The notes under the pieces: generated by a model
Databases searched by the model: none
Told to the model about the DNA's origin: nothing
What the model saw: only the letters and a program-made list of their open reading frames with translations
From: Acidimicrobiales bacterium
Lineage (GTDB): Bacteria > Actinomycetota > Acidimicrobiia > Acidimicrobiales > Palsa-688
Length of the DNA: 38,762 bases
NCBI GenBank assembly: GCA_050744165.1
Contig: JBOGGN010000242.1
Span: forward strand, 1 to 38,762
Direction: 5' to 3'
Program-made: the position numbers and the translations under genes
In this document: positions 1-38,762 of the stretch, piece after piece
Numbering within the stretch: the stretch's first letter is position 1
How the letters are laid out: every line of letters starts with the position of its first letter

Positions 1-4
1 GCTC

Positions 5-1381
5 CTATCGGTGCCGAGGCGTCGGCACCCGCGACCCGCCTCCGCCACCCCCGCCAGAGGACCCGCCCCCGCCAGAGGACCCGCCGCCAGAGCCAGCCCC
101 GCCAGCCCCGCCAGCCGCGCCAGCCCCCCCGGCTCCGCCCGCTTCCGAGGCCCCCGCCGAGCCACTCCCGCCGCCAGCCCTGGCTCCCGCCCCCGAAGGC
201 GTCGAAGCCACGGTGGTCGCCCCGTTGTTCGCAAACCCCGCCCCGGTGGTCTTCTTCAGGGTGTCCAGAATGGACATCCCCTGGGCAATCAACCCCACCA
301 GGACCTCGTTGACCCCTTCGGTACCGTTCAGAATCGTCAGGCTGGACCCCTGCAAACCTCCGGCCGCCGCCTGGACCAGGGACGGCAGTTGCTCGATGAC
401 CCGGTTGGCTGCGATCAGTTCCTGGTTGCCATCACGCAGCGATTCCGCCCGCGCCCGGTTGGCCTCGGCTTGGGCGGCCGCCGTCGTTCGCTCGGCGTAG
501 GCCGCCCCATCGGCGGCAAACTTCGCCTGGTCCCGCTGCGCCTCCGCCAAGGTCCGTTGGCGGTAGGCCTCGGCATCGGCGGGCCGGCGTACCTCGGCCT
601 CAAGGCGTTGGGCTGCCAGTTCCGCCTGGCGCTGGGCCAGCGCGGTCTGCTCGGCGATGACGCCCTGCTGGGCCTTGGCCGCCGCCAGCGGGCCGGATTG
701 GGCCGCCTCGGCCCGGGCCTGCTCGGTCTCAGCGGTGAAGCCGGCAGTCTTGATGGCCACGTCGCGCTCGTACTGGGCCTTCAGGGCGACGGCCTCCTGC
801 TCCCGCTCCGCCGCCTCCTGGTCCGCCTTGGCTTGGGCGATGCGGGCCTGGCTGGCCACGGCCGCCGCATGGGGGGCGGCCAGGTTGCTGATGTAGCTGG
901 TGGAGTCGTCGATCTCCTGAATCTGCAGGGCGTCGACCACGATCCCCAACTTCTCCATCTCGGCGTGGCTGCCGTCCTTGATCTCCTGGGCCACCCGGTC
1001 CCGCTCCCGGATGATCTGCTCCACCGTCAGGCCGCCCACGATGGAACGAAGATGGCCCGCGAACACCCGTCCCACCAGCTCCTCCACCCGGTTTTGCTCC
1101 GTCAGGAAACGCCTGGCGGCGTTGGCGATCGACGCCGTGTCGTCGCCGACCTTGAACACCGCCACCGCCCGGACGTTTAGCCGGATGCCCTGGTTGGTGA
1201 TGCACTCCTCGACGATCTCGGCCTCGCGGAGGGCGAGCGACAAGATGCGCGCCTTCTGCTTGACGGGCAGCACGAAGCAGCCATGGCCGGTGACGATCCG
1301 AAACTGGGTGTCCGTCGCGTTGTGCTTCGATCCGGAGACCAGCAGCGCCTCGTTCGGGGCCGGAACATGCCAGAAAAACAT
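5..1381 (-). CDS. Flotillin / SPFH (band 7) family membrane-microdomain protein with Gly/Ser-rich C-terminal tail
   Basis: Translation MFFWHVPAPNEALLVSGSK... carries an SPFH domain followed by a long Ala/Glu/Gln-rich coiled-coil region typical of flotillins. The true ATG is at 1381..1379, which is Met49 of the longer track ORF. A TAG stop lies at 5..7. The C-terminus is an unusual poly-Gly/Ser tail. Confidence 0.82.
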   Translation of the reverse strand: MFFWHVPAPNEALLVSGSKHNATDTQFRIVTGHGCFVLPVKQKARILSLALREAEIVEECITNQGIRLNVRAVAVFKVGDDTASIANAARRFLTEQNRVEELVGRVFAGHLRSIVGGLTVEQIIRERDRVAQEIKDGSHAEMEKLGIVVDALQIQEIDDSTSYISNLAAPHAAAVASQARIAQAKADQEAAEREQEAVALKAQYERDVAIKTAGFTAETEQARAEAAQSGPLAAAKAQQGVIAEQTALAQRQAELAAQRLEAEVRRPADAEAYRQRTLAEAQRDQAKFAADGAAYAERTTAAAQAEANRARAESLRDGNQELIAANRVIEQLPSLVQAAAGGLQGSSLTILNGTEGVNEVLVGLIAQGMSILDTLKKTTGAGFANNGATTVASTPSGAGARAGGGSGSAGASEAGGAGGAGAAGGAGGAGSGGGSSGGGGSSGGGGGGGSRVPTPRHR

Positions 1382-1412
1382 GGGACTTACCCCCTTGAAC
1401 CTTGCGGTTCGT

Positions 1413-1622
1413 CTAAGGACAGGGTGTAACGACGACCGACCGGGCGGAGGAGTACTCAAGCACCAGGACCCGGGTGTGCTTGGCGATGGGCTCGTCGGAC
1501 CAGGCTGCGAATGCTTCGGTGCCACCTCGCACCGCGAGCATCACCTCACCAGGGCCACCGGCGGGGATAGGAATGGTCACACGCCCGATGGTCCCGACCA
1601 AGCCCTCCGCGTCAGTCGACAC
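1413..1622 (-). CDS. NfeD-like OB-fold protein (short YuaF/YqiJ-type partner of flotillin)
   Basis: The 69-aa product has the pattern VMLAVRGGTEAFAAWSDEPI...RVLVLEYSS, typical of the NfeD C-terminal beta-barrel domain. It lies 31 bp upstream of the flotillin gene on the same strand, the classic nfeD-floT operon. Confidence 0.6.
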   Translation of the reverse strand: MSTDAEGLVGTIGRVTIPIPAGGPGEVMLAVRGGTEAFAAWSDEPIAKHTRVLVLEYSSARSVVVTPCP

Positions 1623-1883
1623 GTCCGATCGCCTCTGCTTCGCCTTGCGGCGAAATCGCTATTTCCTGTCGATTCCCACTGTACCGACCCTGGTGTCGCA
1701 TGGCCCCGAAAAGGAGATCCGTTCGGATACTTCGAGTGTCACCCCCCTCCCGGTCCGCGAACTACCCTGCTCCAGTCGGCGGCTCGTTCGAGCAGCCCTT
1801 CGCCTGGCGGCGGCATGGTGTGCAACCGACCCCACAGCGGAGGTGTCTGAGCCAGCGATGCGCCGGCCCAGACCAGAGATCTG

Positions 1884-3659
1884 ATGCTCTTCCCCACCCT
1901 GTCGTTCGCAGCGTTCTTTGCCCTGGTCCTCCCTGCCAGCTGGCTGCTCATGCCTCACCGGGTCCGGTGGCGGGTGTTCATGGTCGCCGCCAGCTGGTTC
2001 TTCTACGGGGCCGCCGACTGGCGCTTCGTCCCCCTCCTGGCTGCCTCCACCGTGGCCAACCAGCTGTTCGCTCTCCTCATCCACCGGGCCCGCGGGCCGG
2101 CCCGCAAGGCGTGGGCAGTCCTCGCGGTGACCGTTGACCTCGGGGCGCTGGCGTGGTTCAAGTACGCCGGCTTCTTGTCGCTGACCCTCCAGAGCAGCCT
2201 CAACGACCTCGGCGTTCGGGCCCATGTCCCCTTGCCGGAGGTGGTCCTCCCGGTCGGGATCTCCTTCTTCACGTTCCAGGCGCTCAGCTACGTGATCGAC
2301 ACGTCGAGGCGCAAGATCGAGCCCGCCCCCTTCCTCGACTTTGCCGTCTATCTCTCGTTCTTTCCACACCTGATCGCCGGCCCCATCGTCCGGGCGGCGG
2401 AGTTCCTGCCGCAGATCAAGAAGAAGATCGATCCCCGCCGGGTTGACGTGGCCCGGGCCTTCTGGCTGATCTCGGCCGGTCTGTTCAAGAAGGTGGTCAT
2501 CGCCAGCTACCTGGGCACCTACGCCGCCGACCCGCTGTTCGGCTTCCCCCACCAGCATGCGGGCGTCGAGGCCCTTTTCGGCGTCTACGCCTACGCGGTG
2601 CAGATCTACATGGACTTCAGCGGCTACACGGACATCGCGATCGGGCTGGCCCTTCTGCTCGGCATCAACTTCCCCCAGAACTTCAACGCCCCCTACGCCG
2701 CCGCCAGCCTCCAGGACTTCTGGCGCCGCTGGCACATCACCCTGTCCCGCTGGCTGCGGGACTATCTCTACATCCCGCTCGGCGGCAACCGCCAGGGCCG
2801 GACGCGCACCTACGTCAACGTGATGATCACCATGCTGCTCGGAGGCCTGTGGCACGGGGCCGCGTGGACGTTCGTCGCCTGGGGGGCGCTGCACGGGATC
2901 GGCCTCTGCGTGGAGCGAGCTCGCCGAGAAAACCAGGATGGAAAAAGGGCGGCCCCTCTCTCCACCCGTCCCCTCGAGCCAGGCCCGCCCTCCGCGCCGG
3001 CGCCCGCCGTTGCTCCTCAACCGCTGGCCCCCGCCGCCCACGACGCCCCGGCCCCGTGGCGAGGGGACTCTGGCGCCGCGTCCTGGTGGCAGTCGGCGGT
3101 GCCTACGAGCAGCTCGCGTCCCGGCGACTACACCTCGGTGGCGAACAGCGACGGACCCGCCTGGACAGCGACGGCGACGGTCACCCCGCCGGAACAGTTC
3201 GCCGAGGACGACGCTGACCTGGCGCCGCCGCCGCCTCTGGTGGCGCCTGCTCCGTCCCCCGAAGATCCGCCGCCGCCCGTTTCGGTCACGCCCCGGCTGC
3301 CCGCGGCATCGCGATGGCCAGTCACGCGCTCGGCGTGGCTTGGCTGGGTGGTCACCTTCCATGTGGTGTGCCTCGCATGGGTCTTCTTCCGGGCAACGTC
3401 GTTCCACAACGCCCTTGAGGTGCTGGGACGGATCGCGGACATCGCCGGCCGGCACCAACCGTTCAACTGGAAGGTTGCAGCCGTTGTGGTGGGCTCGATC
3501 GGCATCCAGCTCGGGCCGCGCGGGATCGGCAACTGGCTCCAAGCGTCGTTCTCGCGGTTCCCGCTCTGGGGCCAGGGCCTAGTCCTGGCCGGCGTGCTCA
3601 CCACCATTGACCTGTTGGGCCCGGCCGGCGTGGCCCCGTTCATCTACTTCCGCTTCTGA
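1884..3659 (+). CDS. MBOAT family membrane-bound O-acyltransferase (AlgI/DltB-like) with ~150-aa Pro-rich internal insertion
   Basis: Multiple TM helices are present, along with the conserved MBOAT His region (...YIPLGGNRQGRTRTYVNVMITMLLGGLWHGAAW...) and the C-terminal WVFFRA motif. A low-complexity Pro/Ala-rich segment (approx. aa 355-500) sits between the catalytic core and the last TM helices. The stop overlaps the start of the next gene (ATGA at 3657-3661). Confidence 0.85.
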   Translation: MLFPTLSFAAFFALVLPASWLLMPHRVRWRVFMVAASWFFYGAADWRFVPLLAASTVANQLFALLIHRARGPARKAWAVLAVTVDLGALAWFKYAGFLSLTLQSSLNDLGVRAHVPLPEVVLPVGISFFTFQALSYVIDTSRRKIEPAPFLDFAVYLSFFPHLIAGPIVRAAEFLPQIKKKIDPRRVDVARAFWLISAGLFKKVVIASYLGTYAADPLFGFPHQHAGVEALFGVYAYAVQIYMDFSGYTDIAIGLALLLGINFPQNFNAPYAAASLQDFWRRWHITLSRWLRDYLYIPLGGNRQGRTRTYVNVMITMLLGGLWHGAAWTFVAWGALHGIGLCVERARRENQDGKRAAPLSTRPLEPGPPSAPAPAVAPQPLAPAAHDAPAPWRGDSGAASWWQSAVPTSSSRPGDYTSVANSDGPAWTATATVTPPEQFAEDDADLAPPPPLVAPAPSPEDPPPPVSVTPRLPAASRWPVTRSAWLGWVVTFHVVCLAWVFFRATSFHNALEVLGRIADIAGRHQPFNWKVAAVVVGSIGIQLGPRGIGNWLQASFSRFPLWGQGLVLAGVLTTIDLLGPAGVAPFIYFRF

Positions 3660-4675
3660 TGCCTCGCCGCCGCCCGCCGCCGGAGGTCGATGGCAGGCGC
3701 ACGGCCTCGGCTGGCCACGCCATCCTCGTGGTCGCCTTGGCACTGCTCCTTGCCGCCTTGCTCAATGCCAACTCGCTGGTGGGATCCATTCAGGGCCAAC
3801 CGTTCGGGACGGCCCGTAGCGTCGGGCTTTCGCTGGCCAAGCCGGTTCGCACGATCAGCCACTGGACCGGTCTGGCCCTGCCCCGGGAATGGATCGATGA
3901 CGTCGCCGCCAACTTCAACAAGAAGACCCCGAGCGCCCAGGTGGCAACCAGAACGACACCGGCGAGTTCGGTGACGACGGTCCCCGTCGGGGTCCCGGCG
4001 ACGTCCACCACCCTGCCACCGCGGCGGGTCCCCACCGCCGAGCAGCCGCTCAAGGTGTGGCTGGCCGGCGATTCGCTCATGGGCAACATCTCGGAATCGT
4101 TCTCCGAGAAGGTGGCTGGCGACCCCCTGATCTCGGCCTCGGACGACGTCCAGATCGGCACTGGCCTTGCCCGGCCTGACGTTTATAACTGGCCCGTGGC
4201 GGTGAGCAACGAGATGGCCGCGGTGAAACCCGACGTCGTCGTCTTCGTCTTCGGTGCCAACGACGACCAGGACATGGTCACCGACGGCCACCGGTTCGTC
4301 CTGCAGAGCCCTGCGTGGCAGCAGGAATACGCCCGGCGGGTCGATCAGCTGCTGGCGGAAACAGCCGACGGGACTCGCCAAGTGATCTGGCTCGGCGTTC
4401 CTGCCATGCGCCGACCCCGGCTCAACCAGACCAAGGACCTCATCAACCAGATTGTCCAGACGGCGGCGGCGGCCCATCCCAACGTGAGCTACCTCGACCT
4501 GGGTTCGCTGGTCGACGGCCCTGGCAACGCGTTCTCGACCTACGGGACCACGGCCTCAGGCCAGACCGTGGCCGTTCGGGACGCCGATGGCATCCACCTC
4601 ACCCTGAGCGGCGCGGGACTCCTTTCGCCCCTGCTGCTGGCGAACATCGACCGCTTCTGGGGCCTCCCCGGCTAG
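3659..4675 (+). CDS. SGNH/GDSL-type hydrolase (DUF459-like, AlgX/AlgJ/DltD-type partner of MBOAT) with N-terminal membrane anchor
   Basis: The protein has an N-terminal TM segment followed by a Thr/Pro-rich linker. It carries a GDS(L) motif (VWLAGDSLMGNIS) and a downstream GANDD-type block, with DxxH near the C-terminus (DADGIH). It is translationally coupled to the MBOAT gene. Confidence 0.75.
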   Translation: MPRRRPPPEVDGRRTASAGHAILVVALALLLAALLNANSLVGSIQGQPFGTARSVGLSLAKPVRTISHWTGLALPREWIDDVAANFNKKTPSAQVATRTTPASSVTTVPVGVPATSTTLPPRRVPTAEQPLKVWLAGDSLMGNISESFSEKVAGDPLISASDDVQIGTGLARPDVYNWPVAVSNEMAAVKPDVVVFVFGANDDQDMVTDGHRFVLQSPAWQQEYARRVDQLLAETADGTRQVIWLGVPAMRRPRLNQTKDLINQIVQTAAAAHPNVSYLDLGSLVDGPGNAFSTYGTTASGQTVAVRDADGIHLTLSGAGLLSPLLLANIDRFWGLPG

Positions 4676-4692
4676 CCCGCGGGCGCACGGCG

Positions 4693-5943
4693 CTAACGAG
4701 CTCGGGCGGGATCGTCCTCGACAGGCGCGATCGCTTCCAGTTCCCGGCCGCTGGTCTCGGGGAACCACCGGGCAACGACGAAGATCAGGACGACCGGACC
4801 GAGGATCAGGAAGGCCACGGTGTCGGGCAGGTTCCCGAAGACCCGCAGCAGGAGCCCGCCCAACGTCAAGCTGAGCACCTCGCCGAGGACCAGTGCCACC
4901 GAGACGGCGGCGCCGCCGAAGGCCCGCAACTGGGTGGGGAACAATTCGGTGGTGAACGCGCCGAGCGCCGGGCGGGCCCCGAGGCTGCCGCTCAGGGTGA
5001 GGCCGATACACAGCCCGAAGGACAGCGGGCTGTGAGCGGCGAAAAAGAACAGGAGCGCCCCGACCACCGCCAAGCTGGCAAACATGCAGCCGACGAACTT
5101 GCGGCCGAGCCGGTCCGACAGGGGTCCCGCCGCCATCTGGACACCGATGGCGGGTACCCCGCCCACGATGAGCAGCCACCCCACCGTCGCCGCCGACAGG
5201 TGCCGCTGGGTCTGCAGGAAGTCTGGGGCCAGAGCGACGGCATGGGTGGTCATGGCGCCCAAGATGCCGGTGAGGCACAGCAGCCACAACCAACGGCGGT
5301 GGGGTGGCTGCAGGATCTGGCGCCAGTCCCGGACCAAGGCACCTTGCTCCCGGGCCTGGTCGAATCGCCGGCTCTCCGGGAGCCTCCGGCGCAGGAAGGC
5401 GAGCGCCAAGAGCGGTGGCGCGGCCGCGGCGTAAAGCCACCGCCAGGAAATCCCCACGGGCCCGAACAGGATGGAGCTGGCGCCCACCCCGACCGCGGCC
5501 GAGGTCGCCAGCCACGCGAAGCCAAACCCGCGTGACGAAGCGGGCAGCTCCTCGGCCACCATGACCCAGGCCACCGCCTGCTCGGTTCCGAGGAATCCCC
5601 GGGCACAGAACTGGCAGCCCACGAAGACATAGATGTTGGGCGCCAGCGCCGTCAGCCCGGTCGCGATGCAGTAGCCGAGCACCGACACGAGAAGGATCCG
5701 GCGCCGCCCTTTACGATCGGCCTGGCGGGTCAGCCACACCGCGGGCAACGCACCGAGGTACAGCACCCCAAGCCACAGGGAGGCGCTTGATTGGGTCAAC
5801 CCGAACGAATGGCGGATCTGCTTTAGGGCGACCGACACCAGATTGAGGTCGTAGCCCTCGAAGAATGTGGCTCCGCCGAGCAACGCGAGAAGGACCCAGT
5901 GGCGCCTCTCCAGCCGCGGGCGCCTGCTCCCGTTGCCGGCCAC
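4693..5943 (-). CDS. MFS (major facilitator superfamily) transporter; start codon uncertain
   Basis: About 12 predicted TM helices with MFS-type loops (…LTRQADRKGRRRILL… / …SDRLGRKF…). The ORF runs to 6201, but the first TM begins near aa 100, so a GTG at 5943 is proposed as the start. The true start may be anywhere from 5943 to 6201. Confidence 0.65.
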   Translation of the reverse strand: MAGNGSRRPRLERRHWVLLALLGGATFFEGYDLNLVSVALKQIRHSFGLTQSSASLWLGVLYLGALPAVWLTRQADRKGRRRILLVSVLGYCIATGLTALAPNIYVFVGCQFCARGFLGTEQAVAWVMVAEELPASSRGFGFAWLATSAAVGVGASSILFGPVGISWRWLYAAAAPPLLALAFLRRRLPESRRFDQAREQGALVRDWRQILQPPHRRWLWLLCLTGILGAMTTHAVALAPDFLQTQRHLSAATVGWLLIVGGVPAIGVQMAAGPLSDRLGRKFVGCMFASLAVVGALLFFFAAHSPLSFGLCIGLTLSGSLGARPALGAFTTELFPTQLRAFGGAAVSVALVLGEVLSLTLGGLLLRVFGNLPDTVAFLILGPVVLIFVVARWFPETSGRELEAIAPVEDDPARAR

Positions 5944-6031
5944 ACGACGAGCATGCTGCAAAACCAGGGGGAAAAGACGACGCGGGCCCGGGAACGTTCC
6001 ACTTCCGCCGGGTCGGGCTACCGTCGTCTTC

Positions 6032-6805
6032 GTGGCCTGGTCCGCAGGTAGCCTCCCGCCGCCGGGAGCCGGCGATCGGCCCGGGTCCCCTGATCTGGCG
6101 AAGGATTCGAGCCGCCAGGCGTTTTCCTTCCCTGCGGTTGGATTCGCGCTCCTGGGCGCCGTGGTGAGCATCATCGTGCTCGGGAGCGCCAGCGTCGCCA
6201 TCGGTTCGGCCCTGTTCCCCGGGAGCTCCGCCGCCGAGACGCTCTTCGCCGAGATCGGCTTGTGGTTCGGGTTGGGCGGTACCTGTGTTCTCGCCAGCCG
6301 CCGCTACGGGAGCGGCTCGCTCGTCGGGGACTACGGCTGGCGGCTGAAGCCGGCCGACCTGGGCTTTGGCCTGCTGGCGGCGGCGGCGTGCCTGGTGGCC
6401 GCCGGCTTCGTGGGCGCCGCCTTCTCTGGAACCCGTTTTGCTGGGAGCAACACCCAGATCATCACCAACGAGCATGGGAACACCGCCGGCGTCGCCATTG
6501 TTACTGTCATCGCTGCCGTCGGCGCGCCGATCTTCGAGGAGTTGTTCTTCCGGGGGTTGCTGCGCCAGGCGCTGGCGAGCCGCCTCGGCGTGGGAGCCAT
6601 CTGGGTCCAGGCGGTGTTCTTCGGACTTGCCCACTTCCAACCCGGCGCCGGCCTCGGCAACGTCTCTATCGTCGCCGCTACCGCCGTCATCGGGGTGATC
6701 CTGGGCTACACCACGTCGCTGACCGGCCGGCTCGGAGCCGACACCATCGCCCACGGGTTATTCAATCTGACCGTCACCATCAGCATCATTGGAGTGATCA
6801 GATGA
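6032..6805 (+). CDS. CPBP family intramembrane glutamic endopeptidase (CAAX protease/Abi-like); start uncertain
   Basis: Shows the EExxxR motif (APIFEELFFRGLL), FGLAHF and a C-terminal HGLFN motif embedded in TM helices. The ORF is open from 5867, and an internal GTG at 6032 or 6161 is the likely start. The stop overlaps the next gene. Confidence 0.65.
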   Translation: MAWSAGSLPPPGAGDRPGSPDLAKDSSRQAFSFPAVGFALLGAVVSIIVLGSASVAIGSALFPGSSAAETLFAEIGLWFGLGGTCVLASRRYGSGSLVGDYGWRLKPADLGFGLLAAAACLVAAGFVGAAFSGTRFAGSNTQIITNEHGNTAGVAIVTVIAAVGAPIFEELFFRGLLRQALASRLGVGAIWVQAVFFGLAHFQPGAGLGNVSIVAATAVIGVILGYTTSLTGRLGADTIAHGLFNLTVTISIIGVIR

Positions 6806-7566
6806 CTGCAGCTGACAACGCCCCCACCGCTCCCCGCTCGTCGGGCACTTCTCATCGCACTCCGCCCCCGCCCCCGCCCCGGCACCACCGGGACATCCAG
6901 GGCGGCGCCGCCCGTGCTGCGGTGCTCGGCGTCAGCGACGGGTTGGTGACCAACATGTCGCTGATCCTCGGGGTGACCGGAGCCAATACCGGCCCCGGGC
7001 TGGTGCGCGTCGCCGGGCTGGCGGGCCTGCTGGCCGGCGCCTTCTCGATGGCAGCGGGCGAGTATGTGTCGATGAAGGCCCAGGCCGAGCTCTTGGAACG
7101 GGAGCTCGAGATGGAGCGGCTCGAGTTGCAGCGCGCCCCACTCGCCGAGCAAGACGAGCTGGCACAGCTCTACGCCTCTCGAGGGGTCGACCCCACGGTG
7201 GCCGGGGAGCTGGCCGGGGAGATGATGCGGACCCCCGAGTTGGCCCTGGAGACCCATGCCCGCGAGGAACTCGGTGTCGACCCCGCGGCGCTGGGCAAGC
7301 CCTTCCAGGCAGCCGCCGCCTCGGCCGCCAGCTTCGCGGGTGGCGCCCTGGTGCCCCTCATCCCGTGGTTCTTCAGCCACGGGGCGCTGGCCGTTGTCGT
7401 GGCCGCCGTTCTGGCGGCAATGGCGGCCGTTGCCATCGGCGTCGCCCTGGCCCGCTTCACGGGGCGCTCGGCGCTGCGTCTGGCTCTTCGCCAGCTGGCG
7501 GTCACCGCTGCCGCCGCCGGGGTGACCTACGCCCTCGGTGCTCTGGTGGGTACCCACCTCGGCTAG
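6802..7566 (+). CDS. VIT1/CCC1 family (DUF125) Fe2+/Mn2+ transporter
   Basis: The ATG at 6802 overlaps the CPBP stop (ATGA). The product has N-terminal TM helices, a cytoplasmic acidic helical segment (ELLERELEMERLELQRAPLAEQDELAQLYASRG) and C-terminal TM helices, matching VIT1 architecture. The N-terminus is His/Pro-rich. Confidence 0.78.
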   Translation: MTAADNAPTAPRSSGTSHRTPPPPPPRHHRDIQGGAARAAVLGVSDGLVTNMSLILGVTGANTGPGLVRVAGLAGLLAGAFSMAAGEYVSMKAQAELLERELEMERLELQRAPLAEQDELAQLYASRGVDPTVAGELAGEMMRTPELALETHAREELGVDPAALGKPFQAAAASAASFAGGALVPLIPWFFSHGALAVVVAAVLAAMAAVAIGVALARFTGRSALRLALRQLAVTAAAAGVTYALGALVGTHLG

Positions 7567-7658
7567 ATAGTCAATTCCTGAGTGATCTGGTCTACATTCG
7601 CCGGCCGGCCGGGTAGGGTGGTCGGGCAAGCGAGCTATGTGTAGGAGGAAACATCCTG

Positions 7659-8294
7659 ATGGCAATCCAACTCGGAGACATCGCTCCGGATTTCAGCGCC
7701 GACACCACCGAAGGCACGGTCGACTTCCACGACTGGCTGGGCGACGGGTGGGGCGTCCTGTTTTCCCACCCCGCCGACTTCACCCCCGTGTGCACCACCG
7801 AGCTGGGCATGGTCGCCAAGCTGAAGGAGGAGTTCGCCAAGCGCAACGCCAAGGTGATCGCCGTCAGCGTCGACCCGCTCGAATCGCACCAGGCGTGGAT
7901 CGGCGACATCAACGAGACCCAGCAGACCAACGTCAACTTCCCGTTGATCGCCGACCCGGATCGCAAGGTCGCCGACCTCTACGGGATGATCCACCCCAAC
8001 GCCTCGAACACCTCCACGGTGCGCTCGGTGTTCCTCATCGGTCCCGACAAGACGGTCAAGCTGATGATCACCTACCCCGCGGCGACGGGCCGCAACTTCC
8101 AGGAGATCCTTCGGGTCCTCGACTCGTTGCAGCTGACCGCCAACTACTCGGTGGCCACCCCGGTCGACTGGAAGCAGGGCGACGACGTCATCATTGTCCC
8201 CGCGGTATCCGACGAGGCTGCCAAGGCCAAGTTCCCCAAGGGCTGGAGGACCGAGCGGCCCTACCTGCGGGTCACGCCTCAGCCCAACCTGTAA
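7659..8294 (+). CDS. 1-Cys peroxiredoxin (Prx6 subfamily)
   Basis: Carries the FTPVCTTE peroxidatic-Cys motif, with a full-length Prx6-like sequence. A strong AGGAGG Shine-Dalgarno lies about 9 nt upstream of the ATG. Confidence 0.9.
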   Translation: MAIQLGDIAPDFSADTTEGTVDFHDWLGDGWGVLFSHPADFTPVCTTELGMVAKLKEEFAKRNAKVIAVSVDPLESHQAWIGDINETQQTNVNFPLIADPDRKVADLYGMIHPNASNTSTVRSVFLIGPDKTVKLMITYPAATGRNFQEILRVLDSLQLTANYSVATPVDWKQGDDVIIVPAVSDEAAKAKFPKGWRTERPYLRVTPQPNL

Positions 8295-8312
8295 AGCCTC
8301 GTTTCGATTTGA

Positions 8313-8347
8313 GGGGGGCGGCGTCCGCGTGGGCGCCGCCTTCTTCG
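8313..8347 (+). terminator. Candidate intrinsic terminator downstream of the peroxiredoxin gene
   Basis: A GC-rich hairpin (GGCGGCG-tccgcgtgg-CGCCGCC) is followed by TTCTTCG, 20 nt after the TAA stop. Confidence 0.35.
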
Positions 8348-8383
8348 CGCTCCCGTCGGGCCGCCCGCCGGTAGTTTGGGCTC

Positions 8384-9583
8384 ATGACCACCGCCGTCAT
8401 CGTCGACGCCGTCCGCACCGCCGCTGGCAGGCGCAACGGAAAGCTCTCCGGGTGGCACCCGGCGGACTTGGCGGCCGAGACGTTGAAGGCCCTGGTGGTC
8501 CGCAATGACTTAGATCCTGCCGAGGTCGACGACGTGATCATGGGCTGTGTGATGCAGATCGGGGCCCAGGGCATCAACGTGGCCCGCAACGCCGTGCTGG
8601 CGGCCGACTTCCCCGAGTCGGTACCCGCCACCACCATCGACCGCCAGTGCGGCTCGTCGCAGCAGAGCGTGCATTTCGCCGCTCAAGGGGTCATGGCCGG
8701 TGCCTATGACGTCGCCATCGCCGCTGGTGTCGAGGTCATGAGCCTGGTGCCCATGGGGGCCACCATGCTGGCGCCCAATACCGGGATGCCGTTCGGGCCA
8801 AAGATGATGGCCCGCTACCAGGCGGCAGGGGGTCTGGTACCCCAAGGCATCTCGGCGGAGATGATCTGCGACCGCTGGCACCTGTCGCGCGCCGACGTAG
8901 ACGCCTATGGCGCTCGCAGCCAGCAACTGGCCGAGAAGGCCACCAAGGAGGGGCGTTTCGAACGCGAGGTGGTACCCGTGGCAGTCAAGGTTCGCGACCG
9001 CGACAGCGGCCAGGTCATCGAGACCAACGAGGTTCTGACTCGCGACGAGGGCATCCGGCCGGGCACGACGGTGGAGACGCTGGCTACCTTGAAGCCGGCG
9101 TTCAAGGCCGACGGTGGGCGGATCACGGCAGGAAACTCTTCCCAGATCAGCGACGGGGCGTCGGCGGTGCTGATCATGAGCGAGGAGAAGGCCAGCGCCC
9201 TCGGCCTGACGCCACGGGCCCGCTTCCACAGCTTTGCTCTGGCGGGCGTCGACCCCATCTTGATGCTGACCGGGCCCATCCCGGCCACCGCCGCGGTTCT
9301 GGAGCGGGGAAAGTTGGCCTTGGACGACATCGACCTGATCGAGATCAACGAGGCCTTCGCCTCGGTCGTCCTGGCCTGGGAGCACGAGGTCCACCCCGAC
9401 ATGGACCGGGTCAACGTCAACGGGGGCGCAATTGCCCTCGGCCATCCGCTCGGCGCCTCGGGAACCAAGCTCACTGCCACGCTGGTGAACGAACTGGAAC
9501 GCCGGGGCGGGCGCTTTGGCCTGCAGACGATGTGCGAGGGCGGTGGGTTGGCCAACGCCATGATCATCGAGAGGCTGGGCTGA
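8384..9583 (+). CDS. Acetyl-CoA C-acyltransferase (thiolase family)
   Basis: Thiolase signature regions are present: the N-terminal active-site Cys block (DRQCGSSQQS), and the C-terminal catalytic His/Cys blocks (GGAIALGHPLGASG and CEGGGLANA). Confidence 0.9.
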   Translation: MTTAVIVDAVRTAAGRRNGKLSGWHPADLAAETLKALVVRNDLDPAEVDDVIMGCVMQIGAQGINVARNAVLAADFPESVPATTIDRQCGSSQQSVHFAAQGVMAGAYDVAIAAGVEVMSLVPMGATMLAPNTGMPFGPKMMARYQAAGGLVPQGISAEMICDRWHLSRADVDAYGARSQQLAEKATKEGRFEREVVPVAVKVRDRDSGQVIETNEVLTRDEGIRPGTTVETLATLKPAFKADGGRITAGNSSQISDGASAVLIMSEEKASALGLTPRARFHSFALAGVDPILMLTGPIPATAAVLERGKLALDDIDLIEINEAFASVVLAWEHEVHPDMDRVNVNGGAIALGHPLGASGTKLTATLVNELERRGGRFGLQTMCEGGGLANAMIIERLG

Positions 9584-9784
9584 CCGCCTCAAACGGTTGG
9601 CGGGCGGCGGACGGCAGGCGCGGTTGGGCCGCCCAGCGGCGGGCGCCGGCTACCGGAGGGCGTTGGTCCTCTGGAGGCCGGGGAGGCGACGGGCGGGGCC
9701 ATTTTTCCCGACCCTCTGGGCGCGGTCTTGGGTCAATCTTTGACTCCTAGCACCGCTGGCTGCGGATTCCCGTCGAAAGTGGCT

Positions 9785-9838
9785 CCAAGTGCACCAGCTG
9801 TGCCCAAGTCTTTTCCCGCGGTACCCAAGTCTTGTCCC
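9785..9838. promoter_or_regulatory. Three phased CCAAGT-containing direct repeats in a 400-bp non-coding region
   Basis: CCAAGT occurs at 9785, 9804 and 9825 (spacing 19 and 21 bp). The last two sit in 15-mers CCCAAGTCTTTTCCC and CCCAAGTCTTGTCCC. A GTCAAtctTTGAC palindrome lies at 9740-9752. Confidence 0.35.
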
Positions 9839-9990
9839 CTTTCCATGGCGGGCTCGGGGTCGCCCACCGCGGAGGCGCAGGGCCGTCGCCCCCTTTCCAG
9901 CGCCAGGGTGGAAAAATGCCCCGCCCCCCAGGAGCCCGCGCGTGGGGCCGCCCGACGACAGGGTGGGACGGCGCCCTACCCTGAATACCC

Positions 9991-10242
9991 GTGCCCCTGG
10001 CCGTCAAGATCGCCATCGGCGTGGTGGCCTTCTATGTGATCTTGCGCTTTGGTCTTTTCTTCATTCGCATGTTCGCGGCGCCGGTGCCCACGCCCGAGGC
10101 GGGTGCGCTCCGCCGGGTCAACCTCAAGTACCAATGCCAGATCTGCGGTGCCGAGGTCCGCATGACCAAGGCCGGCGAGGACCTGCCACCGCCGCCACGG
10201 CACTGCCTCGAGGATATGGAGCTGGTGTCGCCGGTCGAATGA
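9991..10242 (+). CDS. Hypothetical small membrane protein with C-terminal Cys pair / zinc-ribbon-like motif
   Basis: The 83-aa ORF has a GTG start, one N-terminal TM helix (IAIGVVAFYVILRFGLFFI), and then CQIC...HC. It is preceded by a 400-bp non-coding region. Support is weak and rests only on ORF integrity and hydrophobicity. Confidence 0.3.
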   Translation: MPLAVKIAIGVVAFYVILRFGLFFIRMFAAPVPTPEAGALRRVNLKYQCQICGAEVRMTKAGEDLPPPPRHCLEDMELVSPVE

Positions 10243-10320
10243 TCGGTGCTGAGGTTTTACCCAGGCTGTGGATAAACCTGGGGAGAGTCACACAACTGTA
10301 ACTTTGCCGACGCCTCGAGT

Positions 10321-10629
10321 TCAGTGGTAGCGGGTAGCGGTAATGAAGCCCGCGGTGATCAGGCCGAGGCCGACGAACAGGTACCAGTTCTGAGCGCCGC
10401 CCGGCAAGAGGCCCAGGTAGTTGCACACGATGGTCAGCATGCCGAGGATGAGGAGGCTGAGCAGCAGGATCGGCACCCACATCGGGCTTTCCCGGTAGAC
10501 CTTGGGAATCGGCGGCGTGTACCGGCCCGATTGGACCGGCGCTGCGGTCGAGTGCTTGCCAGCCCGGTCGACACCACCCTTGGGCGTCACTCGGCCGCCC
10601 CTGGGGGCGTCCTTTGTCCGTCTCGCCAT
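10321..10629 (-). CDS. crgA: Cell division protein CrgA
   Basis: The 103-aa product MARRTKDAPRGG...YTPPIPK...WVPILLLSLLILGMLTIVCNYLG...NWYLFVGLGLITAGFITATRYH has a basic N-terminus and two TM helices, with the conserved position next to the trpG-like and pknB genes. The ATG is at 10629, Met44 of the track ORF. Confidence 0.75.
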   Translation of the reverse strand: MARRTKDAPRGGRVTPKGGVDRAGKHSTAAPVQSGRYTPPIPKVYRESPMWVPILLLSLLILGMLTIVCNYLGLLPGGAQNWYLFVGLGLITAGFITATRYH

Positions 10630-10729
10630 GCCGACCGAGGATAGTCGTGGCTCGCCCTTCAGGGTTCTCGGCCTGCTGGGAGCGGAAGTCGGAGGTGTTC
10701 GGTGCCGGTCACCTCTACGCTGACCGTCT

Positions 10730-11338
10730 GTGGTGCCGCGGGTGCTGGTTCTCGACAACTACGACAGCTTCGTTTACAACCTGGTTCAGTACTTGGGCGA
10801 GTTGGGCGCCGAGCCCCTGGTGTTCCGTCACGATGCCATCGGCCTAGATGCGGTGGCTGACCTGGGCCCCGATGCCGTGCTCGTCTCTCCTGGGCCCGGG
10901 CGGCCCGAGGATGCCGGGGTCAGCAACGACCTCATCGCGGCTATGGGCGCCGCGGGCACACCGCTGCTCGGCGTCTGCCTCGGTCACCAGTGCATCGGCC
11001 AGGTCTTCGGCGGGAGGGTCGTGCGGGCGGCGTCGGTCATGCACGGCAAGACGTCGATGGTCCACCACGACGGCCGGGGCGTCCTGTCGGGCCTGGCCAA
11101 TCCGTTTCGGGCTACCCGGTACCACTCGCTGGTGGTCGACCCCGCCTCCGTGCCCGCCGCCCTTGAGGTCTCGGCCTGGACCGACGACGGCACGGTGATG
11201 GGGCTGCGCCACCGTGAGTTTCCGATCGAGGGGGTCCAGTTCCACCCCGAATCGATCCTGACCGATGACGGCCACCGGTTGCTGGCCAACTGGTTGCACC
11301 TGGAAGCGCCCACACCGGGGACCGCGGCCTCCAGCTGA
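10730..11338 (+). CDS. trpG: Class-I glutamine amidotransferase: anthranilate synthase component II / aminodeoxychorismate synthase GATase subunit
   Basis: GTG start. Carries the GATase-1 catalytic triad context (LLGVCLGHQCIG with Cys, then HPESI). It sits in the conserved position between crgA and pknB. The trpG versus pabA choice is unresolved. Confidence 0.82.
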   Translation: MVPRVLVLDNYDSFVYNLVQYLGELGAEPLVFRHDAIGLDAVADLGPDAVLVSPGPGRPEDAGVSNDLIAAMGAAGTPLLGVCLGHQCIGQVFGGRVVRAASVMHGKTSMVHHDGRGVLSGLANPFRATRYHSLVVDPASVPAALEVSAWTDDGTVMGLRHREFPIEGVQFHPESILTDDGHRLLANWLHLEAPTPGTAASS

Positions 11339-11364
11339 GCCCAGAGCCGGCCAGACCCGTCAGG

Positions 11365-13494
11365 TCAGCCGGTGCTCGACGTCGTCGTCGTGTGCTTGGG
11401 CATTGTGGTCGTCGTGGTCGTCGTGGCCGCAGGGGTAGAGGTGGTGGTGGCCGAGCCAGCCGTTGTGCTGGTTGCCGTGGAGAACTGCCCAACGGTGATG
11501 GTGACCGTCGACCCCTGGGGCGCCGACCCTGAGGTGGGCGTTTCCCCGATCACGAGGCCATCCTGGCTCTGCATATTGGTCGGCGCGAACCTGGTGGACA
11601 CGTTGAACCCGGCGCTCTGCAGCGCCGACTGGGCCGCCGACTGGCTCTCGCCGACGACGTTGGGGATGTCGGCGCCCTGGGGGCCGCTGGAGACATAGAT
11701 CGTGATTTGGCTGCCTGATGCCACGCTGGTGCCCGATGCGGGATCCGTCCGGGTGACCCGCCCCGACGGCTGCGTGGCAGACGCCTCGGGGACGGCCTGG
11801 GGGGCCACGTTCAAGTTGAGCGCGGTCAGGGCGGAAGCGGCCGCGGTCGGGGTCTGGCCCGACTCATTGGGCACCTGCACCATCGGCGGGCCGGTGGAAA
11901 TGGTCAGGGTCACTGTGGTGCCCTTGGCCACGGTCATGCCCTGCGCCGGGTTCTCGGAGACCACCTCGCCGGCCGGGTACTGCGTAGAGGTCACCATGAG
12001 GGGCGTCTCCGAGGGGGTCAAGCCTGCATTGAGCAGGAGGTTGTCCGCCGCCTGCTGCGAGATGCCGGTGGCGTCTGGAACCACCACCTTGGGTGCGTTC
12101 GGAGTGACGGCGAGCCTGACGGTCGAGCCTCGCTTGACCACCGTGCCCGGGGCCGGGGTGGACGCCGTGACGGTGCCCGAAGGCGCTGACGGCCTCGACT
12201 TGAGGCCCAGCGCCGATAGCTCGCTCTCGACGGCCGCCACCTGGTTACCGATGAAGTCGGTCGGGATCGTGACCTGGGTGGCGGTGGCGTTGTTGAACAC
12301 GCCGAGTGTCTGGCCGAGCAGGTACAACAATCCCGCCAGCACCGCCAGCATCAGCACCAGGATGATGGCGTAGGCCCCGCTGCGCCGCCGGGTGGTGGCC
12401 AACTCGGTGGTGGCACCGGTCCCATCCAGGTCGCCAGAGCCATACCCCGGCCCCGCGATCCCGCCTGCCGCGGCGGCTCCCCCGTACCGGGAGTCGACCC
12501 GCCGGGTAGGCGCGGAGCGGTCGATGCGGCTGCCCACCCGCCCCGATGCGGCTGCCGCCGGCAACACCCACGTCTGCCCGTTGGCCCCCTGCACTCGGGT
12601 GGGCCGGTCGGCGGGAAGAGGCGGCGGTGGCGCCACCGCGAGGACGCCACTGCCCTGGACGTAGCGGATGAGGTCCGCCCGGAAGTCATCGGCCGATTGG
12701 TAGCGGTCCTCGGGGTTCTTGGCCATCGCCTGGAGGATGATGGCTTCCAGCGATGGGGGCACGGCCCGGTTGACCTGGGTCGGCGCGATGGCCTCCTCCC
12801 GGACGTGCTTGTAGGCGATTGCCACCGGGTTGTCGCCGCTGAACGGGGGCCGTCCGGTGACCATCTCGTACAGCACCACGCCCAGGGCGTACACGTCGCT
12901 GCGGGCGTCGGCCGGGTAGCCCTGGGCCTGCTCGGGGGAGAAATAGGTCGCCGTCCCCATCACGGTCCCGGTCTGGGTCAGGCCCTCCTTGGCCCCGATC
13001 GCCCGGGCGATGCCGAAGTCGGTGACCTTGACGATGCCGGACTTGTCGATGAGGACGTTGGCTGGCTTGATGTCGCGGTGGATGACCCCATTGCGGTGGG
13101 CGAAGCTCAGCCCGGCCGCCACCTCGGCCGCCCAGGTGGCGGCCTGGTCGGCGTCGAGCGGGCCTCGGCGCAGGACCTGGGCCAGGGTCCGGCCGTTGAC
13201 GTACTCCATAACGATGTAATAGGTGTGCTCGCCCTCACCCCAGTCGTAGACCGAGACGATGTTGGGGTGCGACAGGTTGGCCGCCGCCTGGGCCTCCCGC
13301 CGGAACCGCTCCACGAAGGAGCGGTCGATCGACAGCTCGGGGAACAGCACCTTGAGCGCCACCGGCCGGTCGAGTAGCAAGTCCTTGGCGAGGTACACCT
13401 GGGCCATGCCGCCCCGGGCGACGTGGCGGACCAACTCATAGCGGTCGTTGAAGACGCGAGCCGCCCGCTCCTGGCCCGGCGGGGACTGCGTCAT
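11365..13494 (-). CDS. pknB: Ser/Thr protein kinase PknB with extracellular PASTA domains and Thr-rich C-terminal tail
   Basis: Hanks kinase motifs are present (VALKVL, HRDIKPANVLI, DFGIA, GTATYFSPEQ), followed by a TM helix and 3-4 PASTA repeats. The ATG at 13494 is Met233 of the 941-aa track ORF, whose first 232 aa are an out-of-frame overlap with pbpA. The product ends in TTTTTTTMPKHTTTTSSTG. Confidence 0.9.
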   Translation of the reverse strand: MTQSPPGQERAARVFNDRYELVRHVARGGMAQVYLAKDLLLDRPVALKVLFPELSIDRSFVERFRREAQAAANLSHPNIVSVYDWGEGEHTYYIVMEYVNGRTLAQVLRRGPLDADQAATWAAEVAAGLSFAHRNGVIHRDIKPANVLIDKSGIVKVTDFGIARAIGAKEGLTQTGTVMGTATYFSPEQAQGYPADARSDVYALGVVLYEMVTGRPPFSGDNPVAIAYKHVREEAIAPTQVNRAVPPSLEAIILQAMAKNPEDRYQSADDFRADLIRYVQGSGVLAVAPPPPLPADRPTRVQGANGQTWVLPAAAASGRVGSRIDRSAPTRRVDSRYGGAAAAGGIAGPGYGSGDLDGTGATTELATTRRRSGAYAIILVLMLAVLAGLLYLLGQTLGVFNNATATQVTIPTDFIGNQVAAVESELSALGLKSRPSAPSGTVTASTPAPGTVVKRGSTVRLAVTPNAPKVVVPDATGISQQAADNLLLNAGLTPSETPLMVTSTQYPAGEVVSENPAQGMTVAKGTTVTLTISTGPPMVQVPNESGQTPTAAASALTALNLNVAPQAVPEASATQPSGRVTRTDPASGTSVASGSQITIYVSSGPQGADIPNVVGESQSAAQSALQSAGFNVSTRFAPTNMQSQDGLVIGETPTSGSAPQGSTVTITVGQFSTATSTTAGSATTTSTPAATTTTTTTMPKHTTTTSSTG

Positions 13495-13520
13495 GTTTAT
13501 AAGCCTGTCACAACTTCGCC

Positions 13521-14978
13521 TCAGGAACCTTGCAACACCGCCTGCATCATCGCCTTGGCGATGGGGGCGGCGATGGTGCCCCCCTGGGCGTCGTTGCCCT
13601 CCGGCTGGTTCTCGACCAGCACCGCTACGACCACCTTGGGCGCAGTCGCGGGGGCGAAGCTGACGAACCAGGCGTGGATGGTGTTCTGCCCGGTCTGGGC
13701 CGTTCCTGTCTTGCCGGCCACCTGGATGCCCGGGATCTGGGCGGCCACGCCCGTACCCGATTGGACCACGGTCTCCATGAGCTGGGTCATTTGGGCCGCG
13801 GTCCCGGGAGAGGTGGCGGTGATCCACGGTTTGGCCTGGTACTTGCTCACGACCTGGCCCTGGGAGTTGGAGACATGGTCGAGCACGTGGGGCGTCATGA
13901 TCACCCCTCCGTTGGCGATTCCCGCCGCCACCAGGGCCATGCCGAGGGGAACCGCCTGGACGTTCTCCTGGCCGATTGCCGACTTGGCCAGGCCCGGCAT
14001 GTCGTTCACGAACGAACTGGCGGGCGGGAAGTAGGACTGGGCCGCCTCGGGCAGGTCGATCGGGATCTTCTTGTCGAAGCCGAAGCTGTCCGCTTCGGAA
14101 GCGAGCGACGTTGCGCCCAGCTGGAGGCCGATGGCGGCGAAGCCGCTGTTGCAGGACACCCTGAACAAGTCGGGGAGGGCGCCGCCGCACGCCTCGCCAG
14201 CGAAGTTGCTCAGCACCTGGCCACCCGCGTTGGGCAGGGGCAGTGCTGACAGGGTCGGGAACACCATCGAGGCCAGCGCGGGGTCATGGTCGTAGACCGC
14301 CGAGGAGGTGATCACCTTGAACGTCGATCCGGGGAAGAACCGCTCCCGATAGGACCCGGACAAGAGCGGCTGGCCGGTCGCTGCGTTCTCGGACTGCCAG
14401 TAGCTGCGCTCGGTGGCGAGGGTGTGCGACGCCAGATCGCTCGGGTCGTAGGAGGGATTGCTGTACATGGCCAGGATCGACCCGGTGGTGGGGTCGAGGG
14501 CGATGACCGAGCCCAGCCGGTTGCCGAGTTCGGTACTGGCCAGCTGCTGCAGCTTGTTGGACAGGGTGAGGGTGACGGTCTGGCTGCGGTCCTGGTTGAT
14601 GGTCAGGTCCTTCAAGCTCTTCGGGAGCTGGAGAGGGGCGTTGGCGCCGGTGAGGTCGGCGTCGAACTGCCGTTCCGCCCCCTCCTCGCCGTAGGTGAGG
14701 GAGAAGAACCCCGTGATCTGGCCGAACAGCGGCCCGGTGGGGTACTGGCGGAGGTACTTGAAGTCGTCGCTGGTGGGCATGTCCGTGGCCAGCACGACCC
14801 CGTCGGAGGAGACGAGATCGCCCCGCTTGGTCGAGAACTTGGCGAGCGCCAGCCGGGTGTTCAGGTGGTTGTTGTTGAGGGCGCTGGCATCGAAGACCTG
14901 CAGGTTGTTCAGCTGGAAGAACAGGATCAGGAACAGCACGACGACGCCAACCCCGGCGATGCGGATCTGCTTGTTCAT
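13521..14978 (-). CDS. pbpA: Penicillin-binding protein 2-type transpeptidase PbpA
   Basis: Has an N-terminal TM anchor and a PBP dimerisation domain. Transpeptidase motifs are STFK (GSTFKVITS), SCN (VSCNSG) and KTGT (AGKTGTA). Confidence 0.9.
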   Translation of the reverse strand: MNKQIRIAGVGVVVLFLILFFQLNNLQVFDASALNNNHLNTRLALAKFSTKRGDLVSSDGVVLATDMPTSDDFKYLRQYPTGPLFGQITGFFSLTYGEEGAERQFDADLTGANAPLQLPKSLKDLTINQDRSQTVTLTLSNKLQQLASTELGNRLGSVIALDPTTGSILAMYSNPSYDPSDLASHTLATERSYWQSENAATGQPLLSGSYRERFFPGSTFKVITSSAVYDHDPALASMVFPTLSALPLPNAGGQVLSNFAGEACGGALPDLFRVSCNSGFAAIGLQLGATSLASEADSFGFDKKIPIDLPEAAQSYFPPASSFVNDMPGLAKSAIGQENVQAVPLGMALVAAGIANGGVIMTPHVLDHVSNSQGQVVSKYQAKPWITATSPGTAAQMTQLMETVVQSGTGVAAQIPGIQVAGKTGTAQTGQNTIHAWFVSFAPATAPKVVVAVLVENQPEGNDAQGGTIAAPIAKAMMQAVLQGS

Positions 14979-14985
14979 GGGGCAA

Positions 14986-16365
14986 TCATCCGTAAACCGT
15001 GTCCGCCGCCGCCCCCGCGGGCACCACCTCAGGCGTCGAGGAGTCGTTGCTGATGCGCAGCAGCAAGGCCAAGAGGATGTAGTTGGCGATCAGGCTGCTG
15101 CCGCCGTAGCTGATGAACGGCAAGGTAATCCCGGTCAGCGGGATGATCCTGGTCACCCCGCCCACGATGACGAATACCTGGATCCCCACGACGAGCGCCA
15201 GCCCGGCGGCCAACAGCTTCTCGAAGGGGTTCTCGCAGCGCACTGCGATGCGCAAGCCGCTGCCCACCATGAGCAGGTACCCGGCCAGCACCGCCCCAGC
15301 CCCGAGTAGACCGAGCTCCTCGGCGATGGCGGCGAAGATGAAGTCGGTGGCCACCTCCGGGATGCGCTGGGGGCTGCCCTGACCGGGGCCGTCGCCGAAG
15401 ACCCCGCCCGCCGCCATGGCGAACAGGCCCTGGATGATCTGGTAGCCGGAGGTGTTGTACACCGGCCACGGGTTGAGCCACACCTGGACCCGGGACTTGG
15501 CATGGCCGATGACCTTCATGGCGACGGTGGCACCGGCCGCGAACAGCACCGCTCCCATCCCGAGGTACCAGCCTCGCCCGGTGGCGATCCACAGCATCCC
15601 GATGAACAGGGCGAAGAACAAGAAGCTCGAGCCCAGGTCGTTCTCGAAGAAGAAGATGGCCAGGGAGAGAGCCCAGGCGGCCAGCACGGGAGCGATGTAC
15701 TTCGGGTCGATCAGCAGCACGTTGCCGATCTTGCGGGTGCCGCGGGCCAGCATCTCGCGTCGCTCCGCCATGTACGAGGCGAAGAAGATGGCCAGGGCGA
15801 TCTTGGCCAGCTCGCCCGGCTGGAAGGTGATCCCGGCCACGCGGATCCACAAGCGGGCCCCGTTGATGTTCTGCCCGATCACCGGCAGCAGCGGCATGAG
15901 TAAGAGCCCGATGCCGCCCAGGGCGAAGAGGTAGCGGTAGCGCTCCAGGTCCCGGGCCCGGCGGACCACGACCAAGGTGGCCAAGAAGGCGCCGATGCCG
16001 ATCGCCGTCCACAGCGCCTGCAGGGCAGCCAGCTGGCTGTTCAGCCGGGCGATGAACACGTAGCCGAGCCCGTTCAGCAGCGCCGCCGTGGGCAGGAGCA
16101 CCGGGTCGGCGTAGGGGGCCAGCTTGCGCATGCCGACGTGGGCCACCAAGAGAAGGCCGCAGACGATGATCAGGAAGGGGCCGATGTTGGCGGGCAGGGA
16201 TCCCGACTTGCCGAGGCTGGCCAGCACGTACAGCCCACCAGTCAGGACCACGGCCAGCACCATGAGCCCCAGCTCGGTGCGCCGCCGGGCCGGCTGGCGG
16301 TAGTTGGGGTCGGCGACGATCGGCAACTCAGCGCCGGTCGCGAACATCCGGGGTCGCCAGCTCAC
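14986..16365 (-). CDS. rodA: SEDS-family peptidoglycan glycosyltransferase RodA/FtsW
   Basis: A 10-TM SEDS protein with conserved blocks (PGELAKIALAIFFASY, DFIFAAIAEELG, TLPFISYGGSS). It sits between pstP and pbpA, as in the conserved cluster. Confidence 0.9.
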   Translation of the reverse strand: MSWRPRMFATGAELPIVADPNYRQPARRRTELGLMVLAVVLTGGLYVLASLGKSGSLPANIGPFLIIVCGLLLVAHVGMRKLAPYADPVLLPTAALLNGLGYVFIARLNSQLAALQALWTAIGIGAFLATLVVVRRARDLERYRYLFALGGIGLLLMPLLPVIGQNINGARLWIRVAGITFQPGELAKIALAIFFASYMAERREMLARGTRKIGNVLLIDPKYIAPVLAAWALSLAIFFFENDLGSSFLFFALFIGMLWIATGRGWYLGMGAVLFAAGATVAMKVIGHAKSRVQVWLNPWPVYNTSGYQIIQGLFAMAAGGVFGDGPGQGSPQRIPEVATDFIFAAIAEELGLLGAGAVLAGYLLMVGSGLRIAVRCENPFEKLLAAGLALVVGIQVFVIVGGVTRIIPLTGITLPFISYGGSSLIANYILLALLLRISNDSSTPEVVPAGAAADTVYG

Positions 16366-16404
16366 GGCGTCACGGGGGCGCAGGGGGGGCGCCGGTTCAC
16401 GACG

Positions 16405-17703
16405 TCAGGGGGCAGGGACGGTGGTCGTCGTTGCCGGCGGTGGCACCGTGGTGGTGGTCGGCGGCAGCGTGGTGGTGGTGGTGGTCGTGGTCGCTTCGGC
16501 GGCGAGGCTCGCGACGTAGCTCTTGGCGGCGGGAACGGATGGTTCTTCTTTCCCGGAGCGCAGGTCGGGCAACCGTTCGGGCAGGACCTGGTTGGCGGCG
16601 GTGGCGGTGCGCTGGACGATGGTTGGCTGGAACCAAAGCAGGCCGCCAGGGCGGCCCTTGTAGATGGTGAGTTGGCCGTTGTCCAACCCGACGAAGTACG
16701 AGCCGCGGGCGTAGAACGCGATGGCGACGCCGGCGCCGGCGATCAGCAACACCAGGATGACGAAAAAACCTACGACCCGCCAGGTGACGGCGCGCTGGCG
16801 GGGCGGGGCGGGCGGGGTCTCCTTCGGTGGGGGGCCGACACGCCCCGACCAGCCGGTGGGGGGGGAGGGGGCGCTTTTTCCCGCTTCTTTTTCGGGGTGG
16901 GAAAATGCCTCGGGGATCGGTGTCGCCCGTCGCGTGGGGGGGTTGGCGGCCAGTGCCGCAGAGGCCGCCTGGGGCAGGTCGTTGTCGTCCACCACGTCGA
17001 CAATCACAACCGTGATGTTGTCGTTGCCGCCCCGATCTCGGGCTTCGGCGACCAGTTCCCGGGCCGCGTCCTTGGGGTTGGCCAGGCGGCGCATGACCCC
17101 CGCCAGCTGGTCGTCGTTGAGTTCACGGACCAGGCCGTCGGAGCACAGCAGGTAACGGTCGCCCTTCAGGGGCAGGACCTGGAGGAGATCCACCTTGACG
17201 TCGGAGTCGACGCCGAGCGCCCGGGTCAGGACGTGGCGCTGGGGGTGGATGGCGGCCTCCATCTCGGTCAGCTGGCCGTCGTCGACCAGCTCCTGGACCA
17301 GGGAATGGTCGGTGGTCAGCTGTTCCAGCTCGCCGTCGCGCAGCAGGTACACCCTCGAGTCGCCCACGTTGATGATCGCCAGGCGTTCCTCGTCGTCCTC
17401 GTCGACCAGGGCGATCGCCACCAACGTGGTGCCCATGCCGTGGAACTCGGGGTTGCCCAGGGCCCGCTCGAAAATCGACCGGTTCGCCTGGCGGGCCGCC
17501 GCCACCAGGCCCTGGGCGCCGCCATTGTGGCGGTAGGCGACCTCCAACGCTTCCACCGCCGTCAACGACGCCACCTCGCCCGCCGCGTGGCCGCCCATCC
17601 CGTCGGCGACCGCGAACAACTCCTCACCCACGAGCAACTGATCCTGATTCGACGTCCGCACCCGACCCACGTCGGTCGCCGAACCCGCCGACAGGCGGAT
17701 CAC
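16405..17703 (-). CDS. pstP: PP2C-family Ser/Thr phosphatase PstP with TM segment, extracellular domain and Thr-rich tail
   Basis: Carries PP2C motifs (FAVADGMGGHAAGEVAS, DGLV, DNITVVIV). A TM helix (VVGFFVILVLLIAGAGVAIAF) and an extracytoplasmic domain follow. The product ends in ATTTTTTTTLPPTTTTVPPPATTTTVPAP. Confidence 0.9.
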   Translation of the reverse strand: MIRLSAGSATDVGRVRTSNQDQLLVGEELFAVADGMGGHAAGEVASLTAVEALEVAYRHNGGAQGLVAAARQANRSIFERALGNPEFHGMGTTLVAIALVDEDDEERLAIINVGDSRVYLLRDGELEQLTTDHSLVQELVDDGQLTEMEAAIHPQRHVLTRALGVDSDVKVDLLQVLPLKGDRYLLCSDGLVRELNDDQLAGVMRRLANPKDAARELVAEARDRGGNDNITVVIVDVVDDNDLPQAASAALAANPPTRRATPIPEAFSHPEKEAGKSAPSPPTGWSGRVGPPPKETPPAPPRQRAVTWRVVGFFVILVLLIAGAGVAIAFYARGSYFVGLDNGQLTIYKGRPGGLLWFQPTIVQRTATAANQVLPERLPDLRSGKEEPSVPAAKSYVASLAAEATTTTTTTTLPPTTTTVPPPATTTTVPAP

Positions 17704-18221
17704 GCCGCCACCTCCAGCACCGACCGGCCCACCTGCAGGCGGTCCCCGGGGCCGAGGGGGATGGGGCTGGTAACGGGGCGGTCGTTCACGAAGGTGCCGT
17801 TGGTCGATCCCAGATCCTCCACGTAGAGCGACCCGTCGCGGCGGAACACTCGGGCGTGGAGGGTCGACACGAAGGTGTCGTCGGGCAGGGAGATGCCGCA
17901 GCCCAACGCCCGGCCGAGGGTCAGCTCCTCACCCAGGGGAAAGCTCTGGCCGGCTCGGTCCGGGGGCTCGAGGACGACCAACCGGGCCAAACCTGTCGCC
18001 GCCCCGCGACCCCCGGTCCCTGGGGCCCAGCTCCCAGCCGGACCACGCCCCGCCTTCGCCGTCTGGCGGGGCGAAGGTTGCGGGGACGGGGACGCCACTG
18101 CAACCTGCACCGCTCTCGGTTCCCGGAGCTCCACCCAGACCGCCCGGATGACCCGAAAAAAGAACAGGTAGAGCAGGCCCAGGAACACCGCCTTCAAGGC
18201 CGTCAACAGGGACTCGGGCAT
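17700..18221 (-). CDS. fhaB: FHA domain protein FhaB/FipA (N-terminal TM helix plus C-terminal FHA)
   Basis: Has an N-terminal TM helix and a C-terminal FHA domain (GR...DD..VS..HA.......YVEDLGSTNGTFVN). The stop overlaps the pstP start. Confidence 0.8.
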   Translation of the reverse strand: MPESLLTALKAVFLGLLYLFFFRVIRAVWVELREPRAVQVAVASPSPQPSPRQTAKAGRGPAGSWAPGTGGRGAATGLARLVVLEPPDRAGQSFPLGEELTLGRALGCGISLPDDTFVSTLHARVFRRDGSLYVEDLGSTNGTFVNDRPVTSPIPLGPGDRLQVGRSVLEVAA

Positions 18222-18234
18222 GGCGCCAGCCCCC

Positions 18235-18888
18235 CTATGGGGCTTCGAACCTCATGTGGGTGGCGCCGACGGTGATGTCGTCACCGTCGACCAACCGGTG
18301 GCTGTGGACCCCGATCCCATTCACCTTGGTGCCGTTGGTACTACCCAGGTCGACCAGCACGTAGCCGCCGTCGTTGGTGGGGCGCACCTCCACGTGGCGA
18401 CGGCTGCAGTTGGCGTCGGTCAGCACCACGTCACACTCGGGGAGCCGCCCGATCGTGAGCGAGGTGCTGCCGAGGGGGTGGCGGCTGCCGTCGGGCAGGA
18501 CCAGCCGGGCCGGCGCCCCAGTCGTGGCCCGAACCTCGCCGACCACCTCAAGGATCCCCGCCGACAGCTGGTCGTCGCTGGTCAACTCCACCTCGACGGG
18601 ACCGAGGAACACGTAGTTCTCGACCCGTGCGTGCTCCTTGGCCACCCCGACCAACTCGCTCACCAGCTCCGACTCGAACGGCTCGAACCGGGACCGGTCG
18701 GCAGGGCTGACCACCACGGTGAAGTAGTTCGGGGTCAGAGTGCCTCGGGGAGCCACGGTGCGCAACAGGTCCATCTCCCGGGTGAGGCGGCGCCCGATCT
18801 CAACCGGCTGCAAGCCGCTACGGAACGCCTTGGCGAAGGCGCCCTCAACGAGTCGCTCGAGCCGTCGCTCGAACTGCTGCAGTCCCAT
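18235..18888 (-). CDS. fhaA: FhaA (DUF3662 N-domain plus C-terminal FHA domain)
   Basis: The N-terminus MGLQQFERRLERLVEGAFAKAF is typical of FhaA. The C-terminal FHA reads TIGRLPECDVVLTD..SRRHVEV......VLVDLGSTNGTKVN. Confidence 0.8.
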   Translation of the reverse strand: MGLQQFERRLERLVEGAFAKAFRSGLQPVEIGRRLTREMDLLRTVAPRGTLTPNYFTVVVSPADRSRFEPFESELVSELVGVAKEHARVENYVFLGPVEVELTSDDQLSAGILEVVGEVRATTGAPARLVLPDGSRHPLGSTSLTIGRLPECDVVLTDANCSRRHVEVRPTNDGGYVLVDLGSTNGTKVNGIGVHSHRLVDGDDITVGATHMRFEAP

Positions 18889-19005
18889 GGTCGCCGACGA
18901 TGCTAGCTAGGACATGCCCTGGGAGGAGAGCCAAGGGGCACGGCAGCGGTCACAGACAGGCGCCCGGCTGGCCGCCGCGGAAACGGTAACCTGACGGTTC
19001 CACTC

Positions 19006-19089
19006 GGGCGAGTGGCGGAATAGGCAGACGCGCAGGATTCAGGTTCCTGTGTCCGCAAGGACGTGGGGGTTCAAGTCCCCCCTCGCCCA
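19006..19089 (+). tRNA. tRNA-Leu: tRNA-Leu (anticodon CAG), type II with long variable arm
   Basis: The sequence is GGGCGAG/TGGCGGAATAGGCAGACGCGC/CAGGA-TTCAGGT-TCCTG/variable arm/GGGGG-TTCAAGT-CCCCC/CTCGCCC-A. It has a 7-bp acceptor stem and a canonical T-loop, with CAG at anticodon positions 34-36. CCA is not encoded. Confidence 0.85.
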
Positions 19090-19128
19090 CTCCCGACAGG
19101 CCGTCAGGGTTAGGGGTCTTCCGGTCCC

Positions 19129-19644
19129 TTAGACGGTCAGCTCGTCGCTGGTGAACAGCGAGCGCACCCCGATGCCGGCCCCGTCCAGGAGGTCGTGACT
19201 CCGGCTGCGGTCGATGATGCACAGCACGTCGCCGACCACGGCCGACCGGGCCCGCAGCTCCTCGACCGACAGCACCACCTGGCCGCCGGTGGTGATCACG
19301 TCCTCGACGACAAGCACCCGCCGACCCGCCACCTGGGCCCCCTCGGCCAGCTTCATCGTGCCGTACTCCTTCGCTTTCTTGCGGACCAAGGCCAGCGGCA
19401 GTCCGGTGCGCAGCGACAGCGCGGTCGCCACCGGGACGCCACCCAGCTCGAGGCCGGCGAGCACCTCGGTGCCCTCCGGGATGAGCGCCACGGCATGCTC
19501 GGCGATGGCGGCCAAGAGGTCCGGATCGGCCTCGAACAGGTACTTGTCGAAGTAGGTGGTCGAGGTCTGGCCGGACCGGAGTCGGAACTCACCCGTGAGC
19601 CGGCACGCCGCGCCGATGGCGACCGCCAGCTGGTCGTGATCCAT
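19129..19644 (-). CDS. pyrE: Orotate phosphoribosyltransferase
   Basis: A 171-aa type-I PRTase with the PRPP-binding motif VLVVEDVITTGGQ. The ATG at 19644 is internal to the 345-aa track ORF, whose upstream part is a GC artefact. Confidence 0.8.
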   Translation of the reverse strand: MDHDQLAVAIGAACRLTGEFRLRSGQTSTTYFDKYLFEADPDLLAAIAEHAVALIPEGTEVLAGLELGGVPVATALSLRTGLPLALVRKKAKEYGTMKLAEGAQVAGRRVLVVEDVITTGGQVVLSVEELRARSAVVGDVLCIIDRSRSHDLLDGAGIGVRSLFTSDELTV

Positions 19645-19673
19645 GCGCTGCAGTCTGGCGGCTGCCGACCGGC

Positions 19674-21302
19674 CTACGGCAACTTGTGTGTTCTGAGCCA
19701 GGCGTCGATCTGAGCCTGAGCTTGAGCCTGAAGTTGCGGCATAACGGTGGCGGCGGGCGTCCCCGACAACACCTTGGCCAAGGCCGAGGTGATGAGAGCC
19801 TGGACCCCCGTGAACGCTGGCGTCCAAGCGTCGATTTCGGCCGAGGCGCCCGGGAGCCCGGCCAACCACACGGAGGGATCGACGCCGGTGGCCGACTTGG
19901 TGGCCGGCCCGAAGCTGGCCAGGTTGGCGCTCAGGGCGGGCATGGTGCCGAAGCCGCCGTAGGCCAACTGGCGTTCGTTGGCGGCGTTGACGGCGAAGAA
20001 GTCGAGCACCTCGAACGCCAGCTGGTGCTGGGTGCTGGCCGCCACGATGGTGGCCAGGGTCGGCTCCAGCCGGCAGAAGCGCCGGGCCGGCCCGCTCGGG
20101 AGGGCGGCCGCCTTGACCGGGAAGGGCAGGTCCATCCCGTAGCCGGAGGCGATCTCGCAGCTGCACATCTCGATCATGGCCAGCTTGCCGGCCCGCCAGG
20201 CGACCAGGGCGGGGTCGCTCGGCGTACTCGGGAGCGTTGTCGTGGTTGGCCGCGGCATGGTGGTCGTCGTCCGGCCCTGGGTGGTCGAGGTGGTCGTCCG
20301 GCCCTGGGTGGTCGAGGTTGTCGGGCGGGTCGTGGTGGTGGTGCCGCTGCCGCTGGCGGCCCCGCCGCTGGCGGCGGCCAGCGCCGCCAGCTGGGCCGCG
20401 GTCGGCTGGACGTGATAGCGAGAGACCAGGTCAGCGGCGAACTGGGCACCAGCGATGGCCCCCGAGCCCGCGAGGGTGGCGCGCTTGTTGGAGGCGTCGT
20501 ACAGGTGCCCGGCGTAGCTGAGCAGCATCGCCTCGGGATCGAGCCGTGCGACACCGAACTGGGCGATGTGGGTGGGGTCGAAGCTGGCGTCGAGCGAGGC
20601 GCGCCCGGCAGTGTCGATGGTGAGGCGCCGGGCGGCGTCAAGGAAGGCGCCGCCAAAGGTCCAAGAACTCTGGTCCCACGACGCCGGCGGCGGCGCCACT
20701 CCCGCCCGGGCGAACAGGGTCGGGTTGTAAGCCAGGGCGTGGTCGTGGACGCCGACGGCCAGTGCGGGCACGACGCTCGAGTTGCCGTAGTACGTGCCGA
20801 GCGCAGCCGCGCTCCGAGCCACCGGCAGCCATGCCGCCGTCGACACGGCGCCGCCTCGAAGGAAGGGGTGCAGGTCCAGCCACAGGTGTTGGTCGACCAG
20901 CCGAGACAGGTCGGCCAGGTCGATCCCGAGCACGATGTCGGGCGCCTGGCCCCGTGCGATCAAGGTCTTGAGCTCCGTCTCGGCCAAGGCGGCCGAGGTG
21001 GCGCGAAGGAAGTCGATACCCACCTCTGGGTGGGCGTTGATGAACTGCTCCGCCAGGGTCTGCTGGACCTGGCGCTGGCCCGTCGAGTTGCCACCCGCGA
21101 AGCCGATCAGGATCTGGATCCGCCCGCTGAGCTTCGATGGCGGGCTCGTTTTTTTGTGACCGGAAAAGAGGCAGCCCGACAGGAAACTGGCTGCACCTCC
21201 GGCCACGCCAACCTTGAGAGCGCCCTCCACGAACTGCCGCCGAGTTAGGAGTGAGTGCTGGGCGCCCGGCGTGAGGTCTCTAGAACTGGTCATTTCGGAC
21301 AT
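19674..21302 (-). CDS. Orphan ABC-transporter solute-binding lipoprotein (family 1 SBP) with Tat signal and internal Thr-rich insertion
   Basis: Has a Tat motif plus lipobox (TRRQFVEGALKVGVAGGAASFLSGC), an SBP_bac_1-like N-lobe, and a TTTTTRPTTSTTQGRTTTSTTQGRTTTTMPRPTTTT insertion. No permease or ATPase genes are adjacent. Confidence 0.72.
   Translation of the reverse strand: MSEMTSSRDLTPGAQHSLLTRRQFVEGALKVGVAGGAASFLSGCLFSGHKKTSPPSKLSGRIQILIGFAGGNSTGQRQVQQTLAEQFINAHPEVGIDFLRATSAALAETELKTLIARGQAPDIVLGIDLADLSRLVDQHLWLDLHPFLRGGAVSTAAWLPVARSAAALGTYYGNSSVVPALAVGVHDHALAYNPTLFARAGVAPPPASWDQSSWTFGGAFLDAARRLTIDTAGRASLDASFDPTHIAQFGVARLDPEAMLLSYAGHLYDASNKRATLAGSGAIAGAQFAADLVSRYHVQPTAAQLAALAAASGGAASGSGTTTTTRPTTSTTQGRTTTSTTQGRTTTTMPRPTTTTLPSTPSDPALVAWRAGKLAMIEMCSCEIASGYGMDLPFPVKAAALPSGPARRFCRLEPTLATIVAASTQHQLAFEVLDFFAVNAANERQLAYGGFGTMPALSANLASFGPATKSATGVDPSVWLAGLPGASAEIDAWTPAFTGVQALITSALAKVLSGTPAATVMPQLQAQAQAQIDAWLRTHKLP
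20261..20317. repeat. Imperfect 30/27-bp tandem duplication encoding a repeated TTSTTQGRT linker unit inside the SBP gene
   Basis: tggtcgtCGTccggccctgggtggtcgagg is followed by tggtcgtccggccctgggtggtcgagg. Confidence 0.75.
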
Positions 21303-21541
21303 GTCGGGTATGACGAGTCTTGGCGATGTGGGCGAATGTTAACTATCGACAGAGTTACCATAGCGGTTTATATATATTGTCCGTTCTATCTCGACAGATC
21401 CCATGGGCATTAGTAAGGTATGACCGCTTTAGGCGGGAGCCAAGCAACAGGGGGAGGAACCCTAAATCGTTATCGATAGACGGGGACCATCTCCGTCGGT
21501 TCGTGTTGCACACCTCGAACCAGGGTCTGAAGGAGCGCTTC
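21303..21541. promoter_or_regulatory. AT-rich divergent promoter/operator region between SBP gene and giant surface-protein gene
   Basis: A local GC drop includes a TA-rich block TTTATATATATT (21367-21378). Three copies of TATC(T)CGA(C/T)AGA lie at 21345, 21387 and 21471, spaced 42 and 84 bp. The third copy sits in the palindrome TATCGATA. A GAAGGAG SD lies 6 nt before the ATG at 21542. Confidence 0.45.
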
Positions 21542-24500
21542 ATGGGGCATGAGGGACAGCATCGGCGGCGGAGTTCGGTCGCGCGGCGGACACTCCAAGG
21601 CGCCCTGGGCCTGGCGATCGCGGTGGTGCCTTTCGTGGTCACCATTCCCGACGCCTTCGCCGGCGTTGGCTTCGGCGTGGTGCCTACCTTCCCCTCCGTG
21701 GTGACCGTCGGCCAGACGGGGCTTCCCGCCAACCTGACCATCCAGAACACATCCACCACGCCCGACAACGCCTCGAACGTCACGTTGAGCACGATCGACC
21801 TCGTTCCCGCGTGCGGCACGACGTTCGGTACCGCCCCCATCAACGATTGCCCGATCGCCAACGCCGATCCCGGGGTCTTCACCCTGAGTCCGACCGGCAC
21901 GGGCCAGGCGGGGACCGCCTGCGCCGGCACCACGTTCACCATTACCACCGTCGACCCCGCCACCGGGCAGGTCAGTTTCAGCCCCAGCACTCCGGTGGTC
22001 CTGCAACCGCCGGGGACGGGCCCCGGCGGCGCGCTGGCCGAGTGTGTCATCGACTTCACCTTCACCGTCAACATGGGCCCGACCCACGTCGATGCCAACG
22101 GTCAGGTCGACCAGCTGGGTTTCGCCAGTGGCACCAACACCTTGGGCCACACCGGCTCCGGTGCGGGAAGCAGCGCCGTCACCGTCAACCTGGCGACCCT
22201 CGGGATCACCACCTCGGCCACCTCGACGGCGACCGTCGGCGGCGGCATCACCGACACCGCCACGGTGTCGGCGGCCGCACCGCCCGGGCCGGCGCCGACG
22301 GGAACGATCACCTTCACCGCCTTCACCAACAGCACCTGCTCGGGGGCGCCCGCGTTCACGTCCAACGCCATCACGGTCACCGGCACCGGCAACTACACCT
22401 CTACCCCTCCGTTCGTGACGACCGCGCCCGGCAGTGTGTTCTGGATCGCGTCGTACAGCGGCGACGTCAGCAACGCCCCGGTGGCAACCCACTGCGGTGA
22501 CGCCGGCGAGACCACCACCGTCAACCAAGCGGTGCCTACCATCGTGACCGCCGCCTCGACGACCGCCACCATCGGCGGCCCCATCTCCGACAGCGCCGTC
22601 CTGGCCAACGGCCTCAACCCGACGGGCACCATCACCTTCACCGCATTCGGCCCCGGCAACGCGACCTGCACCGCGCCGGCGGCGTTCACCTCGGCCCCGT
22701 TGGCGGTGGCCGGCAACGGAACCTACATGTCGGGGCCCTTCACCCCGACCACGCCCGGCACCTACCTGTGGGTGGCCTCCTACAGCGGTGACACCAACAA
22801 CGCCGCGGTGGCCACCCCTTGCGGCGACATGGGCGAAACCAGCACGGTCAACAAGGCCACGCCGGCCATCGTGACGACGGCCTCCGGCTCGGGTCCGGTA
22901 GGCAGTGTCATCTCCGACAGCGCCGTGCTCTCGGGAGGCGTCGACACCCCGACCGGCACCATCACCTTCAACGTATTCGGTCCCGACAACGCGAGCTGCA
23001 CGGGTGCGCCGGTGTTCACCTCGACGGCGACGGTGAACGGCAACGGGACCTACAGCTCGTCGATGTTCACCACCACCGCCGCCGGGACCTACCTGTTCGT
23101 GGCCAGTTACAGCGGTGACGCCAACAACAACGCCGTCGCCAGCGCCTGCGGAGCAGCCAACGAGAGTGTGACCATCACCAAGGCCTCCCCGGCGATCGCC
23201 ACCACCCCCTCGCCGTCGGTCACCGCGGGCGGGTTGGTCTCCGACAGCGCCACCTTGTCCTCGGGCGTCAACCCGACGGGGACCATCACCTTCACCCTGT
23301 TCGGCCCCGGCAACCCGACCTGCACCGGGGCGGCGATCTTCACCTCCACGGCGTCGGTGAACGCCGGCAACGGGGTCTACAACTCGGCCGCCTTCACCAC
23401 CACCACGCCCGGCACCTACAACTGGGTGGCCTCGTATTCCGGCGACGCCAACAACAACGCGGTGGCCAGCACCTGCGCGTCGGAGACGGTGGTGGTCACC
23501 CAGGCCCACCCGACGATCATGACTCAGGCGTCGGCGTCGGTCCCGGTGGGCGGGACGATCACCGACACCGCCACCCTCGCAGGCGGGGTGTCGCCGACGG
23601 GGACGATCACCTTCAGCATCTTCGCCCCCGGCAACCCCACGTGCGCGGGGGCGCCGGTCGCCACCTCGATGGTGCCCGTCACGGGCAACGGCAACTACGT
23701 CTCGGCCCCGTTCACCACCACCGCGGTCGGCACCTACATGTTCGTGGTGATCTACAGCGGCGACACCGCCAACGCCAGCGCCACCAGCGCCTGCGGCGCC
23801 GCCAACGAGGCCGTCACCACCACCCAGGCCACGCCGACGATCGCCACCACGCCCTCGGTGTCGGTGCCCGTCGGGGGCGCCGTGTCCGACAGCGCCACCC
23901 TGGCCAACGGGCTCAGCCCGACCGGCAGCATTACCTTCACGCTGTTCGGCCCCGGCAACCCGACGTGCACCGGAGCCCAGGTGTTCACGTCCAATCCGAT
24001 CCCCGTCACCGGCAACGGCACGTACACCTCCAACACCTTCACCGCCACCATGGCGGGCTCCTACAACTGGATCGCGACCTACAGCGGCGACGCCAACAAC
24101 CACTCGGTGGCCAGCACCTGCGCCTCAGAGACGGTGGTGGTGACGACCACCACCCCCAAGATCGTGACCAACGCATCGCTGACGGTCCCCGTCGGCGGCA
24201 CCATCTCCGACACCGCCACCCTGTCCAACGGGGTCAACCCGACGGGGACCATCACCTTCGACGTGTTCGGCCCCAACGACGCCACCTGCTCGACGGTGCC
24301 GGCGTTCACATCGGTGGTCTCGGTTACCTCCGGCAACGGCACCTACTCCTCGGGACCGTTCACGGCCGTCATGGCGGGGACGTACCGGTTCGTGGCCATG
24401 TATTCGGGCGACGCCAACAACGCAGCGGTGACCACGATGTGCAACGACCCCAACGAGAGCGTGGTCGTTACGACCGTCACCCCGTCGCTCAGCACGACCG

Positions 24501-27500
24501 CGTCGGCGTCGGTCGCGGTAAGCGGGACTGTGAGCGACACCGCCATCCTGTCGGGCGGGTCCAACCCCACGGGGACCATTACCTTCGAGCTGTTCGGGCC
24601 GGTGGCGGGCTGCACCGGCGCCCCGATCTTCACCGCCACCAAGCCGGTGACCGGCGACGGCGCCTACTCGTCGGGCACCTTCACCCCGACCGCCCCGGGC
24701 ACCTACAACTTCGAGGCGTCCTACAGCGGCGATGCCAACAACAACGCCATCCCCCTGACCGCCTGCGGGGCGGCGGGCGAGAACGTGACCGTGACCCCGG
24801 CCACCCCGGCCATCGTCACCATGGCCTCGGCGTCGGTGGCGGCCGGGGGCACGATCAGTGACACTGCCACCCTGACCGGTGGCGACGCCCCCACGGGGAC
24901 CATCACTTTCACCGTCTATGGGCCGGGCAATACGACGTGCGCCGGGACCGGGGTCGCCAGCCACACGGTGGCGGTCACCGGCGACGGCAGCTACGCCTCG
25001 GGCAGCTTCCCCGCCGCCATCGCGGGCACCTACCGGTTCATCGCGGCCTACAGCGGCGACGCCAACAACTCGGCGGAGTCGACGGGCTGCAACGACGCCA
25101 ACGAGAGCGTGGTGGTGACCCCCGCCGCCCCGACACTCGTCACCCATGCCTCCTCGACGGTCGCTGCGGGCGGCACGATCCAGGACACGGCGACCCTGTC
25201 CGGTGGCGCCTCCCCGATGGGCACCATCACCATCACTTTGTTCGGCCCCAACAACGCCGCCTGCACCGGCACCCCGATCCAGTCGACGACCGACCCGGTG
25301 AACGGCGACGGCGACTACACCTCGACGCCGTTCGTCGTCAACGCGGCCGGCACCTACCAATACGTTGCCGTGTATGGCGGTGACGCCAACAACGCAGGTG
25401 CCACCAGCGCCTGCGGCGCGGCCAACGAGTCGGTGGTGGTGACGCCGGCGGCGCCCACCATCGCGACCCAGGCGTCGGCGCCGGTGGCGGTCGGCAACCC
25501 GATCACCGACGTCGCCACGCTCTCGGGCGGGGACAACCCGACGGGGACCATCACCTTCAACGTGTTCGGCCCCCACAACGCCACCTGCACCGGCGCCCCG
25601 GTGTTCTCCTCGACGATGGCGGTAACCGGCGACGGCAACTACACCTCCAACCCGTTCACGCCCACCATGGCGGGCACCTATCGGTTCGTCGACAGCTACT
25701 CCGGTGACGCCAACAACGCTCCCACCGCGTCCGCGTGCGGCGCGGCCAACGAGTCGGTGGCGGTCGGCGTCGCCAGCCCCACGATCGTGACTACGGCGTC
25801 GGCGCCGGTGGTGGCGGGCGGCAACATCAGCGACATCGCCGTCCTCTCCGGCGGGGTGACGCCGAGCGGGACGATCACCTTCGATGTGTTCGGACCCAAC
25901 AACGCCACCTGCACCGGCGCCCCCTTGTTCACCTCGACGGTCCCGGTGGCCGGCAATGGCAGCTATGCGTCGGCGCCGTTCACCACGACCTTGGCGGGCA
26001 CCTACCAGTTCGTCGCCTCCTACAGCGGAGATGCCAACAACGGCGCCGTGACCAGCGCCTGTGATGCCGCCAACGAGAGCGTCGTGGTGGCCAAGGCGGG
26101 CCCGGCCATCGCCACCCAGGCCTCGGCTCCGGTGACGGTGGGCGGCGCCATCAGCGACAGCGCGACCCTGTCGGGCGGCACCGGGCCGTCGGGCACCATC
26201 ACCTTCCAGGTCTTCGGCCCCAACAACGCCACCTGCACCGGCGCCGCGGCATTCACGTCCAGCGTCACCGTCGCCGGCAACGGCACCTACGCGTCGATGA
26301 GCTTCACGCCGACCCAGCCCGGGACGTACCGCTTCGTGGCCACCTACGGCGGCGACGCCAACAACGCCGCCGCCGGACCCACCTCATGCGGGGACCCGGC
26401 CGAGTCGACGGTGGTATCGCCCGGCGCCACGACCATCGTCACCAAGGTGTCGGGGTCGACGACCGTCGGCGGGACGATCACCGACACTGCCACCCTGGCG
26501 GGCGGGGTCAACCCGACCGGGACCATCACCTTCCAGGTGTTCGGGCCCAACAACGCCACCTGCACCGGCATCCCGGCGTTCACCTCGACGGTGCCCGTGA
26601 CCGGCAACGGCAACTACACCTCGGCAACCTTCACCGTGCCCGGGGCTGGGACCTACGGTTTCGTGGCCACCTACAGCGGTGACACCGCCAACAGCCCCGC
26701 TGGTCCCACCGCCTGCTCGGATCCCAACGAGACGACGACGGCGACCAAGGTGTCGCCGACCATCTCCACCATGGCGTCGCCCACCGGCACTGTTGGCGGC
26801 GCCATCACCGACACCGCCACCCTGACGGGGGGCTTCAACCCCACCGGGACCATCACCTTCCAGGTCTTCGGGCCCAACAACACGACCTGCACCGGCGCCC
26901 CGGCGGCGACCTCGACGGCGCCGGTCAGCGGGTCGGGCAACTACACCTCGGCGCCGTTCTCCCCGACTGCGCCCGGGAGCTACCAGTTCGTGGCCACCTA
27001 CGGCGGTGACGCCAACAACAACGCCGCCGGCCCGACAGCGTGCAACGACCCAGCGGAAACAGCGACGGTGACCCCCTCGGCGGTCACCTTCTCGACGACC
27101 GCGTCCCCATCGGCCGACGTGGGCCAGCCCATCTTCGACACCGCCGATCTGACCGGCAGCGGCACCCCGACCGGGACGATCACCTACAACCTCTTCGGCC
27201 CCAACAACGCCACCTGCACCGGTGCGCCGGCGTTTACCACCACCGTCAACGTGAACGGCTCGGGGATGTACACCTCGGCAAGTTTCACCCCGACCGCAGC
27301 CGGCACCTACGAGTGGGTGGACACCTATAGCGGCGACGCCACCACCGCCCCGGCCGGGCCGACGCCGTGCAACGACGCCGCCGAGTCCGTGGTGGTGCTG
27401 CCGACGCCGCAGATCGCGGTGACCAAGGCCGCCAACCCGACCAGCGAACCCGAGCCGGGCGGCAACTTCACCTTCACCGTCACCGTCAGCAATCCCTCGA

Positions 27501-29737
27501 CGGTTGACCCAGTGATGATCACTTCTTTGGTGGACAACATCTACGGCAACCTGGCCACCCTGCCCGGTTCAACCTGCGGCACCCTCATCGGCATCACCCT
27601 TCCGCCGGGGGCGACCACGCCGCCGTGCACGTTCACCGGAGCCTTCAACGGAAGGGCGCCTGCCTCCCAGACCGACACCGTCACGGTCACCGGCGTCGAC
27701 TCCCACGGCATCACCGTCACCGCCACGGCCATGGCGACGGTCACCCTGACCCCGGTCCTGCCGACCATCAGTGTCACCAAGGCGGCCAACCCGCCCAGCC
27801 TGCCGGCGCCCGGAGGCACGTTCACCTTCACCGTCCAAGTCCACAACCCCAACACGGTGGACCCGATCACCATCACCTCGCTGGTGGACAACATCTACGG
27901 TGACCTCTCCACCCGGGCCGGCTCAACCTGCGGCGCCCTGATCGGCGTCACCCTGGCACCCGGCGCCACCTCCTCGCCGTGCACCTTCACCGGCCCCTTC
28001 ACCGGGGTGTCCGGAGCCACCCAGACCGACACCGTCACTGTGACCGGCATGGACAGCAACGGCAACAAGGCCACCGCCACCGCCAACGCCACCGTCGCCC
28101 TGACACCGGGGCTGATGCCGGTGATCAGCGTCAGCAAGGCGGCCAACCCCCTAACCCTGCCGGCGCCCGGCGGCACCTTCACCTTCACGGTCCAGGTGAC
28201 CAATCCGAGCACGACCGACCCGATCACGATCACCTCGTTGGTGGACAACATCTACGGTGACCTGTCCACCCGGGCCGGGTCGACCTGCGGCGCCCTGATC
28301 GGCGTCACCCTGGCTCCCGGCGCCACCTCTTCGCCGTGCACCTTCACCGGCCCCTTCACCGGGGTGTCCGGGGCCAGCCAGACCGACACCGTCACGGTGA
28401 CCGGCATGGACAGCAATGGCAACACGGCCACCGCAACGGCCATGGCCACCGTCTCCCTGACGCCGGCCATCACGCCCGAGATCAGCGTGACCAAGGCGGC
28501 CAGCCCGGCCACCCTGCCGGCACCGGGTGGGACGTTCACCTTCACGGTGCAGGTCCACAACCCGAGCACCGTCGATCCGGTGACGATCACCTCGCTGGTG
28601 GACAACATCTACGGCGACCTCTCGACGATCACCGGCTCGACCTGCGGCGCCCTGATCGGCGTCACCCTGGCTCCTGGCGGCACGTCGGCGCCGTGTACCT
28701 TCCCGGGTTCGTTCACGGGCAACTCGGGTGCCAGCCAGACCGACACGGTCACGGTGACCGGCAAAGACAGCAACGGCAACACGGTCACCGCTACCGCCAA
28801 CGCCACCGTGTCGCTGACGCCCGGTCCCACGCCTCAGATCAGCGTCAGCAAAACGGCCGACCCGCTGAGCAAGCCAGCCCCCGGCGGAACATTCACCTTC
28901 ACAGTGGAGGTGACCAACCCAAGCACGACCGACCCGATCACCATCACCTCGCTGGTGGACAACATCTACGGCGACCTGACGAAGATCTCCGGCTCCACCT
29001 GTGGCGCCCTGATCGGCGTGACACTGGCACCCGGCGCCTCCTCGGCCCCGTGCACCTTCCCGGGCTCGTTCACGGGCAAGTCGGGCGACAGCCAGACGGA
29101 CACGGTGACCGCCACCGGCAAGGACACCAACGGCACGACAGTGACCGCGACGGCCATGGCGACCGTCACGCTGACCCCGCCGGCGCCCACGACCACCACG
29201 TCGACCTCGACGACCTCGACGACCTCGACCACGGCGACGTCCGCCCCGCCCGCGACGCCGGTGATCGCGGTCACCAAGGCCGCCAACCCCATCAGCCTTT
29301 CGGCGCCAGGCGGTACGTTCATCTTCACGGTGGTCGTGTCCAACCCGAGCACGACCGTCCCGGTCAAGATCACCTCGCTGGTGGACAACATCTACGGCGA
29401 CCTGACGAAGATCTCCGGCTCGACCTGCGGAACCCTGATCGGCGTCACGCTCAGCCCCGGCCAGAGCTCCTCGCCGTGCAGCTTCCCGGGGAGTTTCACC
29501 GGATCGGGTGGCGATACCCAGACCGACACGGTGACCGTCACCGGGGTCAACCCGGCTAACCCGTCCGGTACCCCGGTCACCGCCACCGCCAAGGCGACGG
29601 TCAGCATCATCGCCGCCACGTCGACGCCACTCGCCCTGACCGGCTTGGACGACCGGCGACCGCTGACGATCGGCTTTGGGCTCATCGCCGCCGGCCTGCT
29701 GGTTCTGGCGCTGTGCTGGCGCCGGCGCCTCAACTGA
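21542..29737 (+). CDS. Giant (2731 aa) cell-surface repeat protein: signal peptide, N-terminal domain, 16 Ig-like repeats, 6 DUF11-like repeats, LALTG sortase-type anchor
   Basis: The ATG at 21542 has an AAGGAG SD. The signal peptide is ALGLAIAVVPFVVTIPDAFA. Sixteen ~108-aa repeats match ...PTGTITF.(V/L)FGP.N..CTG.P.FTS...V.GNG.Y.S..FT....GTY.FVA.YSGD.NN......CG..NE.V.V. Six ~122-aa repeats match TFTFTV.V.NPSTVDPITITSLVDNIYGDL....STCG.LIGVTLAPG....CTF.G.F.G.....QTDTVTVTG.D..G. A Thr/Ser linker follows. The C-terminus reads LALTG-LDDRRPLTIG-FGLIAAGLLVLALCW-RRRLN. Confidence 0.85.
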   Translation: MGHEGQHRRRSSVARRTLQGALGLAIAVVPFVVTIPDAFAGVGFGVVPTFPSVVTVGQTGLPANLTIQNTSTTPDNASNVTLSTIDLVPACGTTFGTAPINDCPIANADPGVFTLSPTGTGQAGTACAGTTFTITTVDPATGQVSFSPSTPVVLQPPGTGPGGALAECVIDFTFTVNMGPTHVDANGQVDQLGFASGTNTLGHTGSGAGSSAVTVNLATLGITTSATSTATVGGGITDTATVSAAAPPGPAPTGTITFTAFTNSTCSGAPAFTSNAITVTGTGNYTSTPPFVTTAPGSVFWIASYSGDVSNAPVATHCGDAGETTTVNQAVPTIVTAASTTATIGGPISDSAVLANGLNPTGTITFTAFGPGNATCTAPAAFTSAPLAVAGNGTYMSGPFTPTTPGTYLWVASYSGDTNNAAVATPCGDMGETSTVNKATPAIVTTASGSGPVGSVISDSAVLSGGVDTPTGTITFNVFGPDNASCTGAPVFTSTATVNGNGTYSSSMFTTTAAGTYLFVASYSGDANNNAVASACGAANESVTITKASPAIATTPSPSVTAGGLVSDSATLSSGVNPTGTITFTLFGPGNPTCTGAAIFTSTASVNAGNGVYNSAAFTTTTPGTYNWVASYSGDANNNAVASTCASETVVVTQAHPTIMTQASASVPVGGTITDTATLAGGVSPTGTITFSIFAPGNPTCAGAPVATSMVPVTGNGNYVSAPFTTTAVGTYMFVVIYSGDTANASATSACGAANEAVTTTQATPTIATTPSVSVPVGGAVSDSATLANGLSPTGSITFTLFGPGNPTCTGAQVFTSNPIPVTGNGTYTSNTFTATMAGSYNWIATYSGDANNHSVASTCASETVVVTTTTPKIVTNASLTVPVGGTISDTATLSNGVNPTGTITFDVFGPNDATCSTVPAFTSVVSVTSGNGTYSSGPFTAVMAGTYRFVAMYSGDANNAAVTTMCNDPNESVVVTTVTPSLSTTASASVAVSGTVSDTAILSGGSNPTGTITFELFGPVAGCTGAPIFTATKPVTGDGAYSSGTFTPTAPGTYNFEASYSGDANNNAIPLTACGAAGENVTVTPATPAIVTMASASVAAGGTISDTATLTGGDAPTGTITFTVYGPGNTTCAGTGVASHTVAVTGDGSYASGSFPAAIAGTYRFIAAYSGDANNSAESTGCNDANESVVVTPAAPTLVTHASSTVAAGGTIQDTATLSGGASPMGTITITLFGPNNAACTGTPIQSTTDPVNGDGDYTSTPFVVNAAGTYQYVAVYGGDANNAGATSACGAANESVVVTPAAPTIATQASAPVAVGNPITDVATLSGGDNPTGTITFNVFGPHNATCTGAPVFSSTMAVTGDGNYTSNPFTPTMAGTYRFVDSYSGDANNAPTASACGAANESVAVGVASPTIVTTASAPVVAGGNISDIAVLSGGVTPSGTITFDVFGPNNATCTGAPLFTSTVPVAGNGSYASAPFTTTLAGTYQFVASYSGDANNGAVTSACDAANESVVVAKAGPAIATQASAPVTVGGAISDSATLSGGTGPSGTITFQVFGPNNATCTGAAAFTSSVTVAGNGTYASMSFTPTQPGTYRFVATYGGDANNAAAGPTSCGDPAESTVVSPGATTIVTKVSGSTTVGGTITDTATLAGGVNPTGTITFQVFGPNNATCTGIPAFTSTVPVTGNGNYTSATFTVPGAGTYGFVATYSGDTANSPAGPTACSDPNETTTATKVSPTISTMASPTGTVGGAITDTATLTGGFNPTGTITFQVFGPNNTTCTGAPAATSTAPVSGSGNYTSAPFSPTAPGSYQFVATYGGDANNNAAGPTACNDPAETATVTPSAVTFSTTASPSADVGQPIFDTADLTGSGTPTGTITYNLFGPNNATCTGAPAFTTTVNVNGSGMYTSASFTPTAAGTYEWVDTYSGDATTAPAGPTPCNDAAESVVVLPTPQIAVTKAANPTSEPEPGGNFTFTVTVSNPSTVDPVMITSLVDNIYGNLATLPGSTCGTLIGITLPPGATTPPCTFTGAFNGRAPASQTDTVTVTGVDSHGITVTATAMATVTLTPVLPTISVTKAANPPSLPAPGGTFTFTVQVHNPNTVDPITITSLVDNIYGDLSTRAGSTCGALIGVTLAPGATSSPCTFTGPFTGVSGATQTDTVTVTGMDSNGNKATATANATVALTPGLMPVISVSKAANPLTLPAPGGTFTFTVQVTNPSTTDPITITSLVDNIYGDLSTRAGSTCGALIGVTLAPGATSSPCTFTGPFTGVSGASQTDTVTVTGMDSNGNTATATAMATVSLTPAITPEISVTKAASPATLPAPGGTFTFTVQVHNPSTVDPVTITSLVDNIYGDLSTITGSTCGALIGVTLAPGGTSAPCTFPGSFTGNSGASQTDTVTVTGKDSNGNTVTATANATVSLTPGPTPQISVSKTADPLSKPAPGGTFTFTVEVTNPSTTDPITITSLVDNIYGDLTKISGSTCGALIGVTLAPGASSAPCTFPGSFTGKSGDSQTDTVTATGKDTNGTTVTATAMATVTLTPPAPTTTTSTSTTSTTSTTATSAPPATPVIAVTKAANPISLSAPGGTFIFTVVVSNPSTTVPVKITSLVDNIYGDLTKISGSTCGTLIGVTLSPGQSSSPCSFPGSFTGSGGDTQTDTVTVTGVNPANPSGTPVTATAKATVSIIAATSTPLALTGLDDRRPLTIGFGLIAAGLLVLALCWRRRLN
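22190..27400 (+). repeat. Coding tandem array: 16 diverged ~325-bp units (Ig-like domain repeats) inside the giant gene
   Basis: The unit containing TGTITF and YSGDANN recurs 16 times with ~50-70% aa identity. Antisense ORFs with ~330-bp periodicity in the six-frame track are echoes of this array. Confidence 0.85.
27401..29610 (+). repeat. Coding tandem array: 6 ~365-bp units (DUF11-like conserved repeat domain), two copies near-identical
   Basis: ITSLVDNIYGDL occurs six times. The units starting near 27830 and 28190 are almost identical at protein level (ITITSLVDNIYGDLSTRAGSTCGALIGVTLAPGATSSPCTFTGPFTGVSGA). A Thr/Ser linker at about 29180-29260 separates units 5 and 6. Confidence 0.8.
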
Positions 29738-29777
29738 CAAGGGCTCGCCGCAAGGCCGTGGTCATCGCCGCAGGCTG

Positions 29778-29819
29778 AACCCGCAACCCGCAACCCGCAA
29801 CCCGCAGCCCGGCAGCCCA
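29778..29819. repeat. Heptanucleotide microsatellite (AACCCGC)x4 plus two degenerate copies in convergent intergenic region
   Basis: The sequence aacccgc aacccgc aacccgc aacccgc agcccgg cagccc is read directly. Confidence 0.8.
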
Positions 29820-29936
29820 CCCGGGCACAGCGGCCACGGCCCGGCAACGCTGGCCTGCGGGCGACATCGCGGCGCGCCTGGGAGATCGCCGAGTGCCACC
29901 ATCTGCCTAAGCGGTTAGGGAACTCCTGGGGCCTCG

Positions 29937-29983
29937 GGGTGACCCGAATACCTGGCCCCATGCGGTAGCTATTCGGGCCACCC
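29937..29983. terminator. Candidate bidirectional terminator hairpin between convergent surface-protein genes
   Basis: GGGTGACCCGAAT (29937-29949) pairs with ATTCGGGCCACCC (29971-29983), 12 of 13 complementary, around a 21-nt loop. There is no clear U-tract. Confidence 0.3.
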
Positions 29984-29993
29984 AGCCGGGCGA

Positions 29994-32906
29994 CTACTGC
30001 GAGCGGCGCGGTAGTCGCCGCCGCCGGCGCCAGGTGACGCCCAGGCTGAGCAGGCCGGCCAGGATGAGCATGCCACCGGCGATGGTCGGGTCCTGGATCC
30101 GTGCCCCGGTGAGCGACAGCGAGGAGGTCGCGGTCGTCGTCGTGGTCCCCGAGCCAGTGGGCGCTGCGGTCACGGTGATCGAGACCTGCGCCCTCAGCGA
30201 GGCATCGGCCGTGCTGGCAACGATCGTGTGCTGGCCGGGCGCGGTGGCCGCGGGAATGACAACGGTGGCCGCAAAGTTCCCGAGAGAGTTTGCCGTCGCC
30301 ATTCCGAGCGACACCGGGCTGCTGAGAAGGTCCATCTGGAGTTCGCTGCCGGCCGGGAAGCCGCTGCCGGTGACCATGGTCGGCTGGCCAGCCGGCACGG
30401 AATTGGGGTTCACCTGAACCGTCGGAGTACCTGTGGTGGTGGTGGTTGCCCCCAGCGTGCTCGACGTTGTCGAAGAGCTCGTGGTCGAGGATCTCGTCGT
30501 GGTCGTTGTCGACCCGACTGTCGAGGATGTGGTTGACCCCACTGTCGTGGTTGTCGTCGGGGCAGTGGTGGTGCTGCTGGTCGTGCTGCTCGAGGTCGTG
30601 CTGCTCGAGGTGGTGGTCGCACTCACCGTGACCGTCTCGGCGGCCTCACCGCAGGCGGTGGGCCCAGCCGGGAGGGAGTCTGGGTCGCCGTCGTAGGACG
30701 CCAGCCACTGATAGGTACCAACAGCGGTCGAAATGAACGGCTCTGAGGTGTAGCTGCCGTCACCATTGACTGTCACCGTGGTGCTGAAGGCGGCGGTCCC
30801 GGTGCAGGCGGCGTCACCGGGGCCGAAAAGGTTGAAGGTGATTGTCCCGGTCGGCGAAAAGCCGCCAGTGAGGGCAGCCGTGTCGCTCACCGAGCCGCCG
30901 ACGGTCACTGATGCCGAGGCATGAGTGGAGATCGAGGTTGAGGCCCTGATCACGCTGAGGTGTTCGTTGACCGCCCCGCAGGCACTGGTCACGGGGTTGT
31001 TGTTGCTGTCCCCGCTGTAGACGGCGGTCCACAGGTAGTCACCCACCTTTTCGGTGGCGAAGGAATCCGAGTCGTACGAGCCGTTGCCGTTGACCCGCAC
31101 GACCGCAGTGAACGCTGGCGTCGCAGAGCAGGTTTGGTCGTTCGGACCGAACAGGCTGAAGGTGATCGATCCGGTGGGGATGCGACCGCCCGACAGCGCG
31201 GCCGAGTCGCTGACCGATCCACCCACCGCGACCGTCGGGGACGCCATCGTCGCGATTGTCGGCGTGGCCATCGCCAGCACCGTGGTCGTCGTGGGTCCTG
31301 TGGTGGTTGTGGTCGGGCCGGTGGTGGTTGTGGTCGGGCCGGTGGTGGTTGTCGTCGTCGCCGGGAGCGTGGTGGTGGTGGTCGAGGTGGTTGTGGTTGT
31401 TGGGCCGGTTGTGGTTGTGGTGGTTGCCGGGACCGTGGTCGTGGTGGTGGTGGTGCTCGTAGAGGTCGTCGTCGTACTGGTACTGCTTGACGTGGTGGTC
31501 GTGGAGCTGACGATGACCGTCTCGGCGGCGTCGCCGCAGGTGGTGGGCCCTGCTGGGTTAGAGTTGGCGTCGCCGCTGTACGACGCCACCCATTCGTACG
31601 TGCCGGCAGCGGTGGTGGTGAAGAGGCTCGACATGTAGTTGCCGTCGCCGTTGACGGACACCGTGTTGCTGAACGTCACGGTCCCGCTGCAGGTCGGGTC
31701 GCCCGGGCCAAAGAGGTCGAACGTGATGGTTGCGGAGGGCGAGAAACCTCCGGTGAGGGTGGCGGTGTCGCTGATAGAGCCGCCGACGGTGACCGAGGCT
31801 GATGCGTGCGTAGAGATGGTGGTGTTGGCTTTGGTCACTGTCACCGATTCATTCGCCGCGTTGCAGGCGCTGGTCACCGGGTTGTTGTTGCCGTCACCGC
31901 TGTAAGCCGCCGTCCATTGGTAGTTGCCGGTCGACACGGCCACGAAGCTCTCCGAGGAGTAGGTGCCGTTGCCGGAGACCGGCACCATGGCGGTAAAGGC
32001 CGGCGTCGCCGAGCAGTTGGCGTCGTCCGGGCCGAAGAGAATAAAGGTGATCGTGCCGGTGGGCGTGTTCCCGTCCAGGAGAGAGGCGGTGTCACTCACC
32101 GATCCGCCCACGGCCACCGATGCCGAGGCCGCGGTCGTCAGAATGGGCGTCGACGCAGCCGGCGATACCGTCACCTTCTCGTTGCTGTCGAGACAGTTGA
32201 TGTCCGACACAGCCAGGTTGTTACCGTCGCCGCTGTAGGACGCCGTCCACACGTAGGTACCGGTTGTCGTCGGGAAAAAGGGAGCCGACGGGTACATGGC
32301 GTTACCCAGATTCACGGGCACCGAGGTGGTGAAGCTCGGCGCAGTTTGGGCTTGGCAGGCGGCCACGGAGGCCCATAGGTCAAAGGTGATCGTGCCGGTG
32401 GGGCTGACACCCCCGGCCAGTTTGGCGCTGTCGTCGATCGAGCCGCCCACGGCAACGCCGGCCGACGCGGTGGTGGTGAGCACCGGCGCCACTTGGCCCA
32501 CGATCGTCGATTCGGGAGCGTCCGAACACGAGGTCGGTCCGACCGGATTGTTGTTGCCGTCACCGCTGTAGGTGACCTGCCACCGGTAGGTGCCTGCCTG
32601 GCTGGTGGTGAAGCTGGTTGAGTCGTAACTGCCATCGCCCGAGACCGGCACCATCGAGGTGAACGGCGGCGTACCAGCGCAGGTGGAGTTGTCCGGACCA
32701 AATAAGTCGAAAGTCAGCGTGCCCGTCGGCGCGGATCCACCAGACAGATCGATGACATCGAAGATTGCAAGTCCTACCGTCGTGTCGGGGGAGGCGACCG
32801 ATGAAATCGAGGGCGTCGCCAATGCCAACGCCGGCGTCGCAACCGTCCCCACACAGAGGCACGCGAGCGCGACGGCCCCAATGACGCCCCCGAGCCTCCT
32901 GAGCAC
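29994..32906 (-). CDS. 970-aa cell-surface repeat protein, paralog of the giant protein: 6 Ig-like repeats, Thr-rich linkers, terminal Ig-like domain, LSLTG anchor signal
   Basis: The signal peptide is MLRRLGGVIGAVALACLCVGTVATPALALA. The same PTGTITF...YSGDGNN repeat family occurs six times. There are two long Thr/Ser/Gly-Pro linkers. The C-terminus reads LSLTG-ARIQDPTIAGG-MLILAGLLSLGVTW-RRRRRLPRRSQ. Only 36 bp separate it from the upstream gene on the same strand. Confidence 0.85.
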   Translation of the reverse strand: MLRRLGGVIGAVALACLCVGTVATPALALATPSISSVASPDTTVGLAIFDVIDLSGGSAPTGTLTFDLFGPDNSTCAGTPPFTSMVPVSGDGSYDSTSFTTSQAGTYRWQVTYSGDGNNNPVGPTSCSDAPESTIVGQVAPVLTTTASAGVAVGGSIDDSAKLAGGVSPTGTITFDLWASVAACQAQTAPSFTTSVPVNLGNAMYPSAPFFPTTTGTYVWTASYSGDGNNLAVSDINCLDSNEKVTVSPAASTPILTTAASASVAVGGSVSDTASLLDGNTPTGTITFILFGPDDANCSATPAFTAMVPVSGNGTYSSESFVAVSTGNYQWTAAYSGDGNNNPVTSACNAANESVTVTKANTTISTHASASVTVGGSISDTATLTGGFSPSATITFDLFGPGDPTCSGTVTFSNTVSVNGDGNYMSSLFTTTAAGTYEWVASYSGDANSNPAGPTTCGDAAETVIVSSTTTTSSSTSTTTTSTSTTTTTTTVPATTTTTTGPTTTTTSTTTTTLPATTTTTTGPTTTTTGPTTTTTGPTTTTVLAMATPTIATMASPTVAVGGSVSDSAALSGGRIPTGSITFSLFGPNDQTCSATPAFTAVVRVNGNGSYDSDSFATEKVGDYLWTAVYSGDSNNNPVTSACGAVNEHLSVIRASTSISTHASASVTVGGSVSDTAALTGGFSPTGTITFNLFGPGDAACTGTAAFSTTVTVNGDGSYTSEPFISTAVGTYQWLASYDGDPDSLPAGPTACGEAAETVTVSATTTSSSTTSSSTTSSTTTAPTTTTTVGSTTSSTVGSTTTTTRSSTTSSSTTSSTLGATTTTTGTPTVQVNPNSVPAGQPTMVTGSGFPAGSELQMDLLSSPVSLGMATANSLGNFAATVVIPAATAPGQHTIVASTADASLRAQVSITVTAAPTGSGTTTTTATSSLSLTGARIQDPTIAGGMLILAGLLSLGVTWRRRRRLPRRSQ
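31290..31352. repeat. 21-bp tandem repeat (2 perfect + 1 degenerate copy) encoding a GPTTTTT linker repeat in the 970-aa surface protein gene
   Basis: The unit ggtcgggccggtggtggttgt lies at 31311-31331 and 31332-31352, with a degenerate copy at 31290-31310. Confidence 0.75.
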
Positions 32907-32942
32907 GCCAAAGGATATCAGTTGGTCCCTGTTCAGGCCGAA

Positions 32943-33905
32943 TTAGTAGGCGTCGATGTCGCCGGTCGTCCCGATTGCAATATGGGGCCCGGCCCCCGGT
33001 TGGAGCCATTGGAGCAACGCAATCAGGTCGGATGAAGGAAGGCTTACACAACCGTTGGTGGGCCTACCTAACGATACGTGGAGAAAAATAGCCGAACCCC
33101 TCCCAGGAACGACCGGGCTGGCGTTGTATTCGATAACCGCGAAGTAGTCATATGCCGGCGCTTCGGTCCACAAGGCCTCGCTCCCGCCTCCGAAGGGATT
33201 CTCGGTGCTGCAGGAACCAACGTGCTGGAAGGTGTTGTACTCCGGCGAGGATGGCTCCTCGTCCCACCAGTCGCCGCAGACCAGGACGTGGTAGCTGCCG
33301 TGAACACCAGGGTTGGGGTCGATGCCGTAGAACGTCGAGCCGATGCCGAACAGCCCGATCGGGGAGGTGCCGTCGCCTTCAATCTTGTCGCTGCTCAGTC
33401 CGTGGAGGCCGACCCAGCCTGACCACGGTCCCCCTGCCACGGTCCAGCAGGTCCCGGTCCGTTGCCACAAGGTCACGACCGCAGTGGTGGCCGCGGTGGA
33501 ACTGGCCACGACGGTCACCAACTGGCTGCCGCCGCCCGTGGCCTTCATCTGATTGGCGGGCGTGGCGGTGCAGGCCGCGGCGGTGGTGCTGACAGGGGCG
33601 GCGATCGTGGTCTGCACGCGCTGGGCAGTGGTCGTAGTCGCGGCCTGCGCCGTCGTCGGGGCGGCGAGGCTTGTCGTGCTGGCGATCGCGGGCACCGTCG
33701 AGGAGGTGGTGGTCGTTGCCGTCGTCACCGAGGTGGTGGCGGCCAGCGTGGTGCTCGATTGCAGGTGGGCAGCACCGGAGGTCCTCGCGCCACCACATGC
33801 GGCGGTCGCCAGCAGGGTCGCCACCGCGGCCCAAGCTCTCGTCCGGCGACGGCGTGCTGCCGGCGGCGTTTCCCACGGGCGAGGGGCGGTGGGTGACCGG
33901 TTCAT
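32943..33905 (-). CDS. L,D-transpeptidase (YkuD-fold) family lipoprotein with Thr-rich linker
   Basis: The lipobox is LLATAAC. After a Thr/Ala-rich linker comes a YkuD-like core: GDGTSPIGLFGI, then FLHVS...GRPTNGCVSLPSSDLIALLQWL (compare ...H.S....SHGC[VI][RN][LV] in known Ldt). Asn replaces the His usually preceding the catalytic Cys. Confidence 0.6.
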   Translation of the reverse strand: MNRSPTAPRPWETPPAARRRRTRAWAAVATLLATAACGGARTSGAAHLQSSTTLAATTSVTTATTTTSSTVPAIASTTSLAAPTTAQAATTTTAQRVQTTIAAPVSTTAAACTATPANQMKATGGGSQLVTVVASSTAATTAVVTLWQRTGTCWTVAGGPWSGWVGLHGLSSDKIEGDGTSPIGLFGIGSTFYGIDPNPGVHGSYHVLVCGDWWDEEPSSPEYNTFQHVGSCSTENPFGGGSEALWTEAPAYDYFAVIEYNASPVVPGRGSAIFLHVSLGRPTNGCVSLPSSDLIALLQWLQPGAGPHIAIGTTGDIDAY

Positions 33906-34758
33906 GCAGCTGCCCGGACCTTATCGTGGTGGCGTGTTCGGCCCACGACGCCCCCGTGGCACCGCCGCGGGTCTGGTCGCGTTGGTTCTCGTGGCCGCCG
34001 GATGCGGGGGACCCGTGGCTTCGAAGGAGCTGCGCGGCACCACCACCTTGCCTCGAGGCACGACCTCTACCGCCTCCATGGTCCTCGGCGACACCACAAC
34101 CTCAAGCACCGTGCCCGCCAGTTCGTCGACCACCCGAGCGGCGACCTCGACGACCAGCACCACCGCTGTGGCCTCGTCGAGCTTCGTCGGAACCGAGGCG
34201 ACGATCACCGCCGCCGACGTGCCCTACACCTGGCGGTCCGGATGCCCCGTAGGACCGACCCAACTCCGGATGCTGCACCTCAGTTATTGGGGCTTCGACA
34301 ACCAGCCCCACGTTGGCACCATGGTGGTCAACGCTGCCGTGGTAGCCGACGTCTTCAAGGTTTTCTCGACCCTGTTCGCGGAACATTTCCCGATTCAGCA
34401 GATGCAGCCCGAGGACGCCTACCAGGGCAGCGACCCGGCCTCGATGGTCGCCGATAACACCTCGGGTTTCAACTGCCGCAATGCCGTGGTGCCCCCAGGT
34501 CAACCAACGTCGTGGTCAGTTCACGCCTACGGGGAAGCAATCGACGTCAACACCGTTCAGAATCCCTACGTCGAGGGTGGCACCGTGATGCCGCCCGGTG
34601 GGGCCGCCTACCTCAACCGCTCCGCTTACCGCCCCGGGATGGCGGTACCGGGCGGCCAGCTCGTCGCCGCCTTCGCCTCGGTGGGCTGGCAATGGGGCGG
34701 CCGCTGGGCCTCGACAGGAACGCCTGACTACCAGCACTTCTCGCTCACCGGCGGCTGA
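33904..34758 (+). CDS. Peptidase M15 (VanY / D-Ala-D-Ala carboxypeptidase-like, LAS metallopeptidase) lipoprotein
   Basis: Has a lipoprotein signal (LVALVLVAAGCGG) and a Thr/Ser linker. An H-x6-D zinc motif (SVHAYGEAIDVN) and a terminal His (DYQHFS) are present. The ATG at 33904 overlaps the divergent Ldt start on the opposite strand. An alternative GTG lies at 33934. Confidence 0.68.
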   Translation: MQLPGPYRGGVFGPRRPRGTAAGLVALVLVAAGCGGPVASKELRGTTTLPRGTTSTASMVLGDTTTSSTVPASSSTTRAATSTTSTTAVASSSFVGTEATITAADVPYTWRSGCPVGPTQLRMLHLSYWGFDNQPHVGTMVVNAAVVADVFKVFSTLFAEHFPIQQMQPEDAYQGSDPASMVADNTSGFNCRNAVVPPGQPTSWSVHAYGEAIDVNTVQNPYVEGGTVMPPGGAAYLNRSAYRPGMAVPGGQLVAAFASVGWQWGGRWASTGTPDYQHFSLTGG

Positions 34759-34778
34759 GCCCGCGGTCAGCGGCTCAG
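34755..34778. terminator. Hairpin spanning both stop codons of convergent genes (candidate bidirectional terminator)
   Basis: CTGAGCC (34755-61) pairs with GGCTCAG (34772-78) around a 10-nt loop. It overlaps TGA 34756-58 on the plus strand and TGA 34777-75 on the minus strand. Confidence 0.3.
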
Positions 34779-35329
34779 GTGCCTGGGTAGGGGATTTGGG
34801 CAGAGGGACATTGGAAGCCTCCACTGATTTGGACGTTGCCGACCTCGACGGTTGCGCCGTCTGCGCCCGTGCCCACGAAGTTGGCCAGCGTCAGGACGAA
34901 GTCCCCCGCACCGGTAGCGATTGACTGCATTGCCTCCTCATAGAGCACACGGTTGGGATACTGCGGGTTGATGAGGATGGCTGCGCCGGGCACGACGATG
35001 ACCGCTGTGGGGGCTGCCAGCACCGAATGGGCGGGGGTGCCCGGTCCCCCTGCCGGCAGATCGATGCGAACGAACATCCCGCCCTTCGGGGCGGCGCCGC
35101 AAGTGACCTTGGTCACCGTGACCTGGGGGTAGAACGGCGCCTGGAGGACACCGGGAGTCACGCCGTCAATGGTCAGGCTGGTTGCGCTCGGGGTGGTCGA
35201 GGTCGTTGTTGCCGCGACCGTCGTGGTCGTCTGGCCAACGCTCGATTTGCTGCAGCCCGCCAGGCAGGCGGCGGCCAGGCAGAGCGCGGCTAGCCACAGC
35301 CCCGCGACGGTGGCCGATCGATGCTCCAC
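34775..35329 (-). CDS. Hypothetical lipoprotein with Thr-rich linker
   Basis: Has a signal peptide plus lipobox (LWLAALCLAAACLAGCS) and a TTTTVAATTTSTTPS linker. No recognisable catalytic motif was found. Confidence 0.6.
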   Translation of the reverse strand: MEHRSATVAGLWLAALCLAAACLAGCSKSSVGQTTTTVAATTTSTTPSATSLTIDGVTPGVLQAPFYPQVTVTKVTCGAAPKGGMFVRIDLPAGGPGTPAHSVLAAPTAVIVVPGAAILINPQYPNRVLYEEAMQSIATGAGDFVLTLANFVGTGADGATVEVGNVQISGGFQCPSAQIPYPGT

Positions 35330-35368
35330 GCTGCGTTGCCCCCTCCTTGTGCGTCCCCCAGAGAGAGA

Positions 35369-35719
35369 TTAGCTGCACCTTTCGTCGGACTCGGTGTACT
35401 GGGTCTTCCCTACGTTGACCACCATGGGGCCGGTACAGCTCTTGCCCGAGGCACTGGCGTTCAGGGTGGCGGTGATCATGGTCCCGCTGGAGGTGAACCC
35501 GAGGCAATCGACGATGCCCGGCGCTTGGCCGAAGCAGCTGATCGATCCCTTGTAGTCGACGTTGTGGGCGTGCAACACCTGAACGACGTCGGCGGCAGTG
35601 GCCGTGCGCACGACCGATTTACTAGGGCCCTTGGCGCTCTTGCTGCCGCAACCGCCGGCCAGCAGGGTGACGACGGCGGCGGCGCAAAGGCCGAGGCTTA
35701 CCTGGTGCGACACAGACAT
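35369..35719 (-). CDS. Small hypothetical Cys-rich lipoprotein (116 aa)
   Basis: The ATG at 35719 is Met66 of the track ORF. The lipobox is LLAGGCGS, followed by four further Cys (SCFG...DCLG...SCTG...ERCS). Confidence 0.5.
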   Translation of the reverse strand: MSVSHQVSLGLCAAAVVTLLAGGCGSKSAKGPSKSVVRTATAADVVQVLHAHNVDYKGSISCFGQAPGIVDCLGFTSSGTMITATLNASASGKSCTGPMVVNVGKTQYTESDERCS

Positions 35720-35816
35720 GTGGAGATAGTCGCCGATTCTCTCGCCCGGGTCCAGCCCCGGGCCCCCGGCCCCCGCTAGGCCTGGCATCAGCCGCGGGCC
35801 GCTAGGGTCGCCGAGG

Positions 35817-36839
35817 ATGGCATTGGGTACCCGGCCGGCACGCCCGACTCGCCGTCGCAGACGGCCCTGGTTGTTCTTCGCCCTGCTGGCCACGGTACTC
35901 GTCCTCGTTGTCAACGCCGCCCTGTCGGCTCGCTCGCCCGGTCCCGTCCGCCAGCAGGCGGAGCAGTCTTACCTGGACCAGGTCCTGCCGGGGGTGCAGC
36001 AGTCGAGTCAGCAAGGCTTGGATGTCGGCAACCTCTTGAGCCAGGCACTGACCCTGTCCCCCACGACGCTCGCCAATCACCTGGACGAGGACTTTTCCCA
36101 GGCCCAACAGACTTTGGCGGTGGTGGAAAAATTGAACCCCCCGACCGCCATGAAGACACCTCAGTCGTTGCTGGTGTCGGCGTTGGCTCTTCGCGCGTCG
36201 GGCACCAAGGCACTGGGCCAGGCGATCACCACCGCACTCAGCAATCAGCCCCAGGTGTCGGCGGTCAGCGCCCTGGCCAGCGCGGGACTCGACCTCGAGG
36301 CCTCCGATCGCGCCTACGCCCTTTTCCAGCAGGCGGTACCGGCCTCCGGTGGCATCGTCCCCAAGTCGGTGTGGGTCGCCGACACCTCGACCTACACGAC
36401 GCCGATGCTCTCGGTCTTCGTGAACAGCCTCCGTGCCCATACCAGCCTGACTCCCGTCGTGGCGGTGGCGGTCGTGGCGGTGACCACCGACCCAGCACCG
36501 GTGAATCTCCTCAACGGGGTCCAGATCCTGCCCGTCGCCGGTACCCTCAGTCTGCAGGTCGTGGTTGCCAACACCGGCAACCAGCAGGAGCCGAACCTGA
36601 CGGTCATGGCCAGCATCGCGCCGTCGCAGAGCGGCCCGACGCAGAGCGTCCGCAACTTCATCGGTCTCAGTCCGGGCGAATCCAAAACGGTGGGTCTCGG
36701 CCCCCTCCGGATGATCCCCGGCCAGGCCACCACGCTCACCGCGACTGTCACGCCGAGCGTCTCGACGACCGCCACAACGGTTGGGGGCCAATCGGCCATA
36801 CCGGACAACAGCCAGGTCATCATGCTCGAAATGCAGTGA
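35817..36839 (+). CDS. Hypothetical N-terminally membrane-anchored secreted protein
   Basis: Has an Arg-rich N-region plus a TM/signal anchor (RRRRRPWLFFALLATVLVLVVNAALSA), followed by a Gln/Ala-rich helical region and a Thr/Val-rich C-terminal domain. No family was recognised. Confidence 0.55.
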   Translation: MALGTRPARPTRRRRRPWLFFALLATVLVLVVNAALSARSPGPVRQQAEQSYLDQVLPGVQQSSQQGLDVGNLLSQALTLSPTTLANHLDEDFSQAQQTLAVVEKLNPPTAMKTPQSLLVSALALRASGTKALGQAITTALSNQPQVSAVSALASAGLDLEASDRAYALFQQAVPASGGIVPKSVWVADTSTYTTPMLSVFVNSLRAHTSLTPVVAVAVVAVTTDPAPVNLLNGVQILPVAGTLSLQVVVANTGNQQEPNLTVMASIAPSQSGPTQSVRNFIGLSPGESKTVGLGPLRMIPGQATTLTATVTPSVSTTATTVGGQSAIPDNSQVIMLEMQ

Positions 36840-36854
36840 GCTAAGGGATTCGCG

Positions 36855-36931
36855 TCACGGGCACCGTGAGATTTCGTCACCTGGTGCGTTGTCTGTGTAA
36901 CGTTGGTGCGCCTGCCGGGAACGATTCCCGG
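36855..36931. promoter_or_regulatory. Two palindromic candidate operators in the lower-GC region upstream of the mini-ORF operon
   Basis: TCACGGgcaCCGTGA lies at 36855-36869 and CCGGGAacgatTCCCGG at 36915-36931. Both sit in a 135-bp lower-GC stretch (…ttgtctgtgtaacgttgg…) between the stop at 36839 and the ATG at 36976. Confidence 0.35.
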
Positions 36932-36975
36932 CAAAGCGGCCATATCGACCAGGGTCGAGGGCGGACGGAGTAGCT

Positions 36976-37128
36976 ATGTACGGAAAGACAGCGGTCACCG
37001 GAGTAGCAGGGTCGGGGATACTGGCCGTGACCGGTCGCCCCGTCTGGGGATTGGTCCTCTTCGGCGCAGTGCTGATCATGCTCGGCCTATTGCTGTTGCG
37101 CGTAGTGAGCGTTCGGAGCTACCGCTGA
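36976..37128 (+). CDS. 50-aa mini-protein consisting essentially of a sortase-type C-terminal sorting signal (LAVTG + TM + basic tail)
   Basis: It is not in the ORF track because it is under 60 aa. The ATG at 36976 has a GGAG SD 5 nt upstream. The product is MYGKTAVTGVAGSGILAVTGRPVWGLVLFGAVLIMLGLLLLRVVSVRSYR, with a TGA stop at 37126-37128. The ATG of the next gene lies 7 nt further on. Confidence 0.45.
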   Translation: MYGKTAVTGVAGSGILAVTGRPVWGLVLFGAVLIMLGLLLLRVVSVRSYR

Positions 37129-37134
37129 GCCAAG

Positions 37135-37710
37135 ATGCCGGTCATCCACGACGCTCCGTCGTTTCCGGACCAATCCGCTCCGGAGGACCGACCGACCGCG
37201 CTCGACCGGCCGGTCGCCATCGCTGTTTTCGCAGTGGCGGCGGCATTGCTGATCTGGGAGGCCCGCTTCCGAGTGATCGAGGCTTCCGTCTCGGCATGGA
37301 CGATCCGGTTGTTCCGGGTCCGACCGGCGCGCTCCCTCGGTCCGGACGTGATCTTTCCCCTCGGCCACCGCTGGGTCGGGTTCGCGCTGACCTTGTCCTG
37401 CACCTCGGCGCTGCTCATGGTGCCGTTCTTCGTGATCGCCGGAGTGCTCCTGCTCTTCCGGAGGGTCCCGCGGCGCCGTGCGCTAGTTGCGTTGGCGGTG
37501 GCGGCCGCCGTCCTGTTTGCCATCAACCAGCTGCGCCTAGTCGTGATCGCGGCGTCGATGCTCTGGTGGGGCTTCGAGACGGGCTACCAGCGCAGCCACG
37601 TGCTGCTCGGAACCACACTCAGCACTATCGGCGTGATCATCGGAATCATCATCTTCGTCTGGATGCTGGTCGAGGATCCGAGTCGTCGTACTCGACGGAC
37701 CGCCTCATGA
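37135..37710 (+). CDS. Small polytopic membrane protein (5-6 TM); possible exosortase/archaeosortase-family core (inference)
   Basis: The 191-aa product has hydrophobic helices at about aa 27-40, 80-107, 116-130, 135-146 and 156-178. A Cys lies in a TM (LTLSCTSAL, C89). An N-x-x-R (AINQLRL, N131/R134) sits about 45 aa downstream. A His-containing segment (RSHVLLGT) follows. This arrangement recalls the Cys/Arg active-site spacing of exosortases. It is translationally coupled to the mini-ORF. Confidence 0.55.
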   Translation: MPVIHDAPSFPDQSAPEDRPTALDRPVAIAVFAVAAALLIWEARFRVIEASVSAWTIRLFRVRPARSLGPDVIFPLGHRWVGFALTLSCTSALLMVPFFVIAGVLLLFRRVPRRRALVALAVAAAVLFAINQLRLVVIAASMLWWGFETGYQRSHVLLGTTLSTIGVIIGIIIFVWMLVEDPSRRTRRTAS

Positions 37711-37783
37711 AAGCCCTTCTCTTGCTGTCCCGTAACAACCAACACAACGTCAGCCCAGCTAGTTCCAGCCCTTTGGAGGAGTT

Positions 37784-38665
37784 ATGAGTTCAGGTCGCCT
37801 TCGGCTCTCACTTGGCAAGTTTGCCGGGGCCGGACTGATCGCAACGGTGGTCTTGGGGATGGCAGCAGCCTCGCCTGCCTTCGCCGACACATCGACTGCC
37901 ACTGCCAACGCAGCCACACTGCAACTCGGGTCATCGACCCTCCTCACGACCGGGCAGTGCACCAGCAGCAACCCCGGGTCTGGGGCAAATGACACCTGCG
38001 GCCAGACACCTAGCCTCAGCCTCCTCGGCACCCAGACGGCGATCGAGGCGGGTCTGCTGGTTCAGCAGACCGTCGCCCGGGCCGACGGCACCTCGGCCGC
38101 GTGCGCTGGACTGGTCGGCACCGGCGGGACCATCCAGATCGGCGCCGGGGGAACCTGCACCGTCACCGGCGCGGCTCCCGGCGGTGTCCAGCTGAACTTG
38201 GGCTTGGCCACGGTGCACGCTGACGCCATCCTGGCCGAATGCACCGCTTCGTCGACCGGGACTCCCACCGCTTCGGTGCAGTTGGTCAACGCCACGATTA
38301 GCCTGCTCGGCGGCGGCACCACCCCCATCATCTCGTCGCCGCCCGCGAACGACACGGCCGTCGACCTGGGTGCCCTGGTCACCGCCACCCTCAACAAGCA
38401 GCCCGCCACGACCCCGGCACCGCCGGCCGGCTCCATCAGTACCTCCGCCCTCGACGTCAGCGTCCTGAGTGGCGTGCTCGGCACACCGCCACTGGTGCAC
38501 CTGACGGTCGGCACCGTCTCCTGCGGTCCCAACGCCGTTACGCCGCCGACGCCCGCCTTCCCGCTGGAGGGCGCTCCTATCGCGGCCGGAATCTTCCTGG
38601 TCGCCGGGTACATCGGGTATCGCTTCTGGTGGACGCCCCGGCGGCGGGCCCAGACTCTGGTCTAG
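37784..38665 (+). CDS. Secreted Thr/Gly/Ala-rich protein with C-terminal tripartite tail (short motif + TM helix + RRR), a candidate dedicated sorting substrate
   Basis: A strong GGAGGAG SD lies 6 nt upstream. The signal peptide is LIATVVLGMAAASPAFA. The mature region is Cys-containing and low in complexity. The C-terminus reads ...TPAFPLEG-APIAAGIFLVAGYIGYRFWW-TPRRRAQTLV. Confidence 0.7.
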   Translation: MSSGRLRLSLGKFAGAGLIATVVLGMAAASPAFADTSTATANAATLQLGSSTLLTTGQCTSSNPGSGANDTCGQTPSLSLLGTQTAIEAGLLVQQTVARADGTSAACAGLVGTGGTIQIGAGGTCTVTGAAPGGVQLNLGLATVHADAILAECTASSTGTPTASVQLVNATISLLGGGTTPIISSPPANDTAVDLGALVTATLNKQPATTPAPPAGSISTSALDVSVLSGVLGTPPLVHLTVGTVSCGPNAVTPPTPAFPLEGAPIAAGIFLVAGYIGYRFWWTPRRRAQTLV

Positions 38666-38762
38666 GCGGCCACCCGCCCCAGGCGTCGGTCGCTTGCGGG
38701 TTGGTTCCGCAACGTCAGCTAACTGCGCCAAACTGGTAGACGGCCGAGCCGGATTCCCGGCT

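Follow-up and report, generated by a model that had tools for sequence, protein, structure and literature searches.

A 2731-residue adhesin-like repeat protein with an LAxTG-type C-terminal signal in an uncultured Acidimicrobiales bacterium

An intact gene of an uncultured Acidimicrobiales bacterium encodes a 2731-residue repeat protein that we consider probably to be exported through the Sec pathway and attached covalently to the cell wall as a fibre of the kind called 'fibrillar adhesin'. The Acidimicrobiales host is a monoderm actinobacterium. The gene lies in a complete MAG contig of 38,762 bp, hereafter called the window, which is the whole stretch of DNA that was analyzed. A preliminary description of this DNA had proposed a giant surface protein that was likely an adhesin or an S-layer-like envelope component. 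The reading frame proved to be real, since it extends from an ATG at 21542 to a stop codon ending at 29737, is preceded by AAGGAG at a distance of 6 nt and has a GC3 of 0.92. The mature protein of approximately 2660 residues has a mass of 258 kDa, a pI of about 4.05 and a threonine content of 19.5%. An adhesin-like, secreted and wall-anchored stalk protein fits the succession of signal peptide, head domain, 22 beta-sandwich repeats (16 Big_3_5 units followed by six CLIPPER-type units with a Thr/Ser linker) and a tripartite sorting signal of LALTG, transmembrane (TM) stretch and RRRLN. Of the features by which fibrillar adhesins are defined, a tandem-repeat stalk in the form of the 22 units and a surface anchor in the form of the sorting signal are present. 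The features of the gene are:

21530..21535, + strand: ribosome-binding site AAGGAG, 6 nt 5' of the ATG, read directly from the sequence
21542..29737, + strand: complete coding sequence, 2731 codons plus stop codon (29735-29737)
21542..21661, + strand: signal peptide, residues 1-40, with Arg-rich n-region, hydrophobic core and AFA|G, from inspection of the translation
21662..22207, + strand: N-terminal head domain, beta-sandwich with four invariant Cys, without a model in the Pfam copy used
22208..27403, + strand: 16 tandem Big_3_5 Ig-like units of 107-110 residues each, from the Pfam profile and the unit alignment
27407..29188, + strand: CLIPPER/CLIPPER_2-type (DUF11/DUF7507) units 1-5 of about 119 residues each, with invariant K7, D43 and D90 and a C57/C74 pair
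29177..29257, + strand: Thr/Ser/Pro-rich linker PPAPTTTTSTSTTSTTSTTATSAPPAT, overlapping the final residues of unit 5
29258..29614, + strand: CLIPPER-type unit 6, the most divergent one (65-72% amino acid identity to the others)
29630..29644, + strand: LALTG motif, residues 2697-2701, LALTG or LAFTG in orthologues
29660..29719, + strand: hydrophobic membrane-spanning stretch PLTIGFGLIAAGLLVLALCW, residues 2707-2726
29720..29734, + strand: basic tail RRRLN, directly followed by the stop codon

The 240-nt leader of the gene gave no match to a riboswitch or other RNA in Rfam, a search for a sigma-70-like promoter ahead of the gene found none, and no conserved upstream sequence was detected among the orthologues. 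The head domain of about 200 residues is absent from the preliminary description. A leader equivalent to the signal peptide is present in all homologues of this domain, which in the inspected matches is placed after the leader and is joined to many different stalks and tails. Comparison with Pfam and NCBIfam yielded zero matches, so that the giant protein contains no adhesive domain recognised by either collection. Structure prediction returned a confident model with a cohesin-like or generic fold, and the four invariant Cys likely form two disulfides. With hundreds of sequence clusters, the domain is abundant; it is uncharacterised and a candidate ligand-binding module; the adhesive role that we attribute to it is suggested by its position.

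The assignment of the 16 Ig-like units, already counted in the preliminary description, was borne out by the Big_3_5 profile (PF16640), which matched the giant protein in 14 stretches with 160 bits (E 2.2e-47; gathering cut-off 35.5 bits). The alignment of all 16 units has 20 invariant columns, including two Cys, which had also been noticed before, at a distance of about 51 residues. These Cys pairs are consistent with one disulfide per unit. Identity among the units ranges from 44 to 73% for amino acids and from 59 to 76% for nucleotides.

DUF11 (CLIPPER) and DUF7507 (CLIPPER_2) were described as isopeptide domains of fibrillar-adhesin stalks (PMC12617251). Six DUF11-like units had been proposed for the window, and six units of about 119 residues with two invariant Cys each are indeed present, but the DUF11 label is weak: The best unit reached 22.1 bits with DUF11 (PF01345, E 2e-4, cut-off 24.6) and 14.2 bits with DUF7507 (PF24346, cut-off 27). 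Among 43 diverse homologous units, 37 matched DUF7507 and 32 matched DUF11 at E<=0.01. Because of the scores below cut-off together with the matches of the homologues, we regard the units in the window as divergent relatives rather than clean members of these families. K7, D43 and D90 are invariant in all six units, and an alignment of 724 homologous units has K in the K7 column in 669 cases and D in the D43 column in 703 cases, while C57 and C74 are conserved as well. The D90 column contains D in 583 and N in 118 units (about 16% Asn), making Asp the majority form at the bond-partner position in this group of homologues. The spacings are 36 residues from K to D and 83 residues from K to D/N; for DUF7507, spacings of 40 and 80 are listed (PMC12617251). 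A Lys in the first strand, a catalytic Asp and an Asn/Asp partner are thereby found in the units of the giant protein at the spacing of the family, and each unit is probably locked by an intramolecular Lys-Asp isopeptide bond and one disulfide. The predicted fold of a CLIPPER-type unit did not retrieve 9IFR, and sequence-based profile searches of the PDB with the Ig-like and the CLIPPER-type units produced matches at chance level.

At the C-terminus, PLALTG, a hydrophobic stretch and RRRLN were read from the translation, in agreement with the preliminary description, which had compared them with class E sortase substrates. Together with the N-terminal signal peptide, this tripartite arrangement has the structure of a class E (LAXTG) sortase substrate. 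The same LA[L/F]TG, TM and Arg-rich tail occur in the five closest homologues (P0001, P0004, P0007, P0008 and P0021), and more distant ones end in LARTG, LVRTG or LPxTG tails. Soil and freshwater Actinobacteria possess class E sortases whose recognition motif is LAXTG (PMC5148588); the class E literature consulted contained no description of LSxTG, the form found in the paralogue described below, as a class E motif. LA[L/F]TG in the orthologues and LS[L/F]TG in the paralogue family fit anchoring by a class E-type sortase, which appears plausible. The NCBIfam LPXTG_anchor model (TIGR01167) was silent on the tails of both proteins at E<=1, and LAXTG_small_WW matched weakly with 13 bits for the giant protein and 22.7 bits for the paralogue (cut-off 65). 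That the window contains no sortase gene, as had been stated before, holds: None of the 26 scanned ORFs matched a sortase family in Pfam or NCBIfam, and the TLxTC motif is absent from every frame of the window and of 15 related loci. A Streptomyces locus (L015) proved to be a different rodA paralogue region without a sortase. Since the window is a complete MAG contig, the absence of a sortase from it says little either way.

Two further genes of the locus had not been mentioned in the preliminary description, a convergent paralogue of the giant gene and an exosortase-family gene:

29994..32906, - strand: convergent paralogue, 970 residues, with signal peptide, six Big_3_5-type units and a C-terminal beta domain
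37135-37710: exosortase-family gene, 191 residues, 7.4 kb downstream of the giant gene

The paralogue has long Thr/Ser linkers and ends in LSLTG, TM and RRRRR, and it shares LS[L/F]TG with its orthologues. A protein search with its C-terminal 188 residues returned just two weak matches; in homologues of this C-terminal domain the motif is LAATG or LPRTG, and JGI has given one of these homologues the name LPXTG wall-anchored protein. Look-ups of sequence clusters provided no names. Recombination between the two genes was considered and rejected, as their inverted homology amounts to just 71-75% over 59-106 nt. The giant gene and the paralogue are gained or lost together, and the pair is accessory, being present in some close relatives and not in others. 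Specifically, two close relatives lack the pair and in one it is truncated beside a transposon; the giant gene is missing from the close relatives L004 and L006 and broken in L001. Surface proteins under changing selection typically show such presence, absence and disruption among relatives.

The more unusual item at this locus is the cassette around the exosortase-family gene. Its 191-residue product matched the exosortase/archaeosortase signature TIGR04178 with 32 bits (cut-off 23) and XrtP/S/R with 79-86 bits. Directly upstream of it lies a gene for a mini-protein of 50-67 residues, both in the window, where the mini-protein has 50 residues and is conserved, and in L002 as well as in three contexts that are more distant. 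The mini-protein has an invariant LAxTG (LAVTG, LAATG, LALTG, LAFTG or LARTG), after which come a TM and basic residues. On the other side, directly downstream, is the gene of a secreted protein with the tail AFPL[E/A/K]G-x-PIA, TM and RRR, and the corresponding tail from L017 scored 21.9 bits with the NCBIfam model PVV-CTERM, below the cut-off of 27. A scan of genome contigs with the exosortase-like protein found nothing, and a search of the literature on XrtP/R/S or choice-of-anchor proteins gave nothing usable. The Pfam model PEP-CTERM aligned to the last unit and tail of the giant protein with E 0.18 and 12.4 bits (cut-off 20.7), and the PEP motif is absent.

This cassette raises the question whether the exosortase-family protein, instead of a sortase, acts on the L[A/S]xTG tails of both the giant protein and its paralogue, in which case the giant protein would be attached by the chemistry of that enzyme. 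The profile scores, the constant position of the LAxTG mini-protein directly upstream of the exosortase-family gene and the tripartite layout, which is also that of exosortase signals, would be compatible with such processing. However, the adjacent protein is the likelier cognate substrate because of its PVV-CTERM-like tail, the cassette occurs at four loci on three contigs (L016-L019) without any large LAxTG protein, and L001 has kept LALTG and LSFTG proteins although the cassette is missing at the syntenic place. Considering also the plain LPxTG of distant homologues and the established role of LAxTG as class E sortase motif, we think that processing by this enzyme is rather improbable. We would likewise give little credence to the broader proposal that LAxTG-type signals of this Acidimicrobiales lineage, and with them the signals of the giant protein and its paralogue, are read by a new, minimal exosortase-like subfamily of about 180-190 residues, instead of or besides a sortase; if it were true, the actinobacterial 'class E motif' would serve two unrelated sorting machineries. 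A tail that is not cleaved at all would leave the protein fixed in the membrane by its C-terminal helix, in type I topology, with LALTG as a relic. A search of the window and the 15 related loci revealed no processing enzyme and the LPXTG_anchor model gives no match on the tail, both in line with a relic, but the pentapeptide LA[L/F]TG is kept in orthologues that are just about 70% identical, and many homologues whose tails are otherwise unrelated have an equivalent L[A/S/P]xTG equally far from the TM, which would not be expected for a relic. We therefore regard an uncleaved tail as unlikely.

The other alternatives concern the protein as a whole. Its size, its acidity, its richness in Thr, the possible glycosylation of its linkers and the presence of DUF11 repeats in certain sheath or porin proteins of archaea (PMC12617251) might point to a structural component of an S-layer or sheath-like envelope, as the preliminary description had also contemplated. 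Pfam lists four families for the whole protein and NCBIfam lists none, and no S-layer or SLH family is among them. Moreover, the absence of the gene from L004 and L006 and its disruption in L001 indicate that it is dispensable, and the layout of head, stalk and anchor is that of a fibre, so that a role as S-layer or sheath appears very unlikely. We find it scarcely credible that the gene is an assembly artefact, with repeats collapsed or expanded, or that it is a pseudogene in decay. The orthologue in L002 is spread over several frames, L007 contains a break and the exact protein is absent from the gene index; against this, 2731 codons are open in a single frame in the window with the high GC3, the invariant residues are kept in all 22 units and both signals are intact, while the broken orthologues may be due either to assembly errors or to real frameshifts. 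The preliminary description had further assumed near-identical adjacent DUF11 units, recent internal duplication and a risk of collapse or expansion during assembly. Even the most similar pair, CLIPPER-type units 2 and 3, shares just 88% of amino acids and 87% of nucleotides (90% over 300 nt), and the remaining CLIPPER-type units are 65-84% identical in amino acids, so that near-identity was contradicted and recent duplication has no support from these values (65-88%) or from those of the Ig-like units. Nucleotide identities of 59-90% among the repeats leave no long identical stretches that could collapse, and since the repeats are not near-identical, assembly collapse is unlikely. Against the wall-anchored fibre itself speak the lack of a sortase in the window and the 15 related loci, the silent LPXTG_anchor model, the DUF11 scores below cut-off, Asp instead of Asn at the partner position, the affiliation of the head with no known adhesive family and the neighbouring exosortase-family gene with its conserved LAxTG mini-protein.

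If the giant protein is a wall-anchored fibre, its leader would be removed once the protein is exported, and LALTG, TM and RRRLN would hold it in the membrane until a housekeeping sortase, most likely of class E, acts on it, cutting between T and G and joining the Thr to peptidoglycan. The six CLIPPER-type beta-sandwiches and the Thr/Ser linker would form the wall-proximal part, each unit probably stabilised by its Lys-Asp isopeptide and disulfide. Judged by typical domain sizes, the sixteen Big_3_5 domains, each probably with one disulfide, would add several tens of nm to the length of the fibre, and the cohesin-like, disulfide-bearing head at the tip may contact a ligand, another cell or a surface.

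Compared to cohesin modules of clostridial glycoside hydrolases and cellulosomes (e.g. 2VO8), the head has an identity of just 16%, reflecting a generic beta-sandwich similarity, and pilin and CnaA-like domains match it almost equally well; in addition, the head has two likely disulfides and no known dockerin partner. With class E substrates, such as the chaplins ChpA-C of Streptomyces coelicolor and SrtE-dependent proteins of Actinoplanes (PMC5148588; PMC13251363), the giant protein shares LAxTG, a hydrophobic segment, an Arg-rich tail and an actinobacterial host. In contrast to the known class E substrates, which are small hydrophobic or spore-surface proteins, it is a 258-kDa repeat fibre; the enzyme was not found in the window and the 15 related loci, and the paralogue has an LSxTG tail. 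CLIPPER-stalk fibrillar adhesins, exemplified by B9T28_05395 of Acinetobacter silvestris (PDB 9IFR; PMC12617251), are likewise long secreted proteins in which a stalk of tandem beta-sandwich repeats from the DUF11/DUF7507 superfamily is combined with a sorting or anchor module and, at one terminus, a domain that is not repeated, and the positions of their Lys, catalytic Asp and bond partner are conserved in the giant protein. An extra disulfide in such units is common in Actinomycetota (PMC12617251), and the giant protein has the extra Cys pair. The partner residue is Asn in 9IFR, whereas it is Asp in the giant protein; its stalk consists mostly of Big_3_5 instead of CLIPPER domains, with CLIPPER-type units below the Pfam cut-offs, its head family is uncharacterised and its anchor is an LAxTG signal instead of an OmpA-like domain. 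The same order of leader, head domain of the same kind, Big_3_5 and CLIPPER-type units is found in uncharacterised 'Ig-like domain repeat proteins' from MAGs of Actinomycetota, Solirubrobacteraceae and Dormibacterota (e.g. P0014, P0033 and P0099), of which P0014 and P0033 end in LPPTG, TM and an Arg-rich tail. These proteins have 800-1200 residues with few Ig-like and 4-5 CLIPPER-type units, whereas the giant protein, with 16 and 6 units, is more than twice as long. It is a large yet ordinary, unusually long example of a known adhesin-like bacterial fibre, which leaves current understanding unchanged and extends the fibrillar-adhesin design of head, Ig-like stalk, isopeptide-type domains and sortase-type anchor to uncultured soil Acidimicrobiales.

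The 2731-aa repeat-stalk surface protein (the giant) is genuine and intact. It belongs to a known class, the wall-anchored fibrillar adhesin-like proteins, of which it is an unusually long member; shorter proteins of the same architecture recur in many Actinomycetota and Dormibacterota MAGs. The mechanically listed ORF spans 21320-29737, and ATG 21542 is the credible start because AAGGAG lies six bases upstream; from there, 2731 codons and a stop agree with the size given in a preliminary description. The frame has a GC3 of 0.92, the top value among the long frames of the window, and the long antisense ORFs across it are what a GC content of 69% normally produces. The mature protein is predicted to comprise ~2660 aa (258 kDa, pI ~4.05, 19.5% Thr). 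The 239-nt leader of the gene (21303-21541) is relatively AT-rich and contains an 8-bp stem-loop (21479-21497) ~30 nt before the ribosome-binding site; it had no match in Rfam and showed no conservation among the leaders of orthologues. The preliminary description listed the giant but left out its head domain, a convergent Ig-repeat gene (the paralogue) and an exosortase-family gene.

Features of the window
1884-4675, + strand: MBOAT O-acyltransferase gene, then DUF459/SGNH gene
10321-18888: cell-division/wall cluster crgA, trpG, pknB (4 PASTA), pbpA, rodA, pstP, fhaB, fhaA
19006-19090: tRNA-Leu(CAG), following fhaA
21542-29737, + strand: giant
29994-32906, - strand: paralogue, 970 aa, with six Big_3_5-type Ig units, long Thr/Ser linkers and LSLTG + TM + RRRRR
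32943-33905, - strand: YkuD L,D-transpeptidase gene
36976-37128, + strand: 50-aa mini-protein ORF, MYGKTAVTGVAGSGILAVTG followed by TM and basic residues
37135-37710, + strand: ORF with the exosortase/archaeosortase signature
downstream of 37135-37710, + strand: secreted protein of ~290 aa, ending in AFPLEG-APIAAG + TM + PRRRA

In Pfam, Big_3_5 matched the giant with 160 bits over 14 stretches, and anchoring of unit boundaries on the PTGTITF motif yielded 16 Ig units of 107-110 aa, each with Cys at two invariant columns ~51 residues apart, which bears out the earlier count and the two conserved Cys. Pairwise identities are 44-73% (protein) and 59-76% (DNA) among the Ig units and 65-88% and 69-87% among the CLIPPER-type units that follow. 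The near-identical adjacent DUF11 units, recent internal duplication and likely repeat collapse proposed earlier were not recovered: the closest CLIPPER-type pair, units 2 and 3, reaches just 88% in protein and 87% in DNA (90% over 300 nt), and the units have diverged. Since the repeats contain no long identical stretches, their collapse in a short-read assembly is unlikely, and the duplications behind them are old.

Six units of ~119 aa, each with two invariant Cys, stand behind the Ig array, the last set apart from the other five by a Thr/Ser/Pro linker. Their number had been given correctly, but the DUF11 label holds only through homologues: a single window unit scored 22.1 bits against DUF11 (E 2e-4), under the Pfam cut-off of 24.6, and E 0.045 against DUF7507, whereas among 43 diverse units cut from homologues 32 matched DUF11 and 37 DUF7507. 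With the C-terminal 779 aa as query, 501 homologues were found, most with precomputed DUF7507 or DUF11 matches. The AF2 model of one unit is very confident (pLDDT 97.9) and matches generic E-set sandwiches only; because the crystal structure 9IFR was not among its top matches and the DUF11 score is below cut-off, we treat the six units as related to the CLIPPER superfamily but divergent. DUF11 and DUF7507 were recently renamed CLIPPER and CLIPPER_2. In fibrillar adhesins they have been shown to form CnaA-like domains of the stalk, with a Lys-Asn isopeptide bond, Asp as catalyst and often an accompanying disulfide, especially in Actinomycetota (PMC12617251). Across 724 homologous units both Cys are conserved; Lys occupies column K7 in 669, Asp occupies column D43 in 703, and column D90 holds Asp in 583 units and Asn in 118. 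This D/N interchange, with triad spacings of 36 and 83 as against 40 and 80 for the DUF7507 example of PMC12617251, is the pattern that would be expected of a bond-forming partner; the isopeptide-type triad is present, and the putative bond would be Lys-Asp.

A separate head domain spans residues 41-222. The segment 34-244 had no match in Pfam or NCBIfam and retrieved 728 cluster representatives at E<=0.001. In 70 inspected homologues the head directly follows the leader peptide, bar a few fragments or duplications, and what lies behind it is very diverse, from Big_3_5 arrays or other domains to merely a TM and Arg tail. PF27177, a newer model absent from the Pfam release scanned here, probably covers this domain, since it is precomputed for four homologues from the C-terminal search with the head at their N-terminus (P0014, P0016, P0033, P0099).

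The C-terminus described earlier, LALTG + TM + RRRLN, is present in the translation as PLALTG, then five residues that are mostly charged, a hydrophobic stretch of 20 residues, and RRRLN. The tails of the five closest homologues (~70% identical) show LALTG or LAFTG, TM and RRRR, and those of more distant ones LARTG, LVRTG, LPRTG, LPPTG or LPFTG. Orthologues of the paralogue, whose linkers are Thr-rich, end in LSFTG, and two homologues of its C-terminal domain in LAATG and LPRTG. The curated LPXTG model matched neither the giant's nor the paralogue's tail. Conservation of L-[A/S/P]-x-T-G at a constant spacing to a TM helix is the hallmark of sortase substrates, and the class E sortases found in Actinobacteria from soil and freshwater recognise LAXTG (PMC5148588). 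As noted before, the window contains no sortase gene, nor do 15 related loci, an absence that weighs little, the window being a single complete contig (38,762 bp) from an Acidimicrobiales MAG at NCBI. Separately, many homologues, namely P0009, P0011, P0012, P0017, P0027, P0035, P0063, P0069, P0076, P0079, P0083, P0093, P0098, P0152, P0161 and P0181, several of them named as Solirubrobacteraceae, end in C-x-x-P-x-[LAV]-P-x-FTG and a stop, with no TM; in the DNA checked, at L020 (4801-4833), TGA comes immediately after GGC and a convergent gene finishes 12 nt on. The ending seems to be a separate C-terminal motif, as yet undescribed, that resembles a sorting signal after cleavage.

The exosortase-family ORF resembles XrtP/S/R below those models' cut-offs, and groups with its relatives in a small subfamily of their own; these minimal proteins (178-191 aa), under all NCBIfam cut-offs, are a new subfamily near XrtR/S/P. 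The ORF belongs to a cassette found at several loci.

Cassettes of mini-protein, exosortase-family protein and secreted protein
window, 36976-38665, + strand
L002, 20729-22405
L016, 9838-11520
L017, 2285-3923
L019, 2457-3219

That this enzyme handles LAxTG tails could be argued from the mini-protein (50-67 aa), which lies upstream of the exosortase-family gene in the window, L002 and three more distant contexts, with an invariant LAxTG + TM + basic tail. We nevertheless consider this improbable and take the cassette to be independent of the giant, because it is also carried by contigs that have no large LAxTG protein, and because L001 lacks it at the syntenic position but retains LAxTG and LSxTG proteins. 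The likely substrate is the downstream secreted protein (~280-295 aa), with its PVV-CTERM-like tail AFPLxG-x-PIA + TM + RRR, which in L017 comes close to the NCBIfam PVV-CTERM model. A family-2 glycosyltransferase follows the cassette in L017, L018 and L019.

The giant adjoins the conserved actinobacterial cluster from crgA to fhaA and tRNA-Leu, whose RodA is 79-82% identical to that of uncultured Acidimicrobiales and Actinomycetota MAGs. In L002, L005 and L007 it lies beside the same solute-binding-protein gene as in the window, in L002 with the paralogue downstream. Both Ig-repeat genes are missing from L004 (2268-5242) and L006 (1-2521), closely related MAGs with an otherwise syntenic backbone; other genes occupy the gap before ykuD in L004, and L006 also lacks the solute-binding-protein gene. 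In L001 (1-8400) the giant is reduced to eight CLIPPER-type units, as against six in the window and L002, beside phage-integrase, rve/Mu-like transposase and AAA_22 genes. The L002 orthologue covers a similar 8.2-kb span broken across several frames, which may reflect sequencing error or real decay. Because it is present, absent or cut down among relatives with a conserved backbone, and its unit number varies, the locus is accessory and prone to change, which is what one expects of a fibre exposed on the surface. Between the giant and the paralogue, the 256-nt gap contains 4.9 copies of an AACCCGC heptamer (29778-29811), and the paralogue lies 36 nt downstream of the YkuD gene on the same strand.

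Pairs of MBOAT and DUF459/SGNH genes, as in the window, typically belong to systems for the O-acylation of polysaccharides or wall polymers. In Streptomyces, srtE genes adjoin pknB, whereas in this lineage no sortase gene is found at the pknB cluster. The LSxTG of the paralogue family differs from the described class E sortase motif, and the bond predicted in the giant's stalk units would be Lys-Asp, in contrast to the Lys-Asn bond of CLIPPER and CLIPPER_2.

What the first reader, a model, noticed from the sequence alone, without database searches (positions are those of the whole stretch)
36976..38665. Compact three-gene module: sorting-signal-only mini-protein, exosortase-like membrane protein, and a secreted protein with a non-canonical C-terminal sorting tail
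Three tightly linked plus-strand genes are preceded by two palindromic operators. The first is a 50-aa peptide that is little more than an LAVTG motif, a TM helix and a basic tail. The second is a 191-aa polytopic membrane protein with a transmembrane Cys (C89) and an N-x-x-R (N131/R134) about 45 residues later. That spacing is reminiscent of the Cys/Arg catalytic pair of exosortases and archaeosortases. The third is a signal-peptide protein ending in FPLEG-APIAAGIFLVAGYIGYRFWW-TPRRR, that is, a short motif, a TM helix and an Arg cluster. This matches the architecture of exosortase and sortase substrates but none of the catalogued motifs (PEP-CTERM, PGF-CTERM, LPXTG and others). An enzyme gene immediately followed by its single dedicated target is the signature of dedicated sorting systems. 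An upstream mini-substrate has, to my knowledge, not been described.
Basis: partly seen in the sequence, partly recalled or inferred. Interest (0 to 1): 0.85.

Follow-up and report, generated by a model that had tools for sequence, protein, structure and literature searches.

The report
Actinobacterial mini-exosortase protein-sorting cassette
The three genes are a real, conserved protein-sorting cassette of an uncultured actinobacterium: a small membrane enzyme of the exosortase family, the secreted protein it most likely processes, and a tiny partner peptide carrying a sortase-type LAxTG tag. Database curators have already catalogued this kind of cassette, but nobody has studied it experimentally.

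Summary
All three ORFs exist exactly as described.

**Enzyme.** The 191-aa protein passes the curated exosortase/archaeosortase signature TIGR04178 (32.2 bits, cutoff 23). It is closest to XrtP/S/R but below their cutoffs. C89, N131, Q132, R134 and H155 are invariant in 20 homologs and are predicted to lie on one membrane face.

**Cargo.** The 293-aa protein belongs to the family NCBI names 'choice-of-anchor P'. Its tail (CGPN…[FIL]PxxGxP[IV]A–TM–RRR) is conserved.

**Synteny.** Of 73 related loci with the enzyme, 57 have the cargo and 49 the mini-protein. Of 19 loci with only the glycosyltransferase, the numbers are 0 and 2.

- The cassette normally includes an 'XrtP-associated' GT2 glycosyltransferase. 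It is absent here because the contig ends 97 nt after the cargo gene.
- The mini-protein family is widespread and NCBIfam already holds a model for a related branch ('LAXTG motif-containing small protein').
- LAxTG is the class E sortase motif. Two giant proteins on this contig end in LALTG/LSLTG signals.

So the mini-protein may be a sortase substrate, an exosortase substrate or a non-cleaved partner; this is unresolved. The two palindromes are real but not conserved.

**Verdict:** a divergent, unclassified member of a known but uncharacterised kind.

The parts
36976..37128 (+). Mini-protein gene (50 aa): N-terminal MY, Gly-rich 15-residue stretch, LAVTG (nt 37021-37035), one TM helix, basic tail. 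Predicted N-out/C-in.
   Evidence: Homologs were found in 49 of 73 enzyme-bearing loci. All 47 unique peptides carry LAxTG and 43 of 47 start with MY. Matches NF058583 below cutoff (17.8 bits, cutoff 65).
36967..36970 (+). Shine-Dalgarno (GGAG) of the mini-protein gene, 5 nt before the ATG
   Evidence: Sequence. GGAGG plus ATGTACGG is conserved in L087, L088, L089 and L001.
37135..37710 (+). Mini-exosortase (191 aa, 4 predicted TM). Catalytic-type residues: C89 (nt 37399-37401), N131/Q132/R134 (R134 at nt 37534-37536), H155 (nt 37597-37599).
   Evidence: TIGR04178 32.2 bits against cutoff 23. XrtP 86, XrtS 83 and XrtR 79 bits, all below their cutoffs. Invariant residues. AF2 model pLDDT 85. 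Topology.
37784..38665 (+). Cargo protein (293 aa), a divergent member of the family NCBI names choice-of-anchor P / DUF8394. It is all-beta with four invariant Cys.
   Evidence: There are 82 homologs. AF2 model pLDDT 86.7. No solved structural relative.
37784..37885 (+). Sec-type signal peptide of the cargo (aa 1-34, …SPAFA|DTS)
   Evidence: Read from the sequence. A32, A34 and T36 are invariant and D35 and S37 are conserved in at least 90% of 51 homologs. NCBI's own 268-aa gene call starts at an internal Met and loses this peptide.
38522..38665 (+). Tripartite C-terminal tail of the cargo. C247-G-P-N250 closes the folded domain. The signature F259-P-L-E-G-A-P265-I-A267 is at nt 38558-38584. 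The TM helix is about A264-W283. The basic cluster is R286-R288.
   Evidence: C247, G248 and N250 are invariant. P249, P265 and R288 are conserved in at least 90% of sequences. 41 of 53 unique tails from related loci have a PxxGxP-like motif.
37775..37779 (+). Shine-Dalgarno (GGAGG) of the cargo gene
   Evidence: Sequence.
36913..36933 (.). Perfect 9+9-nt palindrome (TGCCGGGAA cga TTCCCGGCA) upstream of the cassette. Function unknown.
   Evidence: Shuffle P about 0.008. Not conserved in orthologous loci.
36855..36869 (.). 6+6-nt palindrome (TCACGG gca CCGTGA), probably a chance match
   Evidence: P(>=6) is about 0.45 in shuffles.
35817..36839 (+). 340-aa protein with an N-terminal TM segment. 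It is a neighbour conserved only in the window's own clade and sits directly upstream of the cassette. It may be an accessory component.
   Evidence: Homologs occupy the same position in L087-L091. There are no family hits other than a weak CARDB match.

Best explanation
This is a dedicated protein-sorting cassette of Actinomycetota. It is built around a minimal (191 aa, 4 predicted TM) enzyme of the exosortase/archaeosortase family that is sister to the curated subtypes XrtP, XrtR and XrtS.

**Likely mechanism**
1. The 293-aa all-beta protein is exported by Sec (inferred from its signal peptide).
2. It stays tethered by its C-terminal TM helix, with the RRR cluster on the cytoplasmic side (inferred).
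3. The enzyme has Cys89, Arg134 and His155 predicted at the outer membrane boundary. It recognises the conserved [FIL]P-x-x-G-x-P-[IV]-A signature at the membrane surface and cleaves there through a thioacyl intermediate. It then transfers the protein to an acceptor. This step is inferred by analogy with archaeosortase A, whose conserved Cys173, Arg214 and Arg253 are catalytically critical and whose substrates become C-terminally lipid-anchored.
4. In most relatives the cassette also encodes a PgaC/cellulose-synthase-like GT2 ('XrtP-associated glycosyltransferase'), and in the window's clade sometimes WecB. The cargo is therefore probably displayed on, or attached to, a HexNAc-type surface polymer or the envelope (speculative).
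5. The mini-protein is a genuine conserved third component. It is predicted to sit N-out with its invariant LAxTG at the outer membrane face. Its most likely fate is cleavage by a transpeptidase. I rank the organism's class E sortase slightly above the exosortase itself, but this is not settled.

**Shown:** family membership, residue conservation, synteny and tail conservation. **Inferred:** cleavage, the acceptor, and the role of the mini-protein.
For: **Enzyme**
- TIGR04178 is passed.
- R46, E49, C89, R110, N131, Q132, R134 and H155 are invariant in 20 homologs.
- There are four TM segments. The Arg-rich loop 109-119 and the C-terminus fall on one side, which puts C89, R134 and H155 on the other.

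**Cargo**
- The cargo family is present in 57 of 73 enzyme-bearing loci and in 0 of 19 GT2-only loci.
- The tail motif is conserved from Acidimicrobiia to Kineococcus, Klenkia and Micromonosporaceae.
- Homologs are named choice-of-anchor P and pass that model.

**Glycosyltransferase**
- The GT2 of relatives passes the NF053846 'XrtP-associated glycosyltransferase' equivalog (542 and 522 bits, cutoff 520).
- The same GT2 family lies downstream in the window's own clade in L089.

**Mini-protein**
- It is present in 49 of 73 enzyme-bearing loci and in 2 of 19 GT2-only loci, and stays in the cassette when the gene order is rearranged.

**Literature**
- 'Dedicated' one-to-one enzyme/target adjacency is the published criterion for such systems (bioRxiv 10.1101/2023.06.07.544157).
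- ArtA catalytic residues and lipid anchoring: PMC9263693 and PMC6098224.
Against: - There is no experimental evidence for any bacterial system of this clade. I found no paper on XrtP or PVV-CTERM.
- The enzyme fails the XrtP, XrtS and XrtR cutoffs, and in my scan also Pfam PF09721 (12.1 bits, cutoff 25.7).
- The window's cargo does not itself reach the choice-of-anchor P model.
- Tail conservation could partly reflect simple co-inheritance of a permanent TM anchor with its domain.
- No GT2 is on this contig. In the close relatives L087 and L088 none lies within 9 kb.
- Topology is predicted, not measured. The outer loop 46-89 also carries several Arg residues.
- The loci are not independent: several are duplicates or truncated contigs. 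79 of them were found through the GT2, so GT2 co-occurrence is inflated.
Confidence: 0.7

Rival explanations
1. The mini-protein is a substrate of the housekeeping class E sortase, not of the exosortase. The sortase cleaves LAxT|G and links the 19-residue Gly-rich peptide to peptidoglycan. The cassette uses that wall-linked peptide in some way.
For: - LAXTG is the published class E sortase motif (PMC5148588).
- All 47 unique mini-proteins have exact L-A-x-T-G with a freely varying x, as sortase motifs do. Two relatives (L071, L072) have LPxTG instead.
- One member passes the generic LPXTG-anchor model TIGR01167.
- Two giant Ig-repeat proteins on this contig end in LALTG and LSLTG signals, so the organism evidently has such a sortase.
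- A bona fide class E sortase lies directly after the enzyme in Leifsonia L074 (222.5 bits, cutoff 160). A sortase homolog flanks the cassette in Ornithinimicrobium L081.
- The mini-protein's motif differs from the cargo's PxxGxP signature, so one enzyme reading both is unlikely.
Against: - No sortase gene is on this contig, and only 2 of 73 cassettes have one nearby.
- The mini-protein has no signal peptide and no cargo domain, which is unprecedented for a sortase substrate.
- It tracks the exosortase (49 of 73 loci) and not the GT2 alone (2 of 19), which needs a functional link to the exosortase.
- The 47-of-47 count is partly circular, because the seed peptides were picked by that motif.
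Confidence: 0.4
2. One reading: the mini-protein is a second, cargo-less substrate of the exosortase, which would then read a sortase-like LAxTG signal.
For: - The mini-protein gene sits immediately upstream of the enzyme gene. The gap here is 6 nt, which suggests translational coupling.
- Its presence is tied to the enzyme.
- The motif abuts the TM helix directly (2 residues). By contrast the two LAxTG-type signals on this contig have 7-8-residue charged spacers.
- In Kitasatospora L051 and L056 the only signal-bearing gene next to the enzyme is a protein of more than 1000 aa ending in LPDTG.
Against: - The motif differs from the cargo's tail.
- The Kineococcus, Klenkia, Modestobacter and Catenuloplanes cassettes keep enzyme and cargo but lack the mini-protein, so it is not the obligatory substrate.
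- To my knowledge no exosortase is known to read LPXTG-type motifs.
Confidence: 0.25
3. The mini-protein is not cleaved at all. It is a small single-pass subunit that stabilises, positions or regulates the exosortase or the GT2 synthase, as SafA does for the actinobacterial housekeeping sortase.
For: - SafA is a 52-aa single-pass protein genetically linked to its transpeptidase and acts through a short exoplasmic motif (PMC9282373).
- The mini-protein is of similar size and shows the same tight genetic linkage.
Against: - It is not a SafA homolog. Its predicted topology is the opposite (N-out against N-in), and its motif precedes the TM rather than following it.
- Strict conservation of a known transpeptidase recognition motif, plus the classic motif-TM-basic-tail layout, argues for processing.
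Confidence: 0.2
4. The exosortase homolog does not process the cargo. It acts on or with the GT2 polysaccharide pathway, and the cargo's tail is simply a permanent membrane anchor.
For: - The enzyme abuts the GT2 in most loci.
- 10 of 73 enzyme-bearing loci show neither cargo nor mini-protein.
- From my own recollection of NCBIfam, exosortase-GT2 pairs without an obvious target exist elsewhere (XrtG type).
Against: - The cargo is found in 0 of 19 GT2-only loci and in 57 of 73 enzyme-bearing loci.
- The window's clade keeps enzyme and cargo together even where the GT2 has moved away.
- The Pro/Gly signature at the membrane interface is conserved beyond what an anchor needs.
- Many of the loci with neither partner are truncated contigs.
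Confidence: 0.12
5. The cargo tail is a Cys-containing sorting signal (CGP-CTERM or MYXO-CTERM type) processed by an Rce1/CPBP-type protease such as the ORF at 5867-6805.
For: - C247-G248-P249 is invariant or nearly so in close homologs.
- An Rce1-like ORF exists on the contig.
- Such signals are described in bioRxiv 10.1101/2023.06.07.544157.
Against: - No CPBP homolog occurs in any of the 91 related loci.
- The Cys is replaced by Val (VGPN) in 4 tails.
- The CGP lies about 16 residues before the TM, at the end of the last beta strand of the folded domain. It is one of four invariant Cys, which look structural.
Confidence: 0.02

Closest known systems
Exosortase P / R / S systems of Actinomycetota (NCBIfam NF012139, NF012138, NF033767) with the 'XrtP-associated glycosyltransferase' (NF053846)
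   Same: - Same size class (about 160-210 aa, 4 TM) and the same Cys/Arg/His set.
- These are the best-scoring models (86, 83 and 79 bits).
- Relatives of the window's enzyme sit next to GT2s that pass the XrtP-associated equivalog.
- A true XrtR locus (L007) has the same target-enzyme-GT2 logic.
   Different: - The window's enzyme, its 17 core homologs and ten enzymes sampled from the genome loci all fail the three curated cutoffs. Only the two outliers P0019 and P0020 pass XrtR.
- No GT2 is on this contig.
- The window's clade adds a 332-340-aa and a 561-613-aa protein.
Archaeosortase A / PGF-CTERM (Haloferax volcanii)
   Same: - Both belong to the family defined by TIGR04178.
- The substrate signal is tripartite: motif, TM helix, basic cluster.
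- Conserved Cys and Arg residues are required for activity (PMC9263693).
   Different: - ArtA is larger and serves several substrates (nine PGF-motif proteins in H. volcanii).
- Its motif is PGF and its product is lipid-anchored.
- Here the enzyme is minimal, has one adjacent target with a PxxGxP[IV]A motif, and the acceptor is unknown.
PEP-CTERM / XrtA (EpsH) exopolysaccharide-associated sorting
   Same: - An exosortase-family enzyme genetically linked to polysaccharide biosynthesis.
- A Pro-containing motif directly before a TM helix and an Arg cluster (PMC1569441).
   Different: - XrtA works in Gram-negative bacteria, is a large enzyme and has many targets per genome.
- Pfam PF09721 is not reached in my scan.
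- No PEP-CTERM model hit was listed in the NCBIfam scan.
Class E sortase / LAXTG cell-wall sorting (Streptomyces SrtE)
   Same: - The mini-protein has the exact LAxTG-TM-basic-tail signal.
- Genuine LAxTG-type surface proteins are encoded on the same contig.
- A class E sortase lies inside one related cassette (PMC5148588).
   Different: - The mini-protein has no signal peptide and no passenger domain.
- It is linked to an exosortase gene rather than to a sortase gene.
NCBIfam NF058583 'LAXTG motif-containing small protein'
   Same: - Similar length (the model has 54 positions) and the same layout.
- This peptide and nine relatives from other loci match it, several of them end to end.
   Different: All score 11-33 bits against a cutoff of 65, so the curated family is a narrow branch and this one is unnamed.
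SafA, the small TM partner of the actinobacterial housekeeping sortase (PMC9282373)
   Same: A roughly 50-aa single-pass protein genetically coupled to a membrane transpeptidase.
   Different: - Opposite topology.
- An FPW motif after the TM rather than LAxTG before it.
- No sequence relationship.

Membership tests
Exosortase/archaeosortase family (TIGR04178) | Score at or above the curated cutoff of the signature model | tested here: met
   32.2 bits against cutoff 23, E 1e-7, residues 86-178. 19 of 20 homologs also hit the model at E<=0.001.
Exosortase/archaeosortase family (TIGR04178) | Conserved Cys, Arg and His active-site-type residues | tested here: met
   C89, R134 and H155 (plus N131 and Q132) are invariant in 20 homologs. 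The literature basis is PMC9263693 and PMC6098224.
Exosortase/archaeosortase family (TIGR04178) | Polytopic membrane protein with the conserved residues on the extracytoplasmic face | tested here: inconclusive
   Four TM segments. The Arg-rich loop 109-119 and the C-terminus are on one side and C89, R134 and H155 on the other. This is a prediction only, and loop 46-89 also contains Arg residues.
Exosortase/archaeosortase family (TIGR04178) | A cognate protein with a tripartite C-terminal signal, adjacent in dedicated systems | tested here: met
   The cargo gene lies 73 nt downstream. Its tail is conserved. It co-occurs with the enzyme in 57 of 73 loci and in 0 of 19 loci without the enzyme.
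Exosortase/archaeosortase family (TIGR04178) | Enzyme-dependent removal of the C-terminal signal | not testable with these tools
   This needs proteomics or genetics in a cultured carrier.
Pfam PF09721 Exosortase_EpsH | Score at or above the gathering threshold | tested here: inconclusive
   My scan gave 12.1 bits against a threshold of 25.7. However, the precomputed table lists PF09721.16 for this exact protein (P0001).
Exosortase P (NF012139) | Score of at least 200 bits | tested here: not met
   86 bits.
Exosortase P (NF012139) | Adjacent XrtP-associated GT2 (NF053846) | tested here: inconclusive
   No GT2 is on this contig, which ends 97 nt after the cargo gene. The relatives L002 and L004 pass the model (542 and 522 bits, cutoff 520). 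In the window's clade, L089 has a GT2 fragment scoring 237 bits over half the model.
Exosortase S (NF033767) and Exosortase R (NF012138) | Score of at least 145 bits (XrtS) or 150 bits (XrtR) | tested here: not met
   83 and 79.4 bits. The distant homologs P0019 and P0020 do pass XrtR at 182 bits.
Choice-of-anchor P family (NF040603) | Score of at least 27 bits | tested here: not met
   The window's protein has no hit at E<=1. Homologs do pass: L004 and L006 at 58.7 bits, and Klenkia P0086 at 41.5 bits. The window's protein matches proteins with that name at E 8.5e-33 to 6.5e-48. It is therefore homologous but divergent.
PVV-CTERM (NF051874), and PEP-CTERM or other catalogued C-terminal signals | Model hit on the tail | tested here: not met
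   Nothing was listed for the window's protein at E<=1. The L002 relative scored 21.9 bits against cutoff 27 on PVV-CTERM.
LAXTG motif-containing small protein (NF058583) | Score of at least 65 bits | tested here: not met
   17.8 bits, aligned over residues 8-47 to model positions 9-49 of 54. Relatives score 11-33 bits.
LAXTG motif-containing small protein (NF058583) | About 50 aa, with an LAxTG motif followed by a TM helix and a basic tail | tested here: met
   Sequence. All 47 unique relatives carry LAxTG.
Class E sortase substrate | LAxTG motif followed by a hydrophobic segment and a basic tail | tested here: met
   LAVTG-RP-[TM]-RVVSVRSYR. A Micromonospora relative passes TIGR01167 (17.9 bits, cutoff 15.9).
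Class E sortase substrate | N-terminal signal peptide and a passenger domain | tested here: not met
   Only 15 residues precede the motif and there is no signal peptide. Export would rely on N-tail translocation, which is an inference.
Class E sortase substrate | A class E sortase encoded in the same genome | not testable with these tools
   None is on this 38.8-kb contig. Its presence is implied by the LALTG and LSLTG tails of the 2805-aa and 970-aa proteins.
SafA (sortase-associated factor) | N-in single-pass protein with an exoplasmic FPW motif after the TM | tested here: not met
   The basic tail is C-terminal, which predicts N-out. The conserved motif precedes the TM.
Cys-containing CTERM signals processed by CPBP/Rce1 proteases | [quoted passage not shown] | tested here: not met
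   The Cys is replaced by Val in 4 tails. No CPBP homolog occurs in the 91 related loci.

The most novel reading that the evidence does not exclude
**A two-transpeptidase relay.** The mini-protein would be a dedicated adaptor. The class E sortase would attach the adaptor's LAxT carboxyl to peptidoglycan. The exosortase would join the cargo's newly cleaved C-terminus to the adaptor's exposed, strictly conserved N-terminus (Met-Tyr), or to the polymer made by the GT2. An exosortase and a sortase would then cooperate to wall-anchor one protein.

This reading would explain several observations:
- why a sortase-type signal without cargo sits beside an exosortase-type signal with cargo;
- why the extreme N-terminus (MY) and a variable Gly-rich spacer are conserved;
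- why a large LPDTG protein replaces the mini-protein in Kitasatospora.

Nothing here tests it directly.
Probability: 0.08. Interest if true: 0.8.

Novelty: new member of a known kind. Interest (0 to 1): 0.4.

Why it matters
I found no experimental study of a bacterial exosortase of this actinobacterial clade, and the acceptor molecule of these enzymes is unknown. These minimal enzymes, each with a single adjacent target, are about the simplest system in which to ask what an exosortase attaches its substrate to.

Cultured carriers exist, including Klenkia, Kineococcus, Modestobacter, Micromonospora, Leifsonia and Ornithinimicrobium.

The conserved LAxTG mini-protein raises a concrete and testable question: do sortase and exosortase pathways intersect in Gram-positive envelopes?

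For this particular window the practical value is better annotation. Three 'hypothetical proteins' can be named, and the start codon of the cargo gene can be corrected.

Tried and rejected
- **Locus search with enzyme alignments.** The alignments were too divergent for back-translated locus search. I used the conserved GT2 as the handle instead.
- **Regulatory signals.**
  - The sigma-70 promoter scan found nothing, and the only terminator-like hits lie inside the enzyme gene.
  - The first inverted-repeat search, with a 10-nt minimum, missed the palindromes. A second search found them.
  - They are not conserved, so 'operators' is rejected as unsupported.
- **Fused enzyme genes.** Long open frames upstream of the enzyme in Kineococcus and Klenkia turned out to be Arg/Pro/Gly-rich out-of-frame noise.
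- **CGP-CTERM/CPBP hypothesis.** Rejected.
- **SafA homology.** Rejected on topology and motif position.
- **Literature.** Nothing was found on XrtP or PVV-CTERM, and 'choice-of-anchor' appears only as an annotation label. The key 2012 archaeosortase paper (PMC3256604) is not held.
- **Search not used.** I ran no further search on the 50-aa peptide. The NCBIfam hits and the locus census already answered whether it is catalogued and conserved.


Full report
**Observation.** Only 6 nt separate the first two genes and 73 nt the last two. GGAG(G) Shine-Dalgarno sequences precede the first and third. The window is an entire 38,762-bp contig of an Acidimicrobiales MAG, in which these genes are annotated as hypothetical proteins. 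Two palindromes lie upstream. A perfect 9+9-nt one at 36913-36933 is moderately unusual: shuffle P is about 0.008, and 11 of 285 contig windows have one as good. A 6+6-nt one at 36855-36869 is expected by chance. Neither is conserved upstream of the orthologous cassettes, whereas the ribosome-binding site and the ATGTACGG start are. I therefore treat 'operators' as unsupported.

**The enzyme.** The 191-aa protein passes NCBI's curated exosortase/archaeosortase signature TIGR04178 (32.2 bits, cutoff 23). Its best full-length matches are exosortase P, S and R (86, 83 and 79 bits), all far below their cutoffs of 200, 145 and 150. Pfam PF09721 is not reached in my scan, although it is listed in the precomputed table for this protein.
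- Twenty homologs were found at 90%-identity clustering. R46, E49, C89, R110, N131, Q132, R134 and H155 are invariant among them.
- A profile search of 1.84 billion representatives finds 506 relatives at E<=1e-10, mostly about 165-260 aa long.
- An AlphaFold model (pLDDT 85) and hydropathy give four TM helices (about 27-45, 90-108, 120-138 and 161-179) and a beta hairpin at 66-84.
- The Arg-rich loop 109-119 and the Arg-rich C-terminus fall on one side. That places C89, R134 and H155 together at the opposite, presumably outer, boundary.
- This matches what is known of archaeosortase A. Its conserved Cys173, Arg214 and Arg253 are required for activity, and the family carries a sortase-like Cys/His/Arg set (PMC9263693 and PMC6098224).
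- No solved structure is related.

**The cargo.** The 293-aa protein has a Sec-type signal peptide (…SPAFA|DTS). NCBI's 268-aa gene call starts at an internal Met and loses it. The domain is confidently predicted as all-beta (pLDDT 86.7) and has no solved relative. A C-terminal TM helix follows.
- Among 51 aligned homologs, four Cys are invariant. In the tail, C247, G248 and N250 are invariant, and P249, P265 and R288 are conserved in at least 90%.
- The recurring signature is CGPN-x(8-12)-[FIL]P-x-x-G-x-P-[IV]-A, then the TM helix, then RRR(R). 41 of 53 unique tails from related loci carry a PxxGxP-like motif.
- Where sources name the homologs, the name is 'choice-of-anchor P family protein'. 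Relatives pass that NCBIfam model (58.7 and 41.5 bits, cutoff 27). The window's own protein is too divergent to reach it.

**Synteny.** I fetched contigs that encode homologs of the enzyme and of the cargo. I also used the conserved neighbouring glycosyltransferase to pull 79 loci from named genomes; that scan found 314 matching stretches. My own profiles then gave the following census:

| Loci | with GT2 | with cargo family | with mini-protein | with both cargo and mini-protein |
|---|---|---|---|---|
| 73 with the enzyme | 67 | 57 | 49 | 43 |
| 19 with GT2 only | 19 | 0 | 2 | 0 |

- Both partners therefore follow the enzyme, not merely the GT2.
- Gene order varies: mini-Xrt-GT2-cargo, mini-Xrt-cargo-GT2, or cargo-mini-GT2-Xrt. 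Membership of the cassette persists through these rearrangements.
- Carriers include Acidimicrobiales MAGs and cultured Kineococcus, Klenkia, Modestobacter, Catenuloplanes, Micromonospora, Plantactinospora, Kitasatospora, Leifsonia, Ornithinimicrobium and Knoellia.
- Caveats: several loci are duplicates or truncated contigs, and finding most of them through the GT2 inflates GT2 co-occurrence.

The GT2 of relatives passes NCBI's equivalog 'XrtP-associated glycosyltransferase' (542 and 522 bits, cutoff 520). It resembles PgaC and cellulose-synthase-type processive synthases. The window's contig stops 97 nt after the cargo gene. In its own clade (L087-L091) the order is as follows:
1. a 332-340-aa protein;
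2. the mini-protein;
3. the enzyme;
4. the cargo;
5. a 561-613-aa acidic protein with no TM segment apparent on reading the sequence;
6. in L089 and L090, WecB;
7. in L089, a GT2 of the same family on the opposite strand.

So the polysaccharide link is retained in this clade, but more loosely.

**The mini-protein.** It is not an oddity of this window. It belongs to a broad family with this layout: Met-Tyr, a 16-31-residue Gly-rich stretch (37% Gly), LAxTG, one TM helix and a basic tail.
- All 47 unique peptides carry exact LAxTG with a freely varying x, and 43 start with MY. This count is partly circular, because the seeds were picked by the motif.
- Every member tested matches NCBIfam NF058583, 'LAXTG motif-containing small protein', at 11-33 bits against a cutoff of 65, several of them end to end. 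Curators have therefore catalogued a narrow branch of the same family.
- LAXTG is the recognition motif of class E sortases (PMC5148588).
- On this same contig, the 2805-aa and 970-aa Ig-repeat proteins end in LALTG…RRRLN and LSLTG…RRRRR.
- A bona fide class E sortase sits directly after the enzyme in Leifsonia, and a sortase homolog flanks the Ornithinimicrobium cassette.
- Two relatives have LPxTG with long Gly/Pro spacers, and Kitasatospora has a large LPDTG protein in that position.
- The Kineococcus and Klenkia group lacks the mini-protein but keeps the enzyme and the cargo.

From this I conclude that the cargo is the enzyme's primary candidate substrate. The mini-protein is a conserved accessory whose processing enzyme is unresolved. 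My estimates are sortase about 0.4, exosortase about 0.25 and not cleaved about 0.2. SafA is a precedent for an uncleaved partner, but it is not a homolog.

**Rejected alternatives.** A Cys-dependent CGP-CTERM or myxosortase-type signal is excluded. No CPBP gene accompanies any related locus, and the Cys is replaced by Val in some tails.

**Novelty and verdict.** Every component has a curated relative: XrtP/R/S, the XrtP-associated GT2, choice-of-anchor P and the LAXTG small protein. The kind of system is therefore known to annotators. However, this enzyme, cargo and mini-protein each fall below the specific model cutoffs. I found no publication or experiment on the clade. I classify it as a divergent, unclassified member of a known kind. 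The claims of an uncatalogued motif and an undescribed mini-substrate do not. The open and interesting point is why a cargo-less, sortase-type LAxTG peptide is wired into an exosortase cassette.

Noticed in passing
window 21320-29737 (+) and 29994-32906 (-): Two giant Ig-like repeat surface proteins (2805 aa and 970 aa, Big_3_5 repeats) end in LALTG…TM…RRRLN and LSLTG…TM…RRRRR. These are class-E-sortase-type wall-anchor signals. The 2805-aa ORF's first listed start is TTG, and its N-terminus looks over-extended.
   Followed up: partly
window 37784-38665: NCBI's gene call for the cargo (268 aa, ACRDZ8_10770) starts at an internal Met and omits the signal peptide. Homologs of 290-300 aa support the 293-aa start at 37784.
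   Followed up: yes
L074:10959-12660 (Leifsonia sp. T36S-04) and L081:9614-11011 (Ornithinimicrobium): A bona fide class E sortase (222.5 bits, cutoff 160) lies directly downstream of the mini-exosortase in Leifsonia. A sortase homolog flanks the Ornithinimicrobium cassette. These are the only two cassettes with a sortase nearby.
   Followed up: partly
L051:3082-6285 and L056:2678-6211 (Kitasatospora): A protein of more than 1000 aa ending in LPDTG-TM-KRKRK lies immediately upstream of the enzyme. Neither the mini-protein nor the choice-of-anchor P cargo is present in these loci.
   Followed up: partly
L071:4333-4794 and L072:4212-4592: These mini-protein variants start MYGGHIRHG, carry long Gly/Pro-rich spacers (110-139 aa in total) and have ALP[LF]TG instead of LAxTG. 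This suggests that the Gly-rich part is a variable-length stalk.
   Followed up: no
L087:8224-9909, L089:9978-11819, L090:10007-11812, L001:7621-8865: A 561-613-aa acidic protein follows the cargo gene in the window's clade. It has no TM segment apparent on reading the sequence and no family hit. Weaker homologs occur in 13 loci in total. It is probably encoded just beyond the end of this contig.
   Followed up: partly
window 10321-18888: The conserved actinobacterial cell-division and envelope cluster: CrgA, glutamine amidotransferase, PknB (4 PASTA domains), PbpA, RodA/FtsW, PP2C phosphatase, FhaB and FhaA. The related locus L090 shows the same chromosomal neighbourhood.
   Followed up: partly
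window 32943-35914: Cell-wall remodelling genes lie just upstream of the cassette: a YkuD L,D-transpeptidase, an M15 D-Ala-D-Ala carboxypeptidase and two small putative lipoproteins. The relatives L087, L089 and L090 have the same genes in that position.
   Followed up: no
L025:1222-3322: One Acidimicrobiales locus carries two divergent paralogs of the mini-exosortase back to back. One cargo gene and one mini-protein gene lie between and beside them.
   Followed up: no
window 5867-6805 (+) and 6262-7566 (+): An Rce1/CPBP-like ORF overlaps the 5' part of a VIT-family ORF in another frame. The VIT domain begins only at residue 218, so the listed VIT start is probably too early.
   Followed up: no

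Follow-up and report, generated by a model that had tools for sequence, protein, structure and literature searches.

We conclude that the stand-alone LAxTG gene of this DNA is a real and widely conserved actinobacterial gene, encoding a tiny membrane peptide. In the stretch analysed (the window, an entire contig, 38,762 bp long, from an Acidimicrobiales MAG), the open reading frame very probably specifies a genuine single-pass membrane micro-protein that is linked to a surface cassette. We have little doubt as to the make-up of that cassette, an actinobacterial one in which the small LAxTG peptide is accompanied by a mini-exosortase (an enzyme of the Cys/Arg transpeptidase type), a GT2 synthase and secreted proteins that end in a proline-type (PVV-CTERM-like) signal.

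The 50-residue peptide quoted in the earlier note on this DNA is present exactly as given there, in an ORF that NCBI annotates as a hypothetical protein (Table 1). That note had seen in it essentially nothing but an LAxTG-type sorting signal with its transmembrane and basic parts, and the sequence bears this out; only 15 residues lie ahead of the motif, with neither a signal peptide nor a passenger domain. The single proline of the peptide comes after the LAVTG pentapeptide (RPVW). The positive-inside rule predicts an N-out/C-in topology, which would place LAVTG at the outer face of the membrane, and in the AF2 model of a natural fusion, P0145, the segment equivalent to the peptide's membrane-spanning segment is helical.

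Table 1. Features of the small gene and its surroundings, with positions counted in the window
Feature	Position	Strand	Basis or remark
Ig-repeat surface protein of ~2,700 aa, ending ...PLALTGLDDRRPLTIGFGLIAAGLLVLALCWRRRLN	21320..29737	+	
Its tail, LALTG-TM-RRR (LALTG...RRRLN)	29630..29737	+	comparator
Ig-repeat surface protein of 970 aa, ending ...SLSLTGARIQDPTIAGGMLILAGLLSLGVTWRRRRRLPRRSQ	29994..32906	-	
Its tail, LSLTG-TM-RRRRR	29994..30119	-	comparator
Box GTAACGTTGG, 70 nt before the small-gene ATG	36897..36906	+	common to closest relatives
Shine-Dalgarno GGAG, 5-nt spacer to ATG	36967..36970	+	sequence
Small gene, 50 aa, peptide MYGKTAVTGVAGSGILAVTGRPVWGLVLFGAVLIMLGLLLLRVVSVRSYR	36976..37128	+	ATG...TGA; NCBI MGH9125190.1, locus tag ACRDZ8_10760
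Stalk, Met1-Tyr2 and 13 Gly-rich residues with one charge (Lys4); predicted extracytoplasmic	36976..37020	+	
LAVTG pentapeptide, residues 16-20	37021..37035	+	sequence and alignment
Transmembrane helix Val23-Leu41, 19 hydrophobic residues, invariant Gly37	37042..37098	+	sequence
Basic tail with Arg42, Arg47 and Arg50; predicted cytoplasmic	37099..37125	+	conservation; sidedness inferred
Mini-exosortase, 191 aa, ACRDZ8_10765	37135..37710	+	6 nt past small-gene stop; TIGR04178
Secreted choice-of-anchor-G/P-like protein, 293 aa, signal peptide ...PAFA|DTS	37784..38665	+	homologues' model matches
Proline-type sorting signal FPLEGAPIAAG-TM-RRR at the C-terminus of the 293-aa protein	38558..38662	+	

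That so short an ORF is a gene is indicated first by its behaviour in the nearest relatives. In the window and in loci L001, L002 and L003/L014 it has 50 codons throughout, without a single insertion or deletion; the differences fall preferentially at the third positions of codons, with dN/dS between 0.15 and 0.47. The frame is thus kept in related genomes, the loss of which had been named beforehand as grounds for abandoning the idea, and the gene is under purifying selection. When the peptide signature is written as a DNA pattern, the window contains one match and 100 shuffles of it contain none.

The extent of the family became apparent through synteny-guided collection followed by profile search, a single-sequence search with the window peptide having returned one relative only (92% identical). 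All contigs with homologues of the downstream gene had, at the same place, a gene of 50-67 codons for a product of the same design. With a profile of 40 members, 810 matches at E up to 1e-3 were obtained among 1.84 billion cluster representatives, so that the family numbers 810 or more clusters at 50% identity. An earlier word-based profile search had retrieved solely proteins of 35-86 aa and, among the best 150 of the 810 clusters, almost all members are of 39-96 aa and nearly all match from residue 1. This conservation, the size range and the match from the first residue together exclude both a chance ORF and the 3' remnant of a decayed larger gene, the second of which the earlier note had already rejected. 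The carriers range from Acidimicrobiia MAGs to cultured isolates of Leifsonia (L. aquatica, locus of P0084), Promicromonospora (sp. NPDC019610) and Cellulosimicrobium (C. aquatile, WP_076405100.1), and their proteins are annotated in some cases as hypothetical and in others as 'LPXTG cell wall anchor domain-containing protein'.

No member anywhere in the family has a Sec signal peptide or a passenger domain. Met-Tyr begins 186 of the 215 small members, most of the others beginning Val-Tyr or Leu-Tyr, which reflects alternative start codons (TTG in L015, for example), or having mis-called starts. Among the 186, the motif is LAxTG in 178, LAxSG in three, LPxTG in three, and MAxTG and LVxTG in one each. 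The segment before the motif averages 31% glycine in the small members and 0.2 Asp or Glu residues. The invariant or near-invariant positions in 40 aligned sequences are M1, Y2, L16, A17, T19, G20, G37, L40, R42 and R47, with M1, Y2, L16, A17, G20 and G37 strictly invariant and T19, R42 and R47 kept in at least 90%; the transmembrane residues vary, while the motif and the Met-Tyr pair do not. Lys4 is not among the conserved residues; conserved candidates for a nucleophile are confined to the alpha-amine and the tyrosine hydroxyl.

The region upstream of the gene had been described as having its own Shine-Dalgarno sequence, a lower GC content and promoter-like features. The first two are evident. 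GGAG or GAG also precedes the small-gene ATG in four related loci (L001, L002, L003 and L013), and the GC fraction is 0.55-0.61 in the 136-nt spacer that separates the gene from the preceding one (35817-36839), compared with 0.68 for the window. The third was not confirmed, a scan of positions 35500-38762 having returned no sigma-70 consensus site. Nor did the region upstream of the small gene match any Rfam family. The GTAACGTTGG box found there is identical in L002, reads GTAAACGTTG in L003 and is degenerate in L001 and L013, and could possibly be a promoter or operator element.

The surroundings of the gene are equally characteristic. The earlier note had proposed a search for small LAxTG-TM-basic ORFs beside similar membrane proteins in other genomes, and such ORFs were found; of 17 distinct loci retrieved through the exosortase, 15 have the small gene intact, and in 14 of those 15 it immediately precedes the gene for the enzyme. 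In the fifteenth (L019) it lies 2.7 kb from the exosortase gene, immediately before the gene for the secreted cargo protein, which it also directly precedes in the MYGSKGGG clade. As for the two remaining loci, L021 has an internally deleted remnant, and the small gene was not found on the short contig of L010. The spacing of small gene and exosortase gene, measured for ten pairs, ranges from -11 to +67 nt, and the relative frames vary. In the window, L002 and L003 they share a frame, separated by a TGA and two codons; the reading of peptide and exosortase as one interrupted gene was rejected, because neither their relative frame nor the gap between them is the same from locus to locus.

A retrieval anchored on the small gene itself, by means of a degenerate DNA pattern, avoids the bias towards exosortase loci, and it recovers about half of the known members. 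It returned 113 metagenomic stretches, 81 of them with true members, which amount to 70 unique peptides; for 63 of these 70 loci at least one component of the cassette is present in the available DNA. Where at least 1.5 kb of flank is available on both sides (21 loci), exosortase and GT2 genes occur together in 13, GT2 alone in seven, exosortase alone in one and neither in none; with at least 3 kb on both sides (eight loci) the corresponding numbers are seven, one, none and none. The most constant neighbour is thus the GT2 gene, within 1.5 kb of the small gene in 20 of the 21 well-flanked loci, the exosortase gene being within 1.5 kb in 14 of the 21 and within 3 kb in seven of the eight. The GT2 is a PgaC/IcaA-like synthase to which NCBI gives the name 'XrtP-associated glycosyltransferase' (NF053846, cut-off 520 bits; 522 bits in L006, 675 bits in L030), and frequent further neighbours are a UDP-GlcNAc 2-epimerase and an AT3/SGNH acyltransferase. 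The clade of the window is the exception, in that its peptide persists without a GT2 gene nearby. None is found in the 37 kb upstream of the small gene in the window, and the contig ends 97 nt past the cargo gene. In L015, which is related to the window, the GT2 gene lies a few kilobases further on, and in both L013 and L015 the order dn415-WecB-GT2 follows.

The adjacent membrane enzyme, left unnamed in the earlier note, is an exosortase-family protein (32.2 bits against TIGR04178, cut-off 23). It is closest to three subfamilies but falls below their cut-offs, scoring 86 bits for XrtP (cut-off 200), 79.4 for XrtR (150) and 83 for XrtS (145); its Leifsonia homologue is an XrtR (205.8 bits). 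Four residues are invariant in 15 exosortase homologues, namely Cys89 (37399-37401), Asn131, Arg134 (37534-37536) and His155 (37597-37599). The AF2 model of the enzyme (pLDDT 79.9) has four transmembrane helices, an amphipathic helix and a three-stranded sheet just before Cys89, and from the positive-inside rule we infer an active site at the outer leaflet. In ArtA of Haloferax three conserved residues, Cys173, Arg214 and Arg253, cannot be dispensed with (PMC9263693). A Foldseek comparison of the exosortase model with the PDB gave nothing at E up to 1e-3, and a search of PDB sequences with the exosortase profile gave one weak match (E 0.13). The natural fusion P0145, of 292 aa, runs from peptide through linker to exosortase; AF2 gives its enzyme domain a pLDDT above 90 and residues 1-30, which include LAFTG, a pLDDT below 50, and lends no support to docking anywhere.

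The protein encoded downstream of the exosortase is probably its cargo. Homologues in L006 and L008 match choice_anch_P (58.7 bits, cut-off 27), matches to choice-of-anchor G occur among the homologues too, the homologue in L004 matches PVV_CTERM (21.9 bits), and the gene is conserved in 11 loci; a search of PDB sequences with the protein itself gave no match. The earlier note had missed that the operon already has, at the C-terminus of this protein, a signal of the proline type associated with exosortases. All 11 homologues have one invariant proline at the start of the transmembrane segment and an arginine cluster, and in Promicromonospora three cadherin-like proteins encoded beside the cassette end PPVPMVAPG...RRRR. 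The exosortase therefore has proline-motif clients of its own in the same operons, and the LAxTG of the small peptide is a second, different signal. The tails of the two giant surface proteins of the window, to which the C-terminal part of the small peptide had been likened, are present and share with it the pentapeptide, the transmembrane segment and the arginine cluster, but the likeness stops short of the spacer between motif and helix, which in the giants is charged and 7-10 residues long, compared with 2-3 residues in the small peptide.

Which enzyme would read this second signal? The named exosortase and archaeosortase signals known to us (PEP, PGF, VPXXXP, IPTL, VPLPA and PVV) contain proline, which LAxTG lacks. 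The window peptide has the three parts by which sortase substrates are recognised, a pentapeptide, a hydrophobic segment and a basic C-terminal tail; of the two marks of an exosortase substrate it lacks one, a proline motif before the membrane segment, and has the other, regular adjacency of its gene to that of an exosortase. LAxTG is the motif of class E sortases (Kattke et al. 2016, PMC5148588). It is kept in L030/L096, L089 and L094, where there is no exosortase within 4.6-9 kb, and in L026, another locus without an exosortase, a class E sortase-like gene (128.6 bits, E 2.9e-37) adjoins the small gene, GT2 and WecB. This is the only one of the 134 loci examined that has a sortase near the cassette. 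No sortase was found among the ORFs of the 38.8-kb window, including those at pknB-trpG-crgA, the site at which Streptomyces has srtE genes.

Several members of the family approach or pass existing models for sortase substrates. P0086 passes the NCBI LPXTG-anchor model (18.1 bits, cut-off 15.9), and P0088 and P0090 pass the tail model 'LAVTG sortase-dependent surface protein'. With TIGR01167 (LPXTG_anchor, cut-off 15.9) the small peptides of L008 and L006 score 15.3 and 13.7 bits, below the cut-off, and the window peptide gives no hit at E up to 1. The occurrence of LPxTG variants suggests the kind of interchange that might be expected of a sortase-type motif.

The role that we tentatively prefer for the small peptide, while giving it somewhat less than an even chance, is that of a cleavable wall-anchor adaptor for the product of the cassette. 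A transpeptidase would cut between Thr19 and Gly20 and move the 19-residue stalk onto peptidoglycan, and the product of the cassette would be joined to the invariant Met-Tyr end of that stalk. The cutting enzyme would most probably be an LAxTG-specific sortase of class E with its gene elsewhere and, less probably, the neighbouring exosortase. In the window the product would be the cargo protein, set free from its acyl-intermediate with the exosortase; for most relatives a glycan made by the GT2 could take its place or join it. The adaptor model accounts for all of the invariant positions, that is, the Met-Tyr start, L-A-x-T-G, the transmembrane glycine and the arginine tail, and for the adjacency of the gene to enzyme, synthase and cargo alike. 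The earlier note had offered three roles, a sortase decoy or regulator, a minimal wall-attached peptide and a primer substrate for the membrane enzyme; all three are still candidates, and the synteny favours a wall-anchor or primer-adaptor role over that of a pure decoy. Two versions, with Met-Tyr as a primer for glycan or as an acceptor for protein, are indistinguishable from the present data. The absence of a sortase from the window, the scarcity of sortases near the cassette, the lack of support from AF2 for docking and the variable position 4 count against an adaptor. An extended form of the proposal, which we think rather doubtful, would have the passenger-less stalk couple two unrelated pathways, its Met-Tyr end taking up either cargo or a GT2-primed glycan and a class E sortase then grafting the conjugate onto peptidoglycan through LAxTG.

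The most viable alternative, though in our view an unlikely one, is that the peptide is never cut and acts as an accessory subunit or pseudo-substrate, a small bitopic partner with a stabilising, gating or regulatory effect on the GT2, the exosortase or both, and with LAxTG as a plug or decoy. Synthases of the PgaC/IcaA type frequently depend on a small protein in the membrane, and it is just such a synthase that most constantly accompanies the gene; IcaD and PgaD are partners of this kind for GT2 PNAG synthases, as SafA is for an actinobacterial sortase. The small peptide resembles these in being a small membrane protein beside a PgaC/IcaA-like synthase or a sorting enzyme, and the coupling of the genes suggests stoichiometric production. 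The fusion P0145 is compatible with a permanent subunit, and c-di-GMP EAL proteins are encoded upstream in L007 and L009. None of the three is known to carry a sorting motif, however, and the small peptide has no detectable sequence similarity to IcaD, PgaD or SafA, either in Pfam or in NCBIfam at E up to 1. An uncleaved subunit would also leave the invariant L-A-x-T-G and Met-Tyr unexplained beside transmembrane residues that are free to vary, and it sits poorly with the persistence of the peptide in the window clade, away from any nearby GT2.

We judge it improbable that the peptide is a dedicated donor substrate, cleaved at LAxTG by the exosortase so that the 19-mer Met-Tyr...LAVT passes to lipid, glycan or the medium as a functional peptide in itself. 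The position of the gene immediately upstream of that of the enzyme, often translationally coupled to it (gaps of -11 to +8 nt), is the pattern that Haft used to pair targets with dedicated sorting enzymes (10.1101/2023.06.07.544157). The tripartite architecture, the natural fusion and the lack of a sortase in the window point the same way. Against this stand the proline-free motif, the proline-motif tails already present in the same operons, the LPxTG variants and the retention of LAxTG in the exosortase-less loci L030, L089 and L094; nor did AF2 place the motif of P0145 with any confidence. Finally, that the ORF encodes no functional protein, whether it arose by chance, is what decay has left of the 3' end of a larger surface-protein gene or serves as a leader uORF for the exosortase, has in its favour the short length and the frame shared with the exosortase in three loci, and is left with next to no probability by the purifying selection, the breadth and residue-1 matches of the family, the variation of the frame relation among loci and the occurrence of the gene away from any exosortase.

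How does the peptide compare with systems already described? The nearest named family is NCBIfam NF058583 ('LAXTG motif-containing small protein', LAXTG_small_WW), a profile of ~54 aa that shares with the window peptide its small size and an LAxTG followed by a transmembrane segment. Residues 8-47 of the peptide align with positions 9-49 of the profile, nearly from end to end, at a score of 17.8 bits (E 0.002) that is well under the cut-off of 65; its close relatives score 19-27, and P0088 and P0090 reach 64.7 and 62.4 bits. Following the motif, these two have DYAWW where the window peptide has RPVWG. NF058583 is a narrow 'exception' model with no function attached, and it covers a sister clade. 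Judged by these scores, the window peptide is homologous to the NF058583 family but lies outside its curated bounds.

The substrates of class E sortases share with the small peptide the LAxTG motif, the hydrophobic helix and the basic C-terminal tail (PMC5148588). The small peptide differs from them in having no Sec signal or passenger, a mere 15 residues ahead of the motif and an invariant Met-Tyr, and also in its genetic association, which is with an exosortase and a GT2 and not with a sortase. What it has in common with the dedicated exosortase systems (PEP-CTERM/XrtA, PGF-CTERM/ArtA and XrtP, NF012139) is a neighbouring enzyme with conserved cysteine and arginine, and the XrtP system (GT2 NF053846; PVV-CTERM choice-of-anchor G, NF051874) is alike also in the GT2 neighbours seen in relatives and in cargo with PVV-like tails. 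The window enzyme nevertheless falls below the XrtP, XrtR and XrtS cut-offs, and the motif of the small peptide is without proline.

In the assembly of Gram-positive pili, a pilus sortase joins the subunits, and attachment of the base pilin to the wall is the task of the housekeeping sortase. Our proposal may be likened to this relay of two transpeptidases, in that cargo would be loaded onto an anchor unit which a second enzyme would then fix through an LPxTG-type signal. The anchor would differ in being a 19-residue peptide and not a folded pilin, and the first enzyme in being an exosortase or a glycan synthase. Our literature search found no publication on small LAXTG peptides, NF058583 or the XrtP, XrtR and XrtS systems, and nothing relevant on exosortases together with LAXTG, on choice-of-anchor proteins or on small LAXTG proteins with a glycosyltransferase. 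A tripartite C-terminal sorting signal standing alone inside an exosortase/GT2 cassette thus appears to be new.

To our knowledge, the target to which the substrates of bacterial exosortases become attached has not been established, and the role of these enzymes in Gram-positive bacteria is unstudied. The family of at least 810 clusters of signal-only micro-proteins provides a testable candidate for the missing exosortase acceptor or anchor. The finding is more general than a reading of this one sequence could show. NF058583 captures only a narrow clade of the family, and the presence of members in cultured Micrococcales (Leifsonia, Promicromonospora and Cellulosimicrobium) makes direct tests feasible. 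If the stalk reading is true, the peptide would be the first defined exosortase acceptor in a monoderm bacterium, and polysaccharide made by a synthase would be fixed to the cell wall through a peptide.

The small gene and the mini-exosortase gene that follows it lie in the same reading frame in the window, separated at 37126-37137 by TGA-GCC-AAG alone, and the same is true of its close relatives L002 and L003. At other loci the two genes are in different frames or overlap (-11 to +67 nt), and because of this variability the arrangement probably reflects coupling of the two genes, not a programmed read-through of the stop codon. A relative found by profile search with the small-gene family, P0145 (292 aa), carries both parts in one chain. 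Judged from its protein sequence alone, a family-type peptide, MYNTGG...GLAFTGFP-TM-RR, is followed by a linker of ~70 residues rich in Arg, Gly and Asp and then by a complete mini-exosortase. This natural fusion of peptide and enzyme may be either a genuine Rosetta-stone fusion or the product of a lost stop codon. At the related locus L021 the small gene, still 5' of the exosortase (3885-4007, + strand), has shrunk to MYGTTVELATRAGMVRRES, with the LAxTG motif and the transmembrane helix deleted and the N- and C-terminal ends retained; this remnant reflects either decay of the gene or an error in the assembly.

On the 5' side of the small gene in the window is a palindrome-containing box (see table), whose role may be that of an operator or of an element in the -10 region. 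Conserved synteny of the 340-residue protein encoded further upstream is confined to the window clade (L002, L003, L013 and L014). On the 3' side, members of this clade encode a conserved protein with no Pfam match, followed in L013 by a WecB epimerase. The window contig stops short of the position for this gene, and its cassette is therefore probably truncated.

Features of the window and of its closest relatives
Feature	Position	Strand	Remarks
FhaA, FhaB, PP2C phosphatase, RodA/FtsW, PBP, PknB (PASTA kinase)	10321-18888, including flanking genes	-	conserved actinobacterial cluster
crgA	10321-10758	-	adjoins FhaA-PknB cluster
TrpG-like amidotransferase	10730-11338	+	adjoins FhaA-PknB cluster
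Giant surface protein, larger	21320-29737	+	Big_3_5 Ig-like repeats; convergent with the next
Giant surface protein, smaller	29994-32906	-	Big_3_5 Ig-like repeats
YkuD L,D-transpeptidase	32943-33905	-	beyond giant-protein pair
M15 D-Ala-D-Ala carboxypeptidase-like ORF	33553-34758	+	beyond giant-protein pair
340-aa protein	35817-36839	+	5' of small gene; N-terminal Arg-rich TM anchor, faint CARDB-like region
Box GTAACGTTGG	36897-36906		70 nt 5' of small gene; kept in L002 and L003
Conserved protein, >400 aa	L001:5621-6865; L002:2257-2829; L013:7100-8731; L014:7513-9141		next after cargo gene

Both giant proteins end in an L[AS]LTG-TM-Arg tail. The larger matches Big_3_5 in 14 stretches, and within its gene DNA units 324, 327 and 357 nt long are repeated in tandem over 22562-29179. 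Distant from the cassette, at 1884-4675 (+ strand), an MBOAT O-acyltransferase gene precedes one for a DUF459/SGNH protein, which looks like an O-acetylation pair for glycan or peptidoglycan.

No sortase gene is present at the PknB/TrpG-like/crgA site of the window (10321-18888); the equivalent site in Streptomyces holds srtE1 and srtE2. The only sortase found among the 134 loci is a class E sortase-like gene (L026:2862-3878, - strand), which scores 128.6 bits against NF033747, below the cut-off of 160. It directly adjoins, in convergent orientation, a small gene-GT2-WecB cassette without an exosortase.

In Promicromonospora sp. NPDC019610 (L012:8085-12183, - strand) three cadherin/Big_9 proteins adjoin an Xrt-GT2-small gene-WsfD-like cluster, and all three terminate in PPVPMVAPG[LM]AVAG...RRRR, which looks like the exosortase signal (PVV-CTERM-like) of that lineage. 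In two further loci (L007:3-2300 and L009:2-1942, + strand) the gene immediately 5' of the small gene ends in ...EIKCDMGQGYFFARPVP, in sequence a candidate C-terminus of an EAL-type c-di-GMP phosphodiesterase. If this assignment is right, it would suggest that the cassette is under c-di-GMP control, as are other GT2 exopolysaccharide synthases.
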